A DNA stretch of 64,000 nt from Candidatus Zestomicrobium tamdykulense (GTDB lineage Archaea > Thermoproteota > Thermoprotei_A > Sulfolobales > NBVN01), in the NCBI GenBank assembly GCA_039889305.1, contig JAVVFV010000004.1, forward strand, positions 29,206 to 93,205, written 5' to 3'. The notes under the pieces were generated by a model that was given only the letters and a program-made list of their open reading frames with translations, searched no databases and had not been told where the DNA came from. Below, piece by piece: positions 1 through 64,000 of the stretch. The first letter of the stretch is position 1, and each line of letters begins with the position of its first letter. The translations under genes were made by a program, and so were the position numbers.

Positions 1-555
1 AAGTATCTTCCTAGCATCAGGTGTTGCATACATGCTTACACTGCCGACACCTATCATCTCGCCAGCCTCCATGACAGTTTCTTGCAGTATGTCCTGTATC
101 TCGCCTAGCTCTATACCTATTTCGGGTAGTGTGTTCTTTATTGCTTCTCTTACATCCTTAACTACTCCTACTACGGGGCCTAGGTATGCAGCTACCTCAC
201 CGATCTCTCTTATTGACTCTATTCTTAAGCCTATCTGCTCCAGAGCTACCTGAACTAGGAAGAGACTCTTAGCAACTTTCCTTAACTCAGCTACTTCGTT
301 TGCATACATTACTGCTCTAGTCTGATCCTTAGACATTAGGGCGTCAACAACTCTCTCAAAGAGTTCTTTGTCCCTGGCCTTAAGTCTATCTAGATAGACC
401 TCAAGCCTTCTAGTCATAGAATTTAGCTTGTAGTTAGCCATAGCAAGCCTGTATCTCAGTGGTTTTTCCTTAACGAATAGCTCCTTGAGATGATCACCTA
501 CGCTCTTCTCCTTCCCCCTCCATGACTTCTCAAACTCCTTAAAGTTCGAACCCAA
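1..555 (-). CDS. cdvB: ESCRT-III/Snf7 cell-division protein, CdvB1/CdvB2-like (3' end runs off the window; not in ORF track)
   Basis: Manual translation from TTG at 555 (GGTGA upstream): MGSNFKEFEKSWRG...KPLRYRLAMANYKL...RDKELFERVV...AVMYANEVAELRKVAK...VALEQIGLRIE...TPDARKIL, open to base 1. Resembles Sulfolobales CdvB1/B2 paralogues. Confidence 0.9.
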   Translation of the reverse strand, partial: MGSNFKEFEKSWRGKEKSVGDHLKELFVKEKPLRYRLAMANYKLNSMTRRLEVYLDRLKARDKELFERVVDALMSKDQTRAVMYANEVAELRKVAKSLFLVQVALEQIGLRIESIREIGEVAAYLGPVVGVVKDVREAIKNTLPEIGIELGEIQDILQETVMEAGEMIGVGSVSMYATPDARKIL

Positions 556-647
556 GTATACTTCACCAACGAATGTCTTAAGACCAAGAAATGCTTTTAA
601 AGTGTCAGGTTCTTTTCATATTCAGAGATTTAGAGGTGGAAATCCTT

Positions 648-1655
648 ATGGAGCTTAATCAATTCCTGAAAGAATATCTTGACTGGACTCAACTAATTGA
701 GGAAGTTGATGTGGTGGAGCCTGTTAATATTGTACCTCTAAAAGAAAGTATTGAAGGATTACTATTAATAGGAATGGGTGGTTCAGGAATAGTTGGGGAC
801 GTAATATACTCACTCTCCTCAGAGATTCTTGAAATACCTGTAACACTAGTTAAGGACTTTCAAGTCCCTAAGTGGGTTGGTAGGGGCTGGTTAGCAGTAG
901 CTGTGAGCTACTCAGGTGATACTGTCGAGACTCTTACATGCCTTAATGAAGTTGTTCGGAGAGGATCTCAAGTAGCTGTAGTGGCTTCAGGTGGTGAGAT
1001 GATTAGATTTGCTGAGAAAATGAAACTCCCTTACGTTGTAGTGCCTCCTGGCAGGACACCAAGATCTTCATTTCCGGCACTCCTGCTAGCAACCTTTAAG
1101 ATACTTAAGAGTTTCGGGATAGATCTAGGTGTTCCGCAGGGGAAGCAATTAACAGAGTTTCTTAAACGTGAAGACCCTTTAAAATTAGGTTACGAGCTTT
1201 CTGAAAGGTTACTGGGTAAGATACCTGTGTTCGTGAGTTCAACTAGGTACTACCCCCTAGCTCTAAGAGCTAAGGACGAATTCAATGAAAACGCTAAAGT
1301 ACCTGCTAAGGTTGAGACATATCCTGAGGGGTTCCACAACGACATAGTTGGTTGGGAAGCGTGGTTCGGGCTCTTCAGTATAGTTATTTTTAGAGAGAAA
1401 AATGATGCGGTCTTGGGATTCCTGAGAGAGACTTTGTTAAGTGCTGGGCTAGAGGTAACGACTTACGAATTAAGTAATGCTTACGTGCAGGAAGTAGTAA
1501 AATGGTCTCAGATAGTAGGTATTGCTTCAGTAGTGTTAGCTACGAAACGTGGTTTAGATCCTAGAGAAACTAAACACATACGTAAATATAAAGAGTTCAT
1601 TAAGCAAAACATATCACTTACTCTGCTAAGCTTATCAAGAGATAGATTGACGTAA
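648..1655 (+). CDS. pgi/pmi: Bifunctional phosphoglucose/phosphomannose isomerase (SIS domains)
   Basis: GMGGSG, SYSGDTVET, EFNENAK and PEGFHNDIVG motifs. Start moved from 591 to ATG 648 after GAGGTGG. Confidence 0.9.
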   Translation: MELNQFLKEYLDWTQLIEEVDVVEPVNIVPLKESIEGLLLIGMGGSGIVGDVIYSLSSEILEIPVTLVKDFQVPKWVGRGWLAVAVSYSGDTVETLTCLNEVVRRGSQVAVVASGGEMIRFAEKMKLPYVVVPPGRTPRSSFPALLLATFKILKSFGIDLGVPQGKQLTEFLKREDPLKLGYELSERLLGKIPVFVSSTRYYPLALRAKDEFNENAKVPAKVETYPEGFHNDIVGWEAWFGLFSIVIFREKNDAVLGFLRETLLSAGLEVTTYELSNAYVQEVVKWSQIVGIASVVLATKRGLDPRETKHIRKYKEFIKQNISLTLLSLSRDRLT

Positions 1656-1719
1656 TATGTTAAAAATTAAAAGAAAAATTTAAAAAGGTCGATTAATCTT
1701 TAATAACGAGGTGAATTTA

Positions 1720-2280
1720 ATGAATGAATTACGTCCTCTAGTTAAGGAAGCCTTACTATCGGCGTATGCTGGAGAGTCCATGGCTCAATCAAGATATAGA
1801 GCTTTCGAGGAGGTGGCTGAAAGGGAAGGATTTAAGAATGTAGCTAGGTTATTTAGAGCTATAGCGTTTGCTGAGCAGGTGCATGCTCGTAATCACTTAA
1901 TGAGGATGGCTTCCGTAATGTCTGACCAGAAAGCTTGTGGTGGTGCTCCGATAGGGCTTGGTAACACGTCTCAGAATCTTGCTTTAGCGATTACGGGTGA
2001 AGAATTTGAAGTAAAGGAAATGTACCCTACGTATATAGCGATTGCGGAGTTCCACAAGGATGGGTCAGCAGAGAAAACCTTTAGATGGGCACTAGAAGCT
2101 GAGAAAATACATGCTGAGTTATACAGGAAGGCTAAGGAGCACGTGGACAAAGGAGAGGATATGCCTCTAGAAGATAAAGTATGGATATGCCCAGTATGCG
2201 GGCACACACACGTAGGTCCTGAAGCACCGGAAAAATGCCCAGTATGCGGGGTCCCTCGAAATAAGTATATTGGCTTTTAG
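1720..2280 (+). CDS. rbr: Rubrerythrin
   Basis: AYAGESMA, EQVHA, EEFE, EKIHA di-iron ligands and C-terminal CPVCG...CPVCG rubredoxin domain. ATG 1720 follows GAGGTGA. Confidence 0.92.
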   Translation: MNELRPLVKEALLSAYAGESMAQSRYRAFEEVAEREGFKNVARLFRAIAFAEQVHARNHLMRMASVMSDQKACGGAPIGLGNTSQNLALAITGEEFEVKEMYPTYIAIAEFHKDGSAEKTFRWALEAEKIHAELYRKAKEHVDKGEDMPLEDKVWICPVCGHTHVGPEAPEKCPVCGVPRNKYIGF

Positions 2281-2340
2281 CATAATAAGACCAAAATCTC
2301 TAACTTATTATTCTTGTTACTACTTTTGGAAAGGATTAAG

Positions 2341-3135
2341 ATGTTGCTAGCTAACTGGAGACTCGTTAGGGAGCTCTTAGAAACTGTTGATGTTGCTCTA
2401 GAAGTAGTTGATGTTAGAGACCCCCTAACTACTAGGAACAAAAGATTTGAGAGGCTTTGTAGTGAGTTAAGAACTAAGTACGTTGTAGTACTGAATAAAT
2501 CTGATCTTGTGCCACGTGATGTGGTGCGTGCTTGGGTTAAGTACTTTGAAGAATTTGAGGGTGTGAGAGCAGTACCTATCTCAGCACAGAAGAGGTTAGG
2601 CACACTTAAACTAAGAAAAATTATTAGGAGACTTAGCGATAAGAAACCATTAATAGTTGGGGTTTTCGGCATACCTAAGGTAGGTAAGTCAACACTCATT
2701 AATACTTGGGCAGGCAGACACGCAACTAGGACATCCCCCTACCCAGGAACACCCGGCTACACGAAGAAAGCTCAGCTATTCAATGTTGGTGGAGGAATCT
2801 ACTTACTTGATACCCCAGGTATAATACCTGCGGAGGAGGATGAAGTGCAAGTAGATATAAGGATGAACCCAGTAGACGTCATAAGAAATCCTGTTGCTAC
2901 CGCCGCAGGACTGATAAAGAAAATAACAACACATAACCCTAAAGCATTTAAAGAAGCTTACGGAATTGATAGTTCTGATCCTGACACCATATTGCGGGAG
3001 CTAGCCCTCAGGAGAGGATGGGTATATAAGAGCGATAAAGAACCCATAATCACTGAATCAGCGAAGCTAATTATTAGGGACTACCTAGATGGGAAAATAA
3101 GATTCTATGTCTTGCCTCCAAGAAAATCACCTTAA
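2341..3135 (+). CDS. YlqF/RbgA-family circularly permuted GTPase
   Basis: NKSD (G4) precedes GIPKVGKS (G1) and DTPG (G3). Confidence 0.9.
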   Translation: MLLANWRLVRELLETVDVALEVVDVRDPLTTRNKRFERLCSELRTKYVVVLNKSDLVPRDVVRAWVKYFEEFEGVRAVPISAQKRLGTLKLRKIIRRLSDKKPLIVGVFGIPKVGKSTLINTWAGRHATRTSPYPGTPGYTKKAQLFNVGGGIYLLDTPGIIPAEEDEVQVDIRMNPVDVIRNPVATAAGLIKKITTHNPKAFKEAYGIDSSDPDTILRELALRRGWVYKSDKEPIITESAKLIIRDYLDGKIRFYVLPPRKSP

Positions 3136-3168
3136 AATCTGTGTTGCCGGCTACCGAGGTTGGTCGTA

Positions 3169-4437
3169 CTAGCTCTCAACAATCCTTAGTATGGTGTTTT
3201 TATCTAACGTACTTACTGTTAGGTATTTCTCACTCAATATCTTTAAGTCTTTGTTGTCTCCCTGTATCATGACAGAGAATAGTCTTGCGTTAGCTTGCTT
3301 TAATTTTCTTTTTAAGGTGGTCACAGAAAGAGTGTCTTCACCATCCGTTATAACTACTATGTCGGAGTCTCTCTTAACTAAGCCACTACCAATTATGTCG
3401 TCACAAGCAGTTGTTATAGCTTTAGTTATGTCTGTCCCGCCACCATTCTTAACTCTGGCTAGATTCCTGATGAGATTTAAGAATTCTGCGAAGCTTGCTT
3501 TTCTAGAAATTCTTATTAGGTCGTGTGGAGCACCATCAAAGAATCTCATATAAAACTCACGTACTTCCCTTCTTGACTTTATGAGTAACGCTATAGCGGT
3601 TGCTTTAGCCCACTCTATTTTTTCACCCTCCATACTGCCTGACTTATCCGTAAGTAGGTAGAGAGGACCTAAAGATTTACTAATTTTCTTATCGTAAAGC
3701 AGGAGTTTGGATTCAGCGTAACTCAGTAGGAGGTACCTACGGGGGAATGCTAACTGAGTAGGAACTAACCTCTCTAGATCACTGCCTAAATCATAGCCGT
3801 TAAATTCTCCTCTATTGAATTTCTCGTACTTCTTTCTAGTTTTCCTAACAACATCAGGTATTAATGAAAGAACTTCTAAAATCTTACTAACGTCGGTCAT
3901 CTTAGCTAGCCTCAAAACCTTCTCAGCATCTTCCTCTAAATCAAACTCACTCCCAACACCTGGCTTAATCCCTGTCGTATATAGGCGTTCAATCTTCTTC
4001 ATAGTTTCAACTTCTCGTGTTACATTCTTTAGAGAGTCTCTTAGAATAGACTTTAAAACCTCATTTTGTGATTCTCTTAACTTCCTCACGTTAAAGAGTT
4101 CTTTCTTTTCTTCGAGGAATTCTGCAAAGTACTGAAGGATAGCGATGGTTGCGAGGGTTGATATGAAAGAATCTAATATTGTATGCTTTTTAATCTTCAG
4201 TAATTCCTCAGACTCATTCAATGTCTTGACTAAGTTGTAGTGCAGGTTATTTATCTCGGGACGCTTCTCAATTAAGGCGTGAGGTAGGTAGAGAGTATAG
4301 AAGAAGTCTGTTACTAACTCAGCAGTAATGAATTCTTTCTTTAGACCTAGTCTAGACGAGAGCTTAACTATCTTCTCTCCTCTATACCGGATGACAGGGT
4401 CTTCGTAATTAACTCCTAACAGAAAACCTCTACTCAA
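3169..4437 (-). CDS. VWA-domain protein (ViaA/CoxE-like partner of MoxR ATPase)
   Basis: MIDAS DKSGS, NGGGTD and ITDGED motifs; overlaps the end of the upstream MoxR gene. Confidence 0.88.
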   Translation of the reverse strand: MSRGFLLGVNYEDPVIRYRGEKIVKLSSRLGLKKEFITAELVTDFFYTLYLPHALIEKRPEINNLHYNLVKTLNESEELLKIKKHTILDSFISTLATIAILQYFAEFLEEKKELFNVRKLRESQNEVLKSILRDSLKNVTREVETMKKIERLYTTGIKPGVGSEFDLEEDAEKVLRLAKMTDVSKILEVLSLIPDVVRKTRKKYEKFNRGEFNGYDLGSDLERLVPTQLAFPRRYLLLSYAESKLLLYDKKISKSLGPLYLLTDKSGSMEGEKIEWAKATAIALLIKSRREVREFYMRFFDGAPHDLIRISRKASFAEFLNLIRNLARVKNGGGTDITKAITTACDDIIGSGLVKRDSDIVVITDGEDTLSVTTLKRKLKQANARLFSVMIQGDNKDLKILSEKYLTVSTLDKNTILRIVES

Positions 4438-6688
4438 ATCGACTAACCCTCCTGTTAACGATCTCCATGATGCTGTTTATTAGGTGCAGTACCTCCTCAC
4501 TCAGTCTGAGAACCTGAGGATCTTGAGATTCCCTAATCATGTTGATTACCTTAGCTTTAGTTATTTCTAGCTCCCTAACAATATTCTCGAACTTAGCTGT
4601 AACAAAGGAGCTCTCTATACCTTCTAAAGACCTCACGTACTGATGTAATTCTCTTAAGTTAGCTCTTATCTCACTTAACTCCCTCACGTACTTGAAAGGA
4701 GTCTTTAGCTCCTCCGCTAAGACTGCATTAACCTTCTCTATATCGTCCCAGTCCCTCACAGCTAAGTACTTAATTGAGAGTAGGTCTTCCTCTGTCGCGT
4801 ACATCCTGCCACTCAATATAGCGTTTGCTGCCACGACCTTCAAAGACTTACCTTTACGTCTATCAGTTAAGTGAACACCTCTACTCTCTAGTGCGGCTAA
4901 GAGTCTTAGTAGCTTACTTTCAATACTGCTTAAATCTACCTCAAATAATCTCTCATTAATCTTCCTGATTTCTTCTATGCTGAGTATCCTATCGCTGTCT
5001 CCACTCTTAAGACTTAATGAAGCCTGCTTCTCTAGCTCCCAAGAAGCTCTTAATAAATTCCTCCATAAGTCTTCTTGAACAGGTCTAACGAAATGTCTTA
5101 GTAAGAACCTATCATAAACAGATTGAATCTCAGGGTCCTCAGGTACCTCGTTACTAGCACCGAAAAGAGTCCACAAATTAACTCTCAATTCTGTGAACCC
5201 ATCATAGAGTATCCTTTCTTGGAGGAGAGTATTAAGAGCGTTCAAGATAGCTGAGTTAGCCTTAAATATCTCGTCTAAGAAAGCTATCTGAGCGTCAGGT
5301 AATTTACCTACAGTCAACCTAACGTATTTCCCTTCCTCAAGCGCTCTAATATCTAGGGGCCCGAAAAGCTCTGAGGGCTCGGTATACCTAGTCAGTAAGT
5401 ACTTGAAGAACCTGGCATTAAGAAGTTCAGCAGCTCTCCTCACCAGAGCTGATTTAGCTGTGTTATGCGATAATAATCCGTTAGTAAAGAATGCGTGTGT
5501 TCCGGGCACGTGGAAGTCGTAGACTCTCACCCAACCCTTAACTCGCCTTACTAACTTAACAGCATCCCAACTAAGATTGGTTGAGTGGTCTTCACCTAAC
5601 TCGGCAGACTTAATTAATGAAGCAAGTCTGCGCTTCTTGCTTTCTGACACGAAACCTATCTTAGCTGAGAATTTCCTTAAGTTGTTCTCACCCTCTATCA
5701 CGAGCTCGTGAGACTCGCAAGTACTTAAGCCCTCACTACAATCGAGAATAGTTGATAAGATGCCACTACGTAACAGCAGCATCTGGATCCCTTCTAGAAA
5801 CACCCTACTCCTACTTCTCAAGACTAGGCGGGGACTCTCCCCATCCACTATTAAGTCAGTACTCTCGAAAACTCCTCTTAGGAAAGCCTCAGACACAATA
5901 TTAGGTGATGAGAGAACTAGTCTCGGTACACGATTATTTACGGAATCGACGAGCAACCTAAGTAACTTGGTTAGGTATGTAGAAACACACACAATCATCC
6001 GTCCATCCATGGAATCAACCGAGCATGCTTCCGGACCTGAAATCTCCTCAATTAAATCAGTTAATTTCTGAAGTAGCTCGTTCTCATTGTTCCTCTTCTC
6101 TAAACCTATTGATTCACTACTTAGGAAGTAACCGCGAGTAGAGAAAATACCTAGTAATTCAGCGATTTTCTCGTTTAAGACCTTACTAATCTTACGATTA
6201 AACTTCACAATGAGATGCTCTATGCTAGGTATAGGTACTTGGTAGGAAGGTGAAGGCAACTTACTCAGAATCCTTACTTCATCACCTTCCCTGAGATTTC
6301 TTAACTCAACCCAGCCTCGACTAGTCATTACCGGGTGGTTAGCGGTCCCCCTTATCCTGAAACCTCTCTTAGTTACGATTTCGTAAGTCTCCCACACATC
6401 ATACACGTGGAGTTCAGTAGCCTTGCTTGGGGGGAAGATAGGGAGCTCTGTTGTATAGATTCCTGGAGGTAGATCCTTAGCTATGTCTCCTACATAGGAT
6501 AGTTTTCCGTCCTCAAAAGACACTATAGTATCTTCCGTGACACAACCAGGTTCTCCGATGAGGATTGCGTGCTCTCCTGTGAGTAAGGCAAGAACTACTA
6601 CCCTAGACTCCTCATCCCTACCTACGAAGGGCTTTCTCAGCTCTTCCTCAAACTTCTGGATCCTAGTGATTAGCTCGTCTATCTTCAA
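4430..6688 (-). CDS. MoxR/RavA-like AAA+ ATPase, intein-containing
   Basis: Walker A GEPG|TAKS split by a 361-aa insert; ELFGP, FLDEIFKANSAIL, GASNE and YDRF motifs. Confidence 0.9.
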   Translation of the reverse strand: MKIDELITRIQKFEEELRKPFVGRDEESRVVVLALLTGEHAILIGEPGCVTEDTIVSFEDGKLSYVGDIAKDLPPGIYTTELPIFPPSKATELHVYDVWETYEIVTKRGFRIRGTANHPVMTSRGWVELRNLREGDEVRILSKLPSPSYQVPIPSIEHLIVKFNRKISKVLNEKIAELLGIFSTRGYFLSSESIGLEKRNNENELLQKLTDLIEEISGPEACSVDSMDGRMIVCVSTYLTKLLRLLVDSVNNRVPRLVLSSPNIVSEAFLRGVFESTDLIVDGESPRLVLRSRSRVFLEGIQMLLLRSGILSTILDCSEGLSTCESHELVIEGENNLRKFSAKIGFVSESKKRRLASLIKSAELGEDHSTNLSWDAVKLVRRVKGWVRVYDFHVPGTHAFFTNGLLSHNTAKSALVRRAAELLNARFFKYLLTRYTEPSELFGPLDIRALEEGKYVRLTVGKLPDAQIAFLDEIFKANSAILNALNTLLQERILYDGFTELRVNLWTLFGASNEVPEDPEIQSVYDRFLLRHFVRPVQEDLWRNLLRASWELEKQASLSLKSGDSDRILSIEEIRKINERLFEVDLSSIESKLLRLLAALESRGVHLTDRRKGKSLKVVAANAILSGRMYATEEDLLSIKYLAVRDWDDIEKVNAVLAEELKTPFKYVRELSEIRANLRELHQYVRSLEGIESSFVTAKFENIVRELEITKAKVINMIRESQDPQVLRLSEEVLHLINSIMEIVNRRVSRFE
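5462..6544 (-). mobile_element. Intein (361 aa) with degenerate LAGLIDADG endonuclease domain
   Basis: Starts CVTEDT, block B GTANHPV, ends YDFHVPGTHAFFTNGLLSHN followed by +1 Thr. Endonuclease-like blocks ELLGIFSTRG and FLRGVFESTD. Confidence 0.93.
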
Positions 6689-6773
6689 GACCTCAGCATC
6701 TCCATATTAAACTACAGCATGAGACTGAATAAATTAGTGTGTTTGTAATTCACGCTAAGTTGCTTGGAATGCT

Positions 6774-7154
6774 TTACGGCTTAATCGCTGGTTTCCCGTT
6801 TGCGCACATACATACCTCATAGTTTAAAGACTTGATAATTTGATCTGTTAGACCTTCTCTTCTTAAGATGAAACAGAAGTCGCATGTTAAGTCGCTGAAA
6901 CTAGTTTTTCTTGCTGCTAACTCTCCAGCTTTTTTATCTAGCAAATCTTTAAGTTGCGGTATGCTGACTAGCTTCTCCAACATTTTTGGTTTTCTTCTTT
7001 TATTCACTACGTAGTTAACGAGTGGCTGTGAAATGCTCAACATACGTGATACTTCTAGCTGAGTTAAGCCGTAATCACGTACTAGTTTCTCAGCTAAGTA
7101 GAGCCTGAGTGAAGGAAGCACGTCCCTAACATAGACCTCACAGTAGGACCTCAC
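6774..7154 (-). CDS. HTH transcriptional regulator (COG2522-like) with Cys cluster
   Basis: MRSYCE, GLTQLEVSRMLSISQPLVNYVV HTH, CDFC; divergent from the MFS gene. Confidence 0.75.
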   Translation of the reverse strand: MRSYCEVYVRDVLPSLRLYLAEKLVRDYGLTQLEVSRMLSISQPLVNYVVNKRRKPKMLEKLVSIPQLKDLLDKKAGELAARKTSFSDLTCDFCFILRREGLTDQIIKSLNYEVCMCANGKPAIKP

Positions 7155-7348
7155 CTAACCACCAATAACTAAATTATTATCTAGACTTATATATATGGTA
7201 TGAATACACCCAAATATAGTTTCCTCGATGTGAGGTGGGTTTCTAGTGTTGTTAGACCCTACAATTACTCACGGACTCGTAAAGAAATCTTCGTTCATGA
7301 AAGAACTTAAATAGGTAAGGATGGTTATCCAGGAACGAGTAATCGGGT

Positions 7349-8563
7349 GTGCAGCTATTGAGAGCTAAGTTAGGTGGAGTAGGGTCGCGAGGCTTTTTAC
7401 TAGTTATACTTTTGGTTTTTTACGTGATGACGTACTTTCATAGAGTTATGACTGGAGTTATGAAGTCGGAGATTGATCATATAGCACTTAAGAATAATAT
7501 CGATCTAGACTTACTACTTGCAGTTCTTACGTCAGCATATTTCTATGCTTACACGTTAGCTCAACTCTTTATAGGAGTGCTGCTAGATTCTTTCGGGATT
7601 AAGAGAATAGGATCTTTATTCGCTATCATAATGTTTGCTGGAATTTTTATGATGTATTTCATGAGTCCTCAATCCTTAATTTTAGGGAGAGCTATCGTGG
7701 GTTTCTCGTGTGCAGCAGCTTTTCTAGCATATCAGAGAGCAACCTCACTAAGCTACAGTAGAGAGATGCAGGGGAGGTTAACATCGTATGCGTTGGTGGT
7801 GGGTAACTTGAGCGCAATGGTAGCTACTTATCCGTTAAGACTTGCGCTGAATGCTGCAGGACTGAAAACACTCCTAGAATTAATGATGATTGCAACACTA
7901 GTAGTTGCTGCACTCCTTTATCTCACCACCAAAGATTCCGGTACGAGTATGCAGGGCGGTAAACTAGTAGAAACGTTAAGTCATTTCAGGCACTTAGTGA
8001 GAGATCCGCATATGTGGGGGCTTAGCGCTGCGTCTATAGCGACGTACGGGACCACACTAGCTTACCAATCTACTTGGGGACAAAAATTATTAACAGGTCC
8101 TTTCAGGTTGAGTCTTGAGGTGAGTAGTCAGTACTTACTAGTTCTCGCACTAACATTCACACTGGCATCGCCGGTAGCCGGCTTCTTAAGTGATAGAGTG
8201 CTGGTTCGCAGAAAACCAGTAATAACTCTAGCTGTACTAACCTCCACAGCTTCATGGTCCTTAATGCTCTACGCTACCAAAGCAACCAGTACTGAGGTCC
8301 TAAGCGCTTCATTAGTCTTGCTAGGTATTGCTTCAGGATTTCATATAGTGGCACCACCGATGGCTAAAGAAGGCTACGACGCAAAATATTCCGCGACCTC
8401 AGTAGCTTTATTCAACATGATACTCTTTTCTGCAACAGCAATAATTCAGACAATATCAACTCTACTAGATCCCTACTACTCAATAATAATTCAGTTAATA
8501 GTGGCGATAGCTGGCACAGCACTAGTAACGATATTCGCGCGCGAAACATTAAAGAGAAACTAA
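7349..8563 (+). CDS. MFS transporter
   Basis: About 12 hydrophobic helices, GVLLDSFGIKR motif A and GFLSDR repeat. Confidence 0.88.
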   Translation: MQLLRAKLGGVGSRGFLLVILLVFYVMTYFHRVMTGVMKSEIDHIALKNNIDLDLLLAVLTSAYFYAYTLAQLFIGVLLDSFGIKRIGSLFAIIMFAGIFMMYFMSPQSLILGRAIVGFSCAAAFLAYQRATSLSYSREMQGRLTSYALVVGNLSAMVATYPLRLALNAAGLKTLLELMMIATLVVAALLYLTTKDSGTSMQGGKLVETLSHFRHLVRDPHMWGLSAASIATYGTTLAYQSTWGQKLLTGPFRLSLEVSSQYLLVLALTFTLASPVAGFLSDRVLVRRKPVITLAVLTSTASWSLMLYATKATSTEVLSASLVLLGIASGFHIVAPPMAKEGYDAKYSATSVALFNMILFSATAIIQTISTLLDPYYSIIIQLIVAIAGTALVTIFARETLKRN

Positions 8564-8600
8564 CTTATGGTAATGACCTTAACTTAATTAGTTGTTTTAG

Positions 8601-8674
8601 TGGGGCCGCGGGGATTTGAACCCCGGACCACGGGGACCCGAACCCCGCATTCTACCAAGCTAAACTACGGCCCC
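8601..8674 (-). tRNA. tRNA-Pro(CGG), no intron, CCA not encoded
   Basis: GGGGCCG/CGGCCCC acceptor stem, CGGGG-TTCGGGT-CCCCG anticodon arm, GGTTCAAATCC T-arm. Confidence 0.96.
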
Positions 8675-8799
8675 GAACAATAAAAACCAAAGGAGAATAT
8701 AAAAAATTAAGAGTACCCTGGTTTTAAAGTGTGTTATTGAGGAACTACACTTATCATGAAAGCTTTATGCGTTGAATGTTTTACTGAATTAAGATTGCT

Positions 8800-9723
8800 T
8801 TATTTTTTGTGAGCTAGTCCAACTAAGTCTTTGATTCTTGTGTAGCCTAACTCATTAACCCATTCTTTTAGTCCTTTTAGTACTGAATCCACTAGTTCTT
8901 TAGGTTTTGTTGAGAGCGCTGAACCTATTTGGAGTGCTTTAGCACCAGCCAATATTAATTCTGCTGCCGAGATCCAGTCAACTATCCCCCCAACCCCTAC
9001 TATCTCTGGTTCGTATTCTTTGTAGACATCATAAACAATCTTGACAGCTATTGGATGTATTGGAGGTCCTGACATTCCCCCGAAAACATTGGTGAGTATT
9101 GGTTTTGCCGTATATACGTCTATGACCATAGCTTTAACAGTATTGATTAGTGTTAATGCTTTAGCACCTCCTTCAAGCGCTTTACCAGACGACTTAACAT
9201 AGTTGTCGCTTAGGCCTAATTTAGCTATTACTGGGGTGCTGCTTAAGGAGCTTACTGCCTTAACGACTTCGTAAACGTTTGTGGGGTCACTCCCGATATC
9301 GAGTCCGTAGCCTCTTGTGTGGGGGCAGCTGAGATTTAATTCAAGCATATCTGCGCCTGAATCGAGAGCAACTGTTGAGACTTTGACGAATTCTTCTAGA
9401 CTTGAGCCGCCAACACTAACTATGGTTACTAACTCTAACTCCTTACCCCTCCTCACTACTTGAGGCAGTAACTCAATACCTGGGTTAGCTAAGCCTACAG
9501 CATTTATGTATCCGCAGTTCCTAAGCTTAAATATTATTGGTGGTCCATAACCCTCTCTCGGCTTCTCAGTAAATGTTTTAGTTACTATGGCTGCTAAACC
9601 GTAGCTAGCTAACCTAGTTATGTGTTCCGGAGTAGCTCCAAGAATACCGCTAGCATTCATTAGAACGTGCTTAAGCCTTACCCCAGCTAAGACAATACTT
9701 AAGTCTACATCACGACCTGAGAT
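8800..9723 (-). CDS. pyrD: Dihydroorotate dehydrogenase family 1B catalytic subunit (start uncertain; track start 9660 truncates the conserved N-terminus)
   Basis: MNASG, NAVGLANPG, ELNLSCPH, LTLINT, GGMSG and GVGGI motifs. Frame is open upstream to ATC at 9723 (ISGRDVDLSIVLAGVRLKHVL). Confidence 0.9.
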   Translation of the reverse strand: MSGRDVDLSIVLAGVRLKHVLMNASGILGATPEHITRLASYGLAAIVTKTFTEKPREGYGPPIIFKLRNCGYINAVGLANPGIELLPQVVRRGKELELVTIVSVGGSSLEEFVKVSTVALDSGADMLELNLSCPHTRGYGLDIGSDPTNVYEVVKAVSSLSSTPVIAKLGLSDNYVKSSGKALEGGAKALTLINTVKAMVIDVYTAKPILTNVFGGMSGPPIHPIAVKIVYDVYKEYEPEIVGVGGIVDWISAAELILAGAKALQIGSALSTKPKELVDSVLKGLKEWVNELGYTRIKDLVGLAHKK

Positions 9724-10525
9724 ACTGCATCACCTCCTCACACTTAAACGCTGGCCCGTCAACACACAGTAGTTTGTCTGTGTTAGGTAGTATACAGGAA
9801 CCACAAAGTCCAAGACCGCACTTAACTATAGTCTCTAAAACCACGTAGGTGTTGAGTCCTGAAGTGACTTCACATAGAGATTTAAGCATCCCTCTAGGAC
9901 CGACACCAATTACTAAGTCGTACTTATACTTACTTACTAGTTCTCTGGCTAGTTCCGAAGCCATCCCACAATAACCAATACTACAATCCTCTGTAGCTAT
10001 GTGGATATACTCAACACCACTCATTATGGAGCCTAAGTTAAAGAGCTCGCTTCTCTTCTTAACCCCCCAAACAACCTCAAACCTACATCCTCTATAAGCC
10101 AAGTACTTAGTTATGTACGGTGTTGGTGCAACGCCCGAACCTCCAACAACAAGCAGGGTGGAAGATCCTTCAACTATCTTGAGAGGCTTGCCTAAAGGGC
10201 CTTTAAGACCTAAGTAAGACCCTGAACCAAGCTTAGATAAAGCGTTGGTACCGACACCCTTAACCTCATAAATGAATGATATACCTTCCTCATCATAATC
10301 AGCTACACTCAACGGTATCTCATCAACTCCTGGTATCCAAACCATGAAAAATTGAGGCGGTTCAGGAGTTACTAAGCTATGCAGGGGCCTCACCTTAATC
10401 ATTCGGAACCTACTACTCAAGACATTATTGAAATAAACCTTAGCAGGCGTTACTGAGTATGTGTGCTTCTGCAAAGCTTCGTTACCCGGACACGAAAACC
10501 AATCCCTACCCACTGAACCCGCCAA
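9710..10525 (-). CDS. pyrK: Dihydroorotate dehydrogenase electron-transfer subunit
   Basis: QFFMVW, GPLG, GGSGVAP and KCGLGLCGSC...LLCVDGP [2Fe-2S] motif; directly upstream of pyrD. Confidence 0.92.
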   Translation of the reverse strand: MAGSVGRDWFSCPGNEALQKHTYSVTPAKVYFNNVLSSRFRMIKVRPLHSLVTPEPPQFFMVWIPGVDEIPLSVADYDEEGISFIYEVKGVGTNALSKLGSGSYLGLKGPLGKPLKIVEGSSTLLVVGGSGVAPTPYITKYLAYRGCRFEVVWGVKKRSELFNLGSIMSGVEYIHIATEDCSIGYCGMASELARELVSKYKYDLVIGVGPRGMLKSLCEVTSGLNTYVVLETIVKCGLGLCGSCILPNTDKLLCVDGPAFKCEEVMQYLRS

Positions 10526-10632
10526 TATATTGCGTGAGTGCTTATAAGTTTAGTGCTGATTTATCGAGGCAATGAAGTCGCTACGTAAAAATTAGGCTTA
10601 TTTAGGTGCTCTTGTTTAGGTAGTGAGATGAT

Positions 10633-11136
10633 ATGATGACCCAGCTCATTACTAGTATTTTCTTGGTTGTCTTGAGTGCGTTGACTCCTATATCAGAGGT
10701 TAGGGGCGCTATACCTTTAGCGTATCTACTTACCCAAGACGTAAGTACTAGGTGGTTGCTTGTTGTCTTAGCTGTTTTATGTAATTCTTTAGTTCCTTTC
10801 ATGGCTTTGAAAATACTTCAATTTCTGGAGAACATGTTACTGAGTTCTAGTAATAGATTAATGAAGATTGTTGCGCGCCTATATTCTCGATTGATGGATA
10901 ATGCTAGGGAAAAAGGGCATAAGTATTTGGGTAAGTGGGGTTATTTAGGTCTAGTAGTTTTTGTTGCGATACCTCTACCCCTAACAGGAGCTTGGACTGC
11001 CTCGCTGATCGCTCACATATTCGGTTTAAGTAGGTTGAGAGCCGCACTAGCTATAGTTATTGGGGTAGTGATAGCTTCCTCCATAGTCGTGTTAGCTTTG
11101 GAGGGAGTTATAGCTATAATAAACTTGTTATTATAG
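10633..11136 (+). CDS. Small multidrug export-family membrane protein (COG2426-like)
   Basis: PISEVRGAIP and FVAIPLPLTGAWTA motifs. Confidence 0.8.
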   Translation: MMTQLITSIFLVVLSALTPISEVRGAIPLAYLLTQDVSTRWLLVVLAVLCNSLVPFMALKILQFLENMLLSSSNRLMKIVARLYSRLMDNAREKGHKYLGKWGYLGLVVFVAIPLPLTGAWTASLIAHIFGLSRLRAALAIVIGVVIASSIVVLALEGVIAIINLLL

Positions 11137-11212
11137 ATTCTCATAAAGAATTAAAACACTATAAGAAAGACTTTATTAATTAGCTGAGTATAGTTACGTT
11201 TACTGGAGAGAG

Positions 11213-13543
11213 ATGCCTGTACTAAGGTTAGTGATTGAAGGTGTTGTTCAGGGGGTTGGCTTCAGACCTTTCATCCATAGGTTAGGGTTAAGACTAGGTG
11301 TGAAAGGTTATTTGAGAAACGTTGGTGGTTCAGAAGTTGAGGTTGTTGTTGAGGGTGATTACGAAACTCTCGCAAGATTCGTTAATAAGCTGGTAAGCGA
11401 GAAACCCCTCACAGCACGTGTTGAGGAGATAGAGATTGAAGTTCTGGATAATGCAGGCAATTTCAGGGACTTCGTTATACTGAGTAGTGATGTTAAAGCT
11501 ATAAAGAGATCTATGATACCTCCAGACTTCGCTATATGTGATGACTGCTTAAGAGAAGTTCTGAATCCTCTTGATAGGAGGTATAGGTATGCATTCAATT
11601 CGTGTGCTTGGTGCGGACCTAGATTCACAATGATATATAGGGTGCCATATGATAGGGAGAACACCTCCATGAGTAAATATAGGTTGTGTGATGAGTGTTC
11701 CAGAGAATATAGTGATGTTGAGGATTTGAGGAGGTATCACGCTCAGGGCATAAGCTGTCCTGAAGACGGTCCCAGACTCTGGCTAACAGATAATGCTGGA
11801 ACCTTAATTGAGTCTAAAGACCCTATTAAGGAAGCGTCTAGACTTATTGAGGAGGGCGCTATAGTAGCTATTAAGGGGATTGGCGGGTACCACATAGCTT
11901 CTCTAGCTACTGATGACGACGTAGTCCTTAAGTTAAGGAAGAGGAAGGAGAGACCTACTAAGCCTTTTGCTATCATGGGGCTCGACACGCAGGTTTTGAG
12001 AGACATAGTAGTGATTAACGAGAAAGCTGAGGAACTACTTAGATCGCCTGAGAGACCTATTGTTTTGCTTCCTAAGAAGGAAGGTTCACGAGTTTCTAAG
12101 TATGTCTCACCGAACATGAATGTTGAGGGTGTATTTACGGCTTACACAGCACTACATTACCTACTACTTCTCGACACAAGTGATAAGTTCCTTATAATGA
12201 CTAGCGGTAACCCCAGAGGACAACCTATGTGTGTTAGTGAGGAATGTGTTTACGGTAAACTCAATAAAGTAGTTGATTATGTGTTAACTCATGATAGGGA
12301 AATAGTTAATAGAGCTGATGACTCAGTAGTACGATTCACTAACGAGAAACCAGTACTACTTAGGAGGGGTAGGGGGTACGCCCCTACCTGGATTAAGATA
12401 GGCAGCAAACTACCTAAGAACGTGATTGCTTTCGGGGCTGAGCTACAGTCAGCTGGTGCTGTAGGTTTCGAGGATAAGGTCGTATTAACCCAATATATAG
12501 GTGATGCTGACGACCTCGACACGCTTGAGGATCTCTCAAAATACCTTAGGTTCCTCATAAATAATTATAGGGTGGACGTAAGCAAATCTGTTGTCGTTAT
12601 AGATAAGCACCCGTACTACAACTCAAGTCGTTTGGGGAGATTCTACGCGCTAGATCAGGGTCTTGAGTTGCTTGAGGTACAACATCATTACGCTCACGCT
12701 CTAGCTACTATGGCTGACCAGAAAATACTTGGAAGACCTACCATAGCTGTAGTGATGGATGGGGTGGGTTACGGCGATGATGGGGCTATTTGGGGTGGTG
12801 AGGTCTTAGTTATACGTGAGGATTTAAGTTACGCTAGGGTGGGTTCTCTCTCATATTTGCCCTTCGTAGGTGACGAATCTACTTATAGGCCAGCTAGGTA
12901 CCTGGCCTCAAGCCTCCTCACTTTCATGGGTCCTGAGGAAGTTAAGGAAGTAGCTCTTAAGCTAGGTTTTGAGAGAGGGCTTAGAGGTCTTGATGAGATA
13001 GATATGCTGCATACTCTAGTCAGACACGGCGATTATGTGAGGTCTTCATCTACTGGAAGATTCCTGGATGCTGTTTCCGCACTACTAGGTGTGTGTTACG
13101 TGAGAACATATGAGGGTGAGCCAGCCATAACGTTAGAGGCGTTCTCACGCGGTGGTGAAGTCATTAAAGACTTAGTTGAGGACTTTAAAGTTTCTTATTC
13201 TGATGGTGCGTACGTAATTGATTTAGTTGAGTTCTTGAGTAGAACTATTGAGGTTTTAATGAATGCTGATCTGAAGGCGCGTGTGAAGGTCAGTGTAGGA
13301 CGTACTAGTCAGTACGGGTTAGGACTTGCTTTAGGTAGAGTAGTAGTTAAGGTGATAGATAGTGGGTATTTCGAGCCTGACTTCATCGTTTTGGGTGGGG
13401 GCGCAGCAGTAAATGATTTCTTGGTGAGCGGGATTAAAGACTCCCTAAAAGAGCTTAAGATACCTATACTCTTGCCTGAGAAGGTTCCTCTAAATGATGG
13501 TGGGATAGCTCTTGGTCAGGTTGTTTCTATTTTATCAACTTAA
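11213..13543 (+). CDS. hypF: Carbamoyltransferase HypF
   Basis: GVVQGVGFRPF acylphosphatase domain, two CxxC zinc fingers, KGIGGYH, QHHYAH, DGVGYGDDG and NDGGIALGQ. Confidence 0.97.
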   Translation: MPVLRLVIEGVVQGVGFRPFIHRLGLRLGVKGYLRNVGGSEVEVVVEGDYETLARFVNKLVSEKPLTARVEEIEIEVLDNAGNFRDFVILSSDVKAIKRSMIPPDFAICDDCLREVLNPLDRRYRYAFNSCAWCGPRFTMIYRVPYDRENTSMSKYRLCDECSREYSDVEDLRRYHAQGISCPEDGPRLWLTDNAGTLIESKDPIKEASRLIEEGAIVAIKGIGGYHIASLATDDDVVLKLRKRKERPTKPFAIMGLDTQVLRDIVVINEKAEELLRSPERPIVLLPKKEGSRVSKYVSPNMNVEGVFTAYTALHYLLLLDTSDKFLIMTSGNPRGQPMCVSEECVYGKLNKVVDYVLTHDREIVNRADDSVVRFTNEKPVLLRRGRGYAPTWIKIGSKLPKNVIAFGAELQSAGAVGFEDKVVLTQYIGDADDLDTLEDLSKYLRFLINNYRVDVSKSVVVIDKHPYYNSSRLGRFYALDQGLELLEVQHHYAHALATMADQKILGRPTIAVVMDGVGYGDDGAIWGGEVLVIREDLSYARVGSLSYLPFVGDESTYRPARYLASSLLTFMGPEEVKEVALKLGFERGLRGLDEIDMLHTLVRHGDYVRSSSTGRFLDAVSALLGVCYVRTYEGEPAITLEAFSRGGEVIKDLVEDFKVSYSDGAYVIDLVEFLSRTIEVLMNADLKARVKVSVGRTSQYGLGLALGRVVVKVIDSGYFEPDFIVLGGGAAVNDFLVSGIKDSLKELKIPILLPEKVPLNDGGIALGQVVSILST

Positions 13544-13565
13544 GCAATCAGTAACTCAAAATATT

Positions 13566-13608
13566 TTTTAAGCTGTTCCATATTTATGTGTTCGGGATTA
13601 GGGAGGTG
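13566..13608 (+). promoter_or_regulatory. Putative TATA box (TTTTAAG) and Shine-Dalgarno (GGAGGTG, 13602-13608) upstream of the MBH operon
   Basis: Motif and spacing to ATG 13617; TSS not known. Confidence 0.4.
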
Positions 13609-13616
13609 CTAAGCAA

Positions 13617-14060
13617 ATGGAGAGAGTTAAAATAATTAAATACTCACCATGGCTAGTACACTTCAATACTGGTGCGTGCAATGGTTGTGATATTGAGGTT
13701 CTTGCCTCAATAACACCGCACTACGACCCGGAGAGGTTTGGGGTTAAGCTTGCTCCCTCCGTGAGGCATGGTGACGTATTGGTCGTCACGGGAGCTGTAA
13801 CGAAGAAGGCTGCTGAAAGACTTAAGAGGCTCTACGAGCAAATGCCTGACCCAAAGTTTGTTGTTGCTGTGGGGGCTTGCGCTCTTAGTGGTGGGGTTTT
13901 TCAAGGTTCTTACTCAGTCGTGGGTGGAGCTGATAAGGTAGTTAAGGTTGATGTCTACGTGCCTGGATGCCCGCCTAGACCGGAAGCCATACTTGAGGGC
14001 ATCATTAAGCTACTTAAGAAGTTAGAGGGAGGTAACGGTGATGGATCTAAATCTGGTTGA
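13617..14060 (+). CDS. mbhJ: MBH [NiFe]-hydrogenase small subunit (NuoB-like)
   Basis: CNGCDIE, GACALSGG and PGCPPRPE. Confidence 0.93.
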   Translation: MERVKIIKYSPWLVHFNTGACNGCDIEVLASITPHYDPERFGVKLAPSVRHGDVLVVTGAVTKKAAERLKRLYEQMPDPKFVVAVGACALSGGVFQGSYSVVGGADKVVKVDVYVPGCPPRPEAILEGIIKLLKKLEGGNGDGSKSG

Positions 14061-14487
14061 TTTTCTTAAGGAGTACGTGATTAACTCTTACACTATGAAA
14101 CCTAACAGAGTAGTTATTGAGGTGGAGGCAAGTAAGCTTAGGGAGGTATTCAGTAAATTAGCTGAGACTCTGGGTAGAGCAGCTTTCTACCTAGCAACCA
14201 TAGAAGGCACGGACTTTCCTGAGAAAAACCTTATACGTATTGATTATTTCGTTAATGTGTTCAGGTACAACACATACCTAGTTATTCGAGCTTACCTGTC
14301 TAGAGAAAACCCTATCATACAGTCAGTGATTGACTTAGTTCCGGGTGCTCTGGCAGGCGAGTTAGAGACTCATGACTTCCTAGGAATAATATTTGATGGG
14401 AACAGCTACTTGAGGAGATCTTTCTTTGTTCCTGCGGATGTTTCGTCTAAAGATATCTACCCGCTAAGAAAAGATTCGGGTGTTTGA
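14038..14487 (+). CDS. mbhK: MBH NuoC-like subunit
   Basis: ELETHDFLGIIFDG...YPLRKD NuoC signature. Confidence 0.88.
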   Translation: MMDLNLVDFLKEYVINSYTMKPNRVVIEVEASKLREVFSKLAETLGRAAFYLATIEGTDFPEKNLIRIDYFVNVFRYNTYLVIRAYLSRENPIIQSVIDLVPGALAGELETHDFLGIIFDGNSYLRRSFFVPADVSSKDIYPLRKDSGV

Positions 14488-15682
14488 GATGGTTGAAGCT
14501 ACACACCTGATCGAGATACCTTTAGCTGTTGAGATACCTGTAGGTCCTCAACATCCAGCGTTACACGAACCTCTATTGCTGAAGCTTTACGCTGACGGAG
14601 AAAGAGTAATTAAGGTTGATGTTATAACAGGCTATAATCATAGAGGTATAGAAAAGCTAACCGAGAAGAACACTTTTTATAGGGACATATTCATAGTTGG
14701 GCGTGTATGCGGTATATGTAATACGGTTCACACTAACTGTTACGTGAGAGCTCTCGAGTACATACTTGACGTAGATCCATCACCCAGAGCTAAGTACTTG
14801 AGAGTTCTCGCGATGGAGTTAGAGAGGATTCACAGCCACATGCTCATACTAGCCGTAACAGCCGAGCTCGCTGGATACGAAACTTTATTCATGTACTTGA
14901 TGAAGGATAGGGAATACGTGATGAAATCTAAGGAGATACTGACTGGGCAGAGAGTAATGAGTGATTATATAATGGTTGGTGGTGTTAGGAGGGACATAGA
15001 TGAGGTAAAGACTTCTAGAATATTGAGTATTATTGAAAGAGTTGAGGAGAGAGTAAAACATTATCATAAGGTTTTTCAGAAGGACGTGACAATCAATAAG
15101 AGACTGAGGGATGCGGGCAGGATAAAGCCTGAAGAAGCCCTAGCGCATTCCTTAGTAGGGCCTGTGGTTAGGGGTTCTGGTATAAAAACAGATGCGAGAA
15201 TTCAGGATAAGTATGATGCTTACGGTGAGATACCGTTCAATGTTATTACAGAGGATTATGGTGATAGCTATGCGAGAGCTATGGTAAGGTTCGGAGAGCT
15301 CTACGAATCTATAAACATGGTGAAATACATCTTAACGCACTTACCTCAAGGCAATCCAGTACCTGACGAGAGAAAACTACCTAGAAGATTCCCGGCTGGT
15401 GAGTCTTACGCGACTGTTGAGGCTCCTAGAGGTGAATTAACATATTACGTCAGTAGTTCCGGTGGTGATAAGCCGTATAGAGTTAAGATAAGAACCCCGT
15501 CACTAAACAACATAGTTAATTCTGCTTTTGCTTACGTTGATCAGATGATAGCTGACGTACCTATTATTTTAGGGAGTTTTGATCCCTGCATATCCTGCAT
15601 GGAGAGAGCAGTGATCACGGATCTAAGAAGAGGTGTTAAGTATCAAGTGTCTCTGAAGGATTTAGGAGGTGCTAGGAAGTGA
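14480..15682 (+). CDS. mbhL: Group 4 [NiFe]-hydrogenase large subunit
   Basis: GPQHP, RVCGIC and DPCISCMER (all four Ni-Fe Cys), plus a C-terminal extension after the Arg. Confidence 0.95.
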   Translation: MFEMVEATHLIEIPLAVEIPVGPQHPALHEPLLLKLYADGERVIKVDVITGYNHRGIEKLTEKNTFYRDIFIVGRVCGICNTVHTNCYVRALEYILDVDPSPRAKYLRVLAMELERIHSHMLILAVTAELAGYETLFMYLMKDREYVMKSKEILTGQRVMSDYIMVGGVRRDIDEVKTSRILSIIERVEERVKHYHKVFQKDVTINKRLRDAGRIKPEEALAHSLVGPVVRGSGIKTDARIQDKYDAYGEIPFNVITEDYGDSYARAMVRFGELYESINMVKYILTHLPQGNPVPDERKLPRRFPAGESYATVEAPRGELTYYVSSSGGDKPYRVKIRTPSLNNIVNSAFAYVDQMIADVPIILGSFDPCISCMERAVITDLRRGVKYQVSLKDLGGARK

Positions 15683-16077
15683 AGCCAACTCTGATTAAGG
15701 AGGTTATTAAGGGGATATTCGTTAAGCCAGTGACTATACAATATCCTAAAGAACAAACACCTATAGAGCCAGATTTTAGAGGGAGGCAATACGCAGATCT
15801 GAAGAAGTGTATTGGTTGTTCTCTCTGTGCTATAGAGTGTCCTGCAAACGCTATAACGATGGTTAAAATCCCTGATGAGTATGCAGCGCCTAAAACCAAT
15901 GCTAGGAGGATATACCCAGTAATCAATTACTTCAGGTGTGTTTTTTGTTACAGGTGTGTTACCGTGTGTCCTGTAAATGCGTATTTAGTCACTAACGAGT
16001 ACAGACTTGCTTCTTCAGCTCCTATAGAATCTAGTGAGCTTTCCTTATCAACCACTACTAAGGCTGGTGGTGTTTAA
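15679..16077 (+). CDS. mbhN: MBH 2x[4Fe-4S] subunit (NuoI-like)
   Basis: CIGCSLCAIECP and CVFCYRCVTVCP. Confidence 0.92.
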   Translation: MKPTLIKEVIKGIFVKPVTIQYPKEQTPIEPDFRGRQYADLKKCIGCSLCAIECPANAITMVKIPDEYAAPKTNARRIYPVINYFRCVFCYRCVTVCPVNAYLVTNEYRLASSAPIESSELSLSTTTKAGGV

Positions 16078-16358
16078 TGAATCCTGAACCATACTTACTA
16101 GTAGTCTTCTGGGCACTACCTATCTACTTAGTAGCTTTTGTGTTGTACTCAGTGAGAGCTGTTAAAGGACCTACAATACCTGACAGCGTGTTAGCTATAG
16201 ACTCTATGAGTTATGATTTAGCAGCTTTCATGACTATCTTAAGTATACTTTTCCGCTCCTTCATCTTAATAGTTGTAGCTATAGTCTTGGCTTTATGGGT
16301 ATTCGCTCTAGATATTTACGTGGCTAAGTATCTTGAGTCTAGAGAGATGGGTGAGTAA
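16077..16358 (+). CDS. mbhB: MrpF/MnhF-like subunit
   Basis: KGPTIPDSVLAIDS, three TM helices. Confidence 0.85.
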   Translation: MNPEPYLLVVFWALPIYLVAFVLYSVRAVKGPTIPDSVLAIDSMSYDLAAFMTILSILFRSFILIVVAIVLALWVFALDIYVAKYLESREMGE

Positions 16359-16360
16359 TT

Positions 16361-16750
16361 ATGGTAGAGGAACTTATTAATGAAATATTAATGGTTGTAG
16401 GAACTTTAATGATAGTAGTAGGAGCTGTAGCAGATCTTATAGGGTCTATAGGACTACTAAGATTCCCTAACTTTTTTGTGAGGCTACATGCAGCTACCGT
16501 AGGAACTATATGGGGTGCTTTCGTCCCGCTAATAGGAGCTGCTCTCTTCGCTGCCGGTTACGTTGAGTTAGGAACATATAGATGGTTTGTTGCGGAGGGA
16601 GCAATAGTGACTGCTCTACTGATACTGCTTTTAGGCCCTGTAGGCTCTCACGCACTAGCCAGAGCCTCCTACAGGTCTAAAGCAGCAGTTCCTTACCCGT
16701 TAATTCACGATGCTTTGAAAGAGAAGTTTAGAGAAGGTGAGGAGAAATGA
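16361..16750 (+). CDS. mbhC: MrpG/MnhG-like subunit
   Basis: RFPNFFVRLHAAT and SHALARA. Confidence 0.88.
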   Translation: MVEELINEILMVVGTLMIVVGAVADLIGSIGLLRFPNFFVRLHAATVGTIWGAFVPLIGAALFAAGYVELGTYRWFVAEGAIVTALLILLLGPVGSHALARASYRSKAAVPYPLIHDALKEKFREGEEK

Positions 16751-17037
16751 TTGAATTAAACACGTTGACTTACTTACTCATGGCTGTAGGAGGAGTTATA
16801 TCGCTTACCGCAACATATTTGGCTGTTCTAGAAAGTAACTTAATTAAGGCAGTAGTTTTTTCCGCGTTACAAAGTACTGTATACGTTGTACTTTTCTATC
16901 TGCTCATGGCTCCTGACATAGCGTTAGTTTATATACCAGTATCTGTGGGTTTGTATCCCGCAGTAATTCTTTTTCTGACAAAGAAGACTGAAAAAGTTGA
17001 GAGTGATTCGAAAGAGGTGTTAGCAAGTGAGGATTAA
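16747..17037 (+). CDS. mbhD: MbhD (DUF4040-like) membrane subunit
   Basis: LMAPDIAL motif, three TM helices, operon position. Confidence 0.8.
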   Translation: MIELNTLTYLLMAVGGVISLTATYLAVLESNLIKAVVFSALQSTVYVVLFYLLMAPDIALVYIPVSVGLYPAVILFLTKKTEKVESDSKEVLASED

Positions 17038-17860
17038 AAAACTCTTGGTGTTAAGCAGCTTAGTATTGTTTGTTCTCATGTTCTCATTAGCGTTTACTAG
17101 AGGTGCTTTAGGTTATTATCCACTCCCACTACCTGGTATTAGGATGTTAGCTTCCTGGTATCTCTATACGACACTGAACCCGCAGTACACGAAGTTCACA
17201 GCTATGAGTCCTGAAGCAGTCGCGGCTATACTCTGGGATTATAGAGGTCTTGACACACTATTCGAAACTGCTGTTTTCTTTCTAGCTATAGTTAGTGCAT
17301 TAACTTTAATGAGAGGTATAACGCTTAAGAGTGTCTTAGACTATGCAAGCAATAAAGACGGTAATTATGGGTTAAGCCTAATAAGTAAGACTGCAGCTAA
17401 ATTATTAACACCACTAATAATCGTAGTAAGTGCTTCTATACTTTACGAACACCTACTACCTGGAGGAGGATTTCAAGGAGGTTCTGCTGCGGCAGTAGCT
17501 CCACTCTTAGTCCTAGTGATTTTCTCAGTATATTTCTTACTCAGTAAGGGTGTTTCCGAGAAACCCATGCTTATGTTAATAACTGCAGGTCTTATAGGAA
17601 TATACTTAACCGCTCTAGCAGCGGTCTTTATAGGTCTGCTCACAGGACTTAACGCTTACGTTTTTCAGAACCAACCTAAATTTGACGCACCAGTAGGTTT
17701 GCCAGCCAAAATCTCAGACACATTAATAAGTGGTTCACTACTCTTCTTTAATATTTTCGAGTATCTGGCGGTGGCTGGTGGGTTTACTCTGGTTTTTATA
17801 TTACTCTCCGTGCCTGAGGAGGTAGTCAAGAGTTTTATTAGTGGTGAGACATATGAATGA
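17027..17860 (+). CDS. mbhE/F: MrpB/MnhB-like subunit (MbhE+MbhF fused)
   Basis: WDYRGLDTLFE (E part) and HLLPGGGFQGG (F part). Confidence 0.87.
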   Translation: MRIKKLLVLSSLVLFVLMFSLAFTRGALGYYPLPLPGIRMLASWYLYTTLNPQYTKFTAMSPEAVAAILWDYRGLDTLFETAVFFLAIVSALTLMRGITLKSVLDYASNKDGNYGLSLISKTAAKLLTPLIIVVSASILYEHLLPGGGFQGGSAAAVAPLLVLVIFSVYFLLSKGVSEKPMLMLITAGLIGIYLTALAAVFIGLLTGLNAYVFQNQPKFDAPVGLPAKISDTLISGSLLFFNIFEYLAVAGGFTLVFILLSVPEEVVKSFISGETYE

Positions 17861-18260
17861 ATTAAACACTTTCTTATTTAATATCTTGCTGTTTAGTCTT
17901 TTCTTTAATGTAGGCATATCACTATACGGCATCTTCGTAAGACCAAGTCTAATAAAGAAGATAATCTCCTTAACAATATTCGCAGATACTGCTAATATCC
18001 TAGCTATAGTTGTGGGTTATAGGAGGTGGCCATCACCAGAACAACCACCTATATCCCCAATTATAACTAGCACCGAACCAACGAGCGAGGACCTAATACA
18101 ATTCATCAACAGAGCTGTAGACCCACTACCTCAAGCACTAGTTTTAACAGCCATAGTTATAGGTCTTGCTGTCACACTATTCTTAGTCTTCCTCACACTA
18201 CAAGTCTACAGGCTCTACGGAACAACAGATGTTAGGAAGATAGCTAAGTTAAGGGGGTGA
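17853..18260 (+). CDS. mbhG: MrpC/MnhC-like subunit
   Basis: DPLPQALVLTAIVIG; ATG 17853 after GGTGA. Confidence 0.9.
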   Translation: MNELNTFLFNILLFSLFFNVGISLYGIFVRPSLIKKIISLTIFADTANILAIVVGYRRWPSPEQPPISPIITSTEPTSEDLIQFINRAVDPLPQALVLTAIVIGLAVTLFLVFLTLQVYRLYGTTDVRKIAKLRG

Positions 18261-18266
18261 CTCAGG

Positions 18267-18761
18267 TTGAGGTTTGCAGGTAAGGTTTTGGGTGTTTTCT
18301 TCATGGTTTTTATAGTTTATGTAGTGTTTTCCGGGTCTGTATCAGTTACTGGAGTCATAGTAGCTTTAGTAACATCATTAATAACTGCTAACCTCGTTAT
18401 AAGTAATCCCGGCAAGTTAATTCAGGTAAGGAGGTTTGGCTGGCTCCTCGCATACTCTGTAAGGTATTTCTTCGTGGATGAGGTTAAGGCACACTTAGAC
18501 GTGATGAAGAGGATACTACACCCTAAAATGCCCATAAATCCAGGCATAGTTAAGATCCCGTACGAAGTCGTAAGCGACTACGCTATGCTGACCATAGCCA
18601 ACTCAATAACTAACACTCCCGGTACTGTAGTAGTTGAGGTATTCCCTGAAGAGAAAGCTTTCTACGTTCACTGGATAAACGCAGTCGCGACAGAACCTAC
18701 TGAGGTGAGGAAGCGTGTCTCAGAAGTTTTTGAGAGATTCGCTAAAAGAATTTTTGATTGA
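18267..18761 (+). CDS. mbhA: MrpE/MnhE-like subunit
   Basis: INPGIVKIP and ANSITNTPGT. Confidence 0.9.
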   Translation: MRFAGKVLGVFFMVFIVYVVFSGSVSVTGVIVALVTSLITANLVISNPGKLIQVRRFGWLLAYSVRYFFVDEVKAHLDVMKRILHPKMPINPGIVKIPYEVVSDYAMLTIANSITNTPGTVVVEVFPEEKAFYVHWINAVATEPTEVRKRVSEVFERFAKRIFD

Positions 18762-18773
18762 GGTGGTGAGGTA

Positions 18774-20372
18774 ATGTATTACCTAAGCATAGGTTTGTTA
18801 GTTCCCTCACTCATAGGTTTTGCTTTCGTGCTGCCATTGTTAGGGATGATCATAAAGAATATTAGGTTCTTCCACGCGTATGCATCTATCACCTCACTAT
18901 ATGCGTTGATAGTGACTGCATATAATTTCATCATAGTTGTTAGAGAAGGGCCTAAAGCCTATCCTTTTGGTGGTTGGTGGCCTCCAATAGGTATATCGTA
19001 CGAGTTAGACGAAATAAATTCCCTTATAGCCTTACTAACTGCTTCAGTGATGTTCCTGATAACGCTATATAGTACGTGGTATATCAGGAGTTTAAAGGAC
19101 GCACCATATTACTACACACTACTCCTAGGTCTTGAGGTAGGGATGCTTGGTTGCATCTATACTGGCGACGTCTTCAACTTATTCGTTATGCTTGAAGTGA
19201 TGTCTATTAGTGCTTACGCTCTGGTAGGTTTCCACAGAAATAAGCCGGAAGCTATCGAAGCAGCCATAAAGTACGGGTTGTTCGGGGCTGTAGCCACGAC
19301 TCTCTACTTCATAGGGTCGGTCTTCATTTACGCCGCTTTCGGAACACTTAACATGGCTGACTTAACGAATAAAGTAACTCTATTCTGGGGCTACAACCTA
19401 GTTTCAGGTCCTTATTACGGTCAGATATACGCAGCTACTACAGTAGCTCTAGCTTTATCGTTATGGGCATTCACCTTCAAGTCAGCAATATTCCCTAATC
19501 ATTTCTGGCTCCCTGACGCACACCCTGAAGCACCAACCCCCGTCTCAGCAGCGTTATCAGGTCTCGTGGTGAATGTTGGTGTGTACGCAATCTTCAGATT
19601 CTTCTACACTATATTTAACCCATTCTCCTTAATGAGAGACTTAAGAGACTTAATGCTGTTGATAACGCTTGTTTTAGGACTTGCTTCAGGACTGATAGGG
19701 GCTCTCATGATGGTTGTGCAGGACGATATTAAGAGATTGCTTGCGTACTCAACGATAAGTCATATTGGTTTAGTCTTGGTAGGACTCTCTATAGGTTCTT
19801 CCCTCATATCTAGACCAGACTCACAAGCATTCGTAGACGGACTTACTGGAGCCTTCTATCACTTAATAAATCACAGTATAGGTAAGTCTCTGCTATTCCT
19901 CGCGTCAGGCGTGATAATATACATGGCTGGAGGCACAAGAAAACTTGATGAGTTAGGTGGGGTAGCTAGGAAAAAACCTGTGCTAGGTATTGCACTAATA
20001 ACGGGTGTTCTTCAGTTATTGGGTATTCCACCCTTTGGAGGATTCTTTAGTAAGTATCTGCTCTATATTTCCTACTTCGAGACAGGAGCGCCTTATATCT
20101 CAGTAATCATAAACATTGTTTCAGCGGTTTCACTCTTAGGATACATTAGATTACTCTACTCAGCATTCTTCACAATACCTAAGAGAGAATTCGTGAGAAC
20201 TAGTAGGCTACCCTTAGCAATACTCCTGGCATTGAGTATTGCGTGCTTAATGACTGGATTATTATCACCTATAATCAATGAGTGGCTACGTAGGTTCGTG
20301 GAAGCAACGACCTCAAGAGATGGGATATTTAATTACTGGCTGCAAGGCTACTTAGTTTTTTGGAGTAGGTGA
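18774..20372 (+). CDS. mbhH: MrpD/MnhD-like antiporter subunit
   Basis: DVFNLFVMLEVMS, HFWLPDAHPEAPTPVSA, KRLLAYSTISH and GIPPFGGF. Confidence 0.92.
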   Translation: MYYLSIGLLVPSLIGFAFVLPLLGMIIKNIRFFHAYASITSLYALIVTAYNFIIVVREGPKAYPFGGWWPPIGISYELDEINSLIALLTASVMFLITLYSTWYIRSLKDAPYYYTLLLGLEVGMLGCIYTGDVFNLFVMLEVMSISAYALVGFHRNKPEAIEAAIKYGLFGAVATTLYFIGSVFIYAAFGTLNMADLTNKVTLFWGYNLVSGPYYGQIYAATTVALALSLWAFTFKSAIFPNHFWLPDAHPEAPTPVSAALSGLVVNVGVYAIFRFFYTIFNPFSLMRDLRDLMLLITLVLGLASGLIGALMMVVQDDIKRLLAYSTISHIGLVLVGLSIGSSLISRPDSQAFVDGLTGAFYHLINHSIGKSLLFLASGVIIYMAGGTRKLDELGGVARKKPVLGIALITGVLQLLGIPPFGGFFSKYLLYISYFETGAPYISVIINIVSAVSLLGYIRLLYSAFFTIPKREFVRTSRLPLAILLALSIACLMTGLLSPIINEWLRRFVEATTSRDGIFNYWLQGYLVFWSR

Positions 20373-20375
20373 GTA

Positions 20376-20732
20376 ATGATGACTCCACTCAATCTAGATC
20401 CCTGGACAGCTACTTTGCTCTTGAGTAGTGTGTTAATGTTCTCATCTCTCGTAATGTATTTGGTCTATATCATATTATCTAGGAAAACAACACAGAGTAG
20501 CTCAGACTACTCAGAGCCTTATATTGGTGGGGAGCCAGCAAACATCATAAGATCTATTGATGTTTCGGTACGTAACCTCTTCTGGGGTATAGTAAGAGGA
20601 GGTGCTGGCCGCAAATTATACACATTCCTGAGAGACCAAATGCATAATGGTGTATTAAATGATTGGGGTATATACATGGTGACATACATAGGTTTGCTAG
20701 CCTTAATCTCTTTCATATATTTCATGAGGTGA
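20376..20732 (+). CDS. mbhI: MbhI-like membrane subunit
   Basis: TM helix, EPYIGGE, amphipathic stretch, HNGVLNDW, then a second TM helix; lies between mbhH and mbhM. Confidence 0.75.
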   Translation: MMTPLNLDPWTATLLLSSVLMFSSLVMYLVYIILSRKTTQSSSDYSEPYIGGEPANIIRSIDVSVRNLFWGIVRGGAGRKLYTFLRDQMHNGVLNDWGIYMVTYIGLLALISFIYFMR

Positions 20733-20737
20733 TTTAA

Positions 20738-21745
20738 GTGAACGAATCAACACCTATTTTATTAAGTATCTTCAGTGTGCTGGTATTCCTAAACCTCCTA
20801 ACACTCTGGATTGCTTCGATGCTTAGTGAATGGTGGGTAAGGAAACTGCTTGCTAGAACCCAAAGAAGAATGGGTCCCTCATATGTAGGACCTCTCGGCA
20901 TACTACAGCCTTTCGCAGACTTCCTCAAACTCCTCTTAGTGAAGACAGAACCCAATTATAAGTACGGTAGTGTAATGCTTGCCAGGATTTTCGGCTGCAT
21001 AGGGATTGGAGCTCTGGCAACCTCACTATTCTTACTACCTGTATCACCAGTAAGGATAGCTTTCAATTTTGACATAATACTCTTAATATACTTTCTTGGT
21101 GTTTTGGTAGCTGTTTCGGAATTACTCATGTTTACCTCACTAACAAACCCCTTTACAATTAAGGGTGTCTCAAGATACTCATCAATCCTGGCCCTTGCAG
21201 AACCTGCATTCTTCACAGCAACAATAGTTCCTGTTTACCTAGCAAGCCTCATTGCGAGGAAAGAGCCTGTCTTCTCTATTAGTACGACAATCGAGACCGT
21301 GTGGGGATTATGGTTCAACCCGTTAACAGCAATACCTATGCTTCTAGCAACTATAGCTGCCTTAATCTCTATACAGTCTAAACTAATGTTTCCGCCATTC
21401 AATATACCGGAAGCAGAGCAGGAGTTAATAGCTGGAGTGGAGACGGAGTTTAGTGGTCCCCTCCTAGCGCTCTTTAACTTCCTTCATGATGCAGATCTCT
21501 ACGTTCTCTCGTTAGTAGTTACCTTCCTATTTTTAGGAGGTCCGCATCCGTTTAGTGAGAATTTAGTGTTGGGAGTCTTAACTACTATCTCGAAATACTT
21601 GGTAGTCCTCACTACTATAACTATTCTTAAATCTTCTTTCGGTAGGTTCAGGATAGAACAAGGGATATCTTCAGTAATCAAATACGCATTAGTCCCTGCG
21701 TTAGTAGCTCTGATTCTCTCAGTAGTTGTGGTAGGTTTTATTTAG
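20738..21745 (+). CDS. mbhM: NuoH-like membrane anchor
   Basis: QRRMGP, GILQPFADFLKL, PFNIPEAEQELIAGVETEFSG and RFRIEQ. Confidence 0.92.
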   Translation: MNESTPILLSIFSVLVFLNLLTLWIASMLSEWWVRKLLARTQRRMGPSYVGPLGILQPFADFLKLLLVKTEPNYKYGSVMLARIFGCIGIGALATSLFLLPVSPVRIAFNFDIILLIYFLGVLVAVSELLMFTSLTNPFTIKGVSRYSSILALAEPAFFTATIVPVYLASLIARKEPVFSISTTIETVWGLWFNPLTAIPMLLATIAALISIQSKLMFPPFNIPEAEQELIAGVETEFSGPLLALFNFLHDADLYVLSLVVTFLFLGGPHPFSENLVLGVLTTISKYLVVLTTITILKSSFGRFRIEQGISSVIKYALVPALVALILSVVVVGFI

Positions 21746-22247
21746 TGCTGCACGTACTTAAAGTCTTAATAATTAAGTCTGCTAAGTAGTTTATGGTTTC
21801 CTGCACTTCCGGACTGATTTTCTCACCTAAGTTAAGGTTCCTCGCTACTATACCTAAAACCCATACATCCTTAAATAACTCCTCCCTCCTCAGCAACTCT
21901 ATGACGAGTTTAATAGGCATTGAGTGTGTTGTTACTAAAGCTACTTTGTCGTTAACTGAGTCTAGACTTGCTATAAAGTAGTTAGGAGTTTCTTCTCGTC
22001 CCCAAACCAGTGCTGCATCCACTACTAAAGCATTCTTTACTGATGATTCCTCAATAGATGACATACAGTTCTCTAGACCGAACTCACACATAATAACCCT
22101 ATCTTTAGGGAAACCACGTGCTACTAGAAGCTCACATAATCTTAAGCCAGCCGCGTCATCACTCCTTAATTCGGTACCTACGCAAACGAGATAACGATCA
22201 CCACATATCAATTCTTTAAGAATAGACTCACTCAACACCATCACCAA
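21738..22247 (-). CDS. hycI: Hydrogenase maturation protease (HycI-like)
   Basis: GTELRSDDAAG, VDA and TTHSMPI; convergent with the MBH operon. Confidence 0.88.
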   Translation of the reverse strand: MVMVLSESILKELICGDRYLVCVGTELRSDDAAGLRLCELLVARGFPKDRVIMCEFGLENCMSSIEESSVKNALVVDAALVWGREETPNYFIASLDSVNDKVALVTTHSMPIKLVIELLRREELFKDVWVLGIVARNLNLGEKISPEVQETINYLADLIIKTLSTCSTK

Positions 22248-22300
22248 GCATTCCTAATCTAAAAACACTTCCTCCAGATATATCACTGATTTTTGGAACC

Positions 22301-22603
22301 CTAAATATTCTTGGGAAGCAACCCTAACTCCTTAAGAGCTGGAAGATTGTTGATGCAGTATTTACATACGCGAATCCCAGGTTCTAGTTCTATTGAGCAA
22401 GTCCTGCAAACAGGCTTACCACACACAATACATGAAGTTACTGAGAGTCTAGTATTGCATATCCTACACATTAAATCCACGCAGACAGCGCAAATACCTT
22501 CCTTATTCACGTGTTCTTCGCACACGTACCTACCGCATATCTTGCATCTCTTGACAGCAGGCTTCTCCTCACAAACCTCACAAAGAATTAACGCATTACT
22601 CAT
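22301..22603 (-). CDS. Small Cys-rich protein with two tandem B-box-like zinc-finger repeats
   Basis: CEVC..CKICGRYVCEEH..CAVC followed by CRIC..CIVCGKPVCRTC..CKYC. Confidence 0.7.
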   Translation of the reverse strand: MSNALILCEVCEEKPAVKRCKICGRYVCEEHVNKEGICAVCVDLMCRICNTRLSVTSCIVCGKPVCRTCSIELEPGIRVCKYCINNLPALKELGLLPKNI

Positions 22604-22628
22604 ACGTCAATCACTTGCATAATAGTAC

Positions 22629-23954
22629 TTAAAATACTTGCCTAACCTTCAGAACAACCAGCAATAATATGGCAGCACTAACTACCAGAGCAATTATTAT
22701 GAAGGTCTCGAGAGATGCTTCAAGAACTGTTACTTCTGTTTTTTCTGTTTCTTCATAATGTGTGTTGGTGGTCTGTGTAATGGGGGAGTATGTTGTGCTT
22801 GGCTCAATAGTAGTGGTAGTAGTATTAGTTTCTTGAGACTCACTAAGGAGCATCCTCTCTAGCCTGCCTATCAAATCATTATTTTCTAAGTCTCTAATCA
22901 GGTCATCAGGTAGTTTGCTAGATTCATGCACTTCTATTAATTCAAGATACTTGAAAGAAGTATAGAATTTCTTGACTTCTTCCAGATCTTCGTTAGTGAC
23001 GCTAGAGTATGTTGACTCACCGGTTATGAGTGCCGGGTGGTGGAGGCGTGCCCACGCAAGAAAATCTACTGAAACCCACCCGACGGTAGGCACGTAAATA
23101 ACTACGTACGCGTGAGGCCCAGCATTAATAAATCTGGTGAGAGAACCGTAGACATCTGCCACGTAATCAAACTTCAAGTAAACGTAGCCGTACTGTATTT
23201 TTGCTGGGACACCATAGTGCCAGAGCATGCTGAGGAGTATTCTTGATTTATCGTCGCAGTCACCTTCCCTCTTCTCTAGAACTTCATCCAAGGATCTAGG
23301 TATTGAGCTGGCGTTATATTTTATGAGGTGATCCTCGTATATGTATTTGGCGGCCCAAATAGCTAGGAAAGTTTTAGACACTCTACTTAAGTTAATTGAG
23401 GAAAACCTACTACGCATCCACTCCTCAAAAAGAGGAACAACAATCTCAACCACCTTCTCGTTAGGCTGTAACACGTACTTCTGCACGATTTCTTCAGGAT
23501 AAGGGTGGTCATAAAGGTATATGTTCCCGAGATATAGAGCTTGCACCATAATGTTTAGCTCCCTACGTGACTCACGAATCAACGTGACGTTTAGTACCAC
23601 AAAACCTCGCGTATTATTATTTATAGGTATCTTGAAGACGGTGTTATTCTTTGAAGAATCAATAATAACGTCTCCACCAATTTTAGAGACCTGCACGACC
23701 TGAGTATAGTGTGGTTCGGTGTAATTAATAGGTACTTCGAAATACCCCTCAGAAACGTTACTTACGTACGTGATCACGGCTACGTCCACGTACAAAAAGT
23801 TAAGGATGTCGTAGCTAGGGCTTTCCTGAGCGTAGCTAATGACTAGAGCCGTATGTAGTGACCACGAAGAAAAAAGTATGAGAGCTAGTAAGAGAGTGAG
23901 TAGGAAGTAAGTTCTAGCTCTACTGTTAAGGCTTTGGAGCACTTGAGTAGCCAC
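22629..23954 (-). CDS. Secreted, membrane-anchored transglutaminase-like cysteine protease
   Basis: Signal peptide, GDCDDK, HAYV and VSVD catalytic triad, Thr-rich linker, C-terminal TM helix. Confidence 0.82.
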   Translation of the reverse strand: MATQVLQSLNSRARTYFLLTLLLALILFSSWSLHTALVISYAQESPSYDILNFLYVDVAVITYVSNVSEGYFEVPINYTEPHYTQVVQVSKIGGDVIIDSSKNNTVFKIPINNNTRGFVVLNVTLIRESRRELNIMVQALYLGNIYLYDHPYPEEIVQKYVLQPNEKVVEIVVPLFEEWMRSRFSSINLSRVSKTFLAIWAAKYIYEDHLIKYNASSIPRSLDEVLEKREGDCDDKSRILLSMLWHYGVPAKIQYGYVYLKFDYVADVYGSLTRFINAGPHAYVVIYVPTVGWVSVDFLAWARLHHPALITGESTYSSVTNEDLEEVKKFYTSFKYLELIEVHESSKLPDDLIRDLENNDLIGRLERMLLSESQETNTTTTTIEPSTTYSPITQTTNTHYEETEKTEVTVLEASLETFIIIALVVSAAILLLVVLKVRQVF

Positions 23955-24025
23955 CTTACTTAATATGTCCCTATCAACCCTATTAATTCTTATAACTTAA
24001 CTCAATTTCTACTTGGGCGTAATTA

Positions 24026-24955
24026 ATGAGTGTTAGTGAGTTTAGTGAGCGTGACTTGATTGATGTTATTTCTGATATACTTGGTGAATATTATACTAGA
24101 ATACCTTTTGGTTACTTAGATGATGCGGGGGCTTTAAGAATCCTGGGTAAGTGGTTCTTTCTAAAGATAGATGGTACGTCATTCAGGATGTCTAGGTATC
24201 CATGGATGGGTTTCGATGACGTAGCGTATCGGGTTGCTCTAGGCGCCGCTATTGACGTAATAGCTAAGGGAGGTACTCCAGTAGCTCTCACAGCATCTAT
24301 AGGTCTTCAGAGAGAGATGAGTTTAGAAGATGTTAAGGAAGTGGCTCGCGGGCTACGTGACTCTTGTCAAGCACTTAAAGCATTATTCTTGGGTGGTGAT
24401 CTTAACGTTTCTGAAGATGGTTGGTTGGACGTAGCCGTACTCGGCGTCTCAAGAACCCCAATAAGTAATAAGGGGTTGAAACCAGGATATAAGGTATACT
24501 CAACTAGGTGTTTAGGTATTTCTTCCATCCCAGCACTAACACACTACGAAAAGATATTGGGTGAGGAAATTCTTAAGAAGTTCCTCAAAACTCTGAAAAG
24601 ACCTGATCCTCCACTAAAATTCTTGAAAGTCCTTAATGAGGTAAAAGCGTCTACAGACGTTAGTGACGGCTTGGAATCGTTGAGGAGGGTTTTAAGGATG
24701 AATGATGTAGCTATGAAGTTATATAGAGAGAGCGTGTGTGAGGAAGTACTGGAGATTTCAGAACAATACTCAATAGACTTGAAGATGATTCTACGCTACA
24801 TGGGGGAGGAGTACTCTATAGTCATCTTCACAGACAAGGAAATGCCTGATGACTACGTCCTCGTAGGAGAGGTTGTCGAGGGTCCTTCAGGCCTCATATA
24901 CTTAGGGGAGCAAGAACTTCATGGTGGCTGGGACAATCTTAGAGGTTGGCTCTAA
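24026..24955 (+). CDS. thiL: Thiamine-monophosphate kinase
   Basis: GYLDDA, KIDG, DVIAKGG, GGDLN and TDVSDGL. Confidence 0.82.
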   Translation: MSVSEFSERDLIDVISDILGEYYTRIPFGYLDDAGALRILGKWFFLKIDGTSFRMSRYPWMGFDDVAYRVALGAAIDVIAKGGTPVALTASIGLQREMSLEDVKEVARGLRDSCQALKALFLGGDLNVSEDGWLDVAVLGVSRTPISNKGLKPGYKVYSTRCLGISSIPALTHYEKILGEEILKKFLKTLKRPDPPLKFLKVLNEVKASTDVSDGLESLRRVLRMNDVAMKLYRESVCEEVLEISEQYSIDLKMILRYMGEEYSIVIFTDKEMPDDYVLVGEVVEGPSGLIYLGEQELHGGWDNLRGWL

Positions 24956-25086
24956 AGACTACCTATTAACGAAGGTTGACGTTACAGAAGAACTTTACTT
25001 AGGAATAAGGGATTAGTTGTGAAGCAATAAAAGATACTGAAAATATTTATTATTAACAGAGTGAAAGTATAGTGAGGTAATGCGGG

Positions 25087-26898
25087 TTGGGTGACAGTCA
25101 AGACTCTGAGGGAGGGAAATTAATAACTCCATCATATTATGACCGGACGACGCGAACTATCAGGATAGCTGATAGGGAAGTTAAGGTGTGGAATTCTCTA
25201 CCTAAGCTAAATGAGAGTGAGAAACTATTCAGGATAACGCAGTCTATATGTCCTTATTGCTACGCATTACTACCTGCAATTATTTTCGAGAGGGACGGGA
25301 AATTATACATAAGGAAGGAGTGCCCAGAACACGGAGAGATTGAGGAGTTATATCAGGGTAGTTCCGAGTTTGCTAGAAGAATAGAGAAGTGGTATGTTGA
25401 AGGTAGGGGTCCTAGATACGTCTATACGAATCTCTCCGCTCCATGCCCTTATAGTTGTGGTTTGTGCCCCATACATAAGAATCACACAGCATTAGCTAAC
25501 TTAGTCTTAACAAATAGATGCGACTTAGACTGCTGGTATTGTTTCTTCTTTGCTGAGAAATTAGGATTTGTTTATGAACCAACAATAGAGCAGATTAAGT
25601 TTATGGTACAGCAACTCCTTAAGCAAAGTGTCACGCCAGCTGTCCAACTAACTGGCGGTGAACCTACCTTGAGAGACGACATAGTCGAGATAGTTAGGTT
25701 GCTGAGGGAGATGGGGGTTAAGCACATACAGTTAAATACTAATATAATTAAGTTTGCTAAGCTGTACTTGTTTGAGGGTGAGGAAGCCGCAGTTAAGTTC
25801 TCTAGAGAACTGAGGGAAGCGGGAGTTAACACAATATACATGAGCTTCGACGGAGTCTCGCCACAAGCAAATCCTAAGAATCACTGGGAAGTCCCATTCG
25901 CTCTAGACGTGTTCAGGAAATCCGGGATGACTAGCGTAGTATTAGTTCCCACAGTTATTAAAGGTCTTAACACACATGAGTTAGGAGACATAATAAAGTT
26001 TGCTGCACTCAACAAAGACATAATTAGGTCAGTCAACCTACAACCAGTATCACTGACTGGAATGATAAAAAAAGCTGAGAGAGACGAGTTAAGAGTCACC
26101 ATATATGATGTTGCTAAGCTAATAGAGGAGCAAACTAAAGGGCAAATAAAAGTTAGTGACTGGTTCCCTGTACCAGCGTCAGTACCTATATCAGAATTCG
26201 TTGAGGGTTTTAGTGGCGTGTTTAAGTTTGAGATGGCTAACCACCCGGAATGCGGTGTAGGAACTTACGTATACGTGAGGATGAATGGCGGAGAGCCCGA
26301 ATACATACCTATCACTAGAATGATAGATGTTCAGGGCTTTCTGGATTACCTTAGAGAGAAGTCTATGGAACTGAAGAGTGGTGGGAGCAAATACTTAGTC
26401 GGGTCTAAACTAGTAATCTCGGCGTTGTTGAAGTACATTAGATGGGGTGACGTACCCTCAGAAATTAAGGGTACCTTACGCAAGCTCATAAGTGAAGTAT
26501 TAGTTAAGCATACCTACGAGTCTCTTGGTGAGTGGCACTACAAGTTTACTTTCTTAGGCATGATGCATTTCATGGATCTCTATAACTACGACGTTGAGAG
26601 AGTTATGAGATGTAACGTGCATTACTTAATGCCTGACGGTCGTGTTGTTCCGTTCTGCACATTCAACGTGCTTAACGACGTGTATAGAGATTATGTACAG
26701 AAAAAGTACATGTTTACTCTGGAGGAATGGTCAAGAATAAAAGGAGCTAATAATATAGGGGAGGCAGTAAAGTATAGGAGAAACCTAGATCTGATAAAGA
26801 AGATGACTTCACACCCACTCTACATAAAGACCTACAAAGACTTCATTAGTAGATGGATCAACATGTATTCATGGCTTAAAGACTCCTTACTCGCTTAA
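25087..26898 (+). CDS. tes: Tetraether lipid synthase (GDGT-MAS, MJ0619-like radical SAM)
   Basis: N-terminal CPYC..KECPEHG, CPYSCGLCPIH, RCDLDCWYC radical SAM motif, GMMHFMD..RCNVHY..VPFC. Confidence 0.9.
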   Translation: MGDSQDSEGGKLITPSYYDRTTRTIRIADREVKVWNSLPKLNESEKLFRITQSICPYCYALLPAIIFERDGKLYIRKECPEHGEIEELYQGSSEFARRIEKWYVEGRGPRYVYTNLSAPCPYSCGLCPIHKNHTALANLVLTNRCDLDCWYCFFFAEKLGFVYEPTIEQIKFMVQQLLKQSVTPAVQLTGGEPTLRDDIVEIVRLLREMGVKHIQLNTNIIKFAKLYLFEGEEAAVKFSRELREAGVNTIYMSFDGVSPQANPKNHWEVPFALDVFRKSGMTSVVLVPTVIKGLNTHELGDIIKFAALNKDIIRSVNLQPVSLTGMIKKAERDELRVTIYDVAKLIEEQTKGQIKVSDWFPVPASVPISEFVEGFSGVFKFEMANHPECGVGTYVYVRMNGGEPEYIPITRMIDVQGFLDYLREKSMELKSGGSKYLVGSKLVISALLKYIRWGDVPSEIKGTLRKLISEVLVKHTYESLGEWHYKFTFLGMMHFMDLYNYDVERVMRCNVHYLMPDGRVVPFCTFNVLNDVYRDYVQKKYMFTLEEWSRIKGANNIGEAVKYRRNLDLIKKMTSHPLYIKTYKDFISRWINMYSWLKDSLLA

Positions 26899-28247
26899 CT
26901 TATTTCTTCCTTAAACCTGGAGTATAGTTTTTCGACTTCCTCATACCACTTAAGGAGGCCCTCAGGTTCCTCAGGATAGTTTAGGTAGAGACGCTTAACG
27001 TCATTCATGTAGTGAGCAACTCTACGGAGCTTGAAGAGGAGGGAGGGTCTCGACAAGCCAGCTAATAACCTCATAGCCTTCTCAACAACACTGAGTTCTA
27101 GATTGCCTTTAAGGGAAACTTCGTTGAGGTCTTCCTCTTTTATTATTTTCCTGCTCATTCCGTACTCTAGATCTTCGTCACTTAATTTCTGGAGGAAGAG
27201 CCTGAATATGTCGAGTGCTGCCTGCTTAGCACCGTATCTCTTACTAAAGCATATGTTGGCTTCCCACAAGCTCCTAGCTGAAGGATCACCCACTTCTAAC
27301 GCGTGAATTATTGATTTGGAGATACACCAAGAAGCTAACATAGCAGAGCCCTTACCGCCTCCGTGTACTGGATTCACTACATAAGCAGCATCCCCGGTTA
27401 CTGCGATACCATTCCAGACAAGAGTTTTTATAGGTTTTCTAGTTGGTACTACAGCGCCGCCAGCCTCAATAACCTCACTACCCATAAATTCTTCCCTATT
27501 TATGACGTGTTGATGTAGGAGGTCTTTAGGGTTGGGGTGATTCATGCTGCCCTGAATACCTAAACCAACATTAACTACATTTCTTTCTTTTGAGTAGGGA
27601 AAGAACCACCAGTACCCTCCCGGAGCTATTTTCTTGCTTACATAGATTCTGAGGATTTCCGGCTCCTCTATCTCTTTCTTCAGTCTTCTGATTTCCCTAT
27701 ACGCTATATTCAGGTCTTTCTGGTCTATATCTTCCCTTACGGGCCATCTATCATCAAGTCTCCTGACTATAGCTCTAGCCATTCCTGAAGCATCTACTAA
27801 GATCTTAGAACTTACTTCTTGCTTTCCCTTACCTCTAACCCATACAGAAACACCGACGACGAAGCCTTCTTTGACTAGAGGCTCTACTCCTTGTGTTTCT
27901 TCCCAGAAGTCTACGCCCCTATTAATAGCTTCACTCAATAAGTACTTAGTGTATTTTACTCGATGGACTTCATAACCCTCACCAACAACCCTATACTTCA
28001 CTTTCTCTGAGGGGGAATACACGTCAATGCCCTTTACATAACCCTCCAGAAAATCATCGTGAGGTGTTTCAAGTCCTAACTCATCAAAGTGATGCTTACC
28101 TATAGCGTCGCCGCAAGGCTTATCACCTATTCTCTCAAAAGGTTTTACCTCTACTACTAGGGTCTTGAAGCTACTCCTACTCAGGAAGTAAGCTAGTGAA
28201 GCACCTGCTACCCCAGAACCTACTATGACCACATCGTATGAGACCAC
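26895..28247 (-). CDS. ggr: Digeranylgeranylglycerophospholipid reductase (GGR family)
   Basis: GSGVAG, KPCGDA, GYWWFFP and GDAA..VNPVHGGG. Confidence 0.88.
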   Translation of the reverse strand: MVSYDVVIVGSGVAGASLAYFLSRSSFKTLVVEVKPFERIGDKPCGDAIGKHHFDELGLETPHDDFLEGYVKGIDVYSPSEKVKYRVVGEGYEVHRVKYTKYLLSEAINRGVDFWEETQGVEPLVKEGFVVGVSVWVRGKGKQEVSSKILVDASGMARAIVRRLDDRWPVREDIDQKDLNIAYREIRRLKKEIEEPEILRIYVSKKIAPGGYWWFFPYSKERNVVNVGLGIQGSMNHPNPKDLLHQHVINREEFMGSEVIEAGGAVVPTRKPIKTLVWNGIAVTGDAAYVVNPVHGGGKGSAMLASWCISKSIIHALEVGDPSARSLWEANICFSKRYGAKQAALDIFRLFLQKLSDEDLEYGMSRKIIKEEDLNEVSLKGNLELSVVEKAMRLLAGLSRPSLLFKLRRVAHYMNDVKRLYLNYPEEPEGLLKWYEEVEKLYSRFKEEIS

Positions 28248-28300
28248 GTGAGCACACCCTAAATACTACGAAAAACTAAATAAATGTTTTAACATGAACG

Positions 28301-28735
28301 TTAAGTCTTTAAGTATATTCTCTCCATACACCCGTCTTTGTATGGCCTTATGTAGTCATAATTTCTCTCGAAGATTAGCTTAGGATTCACACGCTTGAGT
28401 ACATACCTGCATACAGGTTCTGAAATCAGCTTACACGTGTACCTTGTGTCTAGTCCCAGAAACAGAGTGAGTCTCAGTATAGGGCAGGAGTTTCTACTTA
28501 TGGTTACTAACTCATCATCAGAGATTCTCACAACTTCAACATGTTTTTTCTTAAGCCTGAGGAACTTGTAGTAAAACAAATCAAGCAATTCATTCATAGT
28601 TTCTGCTTTACGAGGCTTCATAATCCATAAAAATCCATAAGCATAGAAAACAAAGAGACCTAATAACAAAACAGCTTTCTTAACAACCCATACTAAGAAA
28701 TCCTTAATCGTGTTAAGGCGCCTCATACCGACCAA
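28301..28735 (-). CDS. Hypothetical protein with N-terminal TM helix; ATC-hydrolase/V4R-like Cys pattern
   Basis: CPIL..C..C..NPKLIFER..GC pattern; family assignment tentative. Confidence 0.4.
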   Translation of the reverse strand: MVGMRRLNTIKDFLVWVVKKAVLLLGLFVFYAYGFLWIMKPRKAETMNELLDLFYYKFLRLKKKHVEVVRISDDELVTISRNSCPILRLTLFLGLDTRYTCKLISEPVCRYVLKRVNPKLIFERNYDYIRPYKDGCMERIYLKT

Positions 28736-28899
28736 GCGTTCTTGGAAATTAAAGTTTATAAGTACGTAGTTTTTCTGACTTCTCCTCCGGAATGAGAAGG
28801 TTATCTGATGTATGTTTTAACACTAAACGCTAGACACATCCTTAAGACAGGTGGCGTTTCTTTATTTGTTAGTTTGTGTTTATCTTAAGGTGTGCTGTG

Positions 28900-29775
28900 G
28901 TGCCCGAGTTACAGAGTAATAACTATGGAGGAGGTCTTGTAGGCATAGTCTATAGTGTTGAAGATCTCGCTGGTAAGGGTATAGCAGATTTTATTTTGGG
29001 GATTATTAAGGGTAAGGAAATTCAGTTGGCTGGTAGTGTAGTGTCTTGGTTTCTTGATGAACTCAACGTTCTGTTAGTGGGTTTTAAGGAGGACGTTATT
29101 TATTTTGATTTCTTGGATGATGTATTACCTAATGTTAGCTTTTACGTTGTTTTGTCGCATCATAAAGCTAGCTCAGGCATTAAGTCGTTGACTGTGCATC
29201 ATACTGGGAACCCAACCTCATCAGCTGATATGGGGGGTAGGCCGAAAGAACTCTCGATAGCAAACCCTATCTTTTCATACCTTACTTTAAGAAAGTTGAG
29301 TGAGTTGGTAGTAAGTAAGCTCAGCGACTTCGAGGTTGTTTATGAGGTAACACACCACGGACCTACTAGTCTCCAGAAACCACTTACATTCGTGGAGATA
29401 GGATCATCAGAAGCTGAATGGTCTTATGTGAAAGCTTATGAGGTAGTTGGTGAGTCTGTTGTGAGCGCGTTGAGAGAGCTCAGGTCCCCAGTTAACTGCA
29501 CTCCTACTGTAGGTTTCGGGGGGCCGCACTATGCTGATGAATTCACTAAGAGAGCCCTGAAGTATAGGGAGTGTTACGGACACATAATATCTAGGTACGC
29601 AATCAAGGAAATACAGGTAGGAGATGAACTCAAGTATATTGTTAGGGAGTCCGTCTTGAGGAGTAAGCCCACACCAATTAAGGCAGTTCTATCGAGGAAG
29701 ATAGGTTCTGGACCTAGATCCGTAGTAGTTGAGGAGTTAAGATCGTTGGGTGTTTCTTACGAAATCATTGACTAG
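28900..29775 (+). CDS. dtdA: Archaeal D-aminoacyl-tRNA deacylase (DTD2)
   Basis: SHH, LTVHHTGNP, EVTHHGPT, FVEIGS and GFGGPHYA; GTG at 28900 after AGGTG is the likely start. Confidence 0.9.
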   Translation: MPELQSNNYGGGLVGIVYSVEDLAGKGIADFILGIIKGKEIQLAGSVVSWFLDELNVLLVGFKEDVIYFDFLDDVLPNVSFYVVLSHHKASSGIKSLTVHHTGNPTSSADMGGRPKELSIANPIFSYLTLRKLSELVVSKLSDFEVVYEVTHHGPTSLQKPLTFVEIGSSEAEWSYVKAYEVVGESVVSALRELRSPVNCTPTVGFGGPHYADEFTKRALKYRECYGHIISRYAIKEIQVGDELKYIVRESVLRSKPTPIKAVLSRKIGSGPRSVVVEELRSLGVSYEIID

Positions 29776-29819
29776 TATTTTTCTTTATCTTGTGGTAGTA
29801 GTTTATTTGGTGGTCTCGA

Positions 29820-30497
29820 TTGAATAGAGTCGTGATTAAACTGACTGGGAAGTTATTCAGTCAGGAAAACATTAAGATTCTCACGGAGATTGCTGAGATA
29901 ATAATAGAGTATAAGAGGAGAGGTCTGAAGTTAGCTGTTGTTGTTGGTGGGGGCGAGACAGCTAGGAAGTACATAAACATGGCTTCAGAAGCTGGTGCTT
30001 CTTTAGGCTGGCAAGATATTTTGGGGATTGGTGCTTCTAGGCTTAATGCAATGTTGTTTTCTGCCTTGCTCGGCGATTACGCGTACTACCCGATACCGAC
30101 GCGGATAGAGGAATTCATACATGCGTGGAACCTAGATAAAATAGCTGTTGGGGGAGGACTACAACCAGGACAATCTAATAATGCGGTGGCTGCGTCACTA
30201 GCTGAGTTGCTTAACGCAGAACTACTCATCAATGCTACTACAGTTGATGGGGTTTACGAGAGAGATCCTAGGACAGATCCTCATGCAAGAATACTTAAGG
30301 AGTTGACTATAGAGGGGTTAAAGAATGTTTTGACACAGTCTTACACACCAGGAAAATACGAGTTGTTGGATCCTATAGCTATCTCAATTATTGAGAGAGC
30401 GAAATTGAATGTTGTTTTTATAAATGCTTTCAAGCCGTACATGCTTAGATCTGTCTTATCTGGTGAGAAGATTTACGGTTCTTGGGTTATTCCATGA
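29820..30497 (+). CDS. pyrH: Uridylate kinase
   Basis: VIKLTGK, VVVGGG, PGQSNNAVA and VDGVYERDP. Confidence 0.93.
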   Translation: MNRVVIKLTGKLFSQENIKILTEIAEIIIEYKRRGLKLAVVVGGGETARKYINMASEAGASLGWQDILGIGASRLNAMLFSALLGDYAYYPIPTRIEEFIHAWNLDKIAVGGGLQPGQSNNAVAASLAELLNAELLINATTVDGVYERDPRTDPHARILKELTIEGLKNVLTQSYTPGKYELLDPIAISIIERAKLNVVFINAFKPYMLRSVLSGEKIYGSWVIP

Positions 30498-31015
30498 ACA
30501 GGAAAGAAAACTTGAGGATTGTTTTCGGGTTTCTAGACAAGAGCTTCATAAGTTACGTTCTGCCTCAGCAATGCCTTAACGTATTTCTCGATAAAATACC
30601 TCAAGAATTGAGGGAGCTCCTCGGAGTACCAGTAACTTTAGAGGAGGTGTTTATTAGTGAGGATTGCATACCTCTCACAGGACTAGTAATTCACGGTTCA
30701 ACACCGACTGGTGAGCAAGAAACTTATATTGAGGTTTATAAGGGTTTCTTACCACCCCTACCATCCTTTACTCCGGCGCAGTGCGTTATTAGTCTTGAAG
30801 GAATTTTAATAGGTTGCAGATACCTACTCCAGAAGAAGTATGTTGGTGCTTCATGTATTGAGCAAGACCTGCACAACCAAATTAATAAGGAAGAGCTTAG
30901 TGAGCTAGCAACAAGATTATTTAAATCATTAAGTAGTGGGGGTTTATGGTTATACGTGGTTGACTGCGGAAAGAAATTAACTCTTGTTAAGGTTCGTGAG
31001 AAAATCATTACTTAG
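30494..31015 (+). CDS. Hypothetical protein
   Basis: ATGA overlap with the pyrH stop; fills the gap to a convergent gene; no motif recognised. Confidence 0.6.
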   Translation: MNRKENLRIVFGFLDKSFISYVLPQQCLNVFLDKIPQELRELLGVPVTLEEVFISEDCIPLTGLVIHGSTPTGEQETYIEVYKGFLPPLPSFTPAQCVISLEGILIGCRYLLQKKYVGASCIEQDLHNQINKEELSELATRLFKSLSSGGLWLYVVDCGKKLTLVKVREKIIT

Positions 31016-31049
31016 TCTTATCATATGAGGAGCGGGATCTAGTTTAAGC

Positions 31050-32081
31050 TTAGGTTAAGATAACGGGTATGGTGCCGAACCTAATTATGTGTACTTCCTT
31101 ATTATTGAAGGATGGTATGACTCTAACACCAATGGGTTTCTTCTTTACTTCGTAAGCTGCTAACACGTCTTTCAAGACGTACTCGATTGTTTCCTTACCT
31201 CCTGGTAAGGCAACCATGTCAACTCCTACTAGACAGTAAGCAGTCAAAAATGTTAGATGAGGTAATCTTAAAGAACCCTCCCTTACTAACTTCATAAGGT
31301 TGTTATCTTCCCCTACCGGCAACATGACCTCGTTGAATCCTATAGATTTAATTTCCTTACTTAATTCTTGAAGCAAGTTATTTAGTTTCTTTATTCCCCA
31401 GGCACTACCAGTACTTGGGAAGGAGGTACCACTTAAGTATTCTATTATCGGGACTACGGACTCATTCATCCAAGGAGAAAGAGAAATATCTATCCCTAAA
31501 TACGGTATCCCTATATTCTTAAATAGAGAATCTAGTGTTTTGTCTAGTTTCTTAAGACTCTCACTTACTTCATCATAAGCTTTACTCAGTGTTTCCTGTG
31601 TTTTAAGAGATCTTAGGAAGTCATTCACGTACCTTAGCGCTACAGAAGCTCCGTACCTCTTAGGAGTTGAGAGAGGATAGTAAGGGGTTTCTACGTAGTC
31701 ACCTATAGTGAAGCCTAGTCTAGTAGATACATCAATACCCAGCTCGTTAACCATATCTACAAGTAGTTCTGAAGCCCTAGGTATTTCCTCAGAACTGGAA
31801 ACTAGTAGAGTTGCGAACGCGTTGCTGCATTTTAAGATCTTCCTTAAAGATTCTCTATTCACTTCATTAACGCTAGAATGATACGCAGAAAACAAATACT
31901 TACTACCGCATAACCACTTAATTACTTCCTGAGAGGCTCCATCAGGTAATGTAGCTCTAACAGTCCAGGGAGTGAAGCCTGCGTCCATTAAAGCTTTCTC
32001 ACTTAATTCCAGATCTCTTCTTAACTCATTCAGATTCCGAACCTCATCATACGTTAAGGTTAGAGCACGTATTATCAACAC
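31050..32081 (-). CDS. DUF711/UPF0210-family protein
   Basis: GIDISLSPW, ESVVPIIE, GFNEVMLPVGED and CLVGVDMV. Confidence 0.8.
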   Translation of the reverse strand: MLIIRALTLTYDEVRNLNELRRDLELSEKALMDAGFTPWTVRATLPDGASQEVIKWLCGSKYLFSAYHSSVNEVNRESLRKILKCSNAFATLLVSSSEEIPRASELLVDMVNELGIDVSTRLGFTIGDYVETPYYPLSTPKRYGASVALRYVNDFLRSLKTQETLSKAYDEVSESLKKLDKTLDSLFKNIGIPYLGIDISLSPWMNESVVPIIEYLSGTSFPSTGSAWGIKKLNNLLQELSKEIKSIGFNEVMLPVGEDNNLMKLVREGSLRLPHLTFLTAYCLVGVDMVALPGGKETIEYVLKDVLAAYEVKKKPIGVRVIPSFNNKEVHIIRFGTIPVILT

Positions 32082-32103
32082 ACATCAACTCATTCTTTTG
32101 TTT

Positions 32104-32214
32104 TGGTGCGGGGGGTGGGATTTGAACCCACGCAGGCCTACGCCAGCGGGTCTCCCGCTCTTGTTGCCGGAGGACTTGAGCCCGCCCCCTTTGACCGAGC
32201 TCGGGCACCCCCGC
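32104..32214 (-). tRNA. tRNA-Leu(CAA) with 23-nt intron at 37/38 (32152-32174), CCA encoded
   Basis: GCGGGGG/CCCCCGC-ACCA acceptor, GCGGG-CTCAAG^A-CCCGC anticodon arm, long variable arm, GGTTCAAATCC T-arm. Confidence 0.95.
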
Positions 32215-32373
32215 ACCAATAAGAATTAAGAAACAAATCAAATAAACTTTACAGTAGAAAATCTCATCACTAGCTACTTTACGAAACCAATACTTTCAGT
32301 GACCTCTCTAAGGAAAAATTTTACTCTTTAACTTATCTAAACCCTTGTTAGAGATTACTTAGTAGTGGATCAC

Positions 32374-32550
32374 ATGAGAACCATTGCTGTTAGGTTACCT
32401 AAAGAACTAATCGAGTGTATAGATATCTATTCTCTTGTAAGTGGTAAGAACAGATCTGAAATCATAAGAGAAGCTCTAAACCATTACATAAATCCAAACA
32501 ACAAAAACAAATATAAGAGACCCAAGCCAAGGAAAATCTGTTCTTATTAA
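32374..32550 (+). CDS. Ribbon-helix-helix (CopG-family) protein
   Basis: TIAVRLPKEL..ID......NRSEIIREAL RHH pattern. Confidence 0.8.
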   Translation: MRTIAVRLPKELIECIDIYSLVSGKNRSEIIREALNHYINPNNKNKYKRPKPRKICSY

Positions 32551-33143
32551 GTGTTAATGTTGCTTCATTTAATTCGTTCTGTTTGTTTTTGCTTCCTGCT
32601 TATGGAAAGCATGAATTTCTTCATTCAGTACCTTTTTCAGTAGAGGTTAAGAGTTATGTAAGACACTAATTATCTTAAGTGAGAGATGCTAAAACTACTT
32701 ATGTGTGGTCAGTCGGGGGTTCTCTCTTCATTAGGTTCTGTAGCACCTAGCTTTCTTCATCCAAAATAGATTAAGTTAAGTATCACTATATTAATTTCTT
32801 AACTATTTTTAAGGTTATCTCTTCTACGAACACACATATTCTAACTCCTTCATTATTTTCCCCACTTATTGCATAACTAAACCTAGTGAAATCAGAATTC
32901 TTTTAGGGAAGCTGTTCCGGAAAGTATTACTACCTGCTTTCTTCTATTTAGTCACGAAGTTTTTCAATTCTAATCTAGTAACTTAAGAAAAGAAATAAGT
33001 AGAAAGCTTCAGTCGCTCTTAAAGTCTTAATACCAGCTTTTGAGTTATCAATGGAGTAACGATTTAACGAAAGTATTAGTAAGGGAGAAAAACATGCTTA
33101 AGGGATCGTATGTTAAGGAAAACTGAAGCTCGTGGATGTTTCT

Positions 33144-34073
33144 TTAATCACCTAAATCTTTAAGGGTTTTTGATCCTTTCTGTGTCAGTCTATATATGGA
33201 CTTACCTCTTGAATAGCCTTTCTCAACATATCCTAGCTTTCTAAGTTTTTCTAGTCTTCTCCAAACAACAGATTTGTTGAGTCTTACCAATTTACTTAAT
33301 TCTGATAAAGTAGCTTCACCACTACCTAGTGCTTTAAGAATTGCTTTATCTCGCTCATCAAAGCCTTGCTCTAGTAGAGGTTCTATCACTGCTTCTTTTC
33401 CAAGTCTCTTTCTTATAATGAAGTACCCTAGTAAAGCCACGGCTGCAGTACCTACTAAGATTAAGATAAGTGTAGTGGGTACTCCCACGTCCTCGAGTGG
33501 AGGACTTGTTTGTGAAGTAGGTGTCTTAGTAGGAGTCTCTAGGAGAGGGAGTAGCAGAAAGCTTAGCTTGTATGTACCTGCTTTATCATAACTGAGAACA
33601 ATATAGAACTTCTTATCTGTTGGATCGCTGAGTGTAGATACTTGTGGCGAGCCGCTAAAATATAGGAGAGCAGAATTAAGTGGTAGTATAACGTCTGCGG
33701 GACCAAGCGGACTTATGAGTACGTCAACCTGGACTTCAGCGGAGACGTTCCCTACAACCGCCTCGTACTCTATAGTCACACTATTTAGATAACTGGTATT
33801 GATGATTATTCTCCCGTCAGGCTCCAATATGTAAGGTAACGGTATCTCACTATCTGAGAAAACAATGATTGTCATATCTATGTATCCTTTCTCGAGTTTA
33901 AGTTCAAGGGTTTCTCTCCCAGTCACGTTACACACTACCTTAATGTCGGCGTGACCGTCGGGGTAAAGAACGTAAGTATATTTTATATCGCTGGAAGCTT
34001 GAGGTGCTAGACTCTCAAGTAATAGTAAAACAACACAAACCAAGGTAATTAAGTAAAGTCTTCTTCCAAGCAA
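33144..34073 (-). CDS. Membrane-spanning protein with extracellular domain and cytoplasmic winged-helix HTH
   Basis: Signal peptide, Pro/Thr linker, TM helix, then DERDKAILKAL..TLSELSKLVRLNKSVVWRRLEKL..GYV; TTG after GGAGGAG. Confidence 0.82.
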   Translation of the reverse strand: MLGRRLYLITLVCVVLLLLESLAPQASSDIKYTYVLYPDGHADIKVVCNVTGRETLELKLEKGYIDMTIIVFSDSEIPLPYILEPDGRIIINTSYLNSVTIEYEAVVGNVSAEVQVDVLISPLGPADVILPLNSALLYFSGSPQVSTLSDPTDKKFYIVLSYDKAGTYKLSFLLLPLLETPTKTPTSQTSPPLEDVGVPTTLILILVGTAAVALLGYFIIRKRLGKEAVIEPLLEQGFDERDKAILKALGSGEATLSELSKLVRLNKSVVWRRLEKLRKLGYVEKGYSRGKSIYRLTQKGSKTLKDLGD

Positions 34074-34160
34074 TTGTGAACTCCTCCTACACTATAAGAA
34101 TTCTTGAGTAAAGCAGTTAAATATTTAAGACTTAGTCAAATGTTCCAACGACCTAACCAC

Positions 34161-34853
34161 TTAAAGTACCTTAGCTAGCTTAAGAAGATGTGACGGGGGG
34201 AGTAGGATTAGGAGACTTTGGAGCTTCGGCGTATTAAACCCTTCATAAATTTTCTCACAATCACACACACTATCGTGGCTGAATAAGAAATTCTCTAGGA
34301 ATTCCTCAAACTTAGTGGGTGATTTTATGTATGTGTAGCTAGCTATTAGGAGAACTAAGTATAAATCCCAAGCCATATGTTGTGTTCCAGCCCCAGATAC
34401 TGCTTGTTCTGCGTCTATAACGTATACTAAGTCGTTACTGCTTATCAAGAAATTAGTTAGTTTGACGTCTCCTAATGCCCACCCTTCTTTATGGATCTCC
34501 CCCAAAACTTTACCTAGTTTGTTTGCGTCGATGTCTGTATCTAGTATCCTGCCGTCTACGTATTCACGTAATATTTTATGGTTTTCTTTATCGACTTCAA
34601 CTATCTTAGGTGTCTTGAAGAACCCCCATTCCTTACTGAAGAAAGCTAATTCTCTCTCTAACCTCTCGGTAGGGTTGTACGTGAATGGGTAAACAAAACC
34701 TAAAAAAGTGCTTAGGGGAAACCACTTAAAAGATGACTTCTCTCCAGTGAAGCTCTTGAGCACGTACTTAGTACCAGATCTCTCAATAATCTCAGACTGT
34801 GAAATCATCTTATCTAGCAAGGCAATCAATCCTAACTTACTCACCCTACTCAA
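34161..34853 (-). CDS. Atypical Ser/Thr protein kinase (Bud32/RIO/Kdo-like fold)
   Basis: VLK, ERE, HKEGWALGDVKLTNFL catalytic loop and IDAEQA. Confidence 0.78.
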   Translation of the reverse strand: MSRVSKLGLIALLDKMISQSEIIERSGTKYVLKSFTGEKSSFKWFPLSTFLGFVYPFTYNPTERLERELAFFSKEWGFFKTPKIVEVDKENHKILREYVDGRILDTDIDANKLGKVLGEIHKEGWALGDVKLTNFLISSNDLVYVIDAEQAVSGAGTQHMAWDLYLVLLIASYTYIKSPTKFEEFLENFLFSHDSVCDCEKIYEGFNTPKLQSLLILLPPSHLLKLAKVL

Positions 34854-34891
34854 CCTGAATAGTAATTTATTACCACGTAATTAAATTTTCC

Positions 34892-35632
34892 TTGAGGGTG
34901 AATATAGTGACCTATTACCAGAGCAGGAAACAATTGGTTTTCTCGATTATATATTCTCAAGTACTTGCTTTCAGTCTAGCCGTAATAAACGTGTTCTATC
35001 CTCAGTACTACCAGTATACTTTCATAGTGTTCTTTATAGTAGCAATACTCTTCATGAGTTGGAGTGTGAGGAAATCGAGAGTAGGTGGTGGCGTATCATC
35101 AAGTGAGATTAAGACTGGTAGGTTACTCTTTAAAGCATCAAGAAACTATGTGTTAGAGCTTCAAGGCAAAGACTCACAACTAGTTTCTGAGTTGAAGCCT
35201 GTGCTTAAGGTCTCGCTACTTAATTTAGTGATACTTCCTGTGTTCTTGGTATGGTACTGGTGGTATTTTGACTTTATAAGAACTCTAGCTATAGAAGCGG
35301 TTGAGTATAGGTTCTTAGCATACTTGATAGGGTATGAGGTACCGTTAGGTCTTGTTCAAGTTATGAACCTTGCCGGGAGGAGAGCTGTTAAGTCATTTGT
35401 TCAGGTTATTGCGGAATATGAAGTCTATGATAAGGGAATTGTAGGAACTGGAATCACGCTGAAGTTTCCTTTAAGAACTGATCAGTACAGGATAGAATAC
35501 GACACGAAGAGAATGTTTGTGGATCTGATACAGATTCCTAGCACTGGCAAAACACTCATTAAGCTCAGACTCTACACAAAGAATCCTGAAAGACTTCATG
35601 AGGTATTAAGGAGATATGCCCTAACTACTTAA
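34892..35632 (+). CDS. DUF2208-like crenarchaeal membrane protein
   Basis: N-terminal TM pair, ELQGKDSQLVSE, YEVYDKGI and LYTKNPERL; family recognised from memory. Confidence 0.7.
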   Translation: MRVNIVTYYQSRKQLVFSIIYSQVLAFSLAVINVFYPQYYQYTFIVFFIVAILFMSWSVRKSRVGGGVSSSEIKTGRLLFKASRNYVLELQGKDSQLVSELKPVLKVSLLNLVILPVFLVWYWWYFDFIRTLAIEAVEYRFLAYLIGYEVPLGLVQVMNLAGRRAVKSFVQVIAEYEVYDKGIVGTGITLKFPLRTDQYRIEYDTKRMFVDLIQIPSTGKTLIKLRLYTKNPERLHEVLRRYALTT

Positions 35633-35911
35633 GAAAGAACTTCCTACTAGCTAATGAGCTTTCAGAATTTAGAGTTAAAGAATGTTTGTTCTGTGTGAAG
35701 TAGACTTAAACTCATGAGGTTTCTAGATATTGATTTCATTATCGTATTTGATGTAGAGTTTTCAGAGGATTTGAGTTTTTGAACTTACAAGTATTTGTTA
35801 CATAATTATTTTTGCATGACTACTTAATAAAATTAATATTCCCTGTTCAAGAAATATATTTGGTAGGGCAAATATTATGAAGTCTGAAAATTTTTCAAGA
35901 GAATTACAGAA

Positions 35912-36232
35912 ATGCTTACTATTAGAAATCTAGGTGTTCTAGTATTCATTATCTTCTTGCTAGCAGGTTTTGTTCTAGTGATTTATTATGCTGCGATAAA
36001 TACTGGGAATGTAGGTCCTGGAATTTTAATTACTCTGAGCTTATATGATGTTGATGTCGACAAAGGAGGATTAGTAGATGTGACTTCTAAGATACTTAAT
36101 GATCCTGATGTTTTTATGTATTTAAAGATTAATGCTAACATACTCAATAAGCTCACAAATCATAACCCCACAAAACACAAAACCTTAAATATTTCCTCTT
36201 CAACAATAAAAAGAAAAACAGTCCATAGCTAG
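35912..36232 (+). CDS. Possible small membrane protein or gene fragment
   Basis: N-terminal hydrophobic helix; low-complexity tail suggests truncation. Confidence 0.3.
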   Translation: MLTIRNLGVLVFIIFLLAGFVLVIYYAAINTGNVGPGILITLSLYDVDVDKGGLVDVTSKILNDPDVFMYLKINANILNKLTNHNPTKHKTLNISSSTIKRKTVHS

Positions 36233-36255
36233 TACTGCTATTTCTTCAGTGTTGG

Positions 36256-36594
36256 TTATAGGGAGTAGCTGAGATCGGGAGGTGTGTTGGTTGAGTTGTC
36301 TAGGGAGGATAGTAGGGCTAATCCCTTACTACTTAGTCTTACCTGTGTTTTCTTTTCTGTATTCTCTATCGTGATTAATCCTACCTGAGCTAACAGCATT
36401 AGGTCGTTCTCTAGGTCTTTAGAGTAAGGTCCGAAAGAGTATTTTACGAAGTCGTAACCGAATTTGATTCCTTTCTCATTCTGTAACTTATAAACAGTCT
36501 TATGGAGCTCCAGTAAACTACTTGAGTTCTCATGTTCTTTAATTACTCTCAACAACCGTAAAAGAGGTAACCTATTTTCTAACATTTTACTCAC
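36256..36594 (-). CDS. YwgA/SocA(Panacea)-like winged-helix protein
   Basis: LHKTVYKLQ..F.YDF..YSFGPYSKDLENDL..L..VGLI pattern. Confidence 0.65.
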   Translation of the reverse strand: MSKMLENRLPLLRLLRVIKEHENSSSLLELHKTVYKLQNEKGIKFGYDFVKYSFGPYSKDLENDLMLLAQVGLITIENTEKKTQVRLSSKGLALLSSLDNSTNTPPDLSYSL

Positions 36595-36710
36595 ATAACA
36601 ACTCTGTATTTCATGACCGCTTAAAAGACCTAAGCCGCTCCTAAGCAGGTTAGGAAGAAAACTTAAGAATATCGTGAGGAGCTGCCCAACGAGGAATTTA
36701 GGATTATTGG

Positions 36711-37319
36711 TTAAGAGAGTAATCCGCTTATTAAAGCAGGTACTATGACAGGTATTATGAGTGTTAGGAGAGCGCCGTGAATAAAAGCTAGGACTCCTGC
36801 CTCAGAACCGCTCACTGACGTTATTACTGGTAGTGTTGTATCCATTGTTGTGGCTCCACCTAAGCTTATTGAGGAGTGCTTCAGTTTCTTGCCTAGAATA
36901 GGATACGTAATGTATGTGTAGATCTCGCGTAGAACGTTAGATAAGTATGCGAGGAATCCAAGATATGGATCCATGCCTGTTAGATATGTTCCGGTGAAGC
37001 TGTACCAACCCATGCCAGCTGAAATAGCTAAGGAATATCTTAGAGCTGGTTCACCCAATATTAGGTATGTTATTAAGCCACCTGATAAGGAGCCTGCTAC
37101 TGTAGCTATAACTAGCTTGAAGCTCCGTAATATTTTCTCTTTACTCATTGCTAAAATCTTATTCATATCCAAACCCATCGAAACCCCTACCAAGAATATG
37201 AGGCTGAAGAGAGTGATCCATAGAAAATCATCAGTAACCTCAACTTTAGTGATTAGCCCGACTAACACTCCCAAAACAAAAACTAAGGTGATTCGTGAAA
37301 CACTTGTGTTCTCGAACAT
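36711..37319 (-). CDS. Lysine exporter LysO (DUF340), large part
   Basis: GMGWYSFTG, SNVLRE and GGATTMDTTLP. Confidence 0.88.
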   Translation of the reverse strand: MFENTSVSRITLVFVLGVLVGLITKVEVTDDFLWITLFSLIFLVGVSMGLDMNKILAMSKEKILRSFKLVIATVAGSLSGGLITYLILGEPALRYSLAISAGMGWYSFTGTYLTGMDPYLGFLAYLSNVLREIYTYITYPILGKKLKHSSISLGGATTMDTTLPVITSVSGSEAGVLAFIHGALLTLIIPVIVPALISGLLS

Positions 37320-37325
37320 AATGAA

Positions 37326-37601
37326 TCAGCTCCTTAACACAATATAAGAAATAGCGAAACTTAGGATTGTGGGTATCGCTGAGAATGCTAGGACTGCAGT
37401 AACTACGTGCTGTCCTTTCATCAATACATCCGGCAATATTTGAGAAGTTCTCAATCCAATCATAAAAACCAAAACATATGTCAGGAAAAGCGTTATTTTC
37501 CCTAAGTTTTTCATTAGTGGCGTGTTTTCTTTCTTATTAATGATCTTGCTAATCAGCAAGCCCGTAAGCACTCCCATAGCTAATATTATTACTATTTCCA
37601 C
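37326..37601 (-). CDS. LysO (DUF340), small N-terminal part
   Basis: Three TM helices, LVFMIG motif; directly upstream of the large part. Confidence 0.75.
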   Translation of the reverse strand: MEIVIILAMGVLTGLLISKIINKKENTPLMKNLGKITLFLTYVLVFMIGLRTSQILPDVLMKGQHVVTAVLAFSAIPTILSFAISYIVLRS

Positions 37602-37686
37602 GAGTTCTCCCCCAACATAAGACTGAGTACTATTTAAAAGGTTACTATGAGGATCATAATTTTTATGAGTTGATGATTCTTAAAGG

Positions 37687-38433
37687 ATGGGGCGTAGGGT
37701 GAATAATGAAGAAAGAGTACTGATGCAGCTAGTTGATGTTTGGAAGACTTATAAGGTAGGTGATATAGTTACTTGGGCTTTAAGAGGAGTCAACTTAAGC
37801 ATAATGAGACGAGATTTCATAGCTATAATGGGTCCCTCTGGTTCTGGTAAAACTACATTACTCAACATTATTGGTTTGCTTGACAGGCCTACTAGGGGTA
37901 ATGTGTATGTAGATGGTGTTGACGTGTCGGTGCTATCCTCAGATGAGTTAGCTAGACTTAGAAACAAAAAGATAGGTTTTGTTTTCCAGCAGTTTAATCT
38001 GGTTGCTCGCATGACTGTTTACGAAAACATAGAATTACCTCTCGTGCCTGCTGGGGTACCTCCTAGCTTAAGACGTGAAATGATTTTGAGAGCTCTTAAA
38101 GCTGCTGGTGGTGAGGATGAGTGGCTTACTAAGAAACCAACTCAGTTATCTGGAGGTCAGCAACAGAGAGTAGCTATTGCTAGAGCCCTAGTAAATAATC
38201 CCGAAATAATACTAGCTGACGAACCTACAGGAAACCTAGATAGAGCGTCAGCTAGGATAGTCGTAGATACCTTCGCAAAACTAAATATGAGGGGTCAGAC
38301 AGTCGTTGTTGTAACGCACGACCCTGAAGTAGCTAACTGTGCTAACAAGATATACATAATAAGAGACGGCATCATTAAGGACTTACGAACGCCTTCCAAG
38401 AACGAGTGTCTTCTGTATAAAGAAATAAGATGA
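37687..38433 (+). CDS. ABC ATP-binding protein (LolD/MacB family)
   Basis: GPSGSGKT, LSGGQQQRVAIARAL, LADEPTGNLD and VVTHD. Confidence 0.93.
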   Translation: MGRRVNNEERVLMQLVDVWKTYKVGDIVTWALRGVNLSIMRRDFIAIMGPSGSGKTTLLNIIGLLDRPTRGNVYVDGVDVSVLSSDELARLRNKKIGFVFQQFNLVARMTVYENIELPLVPAGVPPSLRREMILRALKAAGGEDEWLTKKPTQLSGGQQQRVAIARALVNNPEIILADEPTGNLDRASARIVVDTFAKLNMRGQTVVVVTHDPEVANCANKIYIIRDGIIKDLRTPSKNECLLYKEIR

Positions 38434-38500
38434 TCTCCACGCATCTCACTATCTCGAATAATCAGTGTTTTTTTACTTCTGAAAGTAATCTCTAATTAAG

Positions 38501-41500
38501 GTGATTCACTTGATGAGGATGAGGTTAATTAACTCTTGTTTATTTCTGGTTTTGTTAGTTTTATCTGTGGTTTCAGGTTTATCTCTAGCCGTAAACGTTT
38601 CAGGAGATTCACAGGGTCTAGCGCTAGTTACCGTGACTCAACGTAATGCGGCAGGTGGTACTTCAGTTTATCCTGGCAGTAGAGATGCTGAAGTATCTGT
38701 TGAGGTAAGAAATGAGGAAGCTTTCAGTATTAGGGGAGTTCAAGGATGTTTTAGTTTACCGGAGGGTTTTCATTTTTCGGTAGGAGTTTCATCATGTGTT
38801 TGGGCGTACTCAGTTAATGGGTTTTGGGTTTATGAATTCGCTCCAGGAGAGGTTTTCCTGATAAGGACTAGACTTAACATAGAGGACTACGTATTACCAG
38901 GTAGTTACGTTCTGGAACTCAACATTACTTACAGGGTCTTCGACGGGTATAGTGAGACTCCTAAATATGTGGTATTTCTAGTGTACGTTAACGTGAGTGA
39001 GTATCCTGAGGTAATGTTATCCGTGATTGATGTTTGGTGGTCCGCCAGTGTTTTCCCGGGAACGCAGAGTGCTACATTAAACGCACGTTTGAAGAACTCC
39101 GGTAATTCGGATGTGCTGGGTGGTTACGGGATTCTCACGCTTCAGCCTCCATTAATGCCCAGAGAGATCAGGGTTGAGTTACCTACAATACCTAGAGGTA
39201 GTACGTACGTCTTGACAGTCGGGGGTATTGATGTTCCTCTCCTCACAAGCCCAGGATCTTACGAAGGTTTCTTAAGGATTAACATGACTTCCAGGACTGA
39301 GGACGGGATCACGTATGAGTCAAGCACTAGCTTAAGCTTTACTATAGTAGTTAGTGTGCCTGAAGTACCGAACATCGTGGTTGTTGATAGTGGGTGGAGT
39401 TACGACGTTGCGTATAGTGAGGGTCGCTCACTAGTCATGTTTGTGAAGATACAGAATAGAGATCTACCAACAATAAATTCTTTGACCGCCGTACTCAAAC
39501 TCCCTGAAGGACTTAAGTCGAGGGATGGTAGGAACTACATAGTAACAACACTTGAGGAACCGCTGAGTTACGGTAGCATAGCTACGCTGACTTTCAGTAA
39601 TATAGTAGTTAATATGTCTGAGCAGCTAGAAAATACTATAGTGGCTGAGGTTTATTTTGAGGGCTTAGCTACTTACAGAGGTTCTGAGTTCTGGTTTAAC
39701 CTTTCCTTAAGCGTTACAGCGACCCTAGTATCCGAGGATATATTAAGGATTGGTTGGGTTGAATGGAGTTATCAGGGAGGTACTGCTGAAGCACTCCCAA
39801 CATCAAGAGACATAATACTAGTTATTAGGTTAAGTAATTTCGGTCAGGACTTCCTTACGTTACTGAATGTAAGCCCGTTATTCCCGGACTTTATTCAGGT
39901 CAAATCTGTTGGAGGAACTTGCTTAGCGGGGATACAGCCAGGTAGTACATGTGTTCTCCAGCTAGTAATTGATGTGGACTCTAAAGCAAGTCCGGGTTTT
40001 TATAATGCATCTCTGATAGTGACTTACGACGCTAGAGTAGGTACATCATTCCTATACAGAACCACAACCCTGAATTTCCAGTTCGTTATTTCAGACCCTT
40101 ATAACTACGTAGCTAACCTAATCTTAAGTAAGGTCTGGTGGGGAGCGACAACACCTACTGTTTCCTACGGCTTAGAGAAGCTTTACCCGCTACACGTAGA
40201 ACTAACGAATCTAGGTAGGTATGGGGCTAGTTATGTTTACCTTAAGGTTTCAGGACCTAATGGAGTAATTGTTATTGATGGTGAGGGAGTATGTTCTACG
40301 TACTTAAGTCCTGGATCTTCATGTAGGTTAGTTCCATACCTAAACCTGAGTGGGTTAGGTGAGGATGCGTTAATTCTTAGTATTGATGTGACTTACTACA
40401 TAACTATTTACGGTTCCTACATCCCTGTCACAAAACACTACGTAGTTAGAGTTCCCGTAAGTACTTACCCACCAAGTTCTTTAGGTAGGTTAAGCGTGAT
40501 TAGTTTCGGATGGGTTAACAATAATCCTGTATATCCTAACACACAAAACGCTACCTACGTGATCTACCTAATAAATCACTACCCGTACGCGGTGTCTTCA
40601 GTCTATGCTGAGTTAGTGTTGCCTAGCGGATTCACTCCCAGTAAGGGTCTCAACAAAGCTTACGTTTCAGGACCTATACCACCGAATCAGGTTCTACAAC
40701 TAAGTTTTACTTTGAATGTAGGAGATGTAAGTCCTGGCTGGTATAATAGTTCTGTGAAGCTCTTCTACTTAGTTAACTCTGGCGGCGAGGGTCTGGGTGT
40801 AGTAGAGGAACTTACGTTGCCTGTCTTGATTAATAATGTTTCCCTAGGTATTGAGTTAGTGAGTTCTTCGTGGGCTGGGAAGCCTGCAGAACCGGAAACT
40901 TACGGGAACTTCCTAGTTGTTATTATGAGGAATTCTGAGTATCCATCTATTAGAGGTCTTGTGACTGAGGTAGCATTGCCTGAAGGTTTTGTTTCTTCAG
41001 TTAATAATGAGAGCAGGGTTAGGGTAACCGCTACCTCATCCCTACCTCAAATACCTACGCTGCAACCCAGTAATGTGCAAGACTTACTAAGATACTATAC
41101 TCAGTTACTAGGGACCCAGACATCACTACAAGCCCAGTTTGATAAGGGAGATTTCATATACTTCGTGATCCCAATCAACGTACTCTCCGTGAGCCCGGGT
41201 ACTTACTATGCTGACATGATGCTATCCTTCATTGATCACTGGAATAATGTTAGGACTCAGCGGTTAAGGCTCCCTATAAGTGTTCTTGGATCACCAATAC
41301 TCATTCAGGTATGGAGTGAGACCCCCCTGAACTTCAGAGATTCTAGGGAGGTTAACATGACTCTGAAGATCCTGAATCTGGGTACCGCGCCTGCCTACAA
41401 CGTATACCTAGCTGTGTACCCGTACGGCAGCTATGTAGTTATTCCTAAGACAACCCCGATCTATATTAGCAGGTTAGAACCAGGAGTAGTTACCTCGATA

Positions 41501-42100
41501 TATGTGCCTGTTTACTTGAATCCGTTACCCTCAGCTCAGGTTCCTATCCCCATAACATACGGTAACATACCATTCATGGCTACCGTGATTTACACAACGT
41601 CTAATGGGTTAAGGCAAGTATTTAATATTTCATTCACTGTAAGTATTGAGCCCTTCATAAAGCTTATGTTGTCTGATGTTAAGGTGTCGTATTCTGATGG
41701 GTTGGTAAGGCTTTCCTGTACTCTAATAAATGTGGGTAACGCACAAGCACAGAGAATAACTGCTAAGCTAGTAGGTGGTGATAGAGAGAGTGAAGAGGTC
41801 TTCATAGGAGATCTAGATCCATCTTCACAGACTAGCTTCGCTGTTTATCTCGAGACAGGGACTTACATAGATTCTGTTGAGTTATTGCTAAGCTACAGAA
41901 ACCCCTATAACGAGGTTGAGGTCTTGAGTAGAGAGTTTGGGGTGATTCAGTCAGTTATCCAGACTACCACACCACCGCAACAACCAACTGATTTACTAAG
42001 GTACAGTATTATGGCAGCAGTCATAGTGTTCTTAGGTATTGTGGCGTTCATTCTCTACAGATACTTGAAGACCCACCCAATACCTCAAGTGAGGGAGTAG
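38501..42100 (+). CDS. Large surface protein with repeated Ig-like modules (COG1361 S-layer-domain type)
   Basis: Signal peptide, repeated ~120-aa beta-rich units (W....VYPG, N.G, PG.Y...L..TY), C-terminal TM helix. Confidence 0.8.
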   Translation: MIHLMRMRLINSCLFLVLLVLSVVSGLSLAVNVSGDSQGLALVTVTQRNAAGGTSVYPGSRDAEVSVEVRNEEAFSIRGVQGCFSLPEGFHFSVGVSSCVWAYSVNGFWVYEFAPGEVFLIRTRLNIEDYVLPGSYVLELNITYRVFDGYSETPKYVVFLVYVNVSEYPEVMLSVIDVWWSASVFPGTQSATLNARLKNSGNSDVLGGYGILTLQPPLMPREIRVELPTIPRGSTYVLTVGGIDVPLLTSPGSYEGFLRINMTSRTEDGITYESSTSLSFTIVVSVPEVPNIVVVDSGWSYDVAYSEGRSLVMFVKIQNRDLPTINSLTAVLKLPEGLKSRDGRNYIVTTLEEPLSYGSIATLTFSNIVVNMSEQLENTIVAEVYFEGLATYRGSEFWFNLSLSVTATLVSEDILRIGWVEWSYQGGTAEALPTSRDIILVIRLSNFGQDFLTLLNVSPLFPDFIQVKSVGGTCLAGIQPGSTCVLQLVIDVDSKASPGFYNASLIVTYDARVGTSFLYRTTTLNFQFVISDPYNYVANLILSKVWWGATTPTVSYGLEKLYPLHVELTNLGRYGASYVYLKVSGPNGVIVIDGEGVCSTYLSPGSSCRLVPYLNLSGLGEDALILSIDVTYYITIYGSYIPVTKHYVVRVPVSTYPPSSLGRLSVISFGWVNNNPVYPNTQNATYVIYLINHYPYAVSSVYAELVLPSGFTPSKGLNKAYVSGPIPPNQVLQLSFTLNVGDVSPGWYNSSVKLFYLVNSGGEGLGVVEELTLPVLINNVSLGIELVSSSWAGKPAEPETYGNFLVVIMRNSEYPSIRGLVTEVALPEGFVSSVNNESRVRVTATSSLPQIPTLQPSNVQDLLRYYTQLLGTQTSLQAQFDKGDFIYFVIPINVLSVSPGTYYADMMLSFIDHWNNVRTQRLRLPISVLGSPILIQVWSETPLNFRDSREVNMTLKILNLGTAPAYNVYLAVYPYGSYVVIPKTTPIYISRLEPGVVTSIYVPVYLNPLPSAQVPIPITYGNIPFMATVIYTTSNGLRQVFNISFTVSIEPFIKLMLSDVKVSYSDGLVRLSCTLINVGNAQAQRITAKLVGGDRESEEVFIGDLDPSSQTSFAVYLETGTYIDSVELLLSYRNPYNEVEVLSREFGVIQSVIQTTTPPQQPTDLLRYSIMAAVIVFLGIVAFILYRYLKTHPIPQVRE

Positions 42101-42103
42101 TAA

Positions 42104-43318
42104 TTGCTTAGAGATATTTTTAGGTATGCTATGAAGGTATTGACTGAGAAGAGGCTTAGAGCTATTCTAACAATAATCGGCATATCTATAGGTCCTCTAG
42201 CGTTAGTGATGATGACTTCTACGGTAAGAGGTTATGCTAGCTACGTGGAGGGAGCTATATTAACTCTAGGTCAGAATACTGTCGTCATATTTCCTTCTGT
42301 GAAGTACAGACTAACTAATAGTGATTTAGAGTATGTAGAGGGTCTTGAAGAAGTTGATGAGGCCGAGCCTTTCTACTCTACGCAGGGCTACATACAGACT
42401 GCTGAGGGGAGGAGGAACGTATTCATATATGCGGTAAATCCCTCAATCTTAGTTAAAGCGATAGGTAATCTGGAGTTGGAGGAGGGTGAGTTTCCTCTCG
42501 ATGTAGAAATAACTTACTGCGTGATAGGTCATTCAATAGCTTACTCAACAGCCTCAAATACTAGGTTGTTTGAAGTTGGGGATTCTATTACGGTCAATAC
42601 TGTTGAGGTATTGAGTGGTGGTAAGCTTAACTTGAGGAGAGTCTCACTCAGGGTTAAGGGTATCCTTAGGGAGTTTGGTGGTGCTGCCTTCGTGTCACCA
42701 GATCAAACGATTTTCCTGCCTACGAGGAGCGGCCCCACAATACTAAACATGAAGGATATATCAGGTATTTTCATAGTAGCTAAGGATCCTTCACTAGTTG
42801 ATGTGTTGGTTAGGAAGATTAGGGATGTGTATCAGGATAAGGTATCTGTAGTAGCTTTTCAACAGATAGCTAGGACAGTTGCTTCAGTTACTACTGCTCT
42901 AGACTTCATAGTTTTCTCTGCTTCACTCTCAGCTTTTGCGGTAGCTGTAGCTGGGACAGCGTCAACCATGATAACCTCAGTTATTGAGAGGACGCGTGAG
43001 ATAGGTGTTTTGAAAGCTCTAGGCTTCACTGATAAGCAGGTGGTTTTCATGATACTTGCTGAATCAATAATAATGTCATTGATAGGTGGTGCTATAGGTA
43101 TAGTGTCTGGTGTTATAGGTGCTCACATACTTTCGTCAAGTGGTCTCGTAATATCTGTTGGTAGTAGTGGGTTAGTCATAGTAGCTAATCCGGAAATAAC
43201 TGTAGATTTAGTACTGACTACGGTCTTCATAACTGTAGGTGTAGGTATTGTGGGCGGGGCACTACCTGCTTATAGGGCTGCTAAGATACCTCCAGCAACA
43301 GCTCTGAGATATGAGTAA
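42104..43318 (+). CDS. ABC permease (MacB/FtsX family)
   Basis: RAILTIIGISIG, SVIERTREIGVLKALG and PAYRAAKIPPATALRYE. Confidence 0.92.
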   Translation: MLRDIFRYAMKVLTEKRLRAILTIIGISIGPLALVMMTSTVRGYASYVEGAILTLGQNTVVIFPSVKYRLTNSDLEYVEGLEEVDEAEPFYSTQGYIQTAEGRRNVFIYAVNPSILVKAIGNLELEEGEFPLDVEITYCVIGHSIAYSTASNTRLFEVGDSITVNTVEVLSGGKLNLRRVSLRVKGILREFGGAAFVSPDQTIFLPTRSGPTILNMKDISGIFIVAKDPSLVDVLVRKIRDVYQDKVSVVAFQQIARTVASVTTALDFIVFSASLSAFAVAVAGTASTMITSVIERTREIGVLKALGFTDKQVVFMILAESIIMSLIGGAIGIVSGVIGAHILSSSGLVISVGSSGLVIVANPEITVDLVLTTVFITVGVGIVGGALPAYRAAKIPPATALRYE

Positions 43319-43388
43319 ACTGCGTTTAAGAATAAGTGAGTATGGAGTCGTAATTACCTAATTTATTGTTATCCTAAATTGCTTAGGG

Positions 43389-44288
43389 TTAGGAATGATG
43401 TTTCTTCAGCCGGACTACGTATGTGGTCGCTAACGCTAGTACTGTTAGAATTAGTGCTAGTCCGAGATATGTGGTTAGCTGGTTGCTTTCAGGAATTGCT
43501 TGCGTAGTAGTTGTTTTTTGCGTTATGATTTCCCCGTTATCAGCTAGTATAGCTATGTTCTTATAGGGAGTTACGGCAACTACGTATGCTGGTCTGAGCA
43601 TCCCGTACAGTATCACGTAGGACTTAATGATTCCTCGGTACTCAGTAATGTTTAGTTTATTTTTAAGTATTTCTTCTACTTCTCCTACGCTTAGGTTGAA
43701 GTTAGGGATCTGTGTGAGTAGTTCCCTGATTGCCGGGAAGTAATTGATGAATTTGTAAATGACTAAGGGTGGTGACGGGTAAATGAAGTACCTCACGACG
43801 ATTGGGGTTGCTGTGACGTAGTTGAGGTCTAGGAAGTAGATTGGTGCATCACCAATTACTAGCTGCCCTCCAAGAACTTCAGCTCTTGAGGTACTGCTTA
43901 TGAGTTTTTTTGAGGTGTTATACCACTCCTTAACACCTCCTTCTAGCTCGTTTAAGATACTTGATTCGTTCACGTATCTAACATCAATAACTACTTCAAA
44001 ACTTACTATCTCGCAAGTCTCCTTAGTTGCTTGAACCTCTACAGAAACTCCTCGAGAAATCCACTTAAAAACAAGAATAATTAAGTCTGTATAGTTGAGG
44101 TTAGAACTTACTACAGTATAGTTGCTTAAGTCCACATAACTACTTAATCTAGGGAAGCGAGAAGCTAAAACAGAACTTACTGAAGAATAACAAGTAATAT
44201 TAACGTGTGGTGAGGAATACCCAGTAATAAGAGAAGAGAATACTAGGAGAAATACTGTGAGGACGCCTAAGACCGAAACTCCACTCAC
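43389..44288 (-). CDS. Hypothetical secreted protein with C-terminal membrane anchor
   Basis: Signal peptide, several NxS/T sequons, Thr-rich linker, TM helix and basic tail. Confidence 0.7.
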   Translation of the reverse strand: MSGVSVLGVLTVFLLVFSSLITGYSSPHVNITCYSSVSSVLASRFPRLSSYVDLSNYTVVSSNLNYTDLIILVFKWISRGVSVEVQATKETCEIVSFEVVIDVRYVNESSILNELEGGVKEWYNTSKKLISSTSRAEVLGGQLVIGDAPIYFLDLNYVTATPIVVRYFIYPSPPLVIYKFINYFPAIRELLTQIPNFNLSVGEVEEILKNKLNITEYRGIIKSYVILYGMLRPAYVVAVTPYKNIAILADNGEIITQKTTTTQAIPESNQLTTYLGLALILTVLALATTYVVRLKKHHS

Positions 44289-44786
44289 TACAACACCAAC
44301 CCCTGTCAGGATATGTTGTTTAAGGTTAAATATGTGATATCACTAACAGTTCCTCACTCCTAGTTACTCTTGGTTTGGTGTTGTTCATCACCGTATCTGA
44401 GGATTTCTTAATTAACGTCTTGAGCTCGAGGCAGACTTACACCTAAATTTGCCAGCATAATGTTCTGGAAGAAAGCTTAGGTCTGTTTAAGTTGGGGCAA
44501 GTAAGCTCCTTCCTCAACCTAATTAGGAGGTCTTACAACACTCTGAAGAACACGACTCACAAGCTGTTCTCCGTTATTGCTTCCTTAGTAAGTAGTAGAT
44601 TCTTAAGGATAATAGAGAGTAAGTCTGAAAGAAAGCAAAGAAAATTTGTTGAGTACGTATTCATAACTCATAAAGTGTTATTAGGAGTTTCCTTAGCGAT
44701 TCTGTATTTCCTAACCTCATAGGGTATTCTTCAGTTAGGTCCTAGCTAATTTTTCCTCTGATAAATCTTATTAATAGGGCTGTGAA

Positions 44787-45656
44787 GTGAGGAGTTTAGT
44801 AGTTATTTCTGGGTTGCTGCCTTATAATTCTGGTAAGACTTTCTTTACTCTAGCTCTAGCTGATTACTTAAGAAGGTTAGGTTATTCTGTAGGTGTTGTG
44901 AAGCCTGTTGCTGCTCATTCTTTTTGGGAGCAATATGAGTATTTCTTAGAATCTCGTGAGTTAGGTGTTTTAGTGGGTGAGGATATTGTTAGGTATGCTA
45001 GAGCCGGCTTCATCTACGATATCGATTCACAGAACCCTGTTGACATCATGACAGCTCCTCACGACTTAATGAAGCATCCATCACTAGACTCCTACCTCAC
45101 CTCACTCACATCGCTAATGGATCAGGTAGTACTTGCTAGGGTTTCCTCAGGAAAGCGGAGGAACTACTACTTAATCACTAATAATTTGAGTAGGTTAAGT
45201 AACCACCTAGCTAATGAAGTCAAGGAATTCGCTAGTAGTTTAGGCGGGGCTGAGGAAGTAGATAACTTATGGCTATATAACAAATTAGTAAGCAGAGAGA
45301 TCGACTCCCTAATTACGGAGTCTACAAACACCATAATCTCAAGGCATGACGTAATTCTCTGCGAGTCTTTTAGTAACGCCCTACTACCAACATTAGGCTT
45401 AAGAAACCTTGTCAAACACGTGATCGTAGTAACACCTTCCAGAGCACTAGTTTACGGTCCCGGTAAAGTAACTACGTATCTGAGTGCTATAGACCGCCTT
45501 AGAACAGAGACCTCCTTTCTAGTCATGCTTTTTAAGCCAGACATGATACTAAGTATTAAGCCAAGCACCACGTATAGTGAGGTTCTCGAAGAGGAGGAAG
45601 CCAGCAAATTAGTGAATTATTTACTCACGACCGAAATCAGAGTTAAGGAGAAGTAA
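44787..45656 (+). CDS. Predicted P-loop ATPase (COG4028-like, dethiobiotin synthetase-related)
   Basis: GLLPYNSGKT, VKPVAAH and CESFSN. Confidence 0.72.
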   Translation: MRSLVVISGLLPYNSGKTFFTLALADYLRRLGYSVGVVKPVAAHSFWEQYEYFLESRELGVLVGEDIVRYARAGFIYDIDSQNPVDIMTAPHDLMKHPSLDSYLTSLTSLMDQVVLARVSSGKRRNYYLITNNLSRLSNHLANEVKEFASSLGGAEEVDNLWLYNKLVSREIDSLITESTNTIISRHDVILCESFSNALLPTLGLRNLVKHVIVVTPSRALVYGPGKVTTYLSAIDRLRTETSFLVMLFKPDMILSIKPSTTYSEVLEEEEASKLVNYLLTTEIRVKEK

Positions 45657-45775
45657 TGAAAAGCCTCAAACAAGTAGTGGTGACACGGCTTCAGATTTTA
45701 ATAGTAAAATACAGCTCCACTGACGAGTTACTCTGATAAGGACTTTAATCCCAAAGCAGTCGAAGTAAGATTTTT

Positions 45776-46060
45776 ATGTTGTTTAGTAATTCTTTATTAA
45801 GTGGGTGGTCAGGTTTGAGTCTCCCGGAAATCCTGCTTTTCTCCGGGCTTGCCATAATAGTGGTTGGGTTTTTGTTACTATTCGTAACATTACTGCGTCA
45901 GAGCAAGAATTACAAGTTCGAGGGTGGTGGTGTGTTTATCGTTGGACCCATACCTATCGTTTTCGGTACTAGCCAGAAGGTATCAGCAATTCTTATGGTG
46001 CTTGCTATAGCTTTAACGTTGGTTGTTCTCGCGACGTTTATCTTATCGAGTACTAGGTGA
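45776..46060 (+). CDS. DUF131/TIGR00304-family membrane protein
   Basis: GGGVFIVGPIPIVFG. Confidence 0.82.
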   Translation: MLFSNSLLSGWSGLSLPEILLFSGLAIIVVGFLLLFVTLLRQSKNYKFEGGGVFIVGPIPIVFGTSQKVSAILMVLAIALTLVVLATFILSSTR

Positions 46061-46066
46061 TTAGTA

Positions 46067-46351
46067 GTGATTAACTCTTTACTAAAAGTAAGTATCCTAC
46101 TCCTGCTCGCAGGCTTCATGCTAGTTTTTCTGGCTATGTTACTACCTATATTGACTTTAGGGGGTCAAGCAACGACCCCCTCAGGGGTTGCTGGTTGCGT
46201 GATATTGTTTTTTATCCCGATATGTTTTGGTTTTGGTGAATCCGGGATCTTGCCTTTCATGATTATGCTATCTCTAGCTCTAACACTAATTCTCGTAGTC
46301 TTCACGTTCCTGATTTTTAGGAAGCTTGCTAGAGATAGGTATGCAGAGTAA
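46067..46351 (+). CDS. DUF131-like membrane protein (tandem paralogue)
   Basis: GVAGCVILFFIPICFG at the equivalent position. Confidence 0.65.
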   Translation: MINSLLKVSILLLLAGFMLVFLAMLLPILTLGGQATTPSGVAGCVILFFIPICFGFGESGILPFMIMLSLALTLILVVFTFLIFRKLARDRYAE

Positions 46352-46414
46352 CTGAAGATCATACTCTACGAGACTTTTAATTTGTTTCGCGATTAAGTTT
46401 AGGGTAGGTATGTT

Positions 46415-47767
46415 TTGGGTTTTGGATGGGGAACTCCGGAAGAAATCATAGCTAGGTATGAGAAAGTATTTTCTAGGGTACAGAGAGTTTCTTACGCGCC
46501 AGTCATAGCTGTTAGGGGCAGGAATTCTAGAGTGTTTGACGTTAGTGGTAGGGCGTACATAGACTTTACCTCAAGTGCTGCTGTGATGAATCTTGGTTAC
46601 TGTGATCCCGAGATAGTTAAGGTAATTAAAGAGCAGGCTGAAGAACTGATTCACTTTACTTTCATATACGGCTACAACATACCTGCTCTTCAATTAGCTG
46701 AGGAACTGCTTTCTTTGACAGGTTTTGATGACTGGAGGGTTGTTTTAGGTTTGAGCGGTAGTGACGCTAACGAAGGTGCTTTAATGCTTGCTAAGGGGTT
46801 TAGGAGGAACTCAAAGATATTAATAAGTAACGCAGGCAGTTTCCACGGCTGTTGTGTCGGTACTACTACTGTTTCTGGTGTAGATTTGTCTGTAAGGGTC
46901 TCGAAAATAATTGGTTCCTGGCTAGAGAGTGTTAAGGTTCCTTACCCTTATTGCTACAGGTGCCCGCTAGGTCTGAAGCCTGAATCCTGCGGGATGTCGT
47001 GTGTTGAGTACGTGAGGACCCTAGTAGATAATGTTGGTTCTGAGAACGTGGTAGCGTTGATTACCGAGCCTATCCAGGGTGATGGAGGCATAGTAGTGCC
47101 TCCAGAAAATTACTTCACACGACTTGAGGATGTATTGAGGAAGCACGAAATACCTATAATACTGGATGAGGTTCAGACAGGCTTAGGCAGAACAGGAAAG
47201 TGGTTCGGGTACCAACACTTTAACTTCAGACCTGACGTAATAACTCTGGGGAAGCCTCTTGGTTCCGGCCTACCTATCTCAGCTATACTGGGTAGGGAAG
47301 ACATAATGAATTCCCTACCTGATTTCGCGTACTCCTTCACTCTTGCTGGCAACCCACTCATAGCTAGAGTTGCGTTAAGAACTATCCAGCTAATTAGGGA
47401 GAAGGATTTAGTGAGGAGAGCTGAAAAGCTTGGTGAGATTGTCTTGAGGAGGTTAAGCAAGTTACGTGATGAGTGTTCCATAGTTGGTGATGTAAGAGGT
47501 AAGGGCTTAATGATAGGTTTAGAATTAGTTAAGGATAAGGAGAGCAAAGTTAGAGGGTTTGAGGAAGCCAAGAAGGTAGTTTGGAGAGCTTACGAGCTAG
47601 GACTCTTCATTATGTTCTTGTCAGGGAACGTACTCAGAATACAACCCCCACTAACTATAGAGGAAGAAGTCCTTGAAGAAGGCCTCAATATACTGGAGAA
47701 ATCTATTAAGGATGTTGAGGAAGGTAAGGTAGGTAATGAAGTTCTTACTAAGATTCAGGGATGGTAA
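46415..47767 (+). CDS. Class III PLP-dependent aminotransferase
   Basis: SGSDANE, SFHG, EPIQGDGG, DEVQTG and TLGKPLGSG (PLP lysine). Confidence 0.92.
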   Translation: MGFGWGTPEEIIARYEKVFSRVQRVSYAPVIAVRGRNSRVFDVSGRAYIDFTSSAAVMNLGYCDPEIVKVIKEQAEELIHFTFIYGYNIPALQLAEELLSLTGFDDWRVVLGLSGSDANEGALMLAKGFRRNSKILISNAGSFHGCCVGTTTVSGVDLSVRVSKIIGSWLESVKVPYPYCYRCPLGLKPESCGMSCVEYVRTLVDNVGSENVVALITEPIQGDGGIVVPPENYFTRLEDVLRKHEIPIILDEVQTGLGRTGKWFGYQHFNFRPDVITLGKPLGSGLPISAILGREDIMNSLPDFAYSFTLAGNPLIARVALRTIQLIREKDLVRRAEKLGEIVLRRLSKLRDECSIVGDVRGKGLMIGLELVKDKESKVRGFEEAKKVVWRAYELGLFIMFLSGNVLRIQPPLTIEEEVLEEGLNILEKSIKDVEEGKVGNEVLTKIQGW

Positions 47768-47771
47768 GACG

Positions 47772-48053
47772 TCAGTAAGAACGTGAAATAAGAGACAGTA
47801 GATTACGGATGCTCCATATACTTAAGTTTGCTTCTAAATAAGACTTGTAAGAGCTGTATACAGACCTTCTTAAATCTCTTGGCAAACCACTCAGGAACAG
47901 CTTAACGCGAAACTTAAGTAGTAGCGTGAGCTTAGTTAGTGTTAAGTAGAAGGAAATGTAAGCCACTAAATCTGACAAAACAAGCAATATCAAGAGTACT
48001 TGATGAGCTATTAAGGTGTAGTTAGCTATCTTAGCTGCTTTCAGGGTTCTCAC
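47772..48053 (-). CDS. Hypothetical small membrane protein
   Basis: Hydrophobic N-terminal half; overlaps the upstream HTH gene. Confidence 0.55.
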   Translation of the reverse strand: MRTLKAAKIANYTLIAHQVLLILLVLSDLVAYISFYLTLTKLTLLLKFRVKLFLSGLPRDLRRSVYSSYKSYLEANLSIWSIRNLLSLISRSY

Positions 48054-48477
48054 GATTTAAACTCCTCATCAAGTAAACCCTAGCAATGTTGCCGGATCTC
48101 TTGACCTGTACTAAGCCCTTACTCTCTAGTAACTTAACCTTCTCAGCAATTATTCTCCTAGACGCTGTACCTCTGATCCCTCTAACCCTCCTGGTTAGTT
48201 CTGAGATGCTTATACCTCCCTCAGAAGAAGCGAGGACTTCCAGTATTGCCTTAGTTATTGGGTCGACTTCTGGCAATCTCCTCAATAACAGGACTAACTC
48301 TCTAGCTAACTTAATTGCTTTCTGTGCAGGGATGGAGAAGTAGAGTGTTAGTTCTACAGCCATCACGTAGGTTGGGTCGTTACTTATTGTGGTGAGTAGT
48401 TCTTCAAGCCTCTCTAGCTTCTTAACTATGTATGCGAGTAGTTCTTCAACTCTCCTCAACGCGTCGCTAGAAGACAT
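48031..48477 (-). CDS. Coiled-coil plus winged-helix (ArsR-like) regulator
   Basis: DPITKAILEVL..ISISELTRRV..SRRII..KV..LE.KGLV. Confidence 0.75.
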   Translation of the reverse strand: MSSSDALRRVEELLAYIVKKLERLEELLTTISNDPTYVMAVELTLYFSIPAQKAIKLARELVLLLRRLPEVDPITKAILEVLASSEGGISISELTRRVRGIRGTASRRIIAEKVKLLESKGLVQVKRSGNIARVYLMRSLNRENPESS

Positions 48478-48519
48478 TCAAGTCCCTGTTGAGGCTTATT
48501 AAGGATTACTAAGGACTTA

Positions 48520-48828
48520 CTAGTCTTTTTCCTCTTCTCGACGTTCTATCTTAGCCATTAGGTCTTTCAGGAAGCTTAAGCTAGGTAGTGACTTCAATCT
48601 TTCATTAAGGAATTTATCTGTCCATTCTTTAGCTGTCTGCGGATCAACACCACTCTCTATCAGAGACTTATAGAACGTGCTTACTTCCTTAGCTAGTTTC
48701 TCACCACTCACGCTCTCTACTAACATCTTGATTAGGTCTCCTAAAGGTTCTTTAATCTCTACGAGGAATTCTGACACTGCTTTCAAGACCCCGCGTAATT
48801 CCTCAACATCACTCATTTCTTTACTCAT
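48520..48828 (-). CDS. Conserved archaeal helical hypothetical protein
   Basis: GEKLAKEVSTFYKSLIESGV pattern; ATG after GAGGTGA. Confidence 0.7.
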   Translation of the reverse strand: MSKEMSDVEELRGVLKAVSEFLVEIKEPLGDLIKMLVESVSGEKLAKEVSTFYKSLIESGVDPQTAKEWTDKFLNERLKSLPSLSFLKDLMAKIERREEEKD

Positions 48829-48950
48829 TATCTCACCTCAAGTTACTTAACGTTAGTTAAAGTAATAACTTTATTATGAGCTGCGTGATCAGCTAGTGAG
48901 CAATTGATTTAAAATATATTTCTGAGGAATATAATAAGTCGGGAATAAAT

Positions 48951-49952
48951 TTGAACGCGATTGAAGTAAGAGATTTAGTTAAGGTTTATGGGTGTGGAGT
49001 TAGAGCTCTAGACGGCGTGAGTTTAGATGTTGAAGAAGGTACCGTCCACGCTTTATTAGGTCCTAACGGTGCTGGCAAAACAACATTAATAAGGATCATA
49101 ACTACGCAACTCAAACCTAATAATGGTTTCGCAAGAATTTTTGGTTACGACGTTATTAAAGAGTCTTCTATGGTTAGGGAATTAATTGGTTACGTACCTC
49201 AAGAAGTTTCGCTCTGGAGTGATTTAAGTGGTTATGAAAACATGCTTATATACTCGAAAATATTCGGTATTCCTAGAGAGATTAGGAAGAAGAAAATCGA
49301 AGAATTACTTGATTTCATGGGATTGAGTGAAGCTTCAAGGAGGCTTGTCAGGACTTATTCTGGAGGCATGATTAGGAGGCTTGAAATGGCTATTGCTCTA
49401 ATGCGTAATCCTAGACTCCTAATCCTCGACGAACCTACTATTGGGCTTGATCCAGGAGCACGTAATCTAGTCTGGGACAAGATAAGTGAGTTTAAGAAAG
49501 AGAATGGTGTGACGGTGTTTTTCGCTACACACTACATGGATGAGGCTGATAAGTACGCTGATTACGTGACTCTACTTAATCAGGGGAAAGTAGTAACTCA
49601 TGGATCACCGAACGAGTTGAAGAGACTTGTTGAAAGTAATAAAGTCCTCATAACCTTCAAGAATCACGCAGATAATTCACGGTTAAGTGAGATTCTCTCA
49701 AGCGTTCCAGGAGTAACTATATCTAGTCTTAATAATGATTACGTAGAGTTAGTGGTTAGTGATATACCTACTAAGCTTCCTGCAATACTTGAGAAGATTT
49801 TCGTTAGTGGTTATTCGGTTTCGGAAGTAAAGATTCATGAAGCAACGCTGGATGAAGTCTTCATAAAACTTACTGGTAGGAGAATAGGTGATGAGTTGGG
49901 AAGGATGAAGGAAATAGTTAGTATGAGGAAGATGATTAGGAGGGGTGGGTGA
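48951..49952 (+). CDS. ABC-2 exporter ATP-binding protein (DrrA-like)
   Basis: GPNGAGKT, YSGGM, LDEPTIGLD and THYMDEA. Confidence 0.93.
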   Translation: MNAIEVRDLVKVYGCGVRALDGVSLDVEEGTVHALLGPNGAGKTTLIRIITTQLKPNNGFARIFGYDVIKESSMVRELIGYVPQEVSLWSDLSGYENMLIYSKIFGIPREIRKKKIEELLDFMGLSEASRRLVRTYSGGMIRRLEMAIALMRNPRLLILDEPTIGLDPGARNLVWDKISEFKKENGVTVFFATHYMDEADKYADYVTLLNQGKVVTHGSPNELKRLVESNKVLITFKNHADNSRLSEILSSVPGVTISSLNNDYVELVVSDIPTKLPAILEKIFVSGYSVSEVKIHEATLDEVFIKLTGRRIGDELGRMKEIVSMRKMIRRGG

Positions 49953-50713
49953 TGCGTTCAATAAGATTAGAATCTCTTATCTCGATGGCTGAGATGGAGT
50001 TGAGGAGGCTCAGGCACGATCCCTTCGAGATAATTACGCGTGCGATTCAGCCAATACTCTGGATCACTGTTTTCGGTTTCGTTATGGCTAAAATAAGAGC
50101 TTTCCTGAGTGTGGGTGATTACGTGACCTTCATAACTCCTGGCGTAATACTTCAGTCTTCCACGTTCATATCTTTAGCTTACGGGATAGCCTTAATATTC
50201 GAGAGAGAGTCAGGGATACTGAAGAAACTCCTAACCTCGCCTATTCCTAGAAGCTACATAGTTGTTGGGAGAGCTCTCGCAGGAGGTGTTAGAGCCTCAA
50301 CACAGTACGTCATTGTTTTGGTGTCGGCTGCTGTCGTGGGTGCTAAAATAACTAACAATCCACTAAACCTAATTGTTGGTTACTTAGTACTCGTCTTAGC
50401 ATGCATGGGATTTACAGGGCTATCAATACTCATAGCTTCTTTGCTCAGAACTCGTGAGAGGTTTATGGGTATAGTAGGAGCTATAACGATGCCTCTCTTC
50501 TTCGCTAGTAACGCGCTATACCCAATTGAGGTAATGCCTGACGTGATTAAGTATGTTTCACTAACTAACCCGCTCACCTACACTGTGTCTGCTCTAAGAA
50601 AGTTACTCGTGAGTAACTCGTACGACATACTCCAGGAAACATTAATACTGACTTGCTTTACTGCACTCACTCTAGGAGCCTCCGTAAAGAACCTGAGAAG
50701 AATTATTGAGTAA
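49949..50713 (+). CDS. ABC-2 exporter permease
   Basis: QPILWITVFG, ERESGILK, ASNALYP and NPLTY. Confidence 0.92.
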   Translation: MMRSIRLESLISMAEMELRRLRHDPFEIITRAIQPILWITVFGFVMAKIRAFLSVGDYVTFITPGVILQSSTFISLAYGIALIFERESGILKKLLTSPIPRSYIVVGRALAGGVRASTQYVIVLVSAAVVGAKITNNPLNLIVGYLVLVLACMGFTGLSILIASLLRTRERFMGIVGAITMPLFFASNALYPIEVMPDVIKYVSLTNPLTYTVSALRKLLVSNSYDILQETLILTCFTALTLGASVKNLRRIIE

Positions 50714-50754
50714 ACTATAATTTCCTGCTGGAGTAATTACTTACGGTAGTAGTT

Positions 50755-51417
50755 ATGAGTGAGTATGTTCACGGGATCCAGCGTGGGTGGCTGACAGGCT
50801 TTTGCAGGGCTTCTAAGTATTTAATGATTGCTACTTTGATTAAGAATATTTTGCTTTTTCTTCTTTTATGGTGGTTAATAGGAATCTTTTTAGGTTTTTT
50901 CTCGCTAGGTAGGCAAGACTTTCTTAATTTGGGTGAGGAACTTACTTTCCTGACGCTAAATCCTCAGATGCAGTTAATTATGTTAGGCTCCATGATTAGT
51001 TACTTGTTGTGGCTGTATGCGGTGTTCGGTGAGATGGTTCCTTCTCTGAGGGAACTAGAGTCTCAGGGAATTAGTTTAGGGAACTCACTAAATATAGTTA
51101 TTGTTGGAGCTATAGCAACCTTAATACTAACAGCTGTTCAAATAACTATATTGTCTCTCGTTTACTTAATATTAAGTAACGTAATCGCGTTGCTAATTAT
51201 TTACTTACTAGCTTTCAGTATCTTAATCACTTACGTCCTCACATATATAGGGTTCTTTCTAGTCTTCGATAAATTAGGGCATTTATTAGGTGTTAGGAGA
51301 CTCGTTACTGCAGGCGTTCTAGTTCTTATTTCAGCATTCATAATCTTCTTAGGACCGATAGCTTGGTTTATTTCCTTCATGACTGCACGTAAACTACTTA
51401 TTAGTACTACTGTCTGA
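50755..51417 (+). CDS. Hypothetical integral membrane protein
   Basis: About five hydrophobic helices; follows the ABC-2 pair. Confidence 0.65.
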   Translation: MSEYVHGIQRGWLTGFCRASKYLMIATLIKNILLFLLLWWLIGIFLGFFSLGRQDFLNLGEELTFLTLNPQMQLIMLGSMISYLLWLYAVFGEMVPSLRELESQGISLGNSLNIVIVGAIATLILTAVQITILSLVYLILSNVIALLIIYLLAFSILITYVLTYIGFFLVFDKLGHLLGVRRLVTAGVLVLISAFIIFLGPIAWFISFMTARKLLISTTV

Positions 51418-51457
51418 AGATACTAACCGAAAAATATATTAACTTTTCAGTCATTTA

Positions 51458-52687
51458 TTGGATAGGGTATCCAATATGGTAAGCCAGAAAGTATATGTCG
51501 CGCTGCTTTTAATAGTTCTTGCATTCAGTATCGTTTCTTTCATAATTAACTATATACTAATTAATGAAGTTAGGGACATTCTCTTAAAGCAGGAATCAGC
51601 CTTAGGTAGGGTTCAGAGTAATGTTTCCGAGCTTCAGGAGCTAGTTAGCTCGCTTAACAGGAGAACTGAGGAGGTAGGGGACGTAATTAGGGAGCTACAG
51701 TTAAGGTATGAAGAACTTAGTAATAAGTTGAGGGAAGTCAAGTACCCTCTCGTAATGACTGATAGTATAGGGAGGACTGTTTTCATTAATTATGAACCAT
51801 TAAGAATAGTTTCAGTAGGTCCTTCAATAACGGAGACCTTATTTGCTCTAGGTTTAGGTGATAGAGTTGTAGGTGTTGATAGATTTTCTAATTATCCACC
51901 CACTCTTACTGAATTAATTGAGAAGGGAACTATTAAGGTTGTTGGGGATGCTTTTACTTTAAATATAGAGTTGATAGCTAGTCTCAAGCCTGACGTGGTT
52001 TTCCTTACTTACTCAGCTCCGTTAGAGAAGTATGTTAAGACCTTATCTGATTTAGGGATCTGTGTTTACGTTATTAGAGTTGAGGATATTGGGGATGTTT
52101 ACAACGTTATCATGTCTTTAGGACTAATTACGAATAGAGTTGATGCGGCTCTAAAACTACTTAATGATTTAACCGGCAGGATTATGACTACTTACTCAAG
52201 AATAGCTAGTTACCTCAACACTACCGGGGCTTTTAAGGTTAGTGTTTACTGGGAGGTCTTCCCTGATTACTGGACTTTTGGAGGAAACACGTTCCAGAAC
52301 AGCATAGTGACTTATGCTGGCGGGGAAAACATTTTCGGGAATACCGCTCTCACCTGGTTTATAGCTACTCCAGAATCTGTAGTTAACTTAAACCCGTCTA
52401 TTATTCTCATAAGCTACAATTACGGGATGTTCGGCACTCCTCAAGACTTAATAGGAATGGTGTCTTCAAGACCTGGCTGGAGCAACATTACTGCTATTAA
52501 GAGTGGAAGAGTGTACGTGCTGGGCGGTGCTGTTGAGGACATAGTCTCACGACCAGGTCCTAGACTAGGTCTAGCTATCGAGATCCTGACTAGGATCTTC
52601 TATCCTGAAGTATACAACATAACTCAGGTTCCTAGTTTTGTAGATGAGAATGTTGTTAGTATGTGGGGGATCATAATAAAATCATAA
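51458..52687 (+). CDS. btuF: Cobalamin/iron-chelate ABC substrate-binding protein with N-terminal TM and coiled coil
   Basis: RIVSVGPSITETLFALG..VGVD, ELIASLKPD, GGENIF and RPGPRL. Confidence 0.85.
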   Translation: MDRVSNMVSQKVYVALLLIVLAFSIVSFIINYILINEVRDILLKQESALGRVQSNVSELQELVSSLNRRTEEVGDVIRELQLRYEELSNKLREVKYPLVMTDSIGRTVFINYEPLRIVSVGPSITETLFALGLGDRVVGVDRFSNYPPTLTELIEKGTIKVVGDAFTLNIELIASLKPDVVFLTYSAPLEKYVKTLSDLGICVYVIRVEDIGDVYNVIMSLGLITNRVDAALKLLNDLTGRIMTTYSRIASYLNTTGAFKVSVYWEVFPDYWTFGGNTFQNSIVTYAGGENIFGNTALTWFIATPESVVNLNPSIILISYNYGMFGTPQDLIGMVSSRPGWSNITAIKSGRVYVLGGAVEDIVSRPGPRLGLAIEILTRIFYPEVYNITQVPSFVDENVVSMWGIIIKS

Positions 52688-52711
52688 TAAAGTAGTTGGT
52701 GTTATATTTTT

Positions 52712-53743
52712 ATGAGTAATGTGGAATTATTTGTTTCGTGGAGGAGAAAAAGATTTCTTACAATATTAGTGATTTCCATCTCTTTACTGTTTCTTGTTTT
52801 CTTCACACACTTAAGTTTAGGTTATAGAACGATGAACCCATTAAACGTCCTGTTTTTTGGAGTTATGCAATTAGCTGCAGGTAATTTAGGTATTGAGGGA
52901 TACAGAATTTTAAGAGTTTTAACAGCTGTTGTTGTTGGTACTGCTTTAGCTTTCTCAGGGTATTTAATGCAGTTGAGTACTAAGAATCCTCTAGCAGACC
53001 CATACATACTTGGTGTTTCTTCAGGAGCTTTATTCGCAGTCTCGCTAACACTGTCTCTCGCGGGCTACGTAACACATCCACTCATGATTGGTGTTAGAAC
53101 TCTTACTGCTTTCTCGGGTGGTTTAACTGCTTACCTAATCACTTTATTCGTGGCTTCTAGAGCCGGTATGACACCAACCTCTCTTGTTTTGGCTGGAGTT
53201 GCTGTCGGTACGTTCTTCTACTCAGCATCTCTCCTACCGCAGTACTTTATTTCTCGAGACATACATAAACTGATTGCGTGGAGTATGGGTTCTTTCGTGA
53301 GTCCTTCTGAAAGTGTTTTGGTTTTAATGGTTTTCATGTTGTTTCTGACCGCGTGTTATGTATTCCGCGTAAGATACCCGCTTAACAATCTTCAGATAAG
53401 TGACGACTTCGTGAGACAGTTGGGGAAGGATCCTGTGAGATTGAGGAGATACTCCACACTACTAGCTTCACTAATAACCTCAATTACTGTTGCTTGGTTT
53501 GGTGTGATAGGTTTTGTTGGTCTGGCCGCGCCACACATATCTAGGAGGATTCTTAAATCTAGCGACGTTAATTTTGTTTTGCCAGTATCTGTTATTTTGG
53601 GTTCACTCCTACTCACGACCTCAGACCTTCTTAGTAAGGTACTAATAACTGGTGTTGAGATCCCCGTAAACGTTATTGCGTCAATGATTGGTGCACCCGT
53701 ACTAGCTCTAGCTATAGTAGAGTTGAGGAAGTATGGTTCTTGA
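52712..53743 (+). CDS. btuC: FecCD/BtuC-family permease
   Basis: NPLADPYILGVSSGA and GVIGFVGLAAPH. Confidence 0.9.
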   Translation: MSNVELFVSWRRKRFLTILVISISLLFLVFFTHLSLGYRTMNPLNVLFFGVMQLAAGNLGIEGYRILRVLTAVVVGTALAFSGYLMQLSTKNPLADPYILGVSSGALFAVSLTLSLAGYVTHPLMIGVRTLTAFSGGLTAYLITLFVASRAGMTPTSLVLAGVAVGTFFYSASLLPQYFISRDIHKLIAWSMGSFVSPSESVLVLMVFMLFLTACYVFRVRYPLNNLQISDDFVRQLGKDPVRLRRYSTLLASLITSITVAWFGVIGFVGLAAPHISRRILKSSDVNFVLPVSVILGSLLLTTSDLLSKVLITGVEIPVNVIASMIGAPVLALAIVELRKYGS

Positions 53744-54464
53744 AGTTAGTAAGCTGAGTGTTTTTTACGACAATATCCAGATCATAAGAGAAATTAGTTT
53801 CTTTCTTAGTGAGGGGGTTGTAGCTGTAGTTGGTCCTAACGGTGCTGGCAAGACAACACTACTTAAAGCTATCTCAGGCTTAATTAATTATGAAGGCTCT
53901 GTAAAAATACTTAGTAAAGAATTAAGTACCTTCAGTGCTGAGGAGAGAGCTAGGCTAGTTACTTACGTACCACCGTTAGTTGACGCAATGCCTGACATAA
54001 GTGTGGGGGACCTAATACTGAGTGATCCATTAGTTAATAATGAAGTACTTGAGAAATACGTTGAGTTGTTTGAGTTAGGTGCTTTACTGAAGAGGAGGTT
54101 GAGTAGAGTGAGTAGTGGTGAGTTAAGTAGAGCGCTACTTGTTAAGGGACTCTCAAGAAATTCAAGAATTCTAACTCTTGACGAACCCCTCTCACACATA
54201 GACATGAGGTTCCAGCTAATACTACTAAAACACTTAAGAGTCTTAAGTAGAGAAGACAAAATAATTCTAGTAGCGTCTAACCAGCTAAACCCCCTACTAA
54301 GCTATGTAGACAAAATAATAGCACTCAAGAAAGGTGAAGCAATCTTCATAGGTAACATAACAGACTTCATAAAGTCAAACATAGCCGAAAAAATTTACGA
54401 AGTCAAATTCGAGATCATCATGAGAGACAAATATCTAGATCTAATACCTAAAGAACTCCCCTGA
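53733..54464 (+). CDS. btuD: FecE/BtuD-family ATP-binding protein
   Basis: GPNGAGKT, VSSGE and LDEPLSHID. Confidence 0.88.
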   Translation: MVLEVSKLSVFYDNIQIIREISFFLSEGVVAVVGPNGAGKTTLLKAISGLINYEGSVKILSKELSTFSAEERARLVTYVPPLVDAMPDISVGDLILSDPLVNNEVLEKYVELFELGALLKRRLSRVSSGELSRALLVKGLSRNSRILTLDEPLSHIDMRFQLILLKHLRVLSREDKIILVASNQLNPLLSYVDKIIALKKGEAIFIGNITDFIKSNIAEKIYEVKFEIIMRDKYLDLIPKELP

Positions 54465-54643
54465 GTAACCCAACCTCAATAACGCGTGCTTCGTGATAAG
54501 TAGACATCTCCTAAGAACAAAGCATACCCTAACTAATCAGCTCCTGCAACCTGCTTCTAGAGACTACGAATATTAGTGATGATAAAATGATGTCGTATTA
54601 GTACTTAACTCAGAATCCTAGAGGAGAAGTTGTTCTAATTACA

Positions 54644-54651
54644 TTTAAATA
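54644..54651 (+). promoter_or_regulatory. Putative TATA box (TTTAAATA) upstream of the MBS-like operon
   Basis: Consensus-like octamer about 50 nt upstream of ATG 54698 in a 233-nt intergenic gap. Confidence 0.35.
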
Positions 54652-54697
54652 CTTATAATCATTGATTATTTTAGTGTAGTGTGAGTGGGTCTAGCCT

Positions 54698-56233
54698 ATG
54701 CAATTAGAACCGTGGATCGCTCTAACTCCGTATCTACTCGTGGTAGGTGCTTTCTCCATAATTATATTAAAGGTCATCAGGATTTCCAGAATTTTTTCTT
54801 ATATTTATGCGCTGCTGTATACAGTGGTTTCTTTTTTGTCGGCGTTTTTAATTTTTCTTGAAGCGAAGAATGATGGGATTCTGGTTTACCCGCTTGGTGG
54901 TTTTCCTCCACCTCTCGGAATACTTTACGTCGTAGACTTGTTCTCAGCTACGATGGGGTTGTTTATTACGTCTTTCTTTCTCATTCTATATTTATTGCTG
55001 TTTTTTGTGGTAGAAGACGTAAACGAGTATTTTCTTGCTTTGTATCTGGGGCTTGAAGCCGGTTTACTAGGTATAACATACACGGGAGATCTTTTCAACA
55101 TGTTTGTTATGATGGAAGTAACACTAATATCCTCGTATGGTCTAATAGCTTTCTCGAAGAAAGCTAATGCTTACTTAGCTACGTTCAGATACGTGATGAT
55201 TGGGGGTGCTGGTGGTCTGCTCTTTTTTGCTGGTGTTACTTTAATATATTTTGCTGCAGGATCGCTTAACATAGGGCAGTTGGGTGCTGTATTTGACGGC
55301 ATAAGTATCGGATACGTAGGTCAATCAGCGTATGCTAGCACTGCGATTCTTCTATATCTAGTTCTCCTTTTCTGGGGGCTAGCGATAGATGAAGCTCTGG
55401 CACCCTTCCACTTTTGGCTTCCCGGCGCGTATTCCTCAGCAAACCCTGTTGTAGCATCTTTATTAGCTGGGATCGGGGAGGGGGTAGCGTTTTATGCTCT
55501 TATGCGTATATCTTTCACTATAGTTGGTTATGTACCAGGCTCGATTATGCTATTTCTTGTGGTGCTTGGAGTATTGACGATTCTGGTGGGTGGTGTAGGA
55601 ATGGTGTATACTAGGAGGTTAACTGAAATCGTTGCGTATAGCGTGATCCTTGATGCAGGCTACATAGCGATAGCTTTATCTCTAGGCTCACCTGGAGTTT
55701 CAGTAGCGCTTACCTACATAATCGCTCATATTCTAGTGAAACCAATTCTTTTCCTGACTGCAGGATGGGCAAGAGAATCCGTCGGTAGTGATTCGCTAGA
55801 GGAACTAAGAGGAGTACTCAGAGTTTCAAGGTCTCTACAGGTAGGATTCGTCGTTGGAGCGGCTGCAGTTATAGGTATACCGCCAACCATACTGTTTGTT
55901 GCTAAATTACAGGGATACATGATTATACTTGAGCAAGTGTGGAGGAACGTCGTATACGCAGGAGTGCTTGGTGTGATGCTGATTGGGTCGGTCCTGGCTT
56001 TGGTTTCCTTTATTAAGGCAATCTCAGTAGTGATTCTCTCACCGCCGGCTAGGTCGTTCCCCAAACCTCCAGCGATTCTTAACGCGTACGTGATAGCCTT
56101 ATCCATAGCTGTAATCATGTTCGGACTTTTATACGCTACACTCATAGAAGATCTAGTCACTAACGCCTCAAACGCACTGATTTTTGGTAGGTCTAACTAT
56201 TTAGGAACGGTTCTAAGCATGACTTGGAGGTGA
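54698..56233 (+). CDS. mbsH: MrpD/MnhD-like antiporter subunit of the MBS-like complex
   Basis: DLFNMFVMMEV, HFWLPGAYS and GIPPT. Confidence 0.88.
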   Translation: MQLEPWIALTPYLLVVGAFSIIILKVIRISRIFSYIYALLYTVVSFLSAFLIFLEAKNDGILVYPLGGFPPPLGILYVVDLFSATMGLFITSFFLILYLLLFFVVEDVNEYFLALYLGLEAGLLGITYTGDLFNMFVMMEVTLISSYGLIAFSKKANAYLATFRYVMIGGAGGLLFFAGVTLIYFAAGSLNIGQLGAVFDGISIGYVGQSAYASTAILLYLVLLFWGLAIDEALAPFHFWLPGAYSSANPVVASLLAGIGEGVAFYALMRISFTIVGYVPGSIMLFLVVLGVLTILVGGVGMVYTRRLTEIVAYSVILDAGYIAIALSLGSPGVSVALTYIIAHILVKPILFLTAGWARESVGSDSLEELRGVLRVSRSLQVGFVVGAAAVIGIPPTILFVAKLQGYMIILEQVWRNVVYAGVLGVMLIGSVLALVSFIKAISVVILSPPARSFPKPPAILNAYVIALSIAVIMFGLLYATLIEDLVTNASNALIFGRSNYLGTVLSMTWR

Positions 56234-56238
56234 GAGGT

Positions 56239-57258
56239 TTGGGATTTCTAGACTTCTTCGCTAAGTGGGCCAGGAGTAGGAGCGTGTGGATGATACATTA
56301 CTGCTCAGCATGTGGAGCGGTCGAGTTCCCGCCGCTAGTGATGGCTCCACTTGATTGGGAGAGATACGGCTTCATGCCAGCACCTACCCCAAGACAAAGC
56401 GATCTCTACGTCGGGATGGGATATTTGACAAAGAGAAGTGTTAGATTCTTCCTCAACATGTATATGCAGATGCCGGAGCCCAAATTTGTTGCAGCTGGTT
56501 GTAACTGTACTGCGACCGGAGGGCTCTACTGGGATAGCTATGCTACCTATAAGAGATTAGATGACTTCGTCGAGGTTGAGGGATGGGTTCCTGGATGCAT
56601 GCCAATGCCTGACGACTACATGAGCATGATAAAGCATTTAAGAACTGAAGTATATGAGAGAAGACCCATCACCAGACACATATCTAGAGTCAGACCTAAC
56701 GCTTTTGAGAAGATAAGACAATACGATGAAATGGAGAGGAAGTTTGCTGAGGATTATCAGAGACAACTTGCTAAATCACAGCCTGAAGTCAGCTACGAGT
56801 TCAAACAAACATTCCCTGAATGTTACGAGCTTGATGAATCCTCAAAAATCTGTAAGACATCCATAGAGCCGCTTCAACTAAGAAATACGTTAAGTTTTTT
56901 GAAAAATGAAGGTTATGAGCTTTTCATAAATATTAATGCAGTCGATTACCCCGACAAGGGGGTTATTGAGCTCTTCTACATAGTAGAAAATCCCTTCACT
57001 GGCCAGCAAAAGTGGGTCAAGACTTTCGTCAATAGAAAAGAACCCGTAGTAGATAGTGTATATGATCTATATCCGTTAGCTCTTCATATAGAGAGAGAAG
57101 TGTACGAGATGATGGGTATAAACTTCAGAGGTAATCCAGACTTGAGGAAATGGATACTTGAGGGTAATTGGGAAGGACCACCTCCTCTGAGGAAAGACGT
57201 AGATACTGCCACGTACGTAGTCAAGGTTATGTATGGGGGGTATAAGTATGGTCGTTGA
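56239..57258 (+). CDS. mbsJK: Fused NuoB-like + NuoC-like subunit (MbsJ-MbsK)
   Basis: CSACGAVEFPP, GCNCTATGG and VPGCMP, then IEREVYEMMG...PPLRKD; TTG at 56239 after GGAGGTGA. Confidence 0.9.
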   Translation: MGFLDFFAKWARSRSVWMIHYCSACGAVEFPPLVMAPLDWERYGFMPAPTPRQSDLYVGMGYLTKRSVRFFLNMYMQMPEPKFVAAGCNCTATGGLYWDSYATYKRLDDFVEVEGWVPGCMPMPDDYMSMIKHLRTEVYERRPITRHISRVRPNAFEKIRQYDEMERKFAEDYQRQLAKSQPEVSYEFKQTFPECYELDESSKICKTSIEPLQLRNTLSFLKNEGYELFININAVDYPDKGVIELFYIVENPFTGQQKWVKTFVNRKEPVVDSVYDLYPLALHIEREVYEMMGINFRGNPDLRKWILEGNWEGPPPLRKDVDTATYVVKVMYGGYKYGR

Positions 57259-58354
57259 CGTTAAGCATACCGTGGTCTACTTCGGTCCTCAACATCCGGG
57301 AGTCCCCGGTAATTTCGCATACAAGTTGTGGTTAGATGGCGAGAGAGTAGTTAAAGCAGAGCCTGTGCCGGGTTTCCTCCACCGCGGTTTCGAGAAAATG
57401 ATGGAGAACAGAACTTGGGAGATGAACGTAACGATGAGTTATCGTTTCTGTGTTGAGGACCCAGATCATCTTGAGGTTGCTTATTCATTAGCAGTAGAGA
57501 AAATATTACGTCTCAACATCCCTGAGGACGCGAAGTGGATCAGAATGCTACAACTAGAGATGGGGAGAATAGCATCACATCTTTTCTGGTCGCACTTCAT
57601 AGGAGGTAGTGTCGGGCTTAGAACACCTGCTTATTGGGCAGTAACAGCTAGGGAAGAGATCCTTAAGTGGTTTGGCAGGTTTGCTGGGCATAGGATATAC
57701 CATAATATTAGCGTTCCCGGCGGCATTAGGTATAAAGTCCATCAAAACTTCAAAGAAGACACGTTAAGAGTATTAGATTATGTAGAGGAAGTAGCCAGAG
57801 ATATTGAGAAGGCTTTACTAGGTAACAAAATCTTCAGAGCTAGGACTATCGGTATAGGGAAGATAGTTGCTCAGGACGCGATAAGACTCGGTATTACGGG
57901 ACCTGTTCTCAGAGCTGGCGGCATAGCCTACGACTTAAGGAAAAACGTGCCTTACCTGAACTATGATAAAGTTAACTTCAATATCCCAACAGAATATAGT
58001 GGAGATGCTTACGGGAGGTCAGCAGTTAGGTTTAAAGAAATATACGAGAGTATAAAAATCGCTCGTCAGGTTCTAGATGAGGTGAGACTAGAAGGCCCGC
58101 TTAGAGTTAATGTTCCTTTATCCCTTCCATCAGGAGAGGGGTGGGCTAGAGTAGAGAGCGCGAGAGGTGAGTACATGATTCACATAATTAGTACAGGAGG
58201 CAGAAGACCTTACAGAGTAAGGTTACGCAGCATGTCAATGCCACTCCTCACAACAGCGGTGGAACACATCATTAGGAACGAGGAAGTTACCATAGCGGAT
58301 TTCCCAGTAATACTGGCATCACTTGATCCGTGCCCACCTGATCTGGATAGGTGA
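57248..58354 (+). CDS. mbsL: NuoD-like catalytic subunit lacking a NiFe site (sulfane reductase type)
   Basis: GPQHPG, RFCVEDPD and DPCPPDLDR; one Cys retained at each former CxxC; no C-terminal extension. Confidence 0.88.
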   Translation: MVVDVKHTVVYFGPQHPGVPGNFAYKLWLDGERVVKAEPVPGFLHRGFEKMMENRTWEMNVTMSYRFCVEDPDHLEVAYSLAVEKILRLNIPEDAKWIRMLQLEMGRIASHLFWSHFIGGSVGLRTPAYWAVTAREEILKWFGRFAGHRIYHNISVPGGIRYKVHQNFKEDTLRVLDYVEEVARDIEKALLGNKIFRARTIGIGKIVAQDAIRLGITGPVLRAGGIAYDLRKNVPYLNYDKVNFNIPTEYSGDAYGRSAVRFKEIYESIKIARQVLDEVRLEGPLRVNVPLSLPSGEGWARVESARGEYMIHIISTGGRRPYRVRLRSMSMPLLTTAVEHIIRNEEVTIADFPVILASLDPCPPDLDR

Positions 58355-58830
58355 TGTCGATGGTTACCTCAACATTCATTAAGGCATTCAAATACGTACT
58401 CAAAAAGCCTTACACGAGGCTAGTGCCAGCAAGTGACCGACCCTATAAATCGGACGTCTTAAGAGGTACTCACGTGCTTGATATGAGTAAATGTACTGGA
58501 TGCTCTATGTGTCAGCAGGTATGTCCTGCAGCATGTATAGATATGGTGGTCGTTGAGGGTAGTTACCATCAGAATCCGAGATCCAGGTTCCCGCGAATAG
58601 ACCACGGCAAATGTACTTTCTGTGCGTTATGTGTTGAGTACTGCCCATTCAACGCGCTCTCGATGACGGATGCGACAGGGTTTGAGCTCTTCACGATAGA
58701 TAAATCCACTACGTTTAAGGAACCAAGAAAATTAACAGAGTACTCAAACAAGATCACAGTTACTAAAGAGCTCTTTAAGGGGGCATATCAAACTATGAAG
58801 GTTGAGAAAACAGAGCAAGCAAGACAGTGA
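58351..58830 (+). CDS. mbsN: 2x[4Fe-4S] NuoI-like subunit
   Basis: CTGCSMCQQVCP and CTFCALCVEYCP. Confidence 0.9.
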   Translation: MMSMVTSTFIKAFKYVLKKPYTRLVPASDRPYKSDVLRGTHVLDMSKCTGCSMCQQVCPAACIDMVVVEGSYHQNPRSRFPRIDHGKCTFCALCVEYCPFNALSMTDATGFELFTIDKSTTFKEPRKLTEYSNKITVTKELFKGAYQTMKVEKTEQARQ

Positions 58831-58837
58831 GGTGATC

Positions 58838-59107
58838 ATGATGATTTTAGAGTTTGAGGCGTATCTCATGATTCCCTTCATCATCGCTATGATAATTTAC
58901 TCAGTAAGAGCGTTCACGTCAAAAAACCTAGCAGATATGGTGCTCGCCATCGACGCGCTCACGGTAGACCTTGTAGTTATTCTTGTGCTAATAGCTCTTT
59001 ACTATAGATCTCCTTACCTACTTATAGGGGCGGTTCCTCTTTCCGCATGGATATTCATACTAGATCTAGCTGTAGCGAAATATTTGCACAGGGGTGGTAA
59101 AACTTGA
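58838..59107 (+). CDS. mbsB: MrpF-like subunit
   Basis: ADMVLAIDAL; ATG after GAGGTGA. Confidence 0.82.
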   Translation: MMILEFEAYLMIPFIIAMIIYSVRAFTSKNLADMVLAIDALTVDLVVILVLIALYYRSPYLLIGAVPLSAWIFILDLAVAKYLHRGGKT

Positions 59108-59475
59108 TAGAGGTTATCCTATTTTACATAGGTTTGGTGTTGACAGTCATAGGTGGGGTGCTTGACGTGCTTGCATCGATAGGTTTCTTCCGGTTTAAGG
59201 ACTTCTATGTGAGATTACATGCAGCCACTATTGGTGCGATTGGTGGTGGATTCTATCCACTGATTGGGTTGGCACTAATCTCACTAGGTTTGGATTTAGA
59301 TTTTCAGATGAAAACAGCATTCTTTGGTGTATGTGTCATATCAGCTGTCTTAATAGCGTGGGGGGTTCCAGCTGGTACTCACATATTAGCTAGAGCTGCT
59401 TACAGATCTCGAGAGGCGATTCCACAAGTCATAGAAGATAAGCTTAAGAAATACTTGGAGGGTGAGAAGAAATGA
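59104..59475 (+). CDS. mbsC: MrpG-like subunit
   Basis: RFKDFYVRLHAAT and THILARA. Confidence 0.87.
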   Translation: MIEVILFYIGLVLTVIGGVLDVLASIGFFRFKDFYVRLHAATIGAIGGGFYPLIGLALISLGLDLDFQMKTAFFGVCVISAVLIAWGVPAGTHILARAAYRSREAIPQVIEDKLKKYLEGEKK

Positions 59476-59723
59476 TTCCCTTAGTCTTGGCGTCCATCGC
59501 ATCAACTCTCGCATTGATAGCTGCTGTCATAACTCTCTATACGAAGGATGTCGCTAAAGCTGTTGTTGTAGCTGGTATTGAGTCGGTTTTTTACGCGGTC
59601 GTGCTCTCGGTCTTCCTAGCTCCGGATCTCCTCATAGCATATATAGCGATAGGGTTAGGCGCAAACACAGTCATCCTGCTTTATGTGCTTTCCAAGGGTG
59701 AGAGATATGAGGAAAATATTTGA
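59472..59723 (+). CDS. mbsD: MbhD/DUF4040-like subunit
   Basis: FLAPDLLIAY, three TM helices. Confidence 0.8.
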   Translation: MIPLVLASIASTLALIAAVITLYTKDVAKAVVVAGIESVFYAVVLSVFLAPDLLIAYIAIGLGANTVILLYVLSKGERYEENI

Positions 59724-60492
59724 GGCCGTTACGTTTCTGATCATCGGAGTCGGGATATTCGCTCTAATCTACTATTCCGGGATCTTACTCACTACGAAAG
59801 GACTAAATACCTTAGCTGAAGCATATCTGAACTTCATACCCAACGTAAGTAATCAATATACTTCATGGAGTTACGAGGTAGTGACTTCAGTTATATGGGA
59901 TCACAGAGGTTTCGACACCTACTTCGAGACATCAGTACTTTTCCTAGCCATAGTAGCAGCAGTAGGACTACTTGAAGGTGTTAGGAAGTATTTAGATATC
60001 GAAGGCACCACCATAATTACTAAGCTAGTCTCAAAGCTCCTGGCACCAGTGATTGTAGTGATAAGTGTCTCAATAGCTCTTCACGGACATATATCTCCTG
60101 GTGGCGGATTTCAGGGTGGTGCTTTATTCGTTATAGCTCCGCTTTTGTTGATGTTAGCATTCAATGCTAGTAAGATCTCAGAGAAAGGATTCGAACAAAA
60201 TAAGCTTATACTGATGAGAGCGCTAGCCGTAACCTTTATAGCGGTAGTTGGACTAACACCTCTAATATATTCACTAGTAAGTGGCGCAAACGCCTACTTA
60301 TTTCAGAATATACGTAAGCCAGATTCCACGTTCTCATACTCCCCAATTCTAGAGGTAGGGAACATAAGAGTCCTGCTCTCCGGCAACCTCATAATTTTCA
60401 ACTTACTAGAATACGTAGCAGTCTTGACTGGTTTTACGGTAGCTCTCTTCTTACTAACTATAGAGTTTGAAGGAGGTGGAGAAAATGATTGA
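59707..60492 (+). CDS. mbsE: MrpB-like subunit (E+F fused)
   Basis: WDHRGFDTYFE and GHISPGGGFQGG. Confidence 0.87.
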   Translation: MRKIFEAVTFLIIGVGIFALIYYSGILLTTKGLNTLAEAYLNFIPNVSNQYTSWSYEVVTSVIWDHRGFDTYFETSVLFLAIVAAVGLLEGVRKYLDIEGTTIITKLVSKLLAPVIVVISVSIALHGHISPGGGFQGGALFVIAPLLLMLAFNASKISEKGFEQNKLILMRALAVTFIAVVGLTPLIYSLVSGANAYLFQNIRKPDSTFSYSPILEVGNIRVLLSGNLIIFNLLEYVAVLTGFTVALFLLTIEFEGGGEND

Positions 60493-60892
60493 GGAGGTAT
60501 TGTTCTACTACATAGGCCTTATAGTATCTCTAACAATCGCTCTAGCGATTTATGGAGTAGCAACAAGACCGCACATAGTGAAAAAGATGGCGCTCTTTAC
60601 GATACTTGGTGACGCCATATATGTGCTACTTGTCTACTTAGGGTATAGGCTGGGTTCTAGGATGCCTCCAGTGTATCCAGGTGGCACTCTAGAAAACCCT
60701 GTTTTTCCTTCAAGCAATAATATACGTTCTTTCATCTCGTTAAGTGTTGATCCAGTTCCTCAAGTACTGATAGTTACCGCGATAGTAATAGGGCTTGCTA
60801 CATTCATTATGATGGCTATCATAGCTATTAAGATTGCTGAGGAAAAAGGAACTCTTAACCTAAGGAAGATTGAGTTAGGTGAGAGTGAATGA
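60485..60892 (+). CDS. mbsG: MrpC-like subunit
   Basis: DPVPQVLIVTAIVIG. Confidence 0.88.
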   Translation: MIEEVLFYYIGLIVSLTIALAIYGVATRPHIVKKMALFTILGDAIYVLLVYLGYRLGSRMPPVYPGGTLENPVFPSSNNIRSFISLSVDPVPQVLIVTAIVIGLATFIMMAIIAIKIAEEKGTLNLRKIELGESE

Positions 60893-61392
60893 AGCTACTT
60901 TCGGCATTGGTTTACGCGATAGTGTTGTCAATCATATATTTAATTTACACAGGCGTGTTCAACACCGTCGAGGTACTTATAGCAGTTCTTGTAGGAGTGG
61001 TTGTAGCATACATTCTAGCTGACGATATAGTTAAGGACGTCTCCAAGTTGTCTGTTGTTAGGTTCCTGAAGGCGGTCTGGTACTTACTGAAGTACTTCAC
61101 GGTAATTGAGGCAGGAGCACATTGGAGTGTGGTGAAGCTCATCATTAATCCGCGGGCTAGGTATAGCCCAGCAATAGTAAGTGTTCCCTACAACCTCGAG
61201 AATGAGTACTCAGTAGTGTCCGTAGCTAACTCCATTACAAATACTCCTGGAACTGCTGTCATAGATATAGATGAGAAGAGAAAGCTCTACTTCGTTCACT
61301 GGATCGATGCGCCTGCTACGGATGAGGAAACCGCGAGAAACCTCATATCCTCTAAATTCGAAGAATATATTAAGAGTATATTCGAGAGGTGA
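60889..61392 (+). CDS. mbsA: MrpE-like subunit
   Basis: YSPAIV and ANSITNTPGT. Confidence 0.88.
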   Translation: MKLLSALVYAIVLSIIYLIYTGVFNTVEVLIAVLVGVVVAYILADDIVKDVSKLSVVRFLKAVWYLLKYFTVIEAGAHWSVVKLIINPRARYSPAIVSVPYNLENEYSVVSVANSITNTPGTAVIDIDEKRKLYFVHWIDAPATDEETARNLISSKFEEYIKSIFER

Positions 61393-61736
61393 TAGACGTG
61401 GACGTGTTCGAGTTCATAGCCACGTACGTCGTGCTTGGCTCATTAGTTGGTGTAATGGTTTATTTGGTCTTCTATTATTTATTCCAAAAATTCATTGCAT
61501 CAGCAACGCCGGAGGAAAGGAACACCGTGTCGGACCTGCCTGTAATGGGTGGCTTTATATATGATGAATTACCTACTCAGTCCGTTACTCAGATGTTAAG
61601 AGATATCTTCAGGAGAGCGTTGGGACCGAGTAGGTTGCGTGAAGTAATAAGGCTCTATAAGTTCGTTGATATGTGGTATATCCTAGCACTATTCGTGCTT
61701 TTACTCATGATAGCGATTTTCTTGTTGATTAGGTGA
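61389..61736 (+). CDS. MbhI-like small membrane subunit
   Basis: TM helix, LPVMGG, amphipathic helix, second TM helix; same position (before the NuoH-like gene), size and topology as 20376-20732. Confidence 0.6.
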   Translation: MIDVDVFEFIATYVVLGSLVGVMVYLVFYYLFQKFIASATPEERNTVSDLPVMGGFIYDELPTQSVTQMLRDIFRRALGPSRLREVIRLYKFVDMWYILALFVLLLMIAIFLLIR

Positions 61737-62716
61737 TGAATATGGAGTTCTTGCACCTAATCCTACAAGCTCTGGTGTATCCAGGTCTCCTCTTCACGAT
61801 ACTCTTTATAATCTTTACGCAGTGGGTTAACAGAAAGCTTACTGCTAGGTTGCAGTTCAGGAGAGGACCAATACACGCTGGTCCTGCAGGATTACTACAG
61901 CCGTTAGCCGATCTACTAAAGCTCGTCGCGAAGAAAGACCTAATTAATAAGTACTCAATGAAGCTAAGTCCAGTAATCTTCGTAAGCCTCGCCATAGGGT
62001 TTATTATCGTAGTGCAGCTAGCTTTACCAGTCGCGTACGCACCTATTAGTGCTCCGTACGACCTAATAGTACTGCTCTACTTCATGTTGATCGCGCCTCT
62101 AGCTATCGCTTACTTAGCAGTATCTCACCCTAACCCATATACTACTATTGGGGCTGCAAGATACCTCGCATTACTAATAGTATCTGAGCCTGTGTTTGCT
62201 ATCACTCTCTTAGTGCCTTTCTTCTTAACGTCTAGACTGAATATACCGGCTTTTTCAATGTACTGGACGATACTTCATTCCAGCATGGCTTGGACTATAG
62301 ATCCGCTGGGAGCGCTCTCCATGGCACTAGCCACTATAGCAGCGTTTATATCGATGTTGGCAGTCTTATTTGTTAAGCCGTTTGACGCACCGGAAGCAGA
62401 ATCCGAGATATATTGGGGGGTATTCACGGAAGTCGGTGGACCTAGACTCGCGCTAGGGTTCTTCCTAAAATTTGCTGAGAGAGTGGTTTATCCGTTAATA
62501 TTTGCCGGGCTCTTCCTGGGAGGTACGTGGCCCTTCATGAATGCAGGCTGGGCATTACAGGTGCTCGTCATGTACTTTAAGGCCCTCATAGTATTTGTTG
62601 TGGTAACTATTATAGATGCTGTATTACCGAGATATAGACCAGATCAGGCAGTTGCATTCATACTAAAGTATGTGTACCCAATCGCCATAATAGCACTAGC
62701 GTTAACCCTCATTTAG
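61733..62716 (+). CDS. mbsM: NuoH-like membrane anchor
   Basis: QFRRGP, GLLQPLADLLKL, PFDAPEAESE and PRYRPDQ. Confidence 0.9.
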   Translation: MMNMEFLHLILQALVYPGLLFTILFIIFTQWVNRKLTARLQFRRGPIHAGPAGLLQPLADLLKLVAKKDLINKYSMKLSPVIFVSLAIGFIIVVQLALPVAYAPISAPYDLIVLLYFMLIAPLAIAYLAVSHPNPYTTIGAARYLALLIVSEPVFAITLLVPFFLTSRLNIPAFSMYWTILHSSMAWTIDPLGALSMALATIAAFISMLAVLFVKPFDAPEAESEIYWGVFTEVGGPRLALGFFLKFAERVVYPLIFAGLFLGGTWPFMNAGWALQVLVMYFKALIVFVVVTIIDAVLPRYRPDQAVAFILKYVYPIAIIALALTLI

Positions 62717-62834
62717 AACTCAATACCTCGTAGCGTGTTGTCCTAGTCTTCAACTGTTTCAGGAGTTATTTACTTACTCTAGCTTAGCGTTTCCCACCAT
62801 TAATTATTCATAGTTTCATCAAAGTGTTTAATTC

Positions 62835-63266
62835 TTACTCCAAGGTTTTCGCTACTTGATATGTTCCGTCTCTGAAAATAGTTATTTTTATTGGCTTGAT
62901 TACTCTAGTTCCTTCGATGTTTTCTGGAGCGTTGATTCTTATGTAGTCATATATTGTGGTGAAGTTTCCTCTAAGCTTTACTTTTTTCTCGTCGGCTAGC
63001 TGGATTAATTTTTGAGGTATTGTGACCAGGTGTGTTCCTGGTTCTATAATTATTTCTCCAGCCTTGATTAAGTCTTTGTAGATCTTTAGTGTTTCCTCAG
63101 CTAGTCTTACTTTTCTTAGAGCGCTTTTCTCTATGACTGAGACATTCTCTCTAGTTGTTCCTATGATTTCAGCTACTTCTTTCTGTGTTTTTCCTTCAGT
63201 TCTTAGCTTGAGTACCTTGTACTGCTTTTCTGTAAATAATCCATACTTTCTTTCCTTACTTCCCGT
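62835..63266 (-). CDS. tfx: Tfx-family DNA-binding protein lacking a canonical start codon (not in ORF track)
   Basis: Manual translation: TGSKERKYGLFTEKQYKVLKLRTEGKTQKEVAEIIGTTRENVSVIEKSALRKVRLAEET...EPGTHLVTIP...RDGT..., stop at 62835-62837. Frame open to 63290; the only in-frame ATG/GTG/TTG is a TTG two codons before the stop. Confidence 0.8.
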   Translation of the reverse strand, partial: TGSKERKYGLFTEKQYKVLKLRTEGKTQKEVAEIIGTTRENVSVIEKSALRKVRLAEETLKIYKDLIKAGEIIIEPGTHLVTIPQKLIQLADEKKVKLRGNFTTIYDYIRINAPENIEGTRVIKPIKITIFRDGTYQVAKTLE

Positions 63267-63330
63267 CTTGACCGCCCAATATACTACTCTTTATTAACGC
63301 TTAATAATAGAATTCTTATATATTTCTTTA

Positions 63331-63969
63331 GTGATCATGATGTCGTATCTGGTCTACCGAAACAGGAGCTTCTACTTTAGAGTGAAGAGTGAAGTTCTTG
63401 ATTTTCTTATTTCTTGGGTTGTCTTGAGTTTCTCTTTTGCTTTATTCATGCGTTCAGGTCTTGATAAATTACTTCTGAGTCTCGCGTATTCTTCGGTGGG
63501 TGTTGGGTCTGCCTTCATACTTCATGAATTAGCTCACAGGCAGGTTGCTAGGGCTTACGGTCTTGAAGCTAGGTATAGAGCGTGGTATTTAGGATTACTC
63601 ATAACTCTGGCAGTAGCTTTAATTAATGCGGCTGTCAGGTTGCCGGTATTGTTTGCTGCTCCAGGAGCTGTAGTGATTTACAGGTATTGGGGTCGTGTAG
63701 ACTCTGTTGCTGAGTTAAGGGTAGCGGAATCAGGTCCTCTAACCAACATAGCTGTAGGGATTGCTGCGTGGATCGCTTTCCTAGCTATGTCACCAACACT
63801 AGTGTTTACTGAAGTACTATATTATATTATGAGAATTAATGTCTGGATAGCATTCTTTAATCTCTTACCTATACCCCCACTAGATGGCTCAAAAATAATT
63901 AGGAGATCCCTCATAGAGTGGGTAATTATATTCATAATAAGCGTAGTTACGCTGAAATTACTGACTTAA
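63331..63969 (+). CDS. Site-2 protease (peptidase M50)
   Basis: HELAH, AESGPLTN and FNLLPIPPLDG. Confidence 0.92.
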   Translation: MIMMSYLVYRNRSFYFRVKSEVLDFLISWVVLSFSFALFMRSGLDKLLLSLAYSSVGVGSAFILHELAHRQVARAYGLEARYRAWYLGLLITLAVALINAAVRLPVLFAAPGAVVIYRYWGRVDSVAELRVAESGPLTNIAVGIAAWIAFLAMSPTLVFTEVLYYIMRINVWIAFFNLLPIPPLDGSKIIRRSLIEWVIIFIISVVTLKLLT

Positions 63970-64000
63970 TTCCGCAAATCTTAAACTACGTAATTACGTG

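Follow-up and report, generated by a model that had tools for sequence, protein, structure and literature searches.

The membrane-bound sulfane reductase (MBS) of Pyrococcus furiosus (formerly MBX; PDB 6U8Y) has a large subunit, L, that lacks a C-terminal tail and has one cysteine at each former NiFe motif, a small subunit, J, whose CxxC lies in a shortened loop, an N subunit with two [4Fe-4S] clusters, and an Mrp-like Na+/H+ module. It contains two pump subunits, MbsH and MbsH', and the equivalent of MbhI is formed by TMH15-16 and helix HL of MbsH' (PMC8165549, PMC7684303), in line with what a first-pass annotation of the present DNA had stated. That annotation also held that the two MbsL cysteines reduce polysulfide, which is contradicted by the published work: the C85A/C385A variant of MbsL stays active, and catalysis was assigned to the proximal [4Fe-4S] cluster of MbsJ, held by three cysteines (PMC7684303). 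The membrane-bound hydrogenase (MBH) of P. furiosus (PDB 6CFW) has a single MbhH, MbhI as a subunit of its own, an anchor of the MbhM type and an Mrp-like module. [quoted passage not shown] For S. marinus, Anderson et al. 2009 (Table 4) gave a single Pfam00361 gene and noted that the antiporter genes had been duplicated as a cassette (PMC2678158). A gene for a protein of ~116 aa has no "mbhI-related" entry in these papers, and a combination of an MBS head with an MBH arm is absent from their discussion.

In the window, i.e. the whole 64,000-nucleotide stretch analysed here, positions 54698-62716 (+ strand, as for all features below) hold a single tightly coupled operon of 12 genes, read as one operon because adjacent genes overlap tightly. 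It encodes an MbhH-like subunit (H), a fused J-K subunit, L, N, MrpF, MrpG, MbhD, MnhB, MrpC, MrpE, a 115-aa protein with two TM helices, and M. All subunits except the 115-aa protein were assigned by Pfam. The upstream intergenic region (54465..54697) was examined by regex scan and is a putative promoter: a TATA-like box, ATTTAAAT, lies at 54643, ~55 nt ahead of the first ATG, and no SurR-type GTTN3AAC motif was found in this region. Judged by its sequence, the locus encodes an "MBX/MBS-like" complex of the Desulfurococcales type. Its orthologues are Smar_0645-0657 and Tagg_1025-1036, in which these 12-13 genes follow one another in an unchanged order; J and K are separate genes in S. marinus and fused in this window. 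The gene content itself is not new, having been tabulated in 2009-2010 genome papers under the label "mbx-related". Gene order is H-JK-L-N-B-C-D-EF-G-A-I-M, in contrast to A-B-C-D-E-G-H-H'-M-J-K-L-N in P. furiosus MBS, where J and K are not fused. Complex I (Nuo/Nqo) shares the homologous core NuoB/C/D/I/H; the operon has no equivalents of NuoA/J/L/M/N except a single MrpD-like subunit and, unlike complex I, has Mrp A, B, E, F and G-like subunits.

The large subunit (57233..58354, 373 aa; 368 aa from the ATG at 57248) contains RFCVEDPD and ends with DPCPPDLDR followed directly by the stop codon. Each former NiFe CxxC site thus retains a single cysteine, and the C-terminal extension cleaved by a maturation protease and the NiFe site are both absent; no hyp genes are found near the operon. 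The hydrogenase large subunit of the same window (14480-15682), encoded in an op1-type MBH operon (13617-21745), has in contrast RVCGICNTVH, DPCISCMER and a tail. Both L cysteines are invariant across the clade formed by this operon and its orthologues. Against PDB chains, L scored 283 bits with 6u8y_L (MbsL), 210 with Nqo4 and 127 with 6cfw_L (MbhL), placing it nearer to Nqo4 than to MbhL; in the alignment, His38 and Tyr87 of Nqo4 stand opposite Pro and Val.

The small subunit is the N-terminal half of the J-K fusion (56224..57258, 344 aa; PF01058 + PF00329, NuoB/MbsJ-like and NuoC/MbsK-like domains) and contains YCSACGAVEFPP. Its cysteine pair C27-x2-C30 matches C25/C28 of MbsJ, with CxxC in place of the tandem CC of complex I. 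The J domain aligned without gaps to 6u8y_J with 132 bits, compared with 53 bits for 6cfw_J. Its CxxC loop is shorter than that of MbhJ by 3 residues; the W...ERxG loop has 28 residues, as in MBS, and 31 in 19 of the 20 MBH J subunits scanned. The motif HYC[ST]ACG..E.PP is conserved in the clade. The L and J motifs and coordinates read in the first-pass annotation were all recovered. N (58351..58830, 159 aa; Fer4 families) is a homologue of NuoI/MbsN with a ferredoxin-like 2x[4Fe-4S] arrangement.

The L tree had the form (Nuo,(this operon clade, canonical MBS)) with support of 99/96, and the clade was recovered as sister to canonical MBS with Nuo outside. The J tree gave the same grouping (98/94), and N tended toward canonical MBS (94/90, not starred). 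The history of the block was read from the J, L and N trees, as the K sequence set was mixed with J sequences. By PDB scores, motifs and trees, L and J are classed as MBS-type and as sisters of all sampled canonical MBS. J and L could alternatively descend from their local MBH counterparts and have lost the NiFe site in place, with no swap and with the MBS grouping as a long-branch or convergence artefact. The local character of the membrane arm and the gene order of the local MBH operon, identical except for the position of H, fit such an origin. It is opposed by an L identity of 40-42% to canonical MbsL versus 33% to MbhL of the same window, by the 3-residue J-loop deletion and the motifs in J and at the L C-terminus common to the clade and MBS, and by the independent agreement of the J tree. 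In an AU test, whose groups were named post hoc with the trees already seen, a grouping of clade L with op1-type MBH L was rejected (p = 5e-67). Convergence in place appears already disfavoured by these comparisons and is very improbable.

The membrane arm gave a different picture. As claimed in the first-pass annotation, the operon has only one MrpD-like subunit: exactly one PF00361 gene is present (H; 54698..56233, 511 aa, PF00361 1e-39). H scored 152 bits with 6u8y_H, 131 with 6cfw_H and 65 with MbsH'. The key residues are retained (TM5 Glu, TM11 His/Lys, TM12 Lys), and TM7 has an acidic residue like MbsH. In TM8, Lys is replaced by Glu in all eight members of the operon clade (8/8), and the replacement is specific to the clade. 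Unlike P. furiosus MBS, the operon thus has no MbsH' and one pump subunit instead of two. Of the four PF00361 genes in the genome (94% complete), the two operons of the window account for one each, and the other two lie in a third cluster, a complete NiFe-hydrogenase one on a different contig; no second, unlinked MrpA/D or other antiporter-like gene was found in the genome. The Mrp-like part of the arm consists of MrpF/MbhB-like (58802..59107, 101 aa; PF04066, with local MBH copies as top BLAST matches), MrpG/MbhC-like (59104..59475, 123 aa; PF03334, BLAST), MbhD-like (59472..59723, 83 aa; PF13244), MnhB-like (59683..60492, 269 aa; PF04039 and weak PF20501, equivalent to fused MbhE and MbhF), NuoK-like MrpC/MbhG (60467..60892, 141 aa; PF00420, BLAST) and MrpE/MbhA-like (60889..61392, 167 aa; PF01899 4e-32) subunits. 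M (61733..62716, 327 aa; PF00146 1e-62) is a membrane anchor of the NuoH/MbhM type.

The 115-aa protein (61389..61736) is encoded directly 5' of the NuoH-like M gene, the place taken in the other operon by a 118-aa MbhI-like gene (20376-20732), as the first-pass annotation had pointed out. It consists of a TM helix, a loop with a conserved P-V-M-x-G, an amphipathic helix, a D/x-W-Y motif and a second TM helix. Single-sequence searches of Pfam, PDB and BLAST gave no match. When family profiles were compared, the 115-aa family matched the MbhI profile (hhalign 97.2%, E 3.5e-11), which in turn matched 6cfw_I (E 7e-5); against the C-terminus of MbsH' only 41% was reached. An AF2 model had the TM-loop-helix-TM topology at low confidence (pLDDT 66.6), and a Foldseek search with this model returned nothing. 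The profile comparisons identify the protein as an MbhI homologue, a separate subunit in place of TMH15-16 and helix HL of MbsH'.

The trees of the membrane subunits joined them with hydrogenase arms. H was sister to local MBH H (100/100). M had 169 bits to MBH M of the same window compared with 70-91 bits to canonical MbsM and grouped with op1-type MBH M (100/99); in an AU test with similarly post hoc groups, placement of clade M with canonical MBS was rejected (p = 6e-5). MrpE grouped with the local MBH cassette of two hydrogenase types (100/99), with Thermococcus MbhA on the opposite side, and MnhB grouped with the local MBH cassette (100/100), MnhB being paraphyletic. BLAST scores were consistent with these trees. 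On this evidence M, H, MrpE and MnhB are assigned to the local Desulfurococcales hydrogenase arms, not to MBS, and the membrane subunits of the two operons of the window are mutual closest relatives. The contiguous J-K-L-N block and the remainder of the operon have different histories; H, B, C, D, EF, G, A, I and M are a local MBH-type membrane cassette that also serves NiFe hydrogenases in the same genomes. The M and H trees might be distorted by rate shifts following partner changes.

Every relative examined, to an L identity as low as 47%, has this architecture, which is thus a conserved feature rather than a chance arrangement. L orthologues were found in 21 of the 121 genomes of the order, and no canonical MBS was detected among these 121. 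All members with a fully read operon have the order H J K L N ... I M, whereas nearly all complete canonical MBS loci in Bacteria and Archaea have A B C D E G H H' M J K L N; two canonical loci have one H frame of ~1050 aa.

Because the M tree contradicts those of L and J, a module exchange is required. The operon probably encodes a mosaic ferredoxin-oxidising respiratory complex in which a J-K-L-N block of the MBS lineage was swapped onto the local MBH-type cassette; the combination of a sulfane-reductase-type head and a hydrogenase-type arm had been put forward in the first-pass annotation and is borne out, with MBS-type L and J (N leaning the same way) on an arm that has one MbhH-like pump, an MbhI homologue and an MbhM-type anchor. 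Most likely, an MBH-type operon would have had its own J-K-L-N block replaced by an MBS-type one, with H then at the front; the hydrogenase operon of the same window has the order J K L N B C D EF G A H I M.

The further suggestion that the ancestral arm was kept in an evolutionary intermediate found no positive support. It would imply that the NiFe site was lost in a complex of MBH architecture, that this clade kept the ancestral one-pump arm with MbhI, and that canonical MBS and complex I gained MrpA-like subunits later. Clade L and J are sister to all sampled canonical MBS with none nested inside, architecture and gene order are MBH-like, and the arm is conserved in at least 4 families. Since the clade and canonical MBS are each monophyletic and sister to one another, the trees would accommodate both a relic architecture and a swap in either direction. 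Nevertheless, M, H, MrpE and MnhB fall in a clade with local arms of two deeply diverged hydrogenase types, from which the Thermococcus MBH copies are left out for MrpE and H. The conflict of L and J with M holds under any root, MnhB paraphyly indicates ongoing exchange among cassettes, and the clade was found in one order only. With complex I outside the pair of clade and canonical MBS, and both complex I and canonical MBS having an MrpA-like subunit and helix HL, a relic needs two independent MrpA-like gains, so that one swap is cheaper and the one-pump arm is more simply secondary. A relic is therefore quite unlikely, and the operon looks more like a lineage-specific module swap than a surviving complex I ancestor.

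By homology, electrons from reduced ferredoxin would enter the two [4Fe-4S] clusters of N and move on to the proximal cluster in the J domain. The short MbsJ-type CxxC loop predicts an open iron with three-Cys coordination in this cluster, which would reduce sulfane sulfur (polysulfide) within the L/J/M chamber. Coupling to the membrane would run through the L beta1-beta2, M TM5-6 and MbhI-homologue TM1-2 loops, acting via a single proton path of the MbhH type together with the Mrp-like Na+/H+ module. If this mechanism is true, the complex uses one pump compared with two in canonical MBS. Since MBH-type M and MbhI make up part of this chamber, and a narrower entrance was reported for the chamber of MBH (PMC7684303), access for the substrate may be different.

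The same mosaic could instead serve another acceptor, either a different small oxidant that is detoxified or reduced or a different partner, and the label "sulfane reductase" would then be wrong. The operon is present in T. aggregans and relatives despite the inhibition of their growth by S0 (PMC3035292), so energy-conserving S0 respiration is not a given. The L cysteines, dispensable for catalysis in P. furiosus, are invariant in the clade, and the MBH-type chamber subunits and the clade-specific TM8 residue of H also fit another acceptor. On the other hand, the short MbsJ-type loop and HYC[ST]ACG..E.PP are conserved, T. aggregans produces H2S upon addition of S0 (PMC3035292), and S. marinus, which requires S0 and is without other known sulfur reductases, has the operon (PMC2678158). 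Another acceptor is thus unlikely, and sulfane sulfur is the more probable substrate of the proposed mosaic. In pump subunit H, the TM8 Lys-to-Glu replacement alters the charge axis.

Twelve ORFs on the plus strand, each overlapping its neighbour by 4-40 nt, make up positions 54698-62716 of the window, an arrangement consistent with one transcription unit. A Pfam family was found for 11 of them. The operon opens with the antiporter-like H (PF00361, 511 aa, 54698-56233), a J-K fusion (PF01058 + PF00329, 344 aa, 56224-57258), L (PF00346, 373 aa, 57233-58354) and N, a 2x[4Fe-4S] protein (159 aa, 58351-58830). These are followed by MrpF (101 aa, 58802-59107), MrpG (123 aa, 59104-59475), MbhD (83 aa, 59472-59723), MnhB (269 aa, 59683-60492), NuoK/MrpC (141 aa, 60467-60892) and MrpE (167 aa, 60889-61392). 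The one ORF with no family match (115 aa, 61389-61736) precedes M, a NuoH-like PF00146 protein (327 aa, 61733-62716). Inspection of ORFs, motifs and Pfam matches upheld all sequence observations that the first-pass annotation had made on this stretch. The SurR-type GTTN3AAC motif was absent upstream of both this operon and the second window operon at 13617-21745. Scans for sigma-70 promoters and terminators stayed at the level of shuffled sequence; these are bacterial signals and not applicable to an archaeon. Directly upstream, three genes (51458-54464) encode the binding protein, permease and ATPase of an ABC uptake system of the FecCD/iron-siderophore or cobalamin type. A stop-to-stop frame of 151 codons on the minus strand (62835-63290) separates the last operon gene from a gene for an M50 peptidase (63331-63969); it contains the HTH-like stretch LFTEKQYKVLKLRTEGKTQKEVAEIIGTTRENVSVIEKSALRKV and has no ATG, GTG or TTG start yielding 60 aa or more.

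[quoted passage not shown] As had been claimed, L carries RFCVEDPD and ends with DPCPPDLDR directly before the stop codon, and the J domain bears YCSACGAVEFPP. One Cys is thus left from each former NiFe CxxC, so that L has two Cys instead of the four NiFe ligands of MBH, and it ends at DR with no C-terminal extension or cleavable tail. L scored 283 bits to P. furiosus MbsL (6U8Y_L), 210 bits to Thermus thermophilus Nqo4 and 127 bits to MbhL (6CFW_L); in BLAST it reached 268-303 bits to canonical MbsL versus 198 bits to the MbhL of the same window. The quinone-headgroup ligands of Nqo4, His38 and Tyr87, correspond to Pro and Val in an alignment to 2fug_4. The genome scan flagged an in-frame TGA inside two L orthologues; this codon terminates the preceding K gene, which is read in that frame.

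The J domain aligned with MbsJ without gaps (132 bits, versus 53 bits to MbhJ), and its C27/C30 correspond to C25/C28 of MbsJ; this CxxC distinguishes it from the tandem Cys-Cys of NuoB in complex I. The conserved stretch from Trp to ERxG spans 28 residues in the operon and in canonical MBS, against 31 in 19 of the 20 MBH J sequences scanned. Yu et al. 2020 (PMC7684303) attributed the catalytically open state of the proximal cluster, with its three Cys, to this three-residue shortening of the loop. The operon J keeps this short-loop signature of a three-Cys proximal [4Fe-4S] cluster, whose coordination is predicted. The first-pass annotation had assigned the chemistry to the two Cys of MbsL. 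Dimethyltrisulfide reductase activity is retained in the MbsL C85A/C385A and MbsJ C25A mutants (PMC7684303), and the premise of catalytic L cysteines is therefore wrong. The signature that matters lies in J, and the operon has it.

The operon at 13617-21745, with the order J K L N B C D EF G A H I M, encodes a complete NiFe MBH. RVCGICNTVH, DPCISCMER and a tail are present in its L, HypF (11213-13543) lies directly upstream, and a maturation protease gene (21738-22247, minus strand) converges downstream; neither flanks the operon at 54698-62716. Like MBH, the latter has genes for a single MbhH, a separate MbhI, MbhM and MbhA-G in its membrane arm. A third cluster of the host genome (L011, contig C15, ~73000-85200, minus strand) encodes a complete Mrp-linked NiFe hydrogenase with a K-L fusion (566 aa, CGIC/CFSC), J, N, M, a Mrp-like module and two antiporter-like proteins of 553 and 508 aa. 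A gene for a 145-aa protein precedes that of M, and genes for a SudA/GltD-like flavoprotein (355 aa) and a 4Fe-4S protein come after the cluster, which matches Smar_1057-1071, the 'dehydrogenase-linked' type.

The assignment of MbhI depends on the 115-aa protein. Used as a single sequence, it gave no match in Pfam, in phmmer against the PDB or in BLAST against the MbhI of the other operon; its homology to MbhI became visible only with family profiles. In seven relatives, orthologues are encoded at this position of the operon. They share TM helices at both termini and, between these, a P-V-M-x-G loop, an amphipathic helix and a D/x-W-[YF] motif. The family profile was aligned with a profile of MbhI from Desulfurococcales MBH operons plus Thermococcus, which itself matches P. 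furiosus MbhI (6CFW_I, E 7e-5). The hhalign probability was 97.2% (E 3.5e-11, 108 columns), and the proposal that this protein is the MbhI counterpart was borne out: it is a predicted MbhI homologue encoded beside M. Against the C-terminal 150 residues of canonical MbsH', the 115-aa family reached 41% and MbhI 92.6%. An AF2 model gave the TM-loop-helix-TM topology at low confidence (pLDDT 66.6, pTM 0.30), and Foldseek found no meaningful match to this model in the PDB. P. furiosus MBS has no separate MbhI, as the first-pass annotation had rightly stated; the role of MbhI is filled there by helix HL and TMH15-16 of MbsH' (PMC8165549, PMC7684303). Judged by the profiles, the window operon uses the MBH solution, a separate MbhI.

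The operon contains one PF00361 gene and does not have the two-antiporter set of canonical MBS, MbsH plus MbsH' with helix HL and TMH15-16. Its H scored 152 bits to MbsH and 65 bits to MbsH', and keeps the pump residues TM5 Glu, TM11 His/Lys and TM12 Lys. At the position of the TM8 Lys of MbsH (K250), all eight H subunits of this clade (the window operon and its Desulfurococcales relatives) have Glu. The motif is [AGS]-E-[GA]-[VI] (the window H and its orthologues in L012-L014, L092 and L105-L107); elsewhere the position is Lys in MbsH and some MBH H and Asn in other MBH H. The TM7 residue is acidic in all eight, as in MbsH, and Lys in most, not all, local MBH H. The TM7/TM8 pattern (residues ~230-232 and ~260 of the window H) is a clade-specific change in the predicted central charged axis of H.

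A search for an unlinked second MrpA/D gene, proposed by the first-pass annotation, turned up no antiporter-like gene outside the three clusters in the host assembly (1.30 Mb, 48 contigs, 94% complete). Its PF00361 genes number four: one per window operon and two in the third cluster, which lies on another contig. The complete genome of Thermogladius has seven PF00361 genes, each in a cluster with its own L. Genomes of the Thermosphaera/Desulfurococcus type have one extra PF00361 copy, in a stand-alone Mrp-like cassette (B C D EF G A H) of which the host genome has none. This copy was rejected as an orphan second pump acting in trans, because it belongs to a complete Mrp-like cassette, has the size of MrpD (522 aa) and is accompanied by no gene of MrpA/H' size. 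In one such complete genome (G098), the cassette (L153, 8611-12711, minus strand) encodes MrpF, MrpG, MbhD, MnhB, MrpC, MrpE and the 522-aa MrpD-like protein with no J, K, L or M, in the gene order found inside the respiratory operons.

Trees were compared for L, J, N, M, H, MrpE and MnhB; K was left out because its set was mixed with J sequences. Rooted on MBH, the L tree was (Nuo,(this clade, canonical MBS)) with each group monophyletic, placing L of this clade as sister to canonical MBS (99/96) and apart from MBH and Nuo, in agreement with the sulfane-reductase-type L first proposed. J also grouped with canonical MBS (98/94), and N leaned the same way (94/90). In contrast to canonical MBS, the membrane-arm subunits grouped with local MBH. 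M was sister to the M of Desulfurococcales MBH of the type found at 13617-21745, apart from canonical MbsM (100/99), and H grouped with local MBH H (100/100). MrpE fell with the local MBH arms of both hydrogenase types, Thermococcus MbhA lying on the canonical-MBS side (100/99), and MnhB with local MBH arms (100/100). BLAST scores agreed with the subunit trees; M, for example, scored 169 bits to the MBH M of the same window versus 70-91 to canonical MbsM. With groups named after the trees had been seen, AU tests rejected the placement of L with the MBH L of the 13617-21745 type (p 5e-67) and of M with canonical MbsM (p 6e-5). Because the conflict between L/J and M is independent of the root, module exchange must have happened. 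J-K-L-N, the MBS-type genes, lie side by side here, and this order is uninterrupted in both parental operon types; one block replacement is therefore enough. For MnhB, this clade is paraphyletic: copies of the Staphylothermus type (L092, L106, L107) grouped with local hydrogenase MnhB (96/89), apart from those of L012-L014 and L105. This suggests that paralogous membrane cassettes of a genome continue to exchange sequence, by recombination or gene conversion.

Eighty annotated loci encoding L relatives were surveyed. The canonical MBS order, A B C D E G H(~490) H'(~620) M J K L N, was nearly universal, occurring in Thermococcus, Thermoplasmata, Thermotogota, Bacteroidota, Spirochaetota, Synergistota, Bacillota and many sulfur-oxidising Gammaproteobacteria. 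The Desulfurococcales-type loci (L012-L014, L092 of Staphylothermus marinus, L105-L107) all had H J(K) L N B C D EF G A I M with a single H, an architecture kept down to 47% L identity. Among 121 genomes of the GTDB order, 21 from four families encode an L with at least 49% identity; the next matches, at 38% or less, were MBH or Nuo, and none of the 121 has a canonical MBS.

As this clade is sister to canonical MBS and not nested in it, the trees alone give no direction of exchange. We regard a derived mosaic, with a head of the sulfane-reductase type, as the probable origin of the operon on four grounds. The arm genes are part of a cassette that is specific to the lineage and common to three complexes with deeply diverged catalytic modules, so arms have been shuffled or homogenised in these genomes; cassette sharing in S. 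marinus was already pointed out by Anderson et al. 2009 (PMC2678158). The Thermococcus MBH copies of MrpE and H lie outside this local cassette clade. With Nuo outside the pair of this clade and canonical MBS, and a MrpA-like subunit with helix HL in both Nuo and MBS, one swap is simpler than two independent gains. Finally, the survey found this clade in one order only. All four points weigh against a relic, in which a one-pump, MbhI-containing architecture ancestral to MBS and complex I was preserved only in Desulfurococcales as a living MBH-to-MBS intermediate. Later gene conversion between paralogous cassettes would explain its local-hydrogenase-like arm genes, and we consider such a relic unlikely. 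The same architecture with another acceptor, and convergence, share the probability that mosaic and relic leave. Of the hybrid first proposed, the MBS-type L and J, single pump and MbhI are supported by trees and profiles; its status as an ancestral intermediate is not, since the arm genes group with local MBH. The operon by itself does not constitute a new evolutionary intermediate.

The window operon is orthologous to Smar_0645-0657 (annotated 'mbxL') and Tagg_1025-1036, and is one more member of a described family whose gene content has been published since 2009. Anderson et al. 2009 (PMC2678158) listed one Pfam00361 gene for the Smar operon versus two for mbx (Table 4), left its 'mbhI-related' row empty, and described the antiporter genes as a duplicated cassette joined to divergent Nuo-like subunits. 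Spring et al. 2010 named the Tagg operon 'MBX-related ferredoxin-NADPH oxidoreductase'. We found no paper revisiting the operon after the MBS biochemistry and structures and no literature after 2017 linking MBS with Desulfurococcaceae; Schut et al. 2013 and 2016, which may cover it, were not among the papers found. The explicit mosaic of MBS head and MBH arm, the MbhI assignment and the incongruent phylogeny appear to be new.

Several variants were seen among the surveyed loci. Canonical two-pump MBS-type operons (L015-L062, including Sedimenticola, Thiodiazotropha, Thiohalocapsa, Thiomargarita and Parasulfuritortus) occur widely among bacteria, sulfur-oxidising Gammaproteobacteria included. 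N of these bacterial operons has ~600 aa, a NuoI-like core plus a large extra domain, compared with ~150-200 aa in archaea, Mesoaciditoga and Caloramator. In some canonical architectures, L has lost both Cys (RINVVEPD ... LYVVAPEIDR; L066, L073, L075, L079, L084, L085 and L090) or the C-terminal one (HTYPPEIER; L064, L083, L089 and L091), and at least L091 in the second group also has no N-terminal RxC motif. These subunits resemble successive stages on the way to a NuoD-like state within the MBS clade. The L homologues of a Heimdallarchaeota MAG (L057) and an Anaerolineae MAG (L069), 668-671 aa long and ending in LDNCPADHDR, appear to be fusions of an upstream N/J-like sequence to L.

Gene content, homology and the conservation of cluster ligands and pump residues are shown at the sequence level, and sulfane reduction is predicted. 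Electrons from ferredoxin would pass through the N clusters to the proximal cluster of J, which would reduce sulfane sulfur; loops of L, M and MbhI would couple this to a single proton path and to the Mrp-like Na+/H+ module. The predicted chamber is built with MBH-type M and I. Accounts of complex I evolution tie pump number to redox free energy, with one pump in MBH, two in MBS and four in complex I (PMC8165549). If the complex reduces sulfane sulfur, it would break this pattern as a natural case conserved over a long time, with an MBS-type head driving one pump. The operon also indicates that the J-K-L-N block can be paired with MBH-type M and MbhI across the 'three-loop' coupling interface, which makes modularity and pump stoichiometry directly testable in cultivable Staphylothermus, Desulfurococcus, Thermosphaera and Thermogladius. 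Thermosphaera aggregans carries the orthologous operon; its growth is inhibited by S0, yet H2S is formed (PMC3035292).
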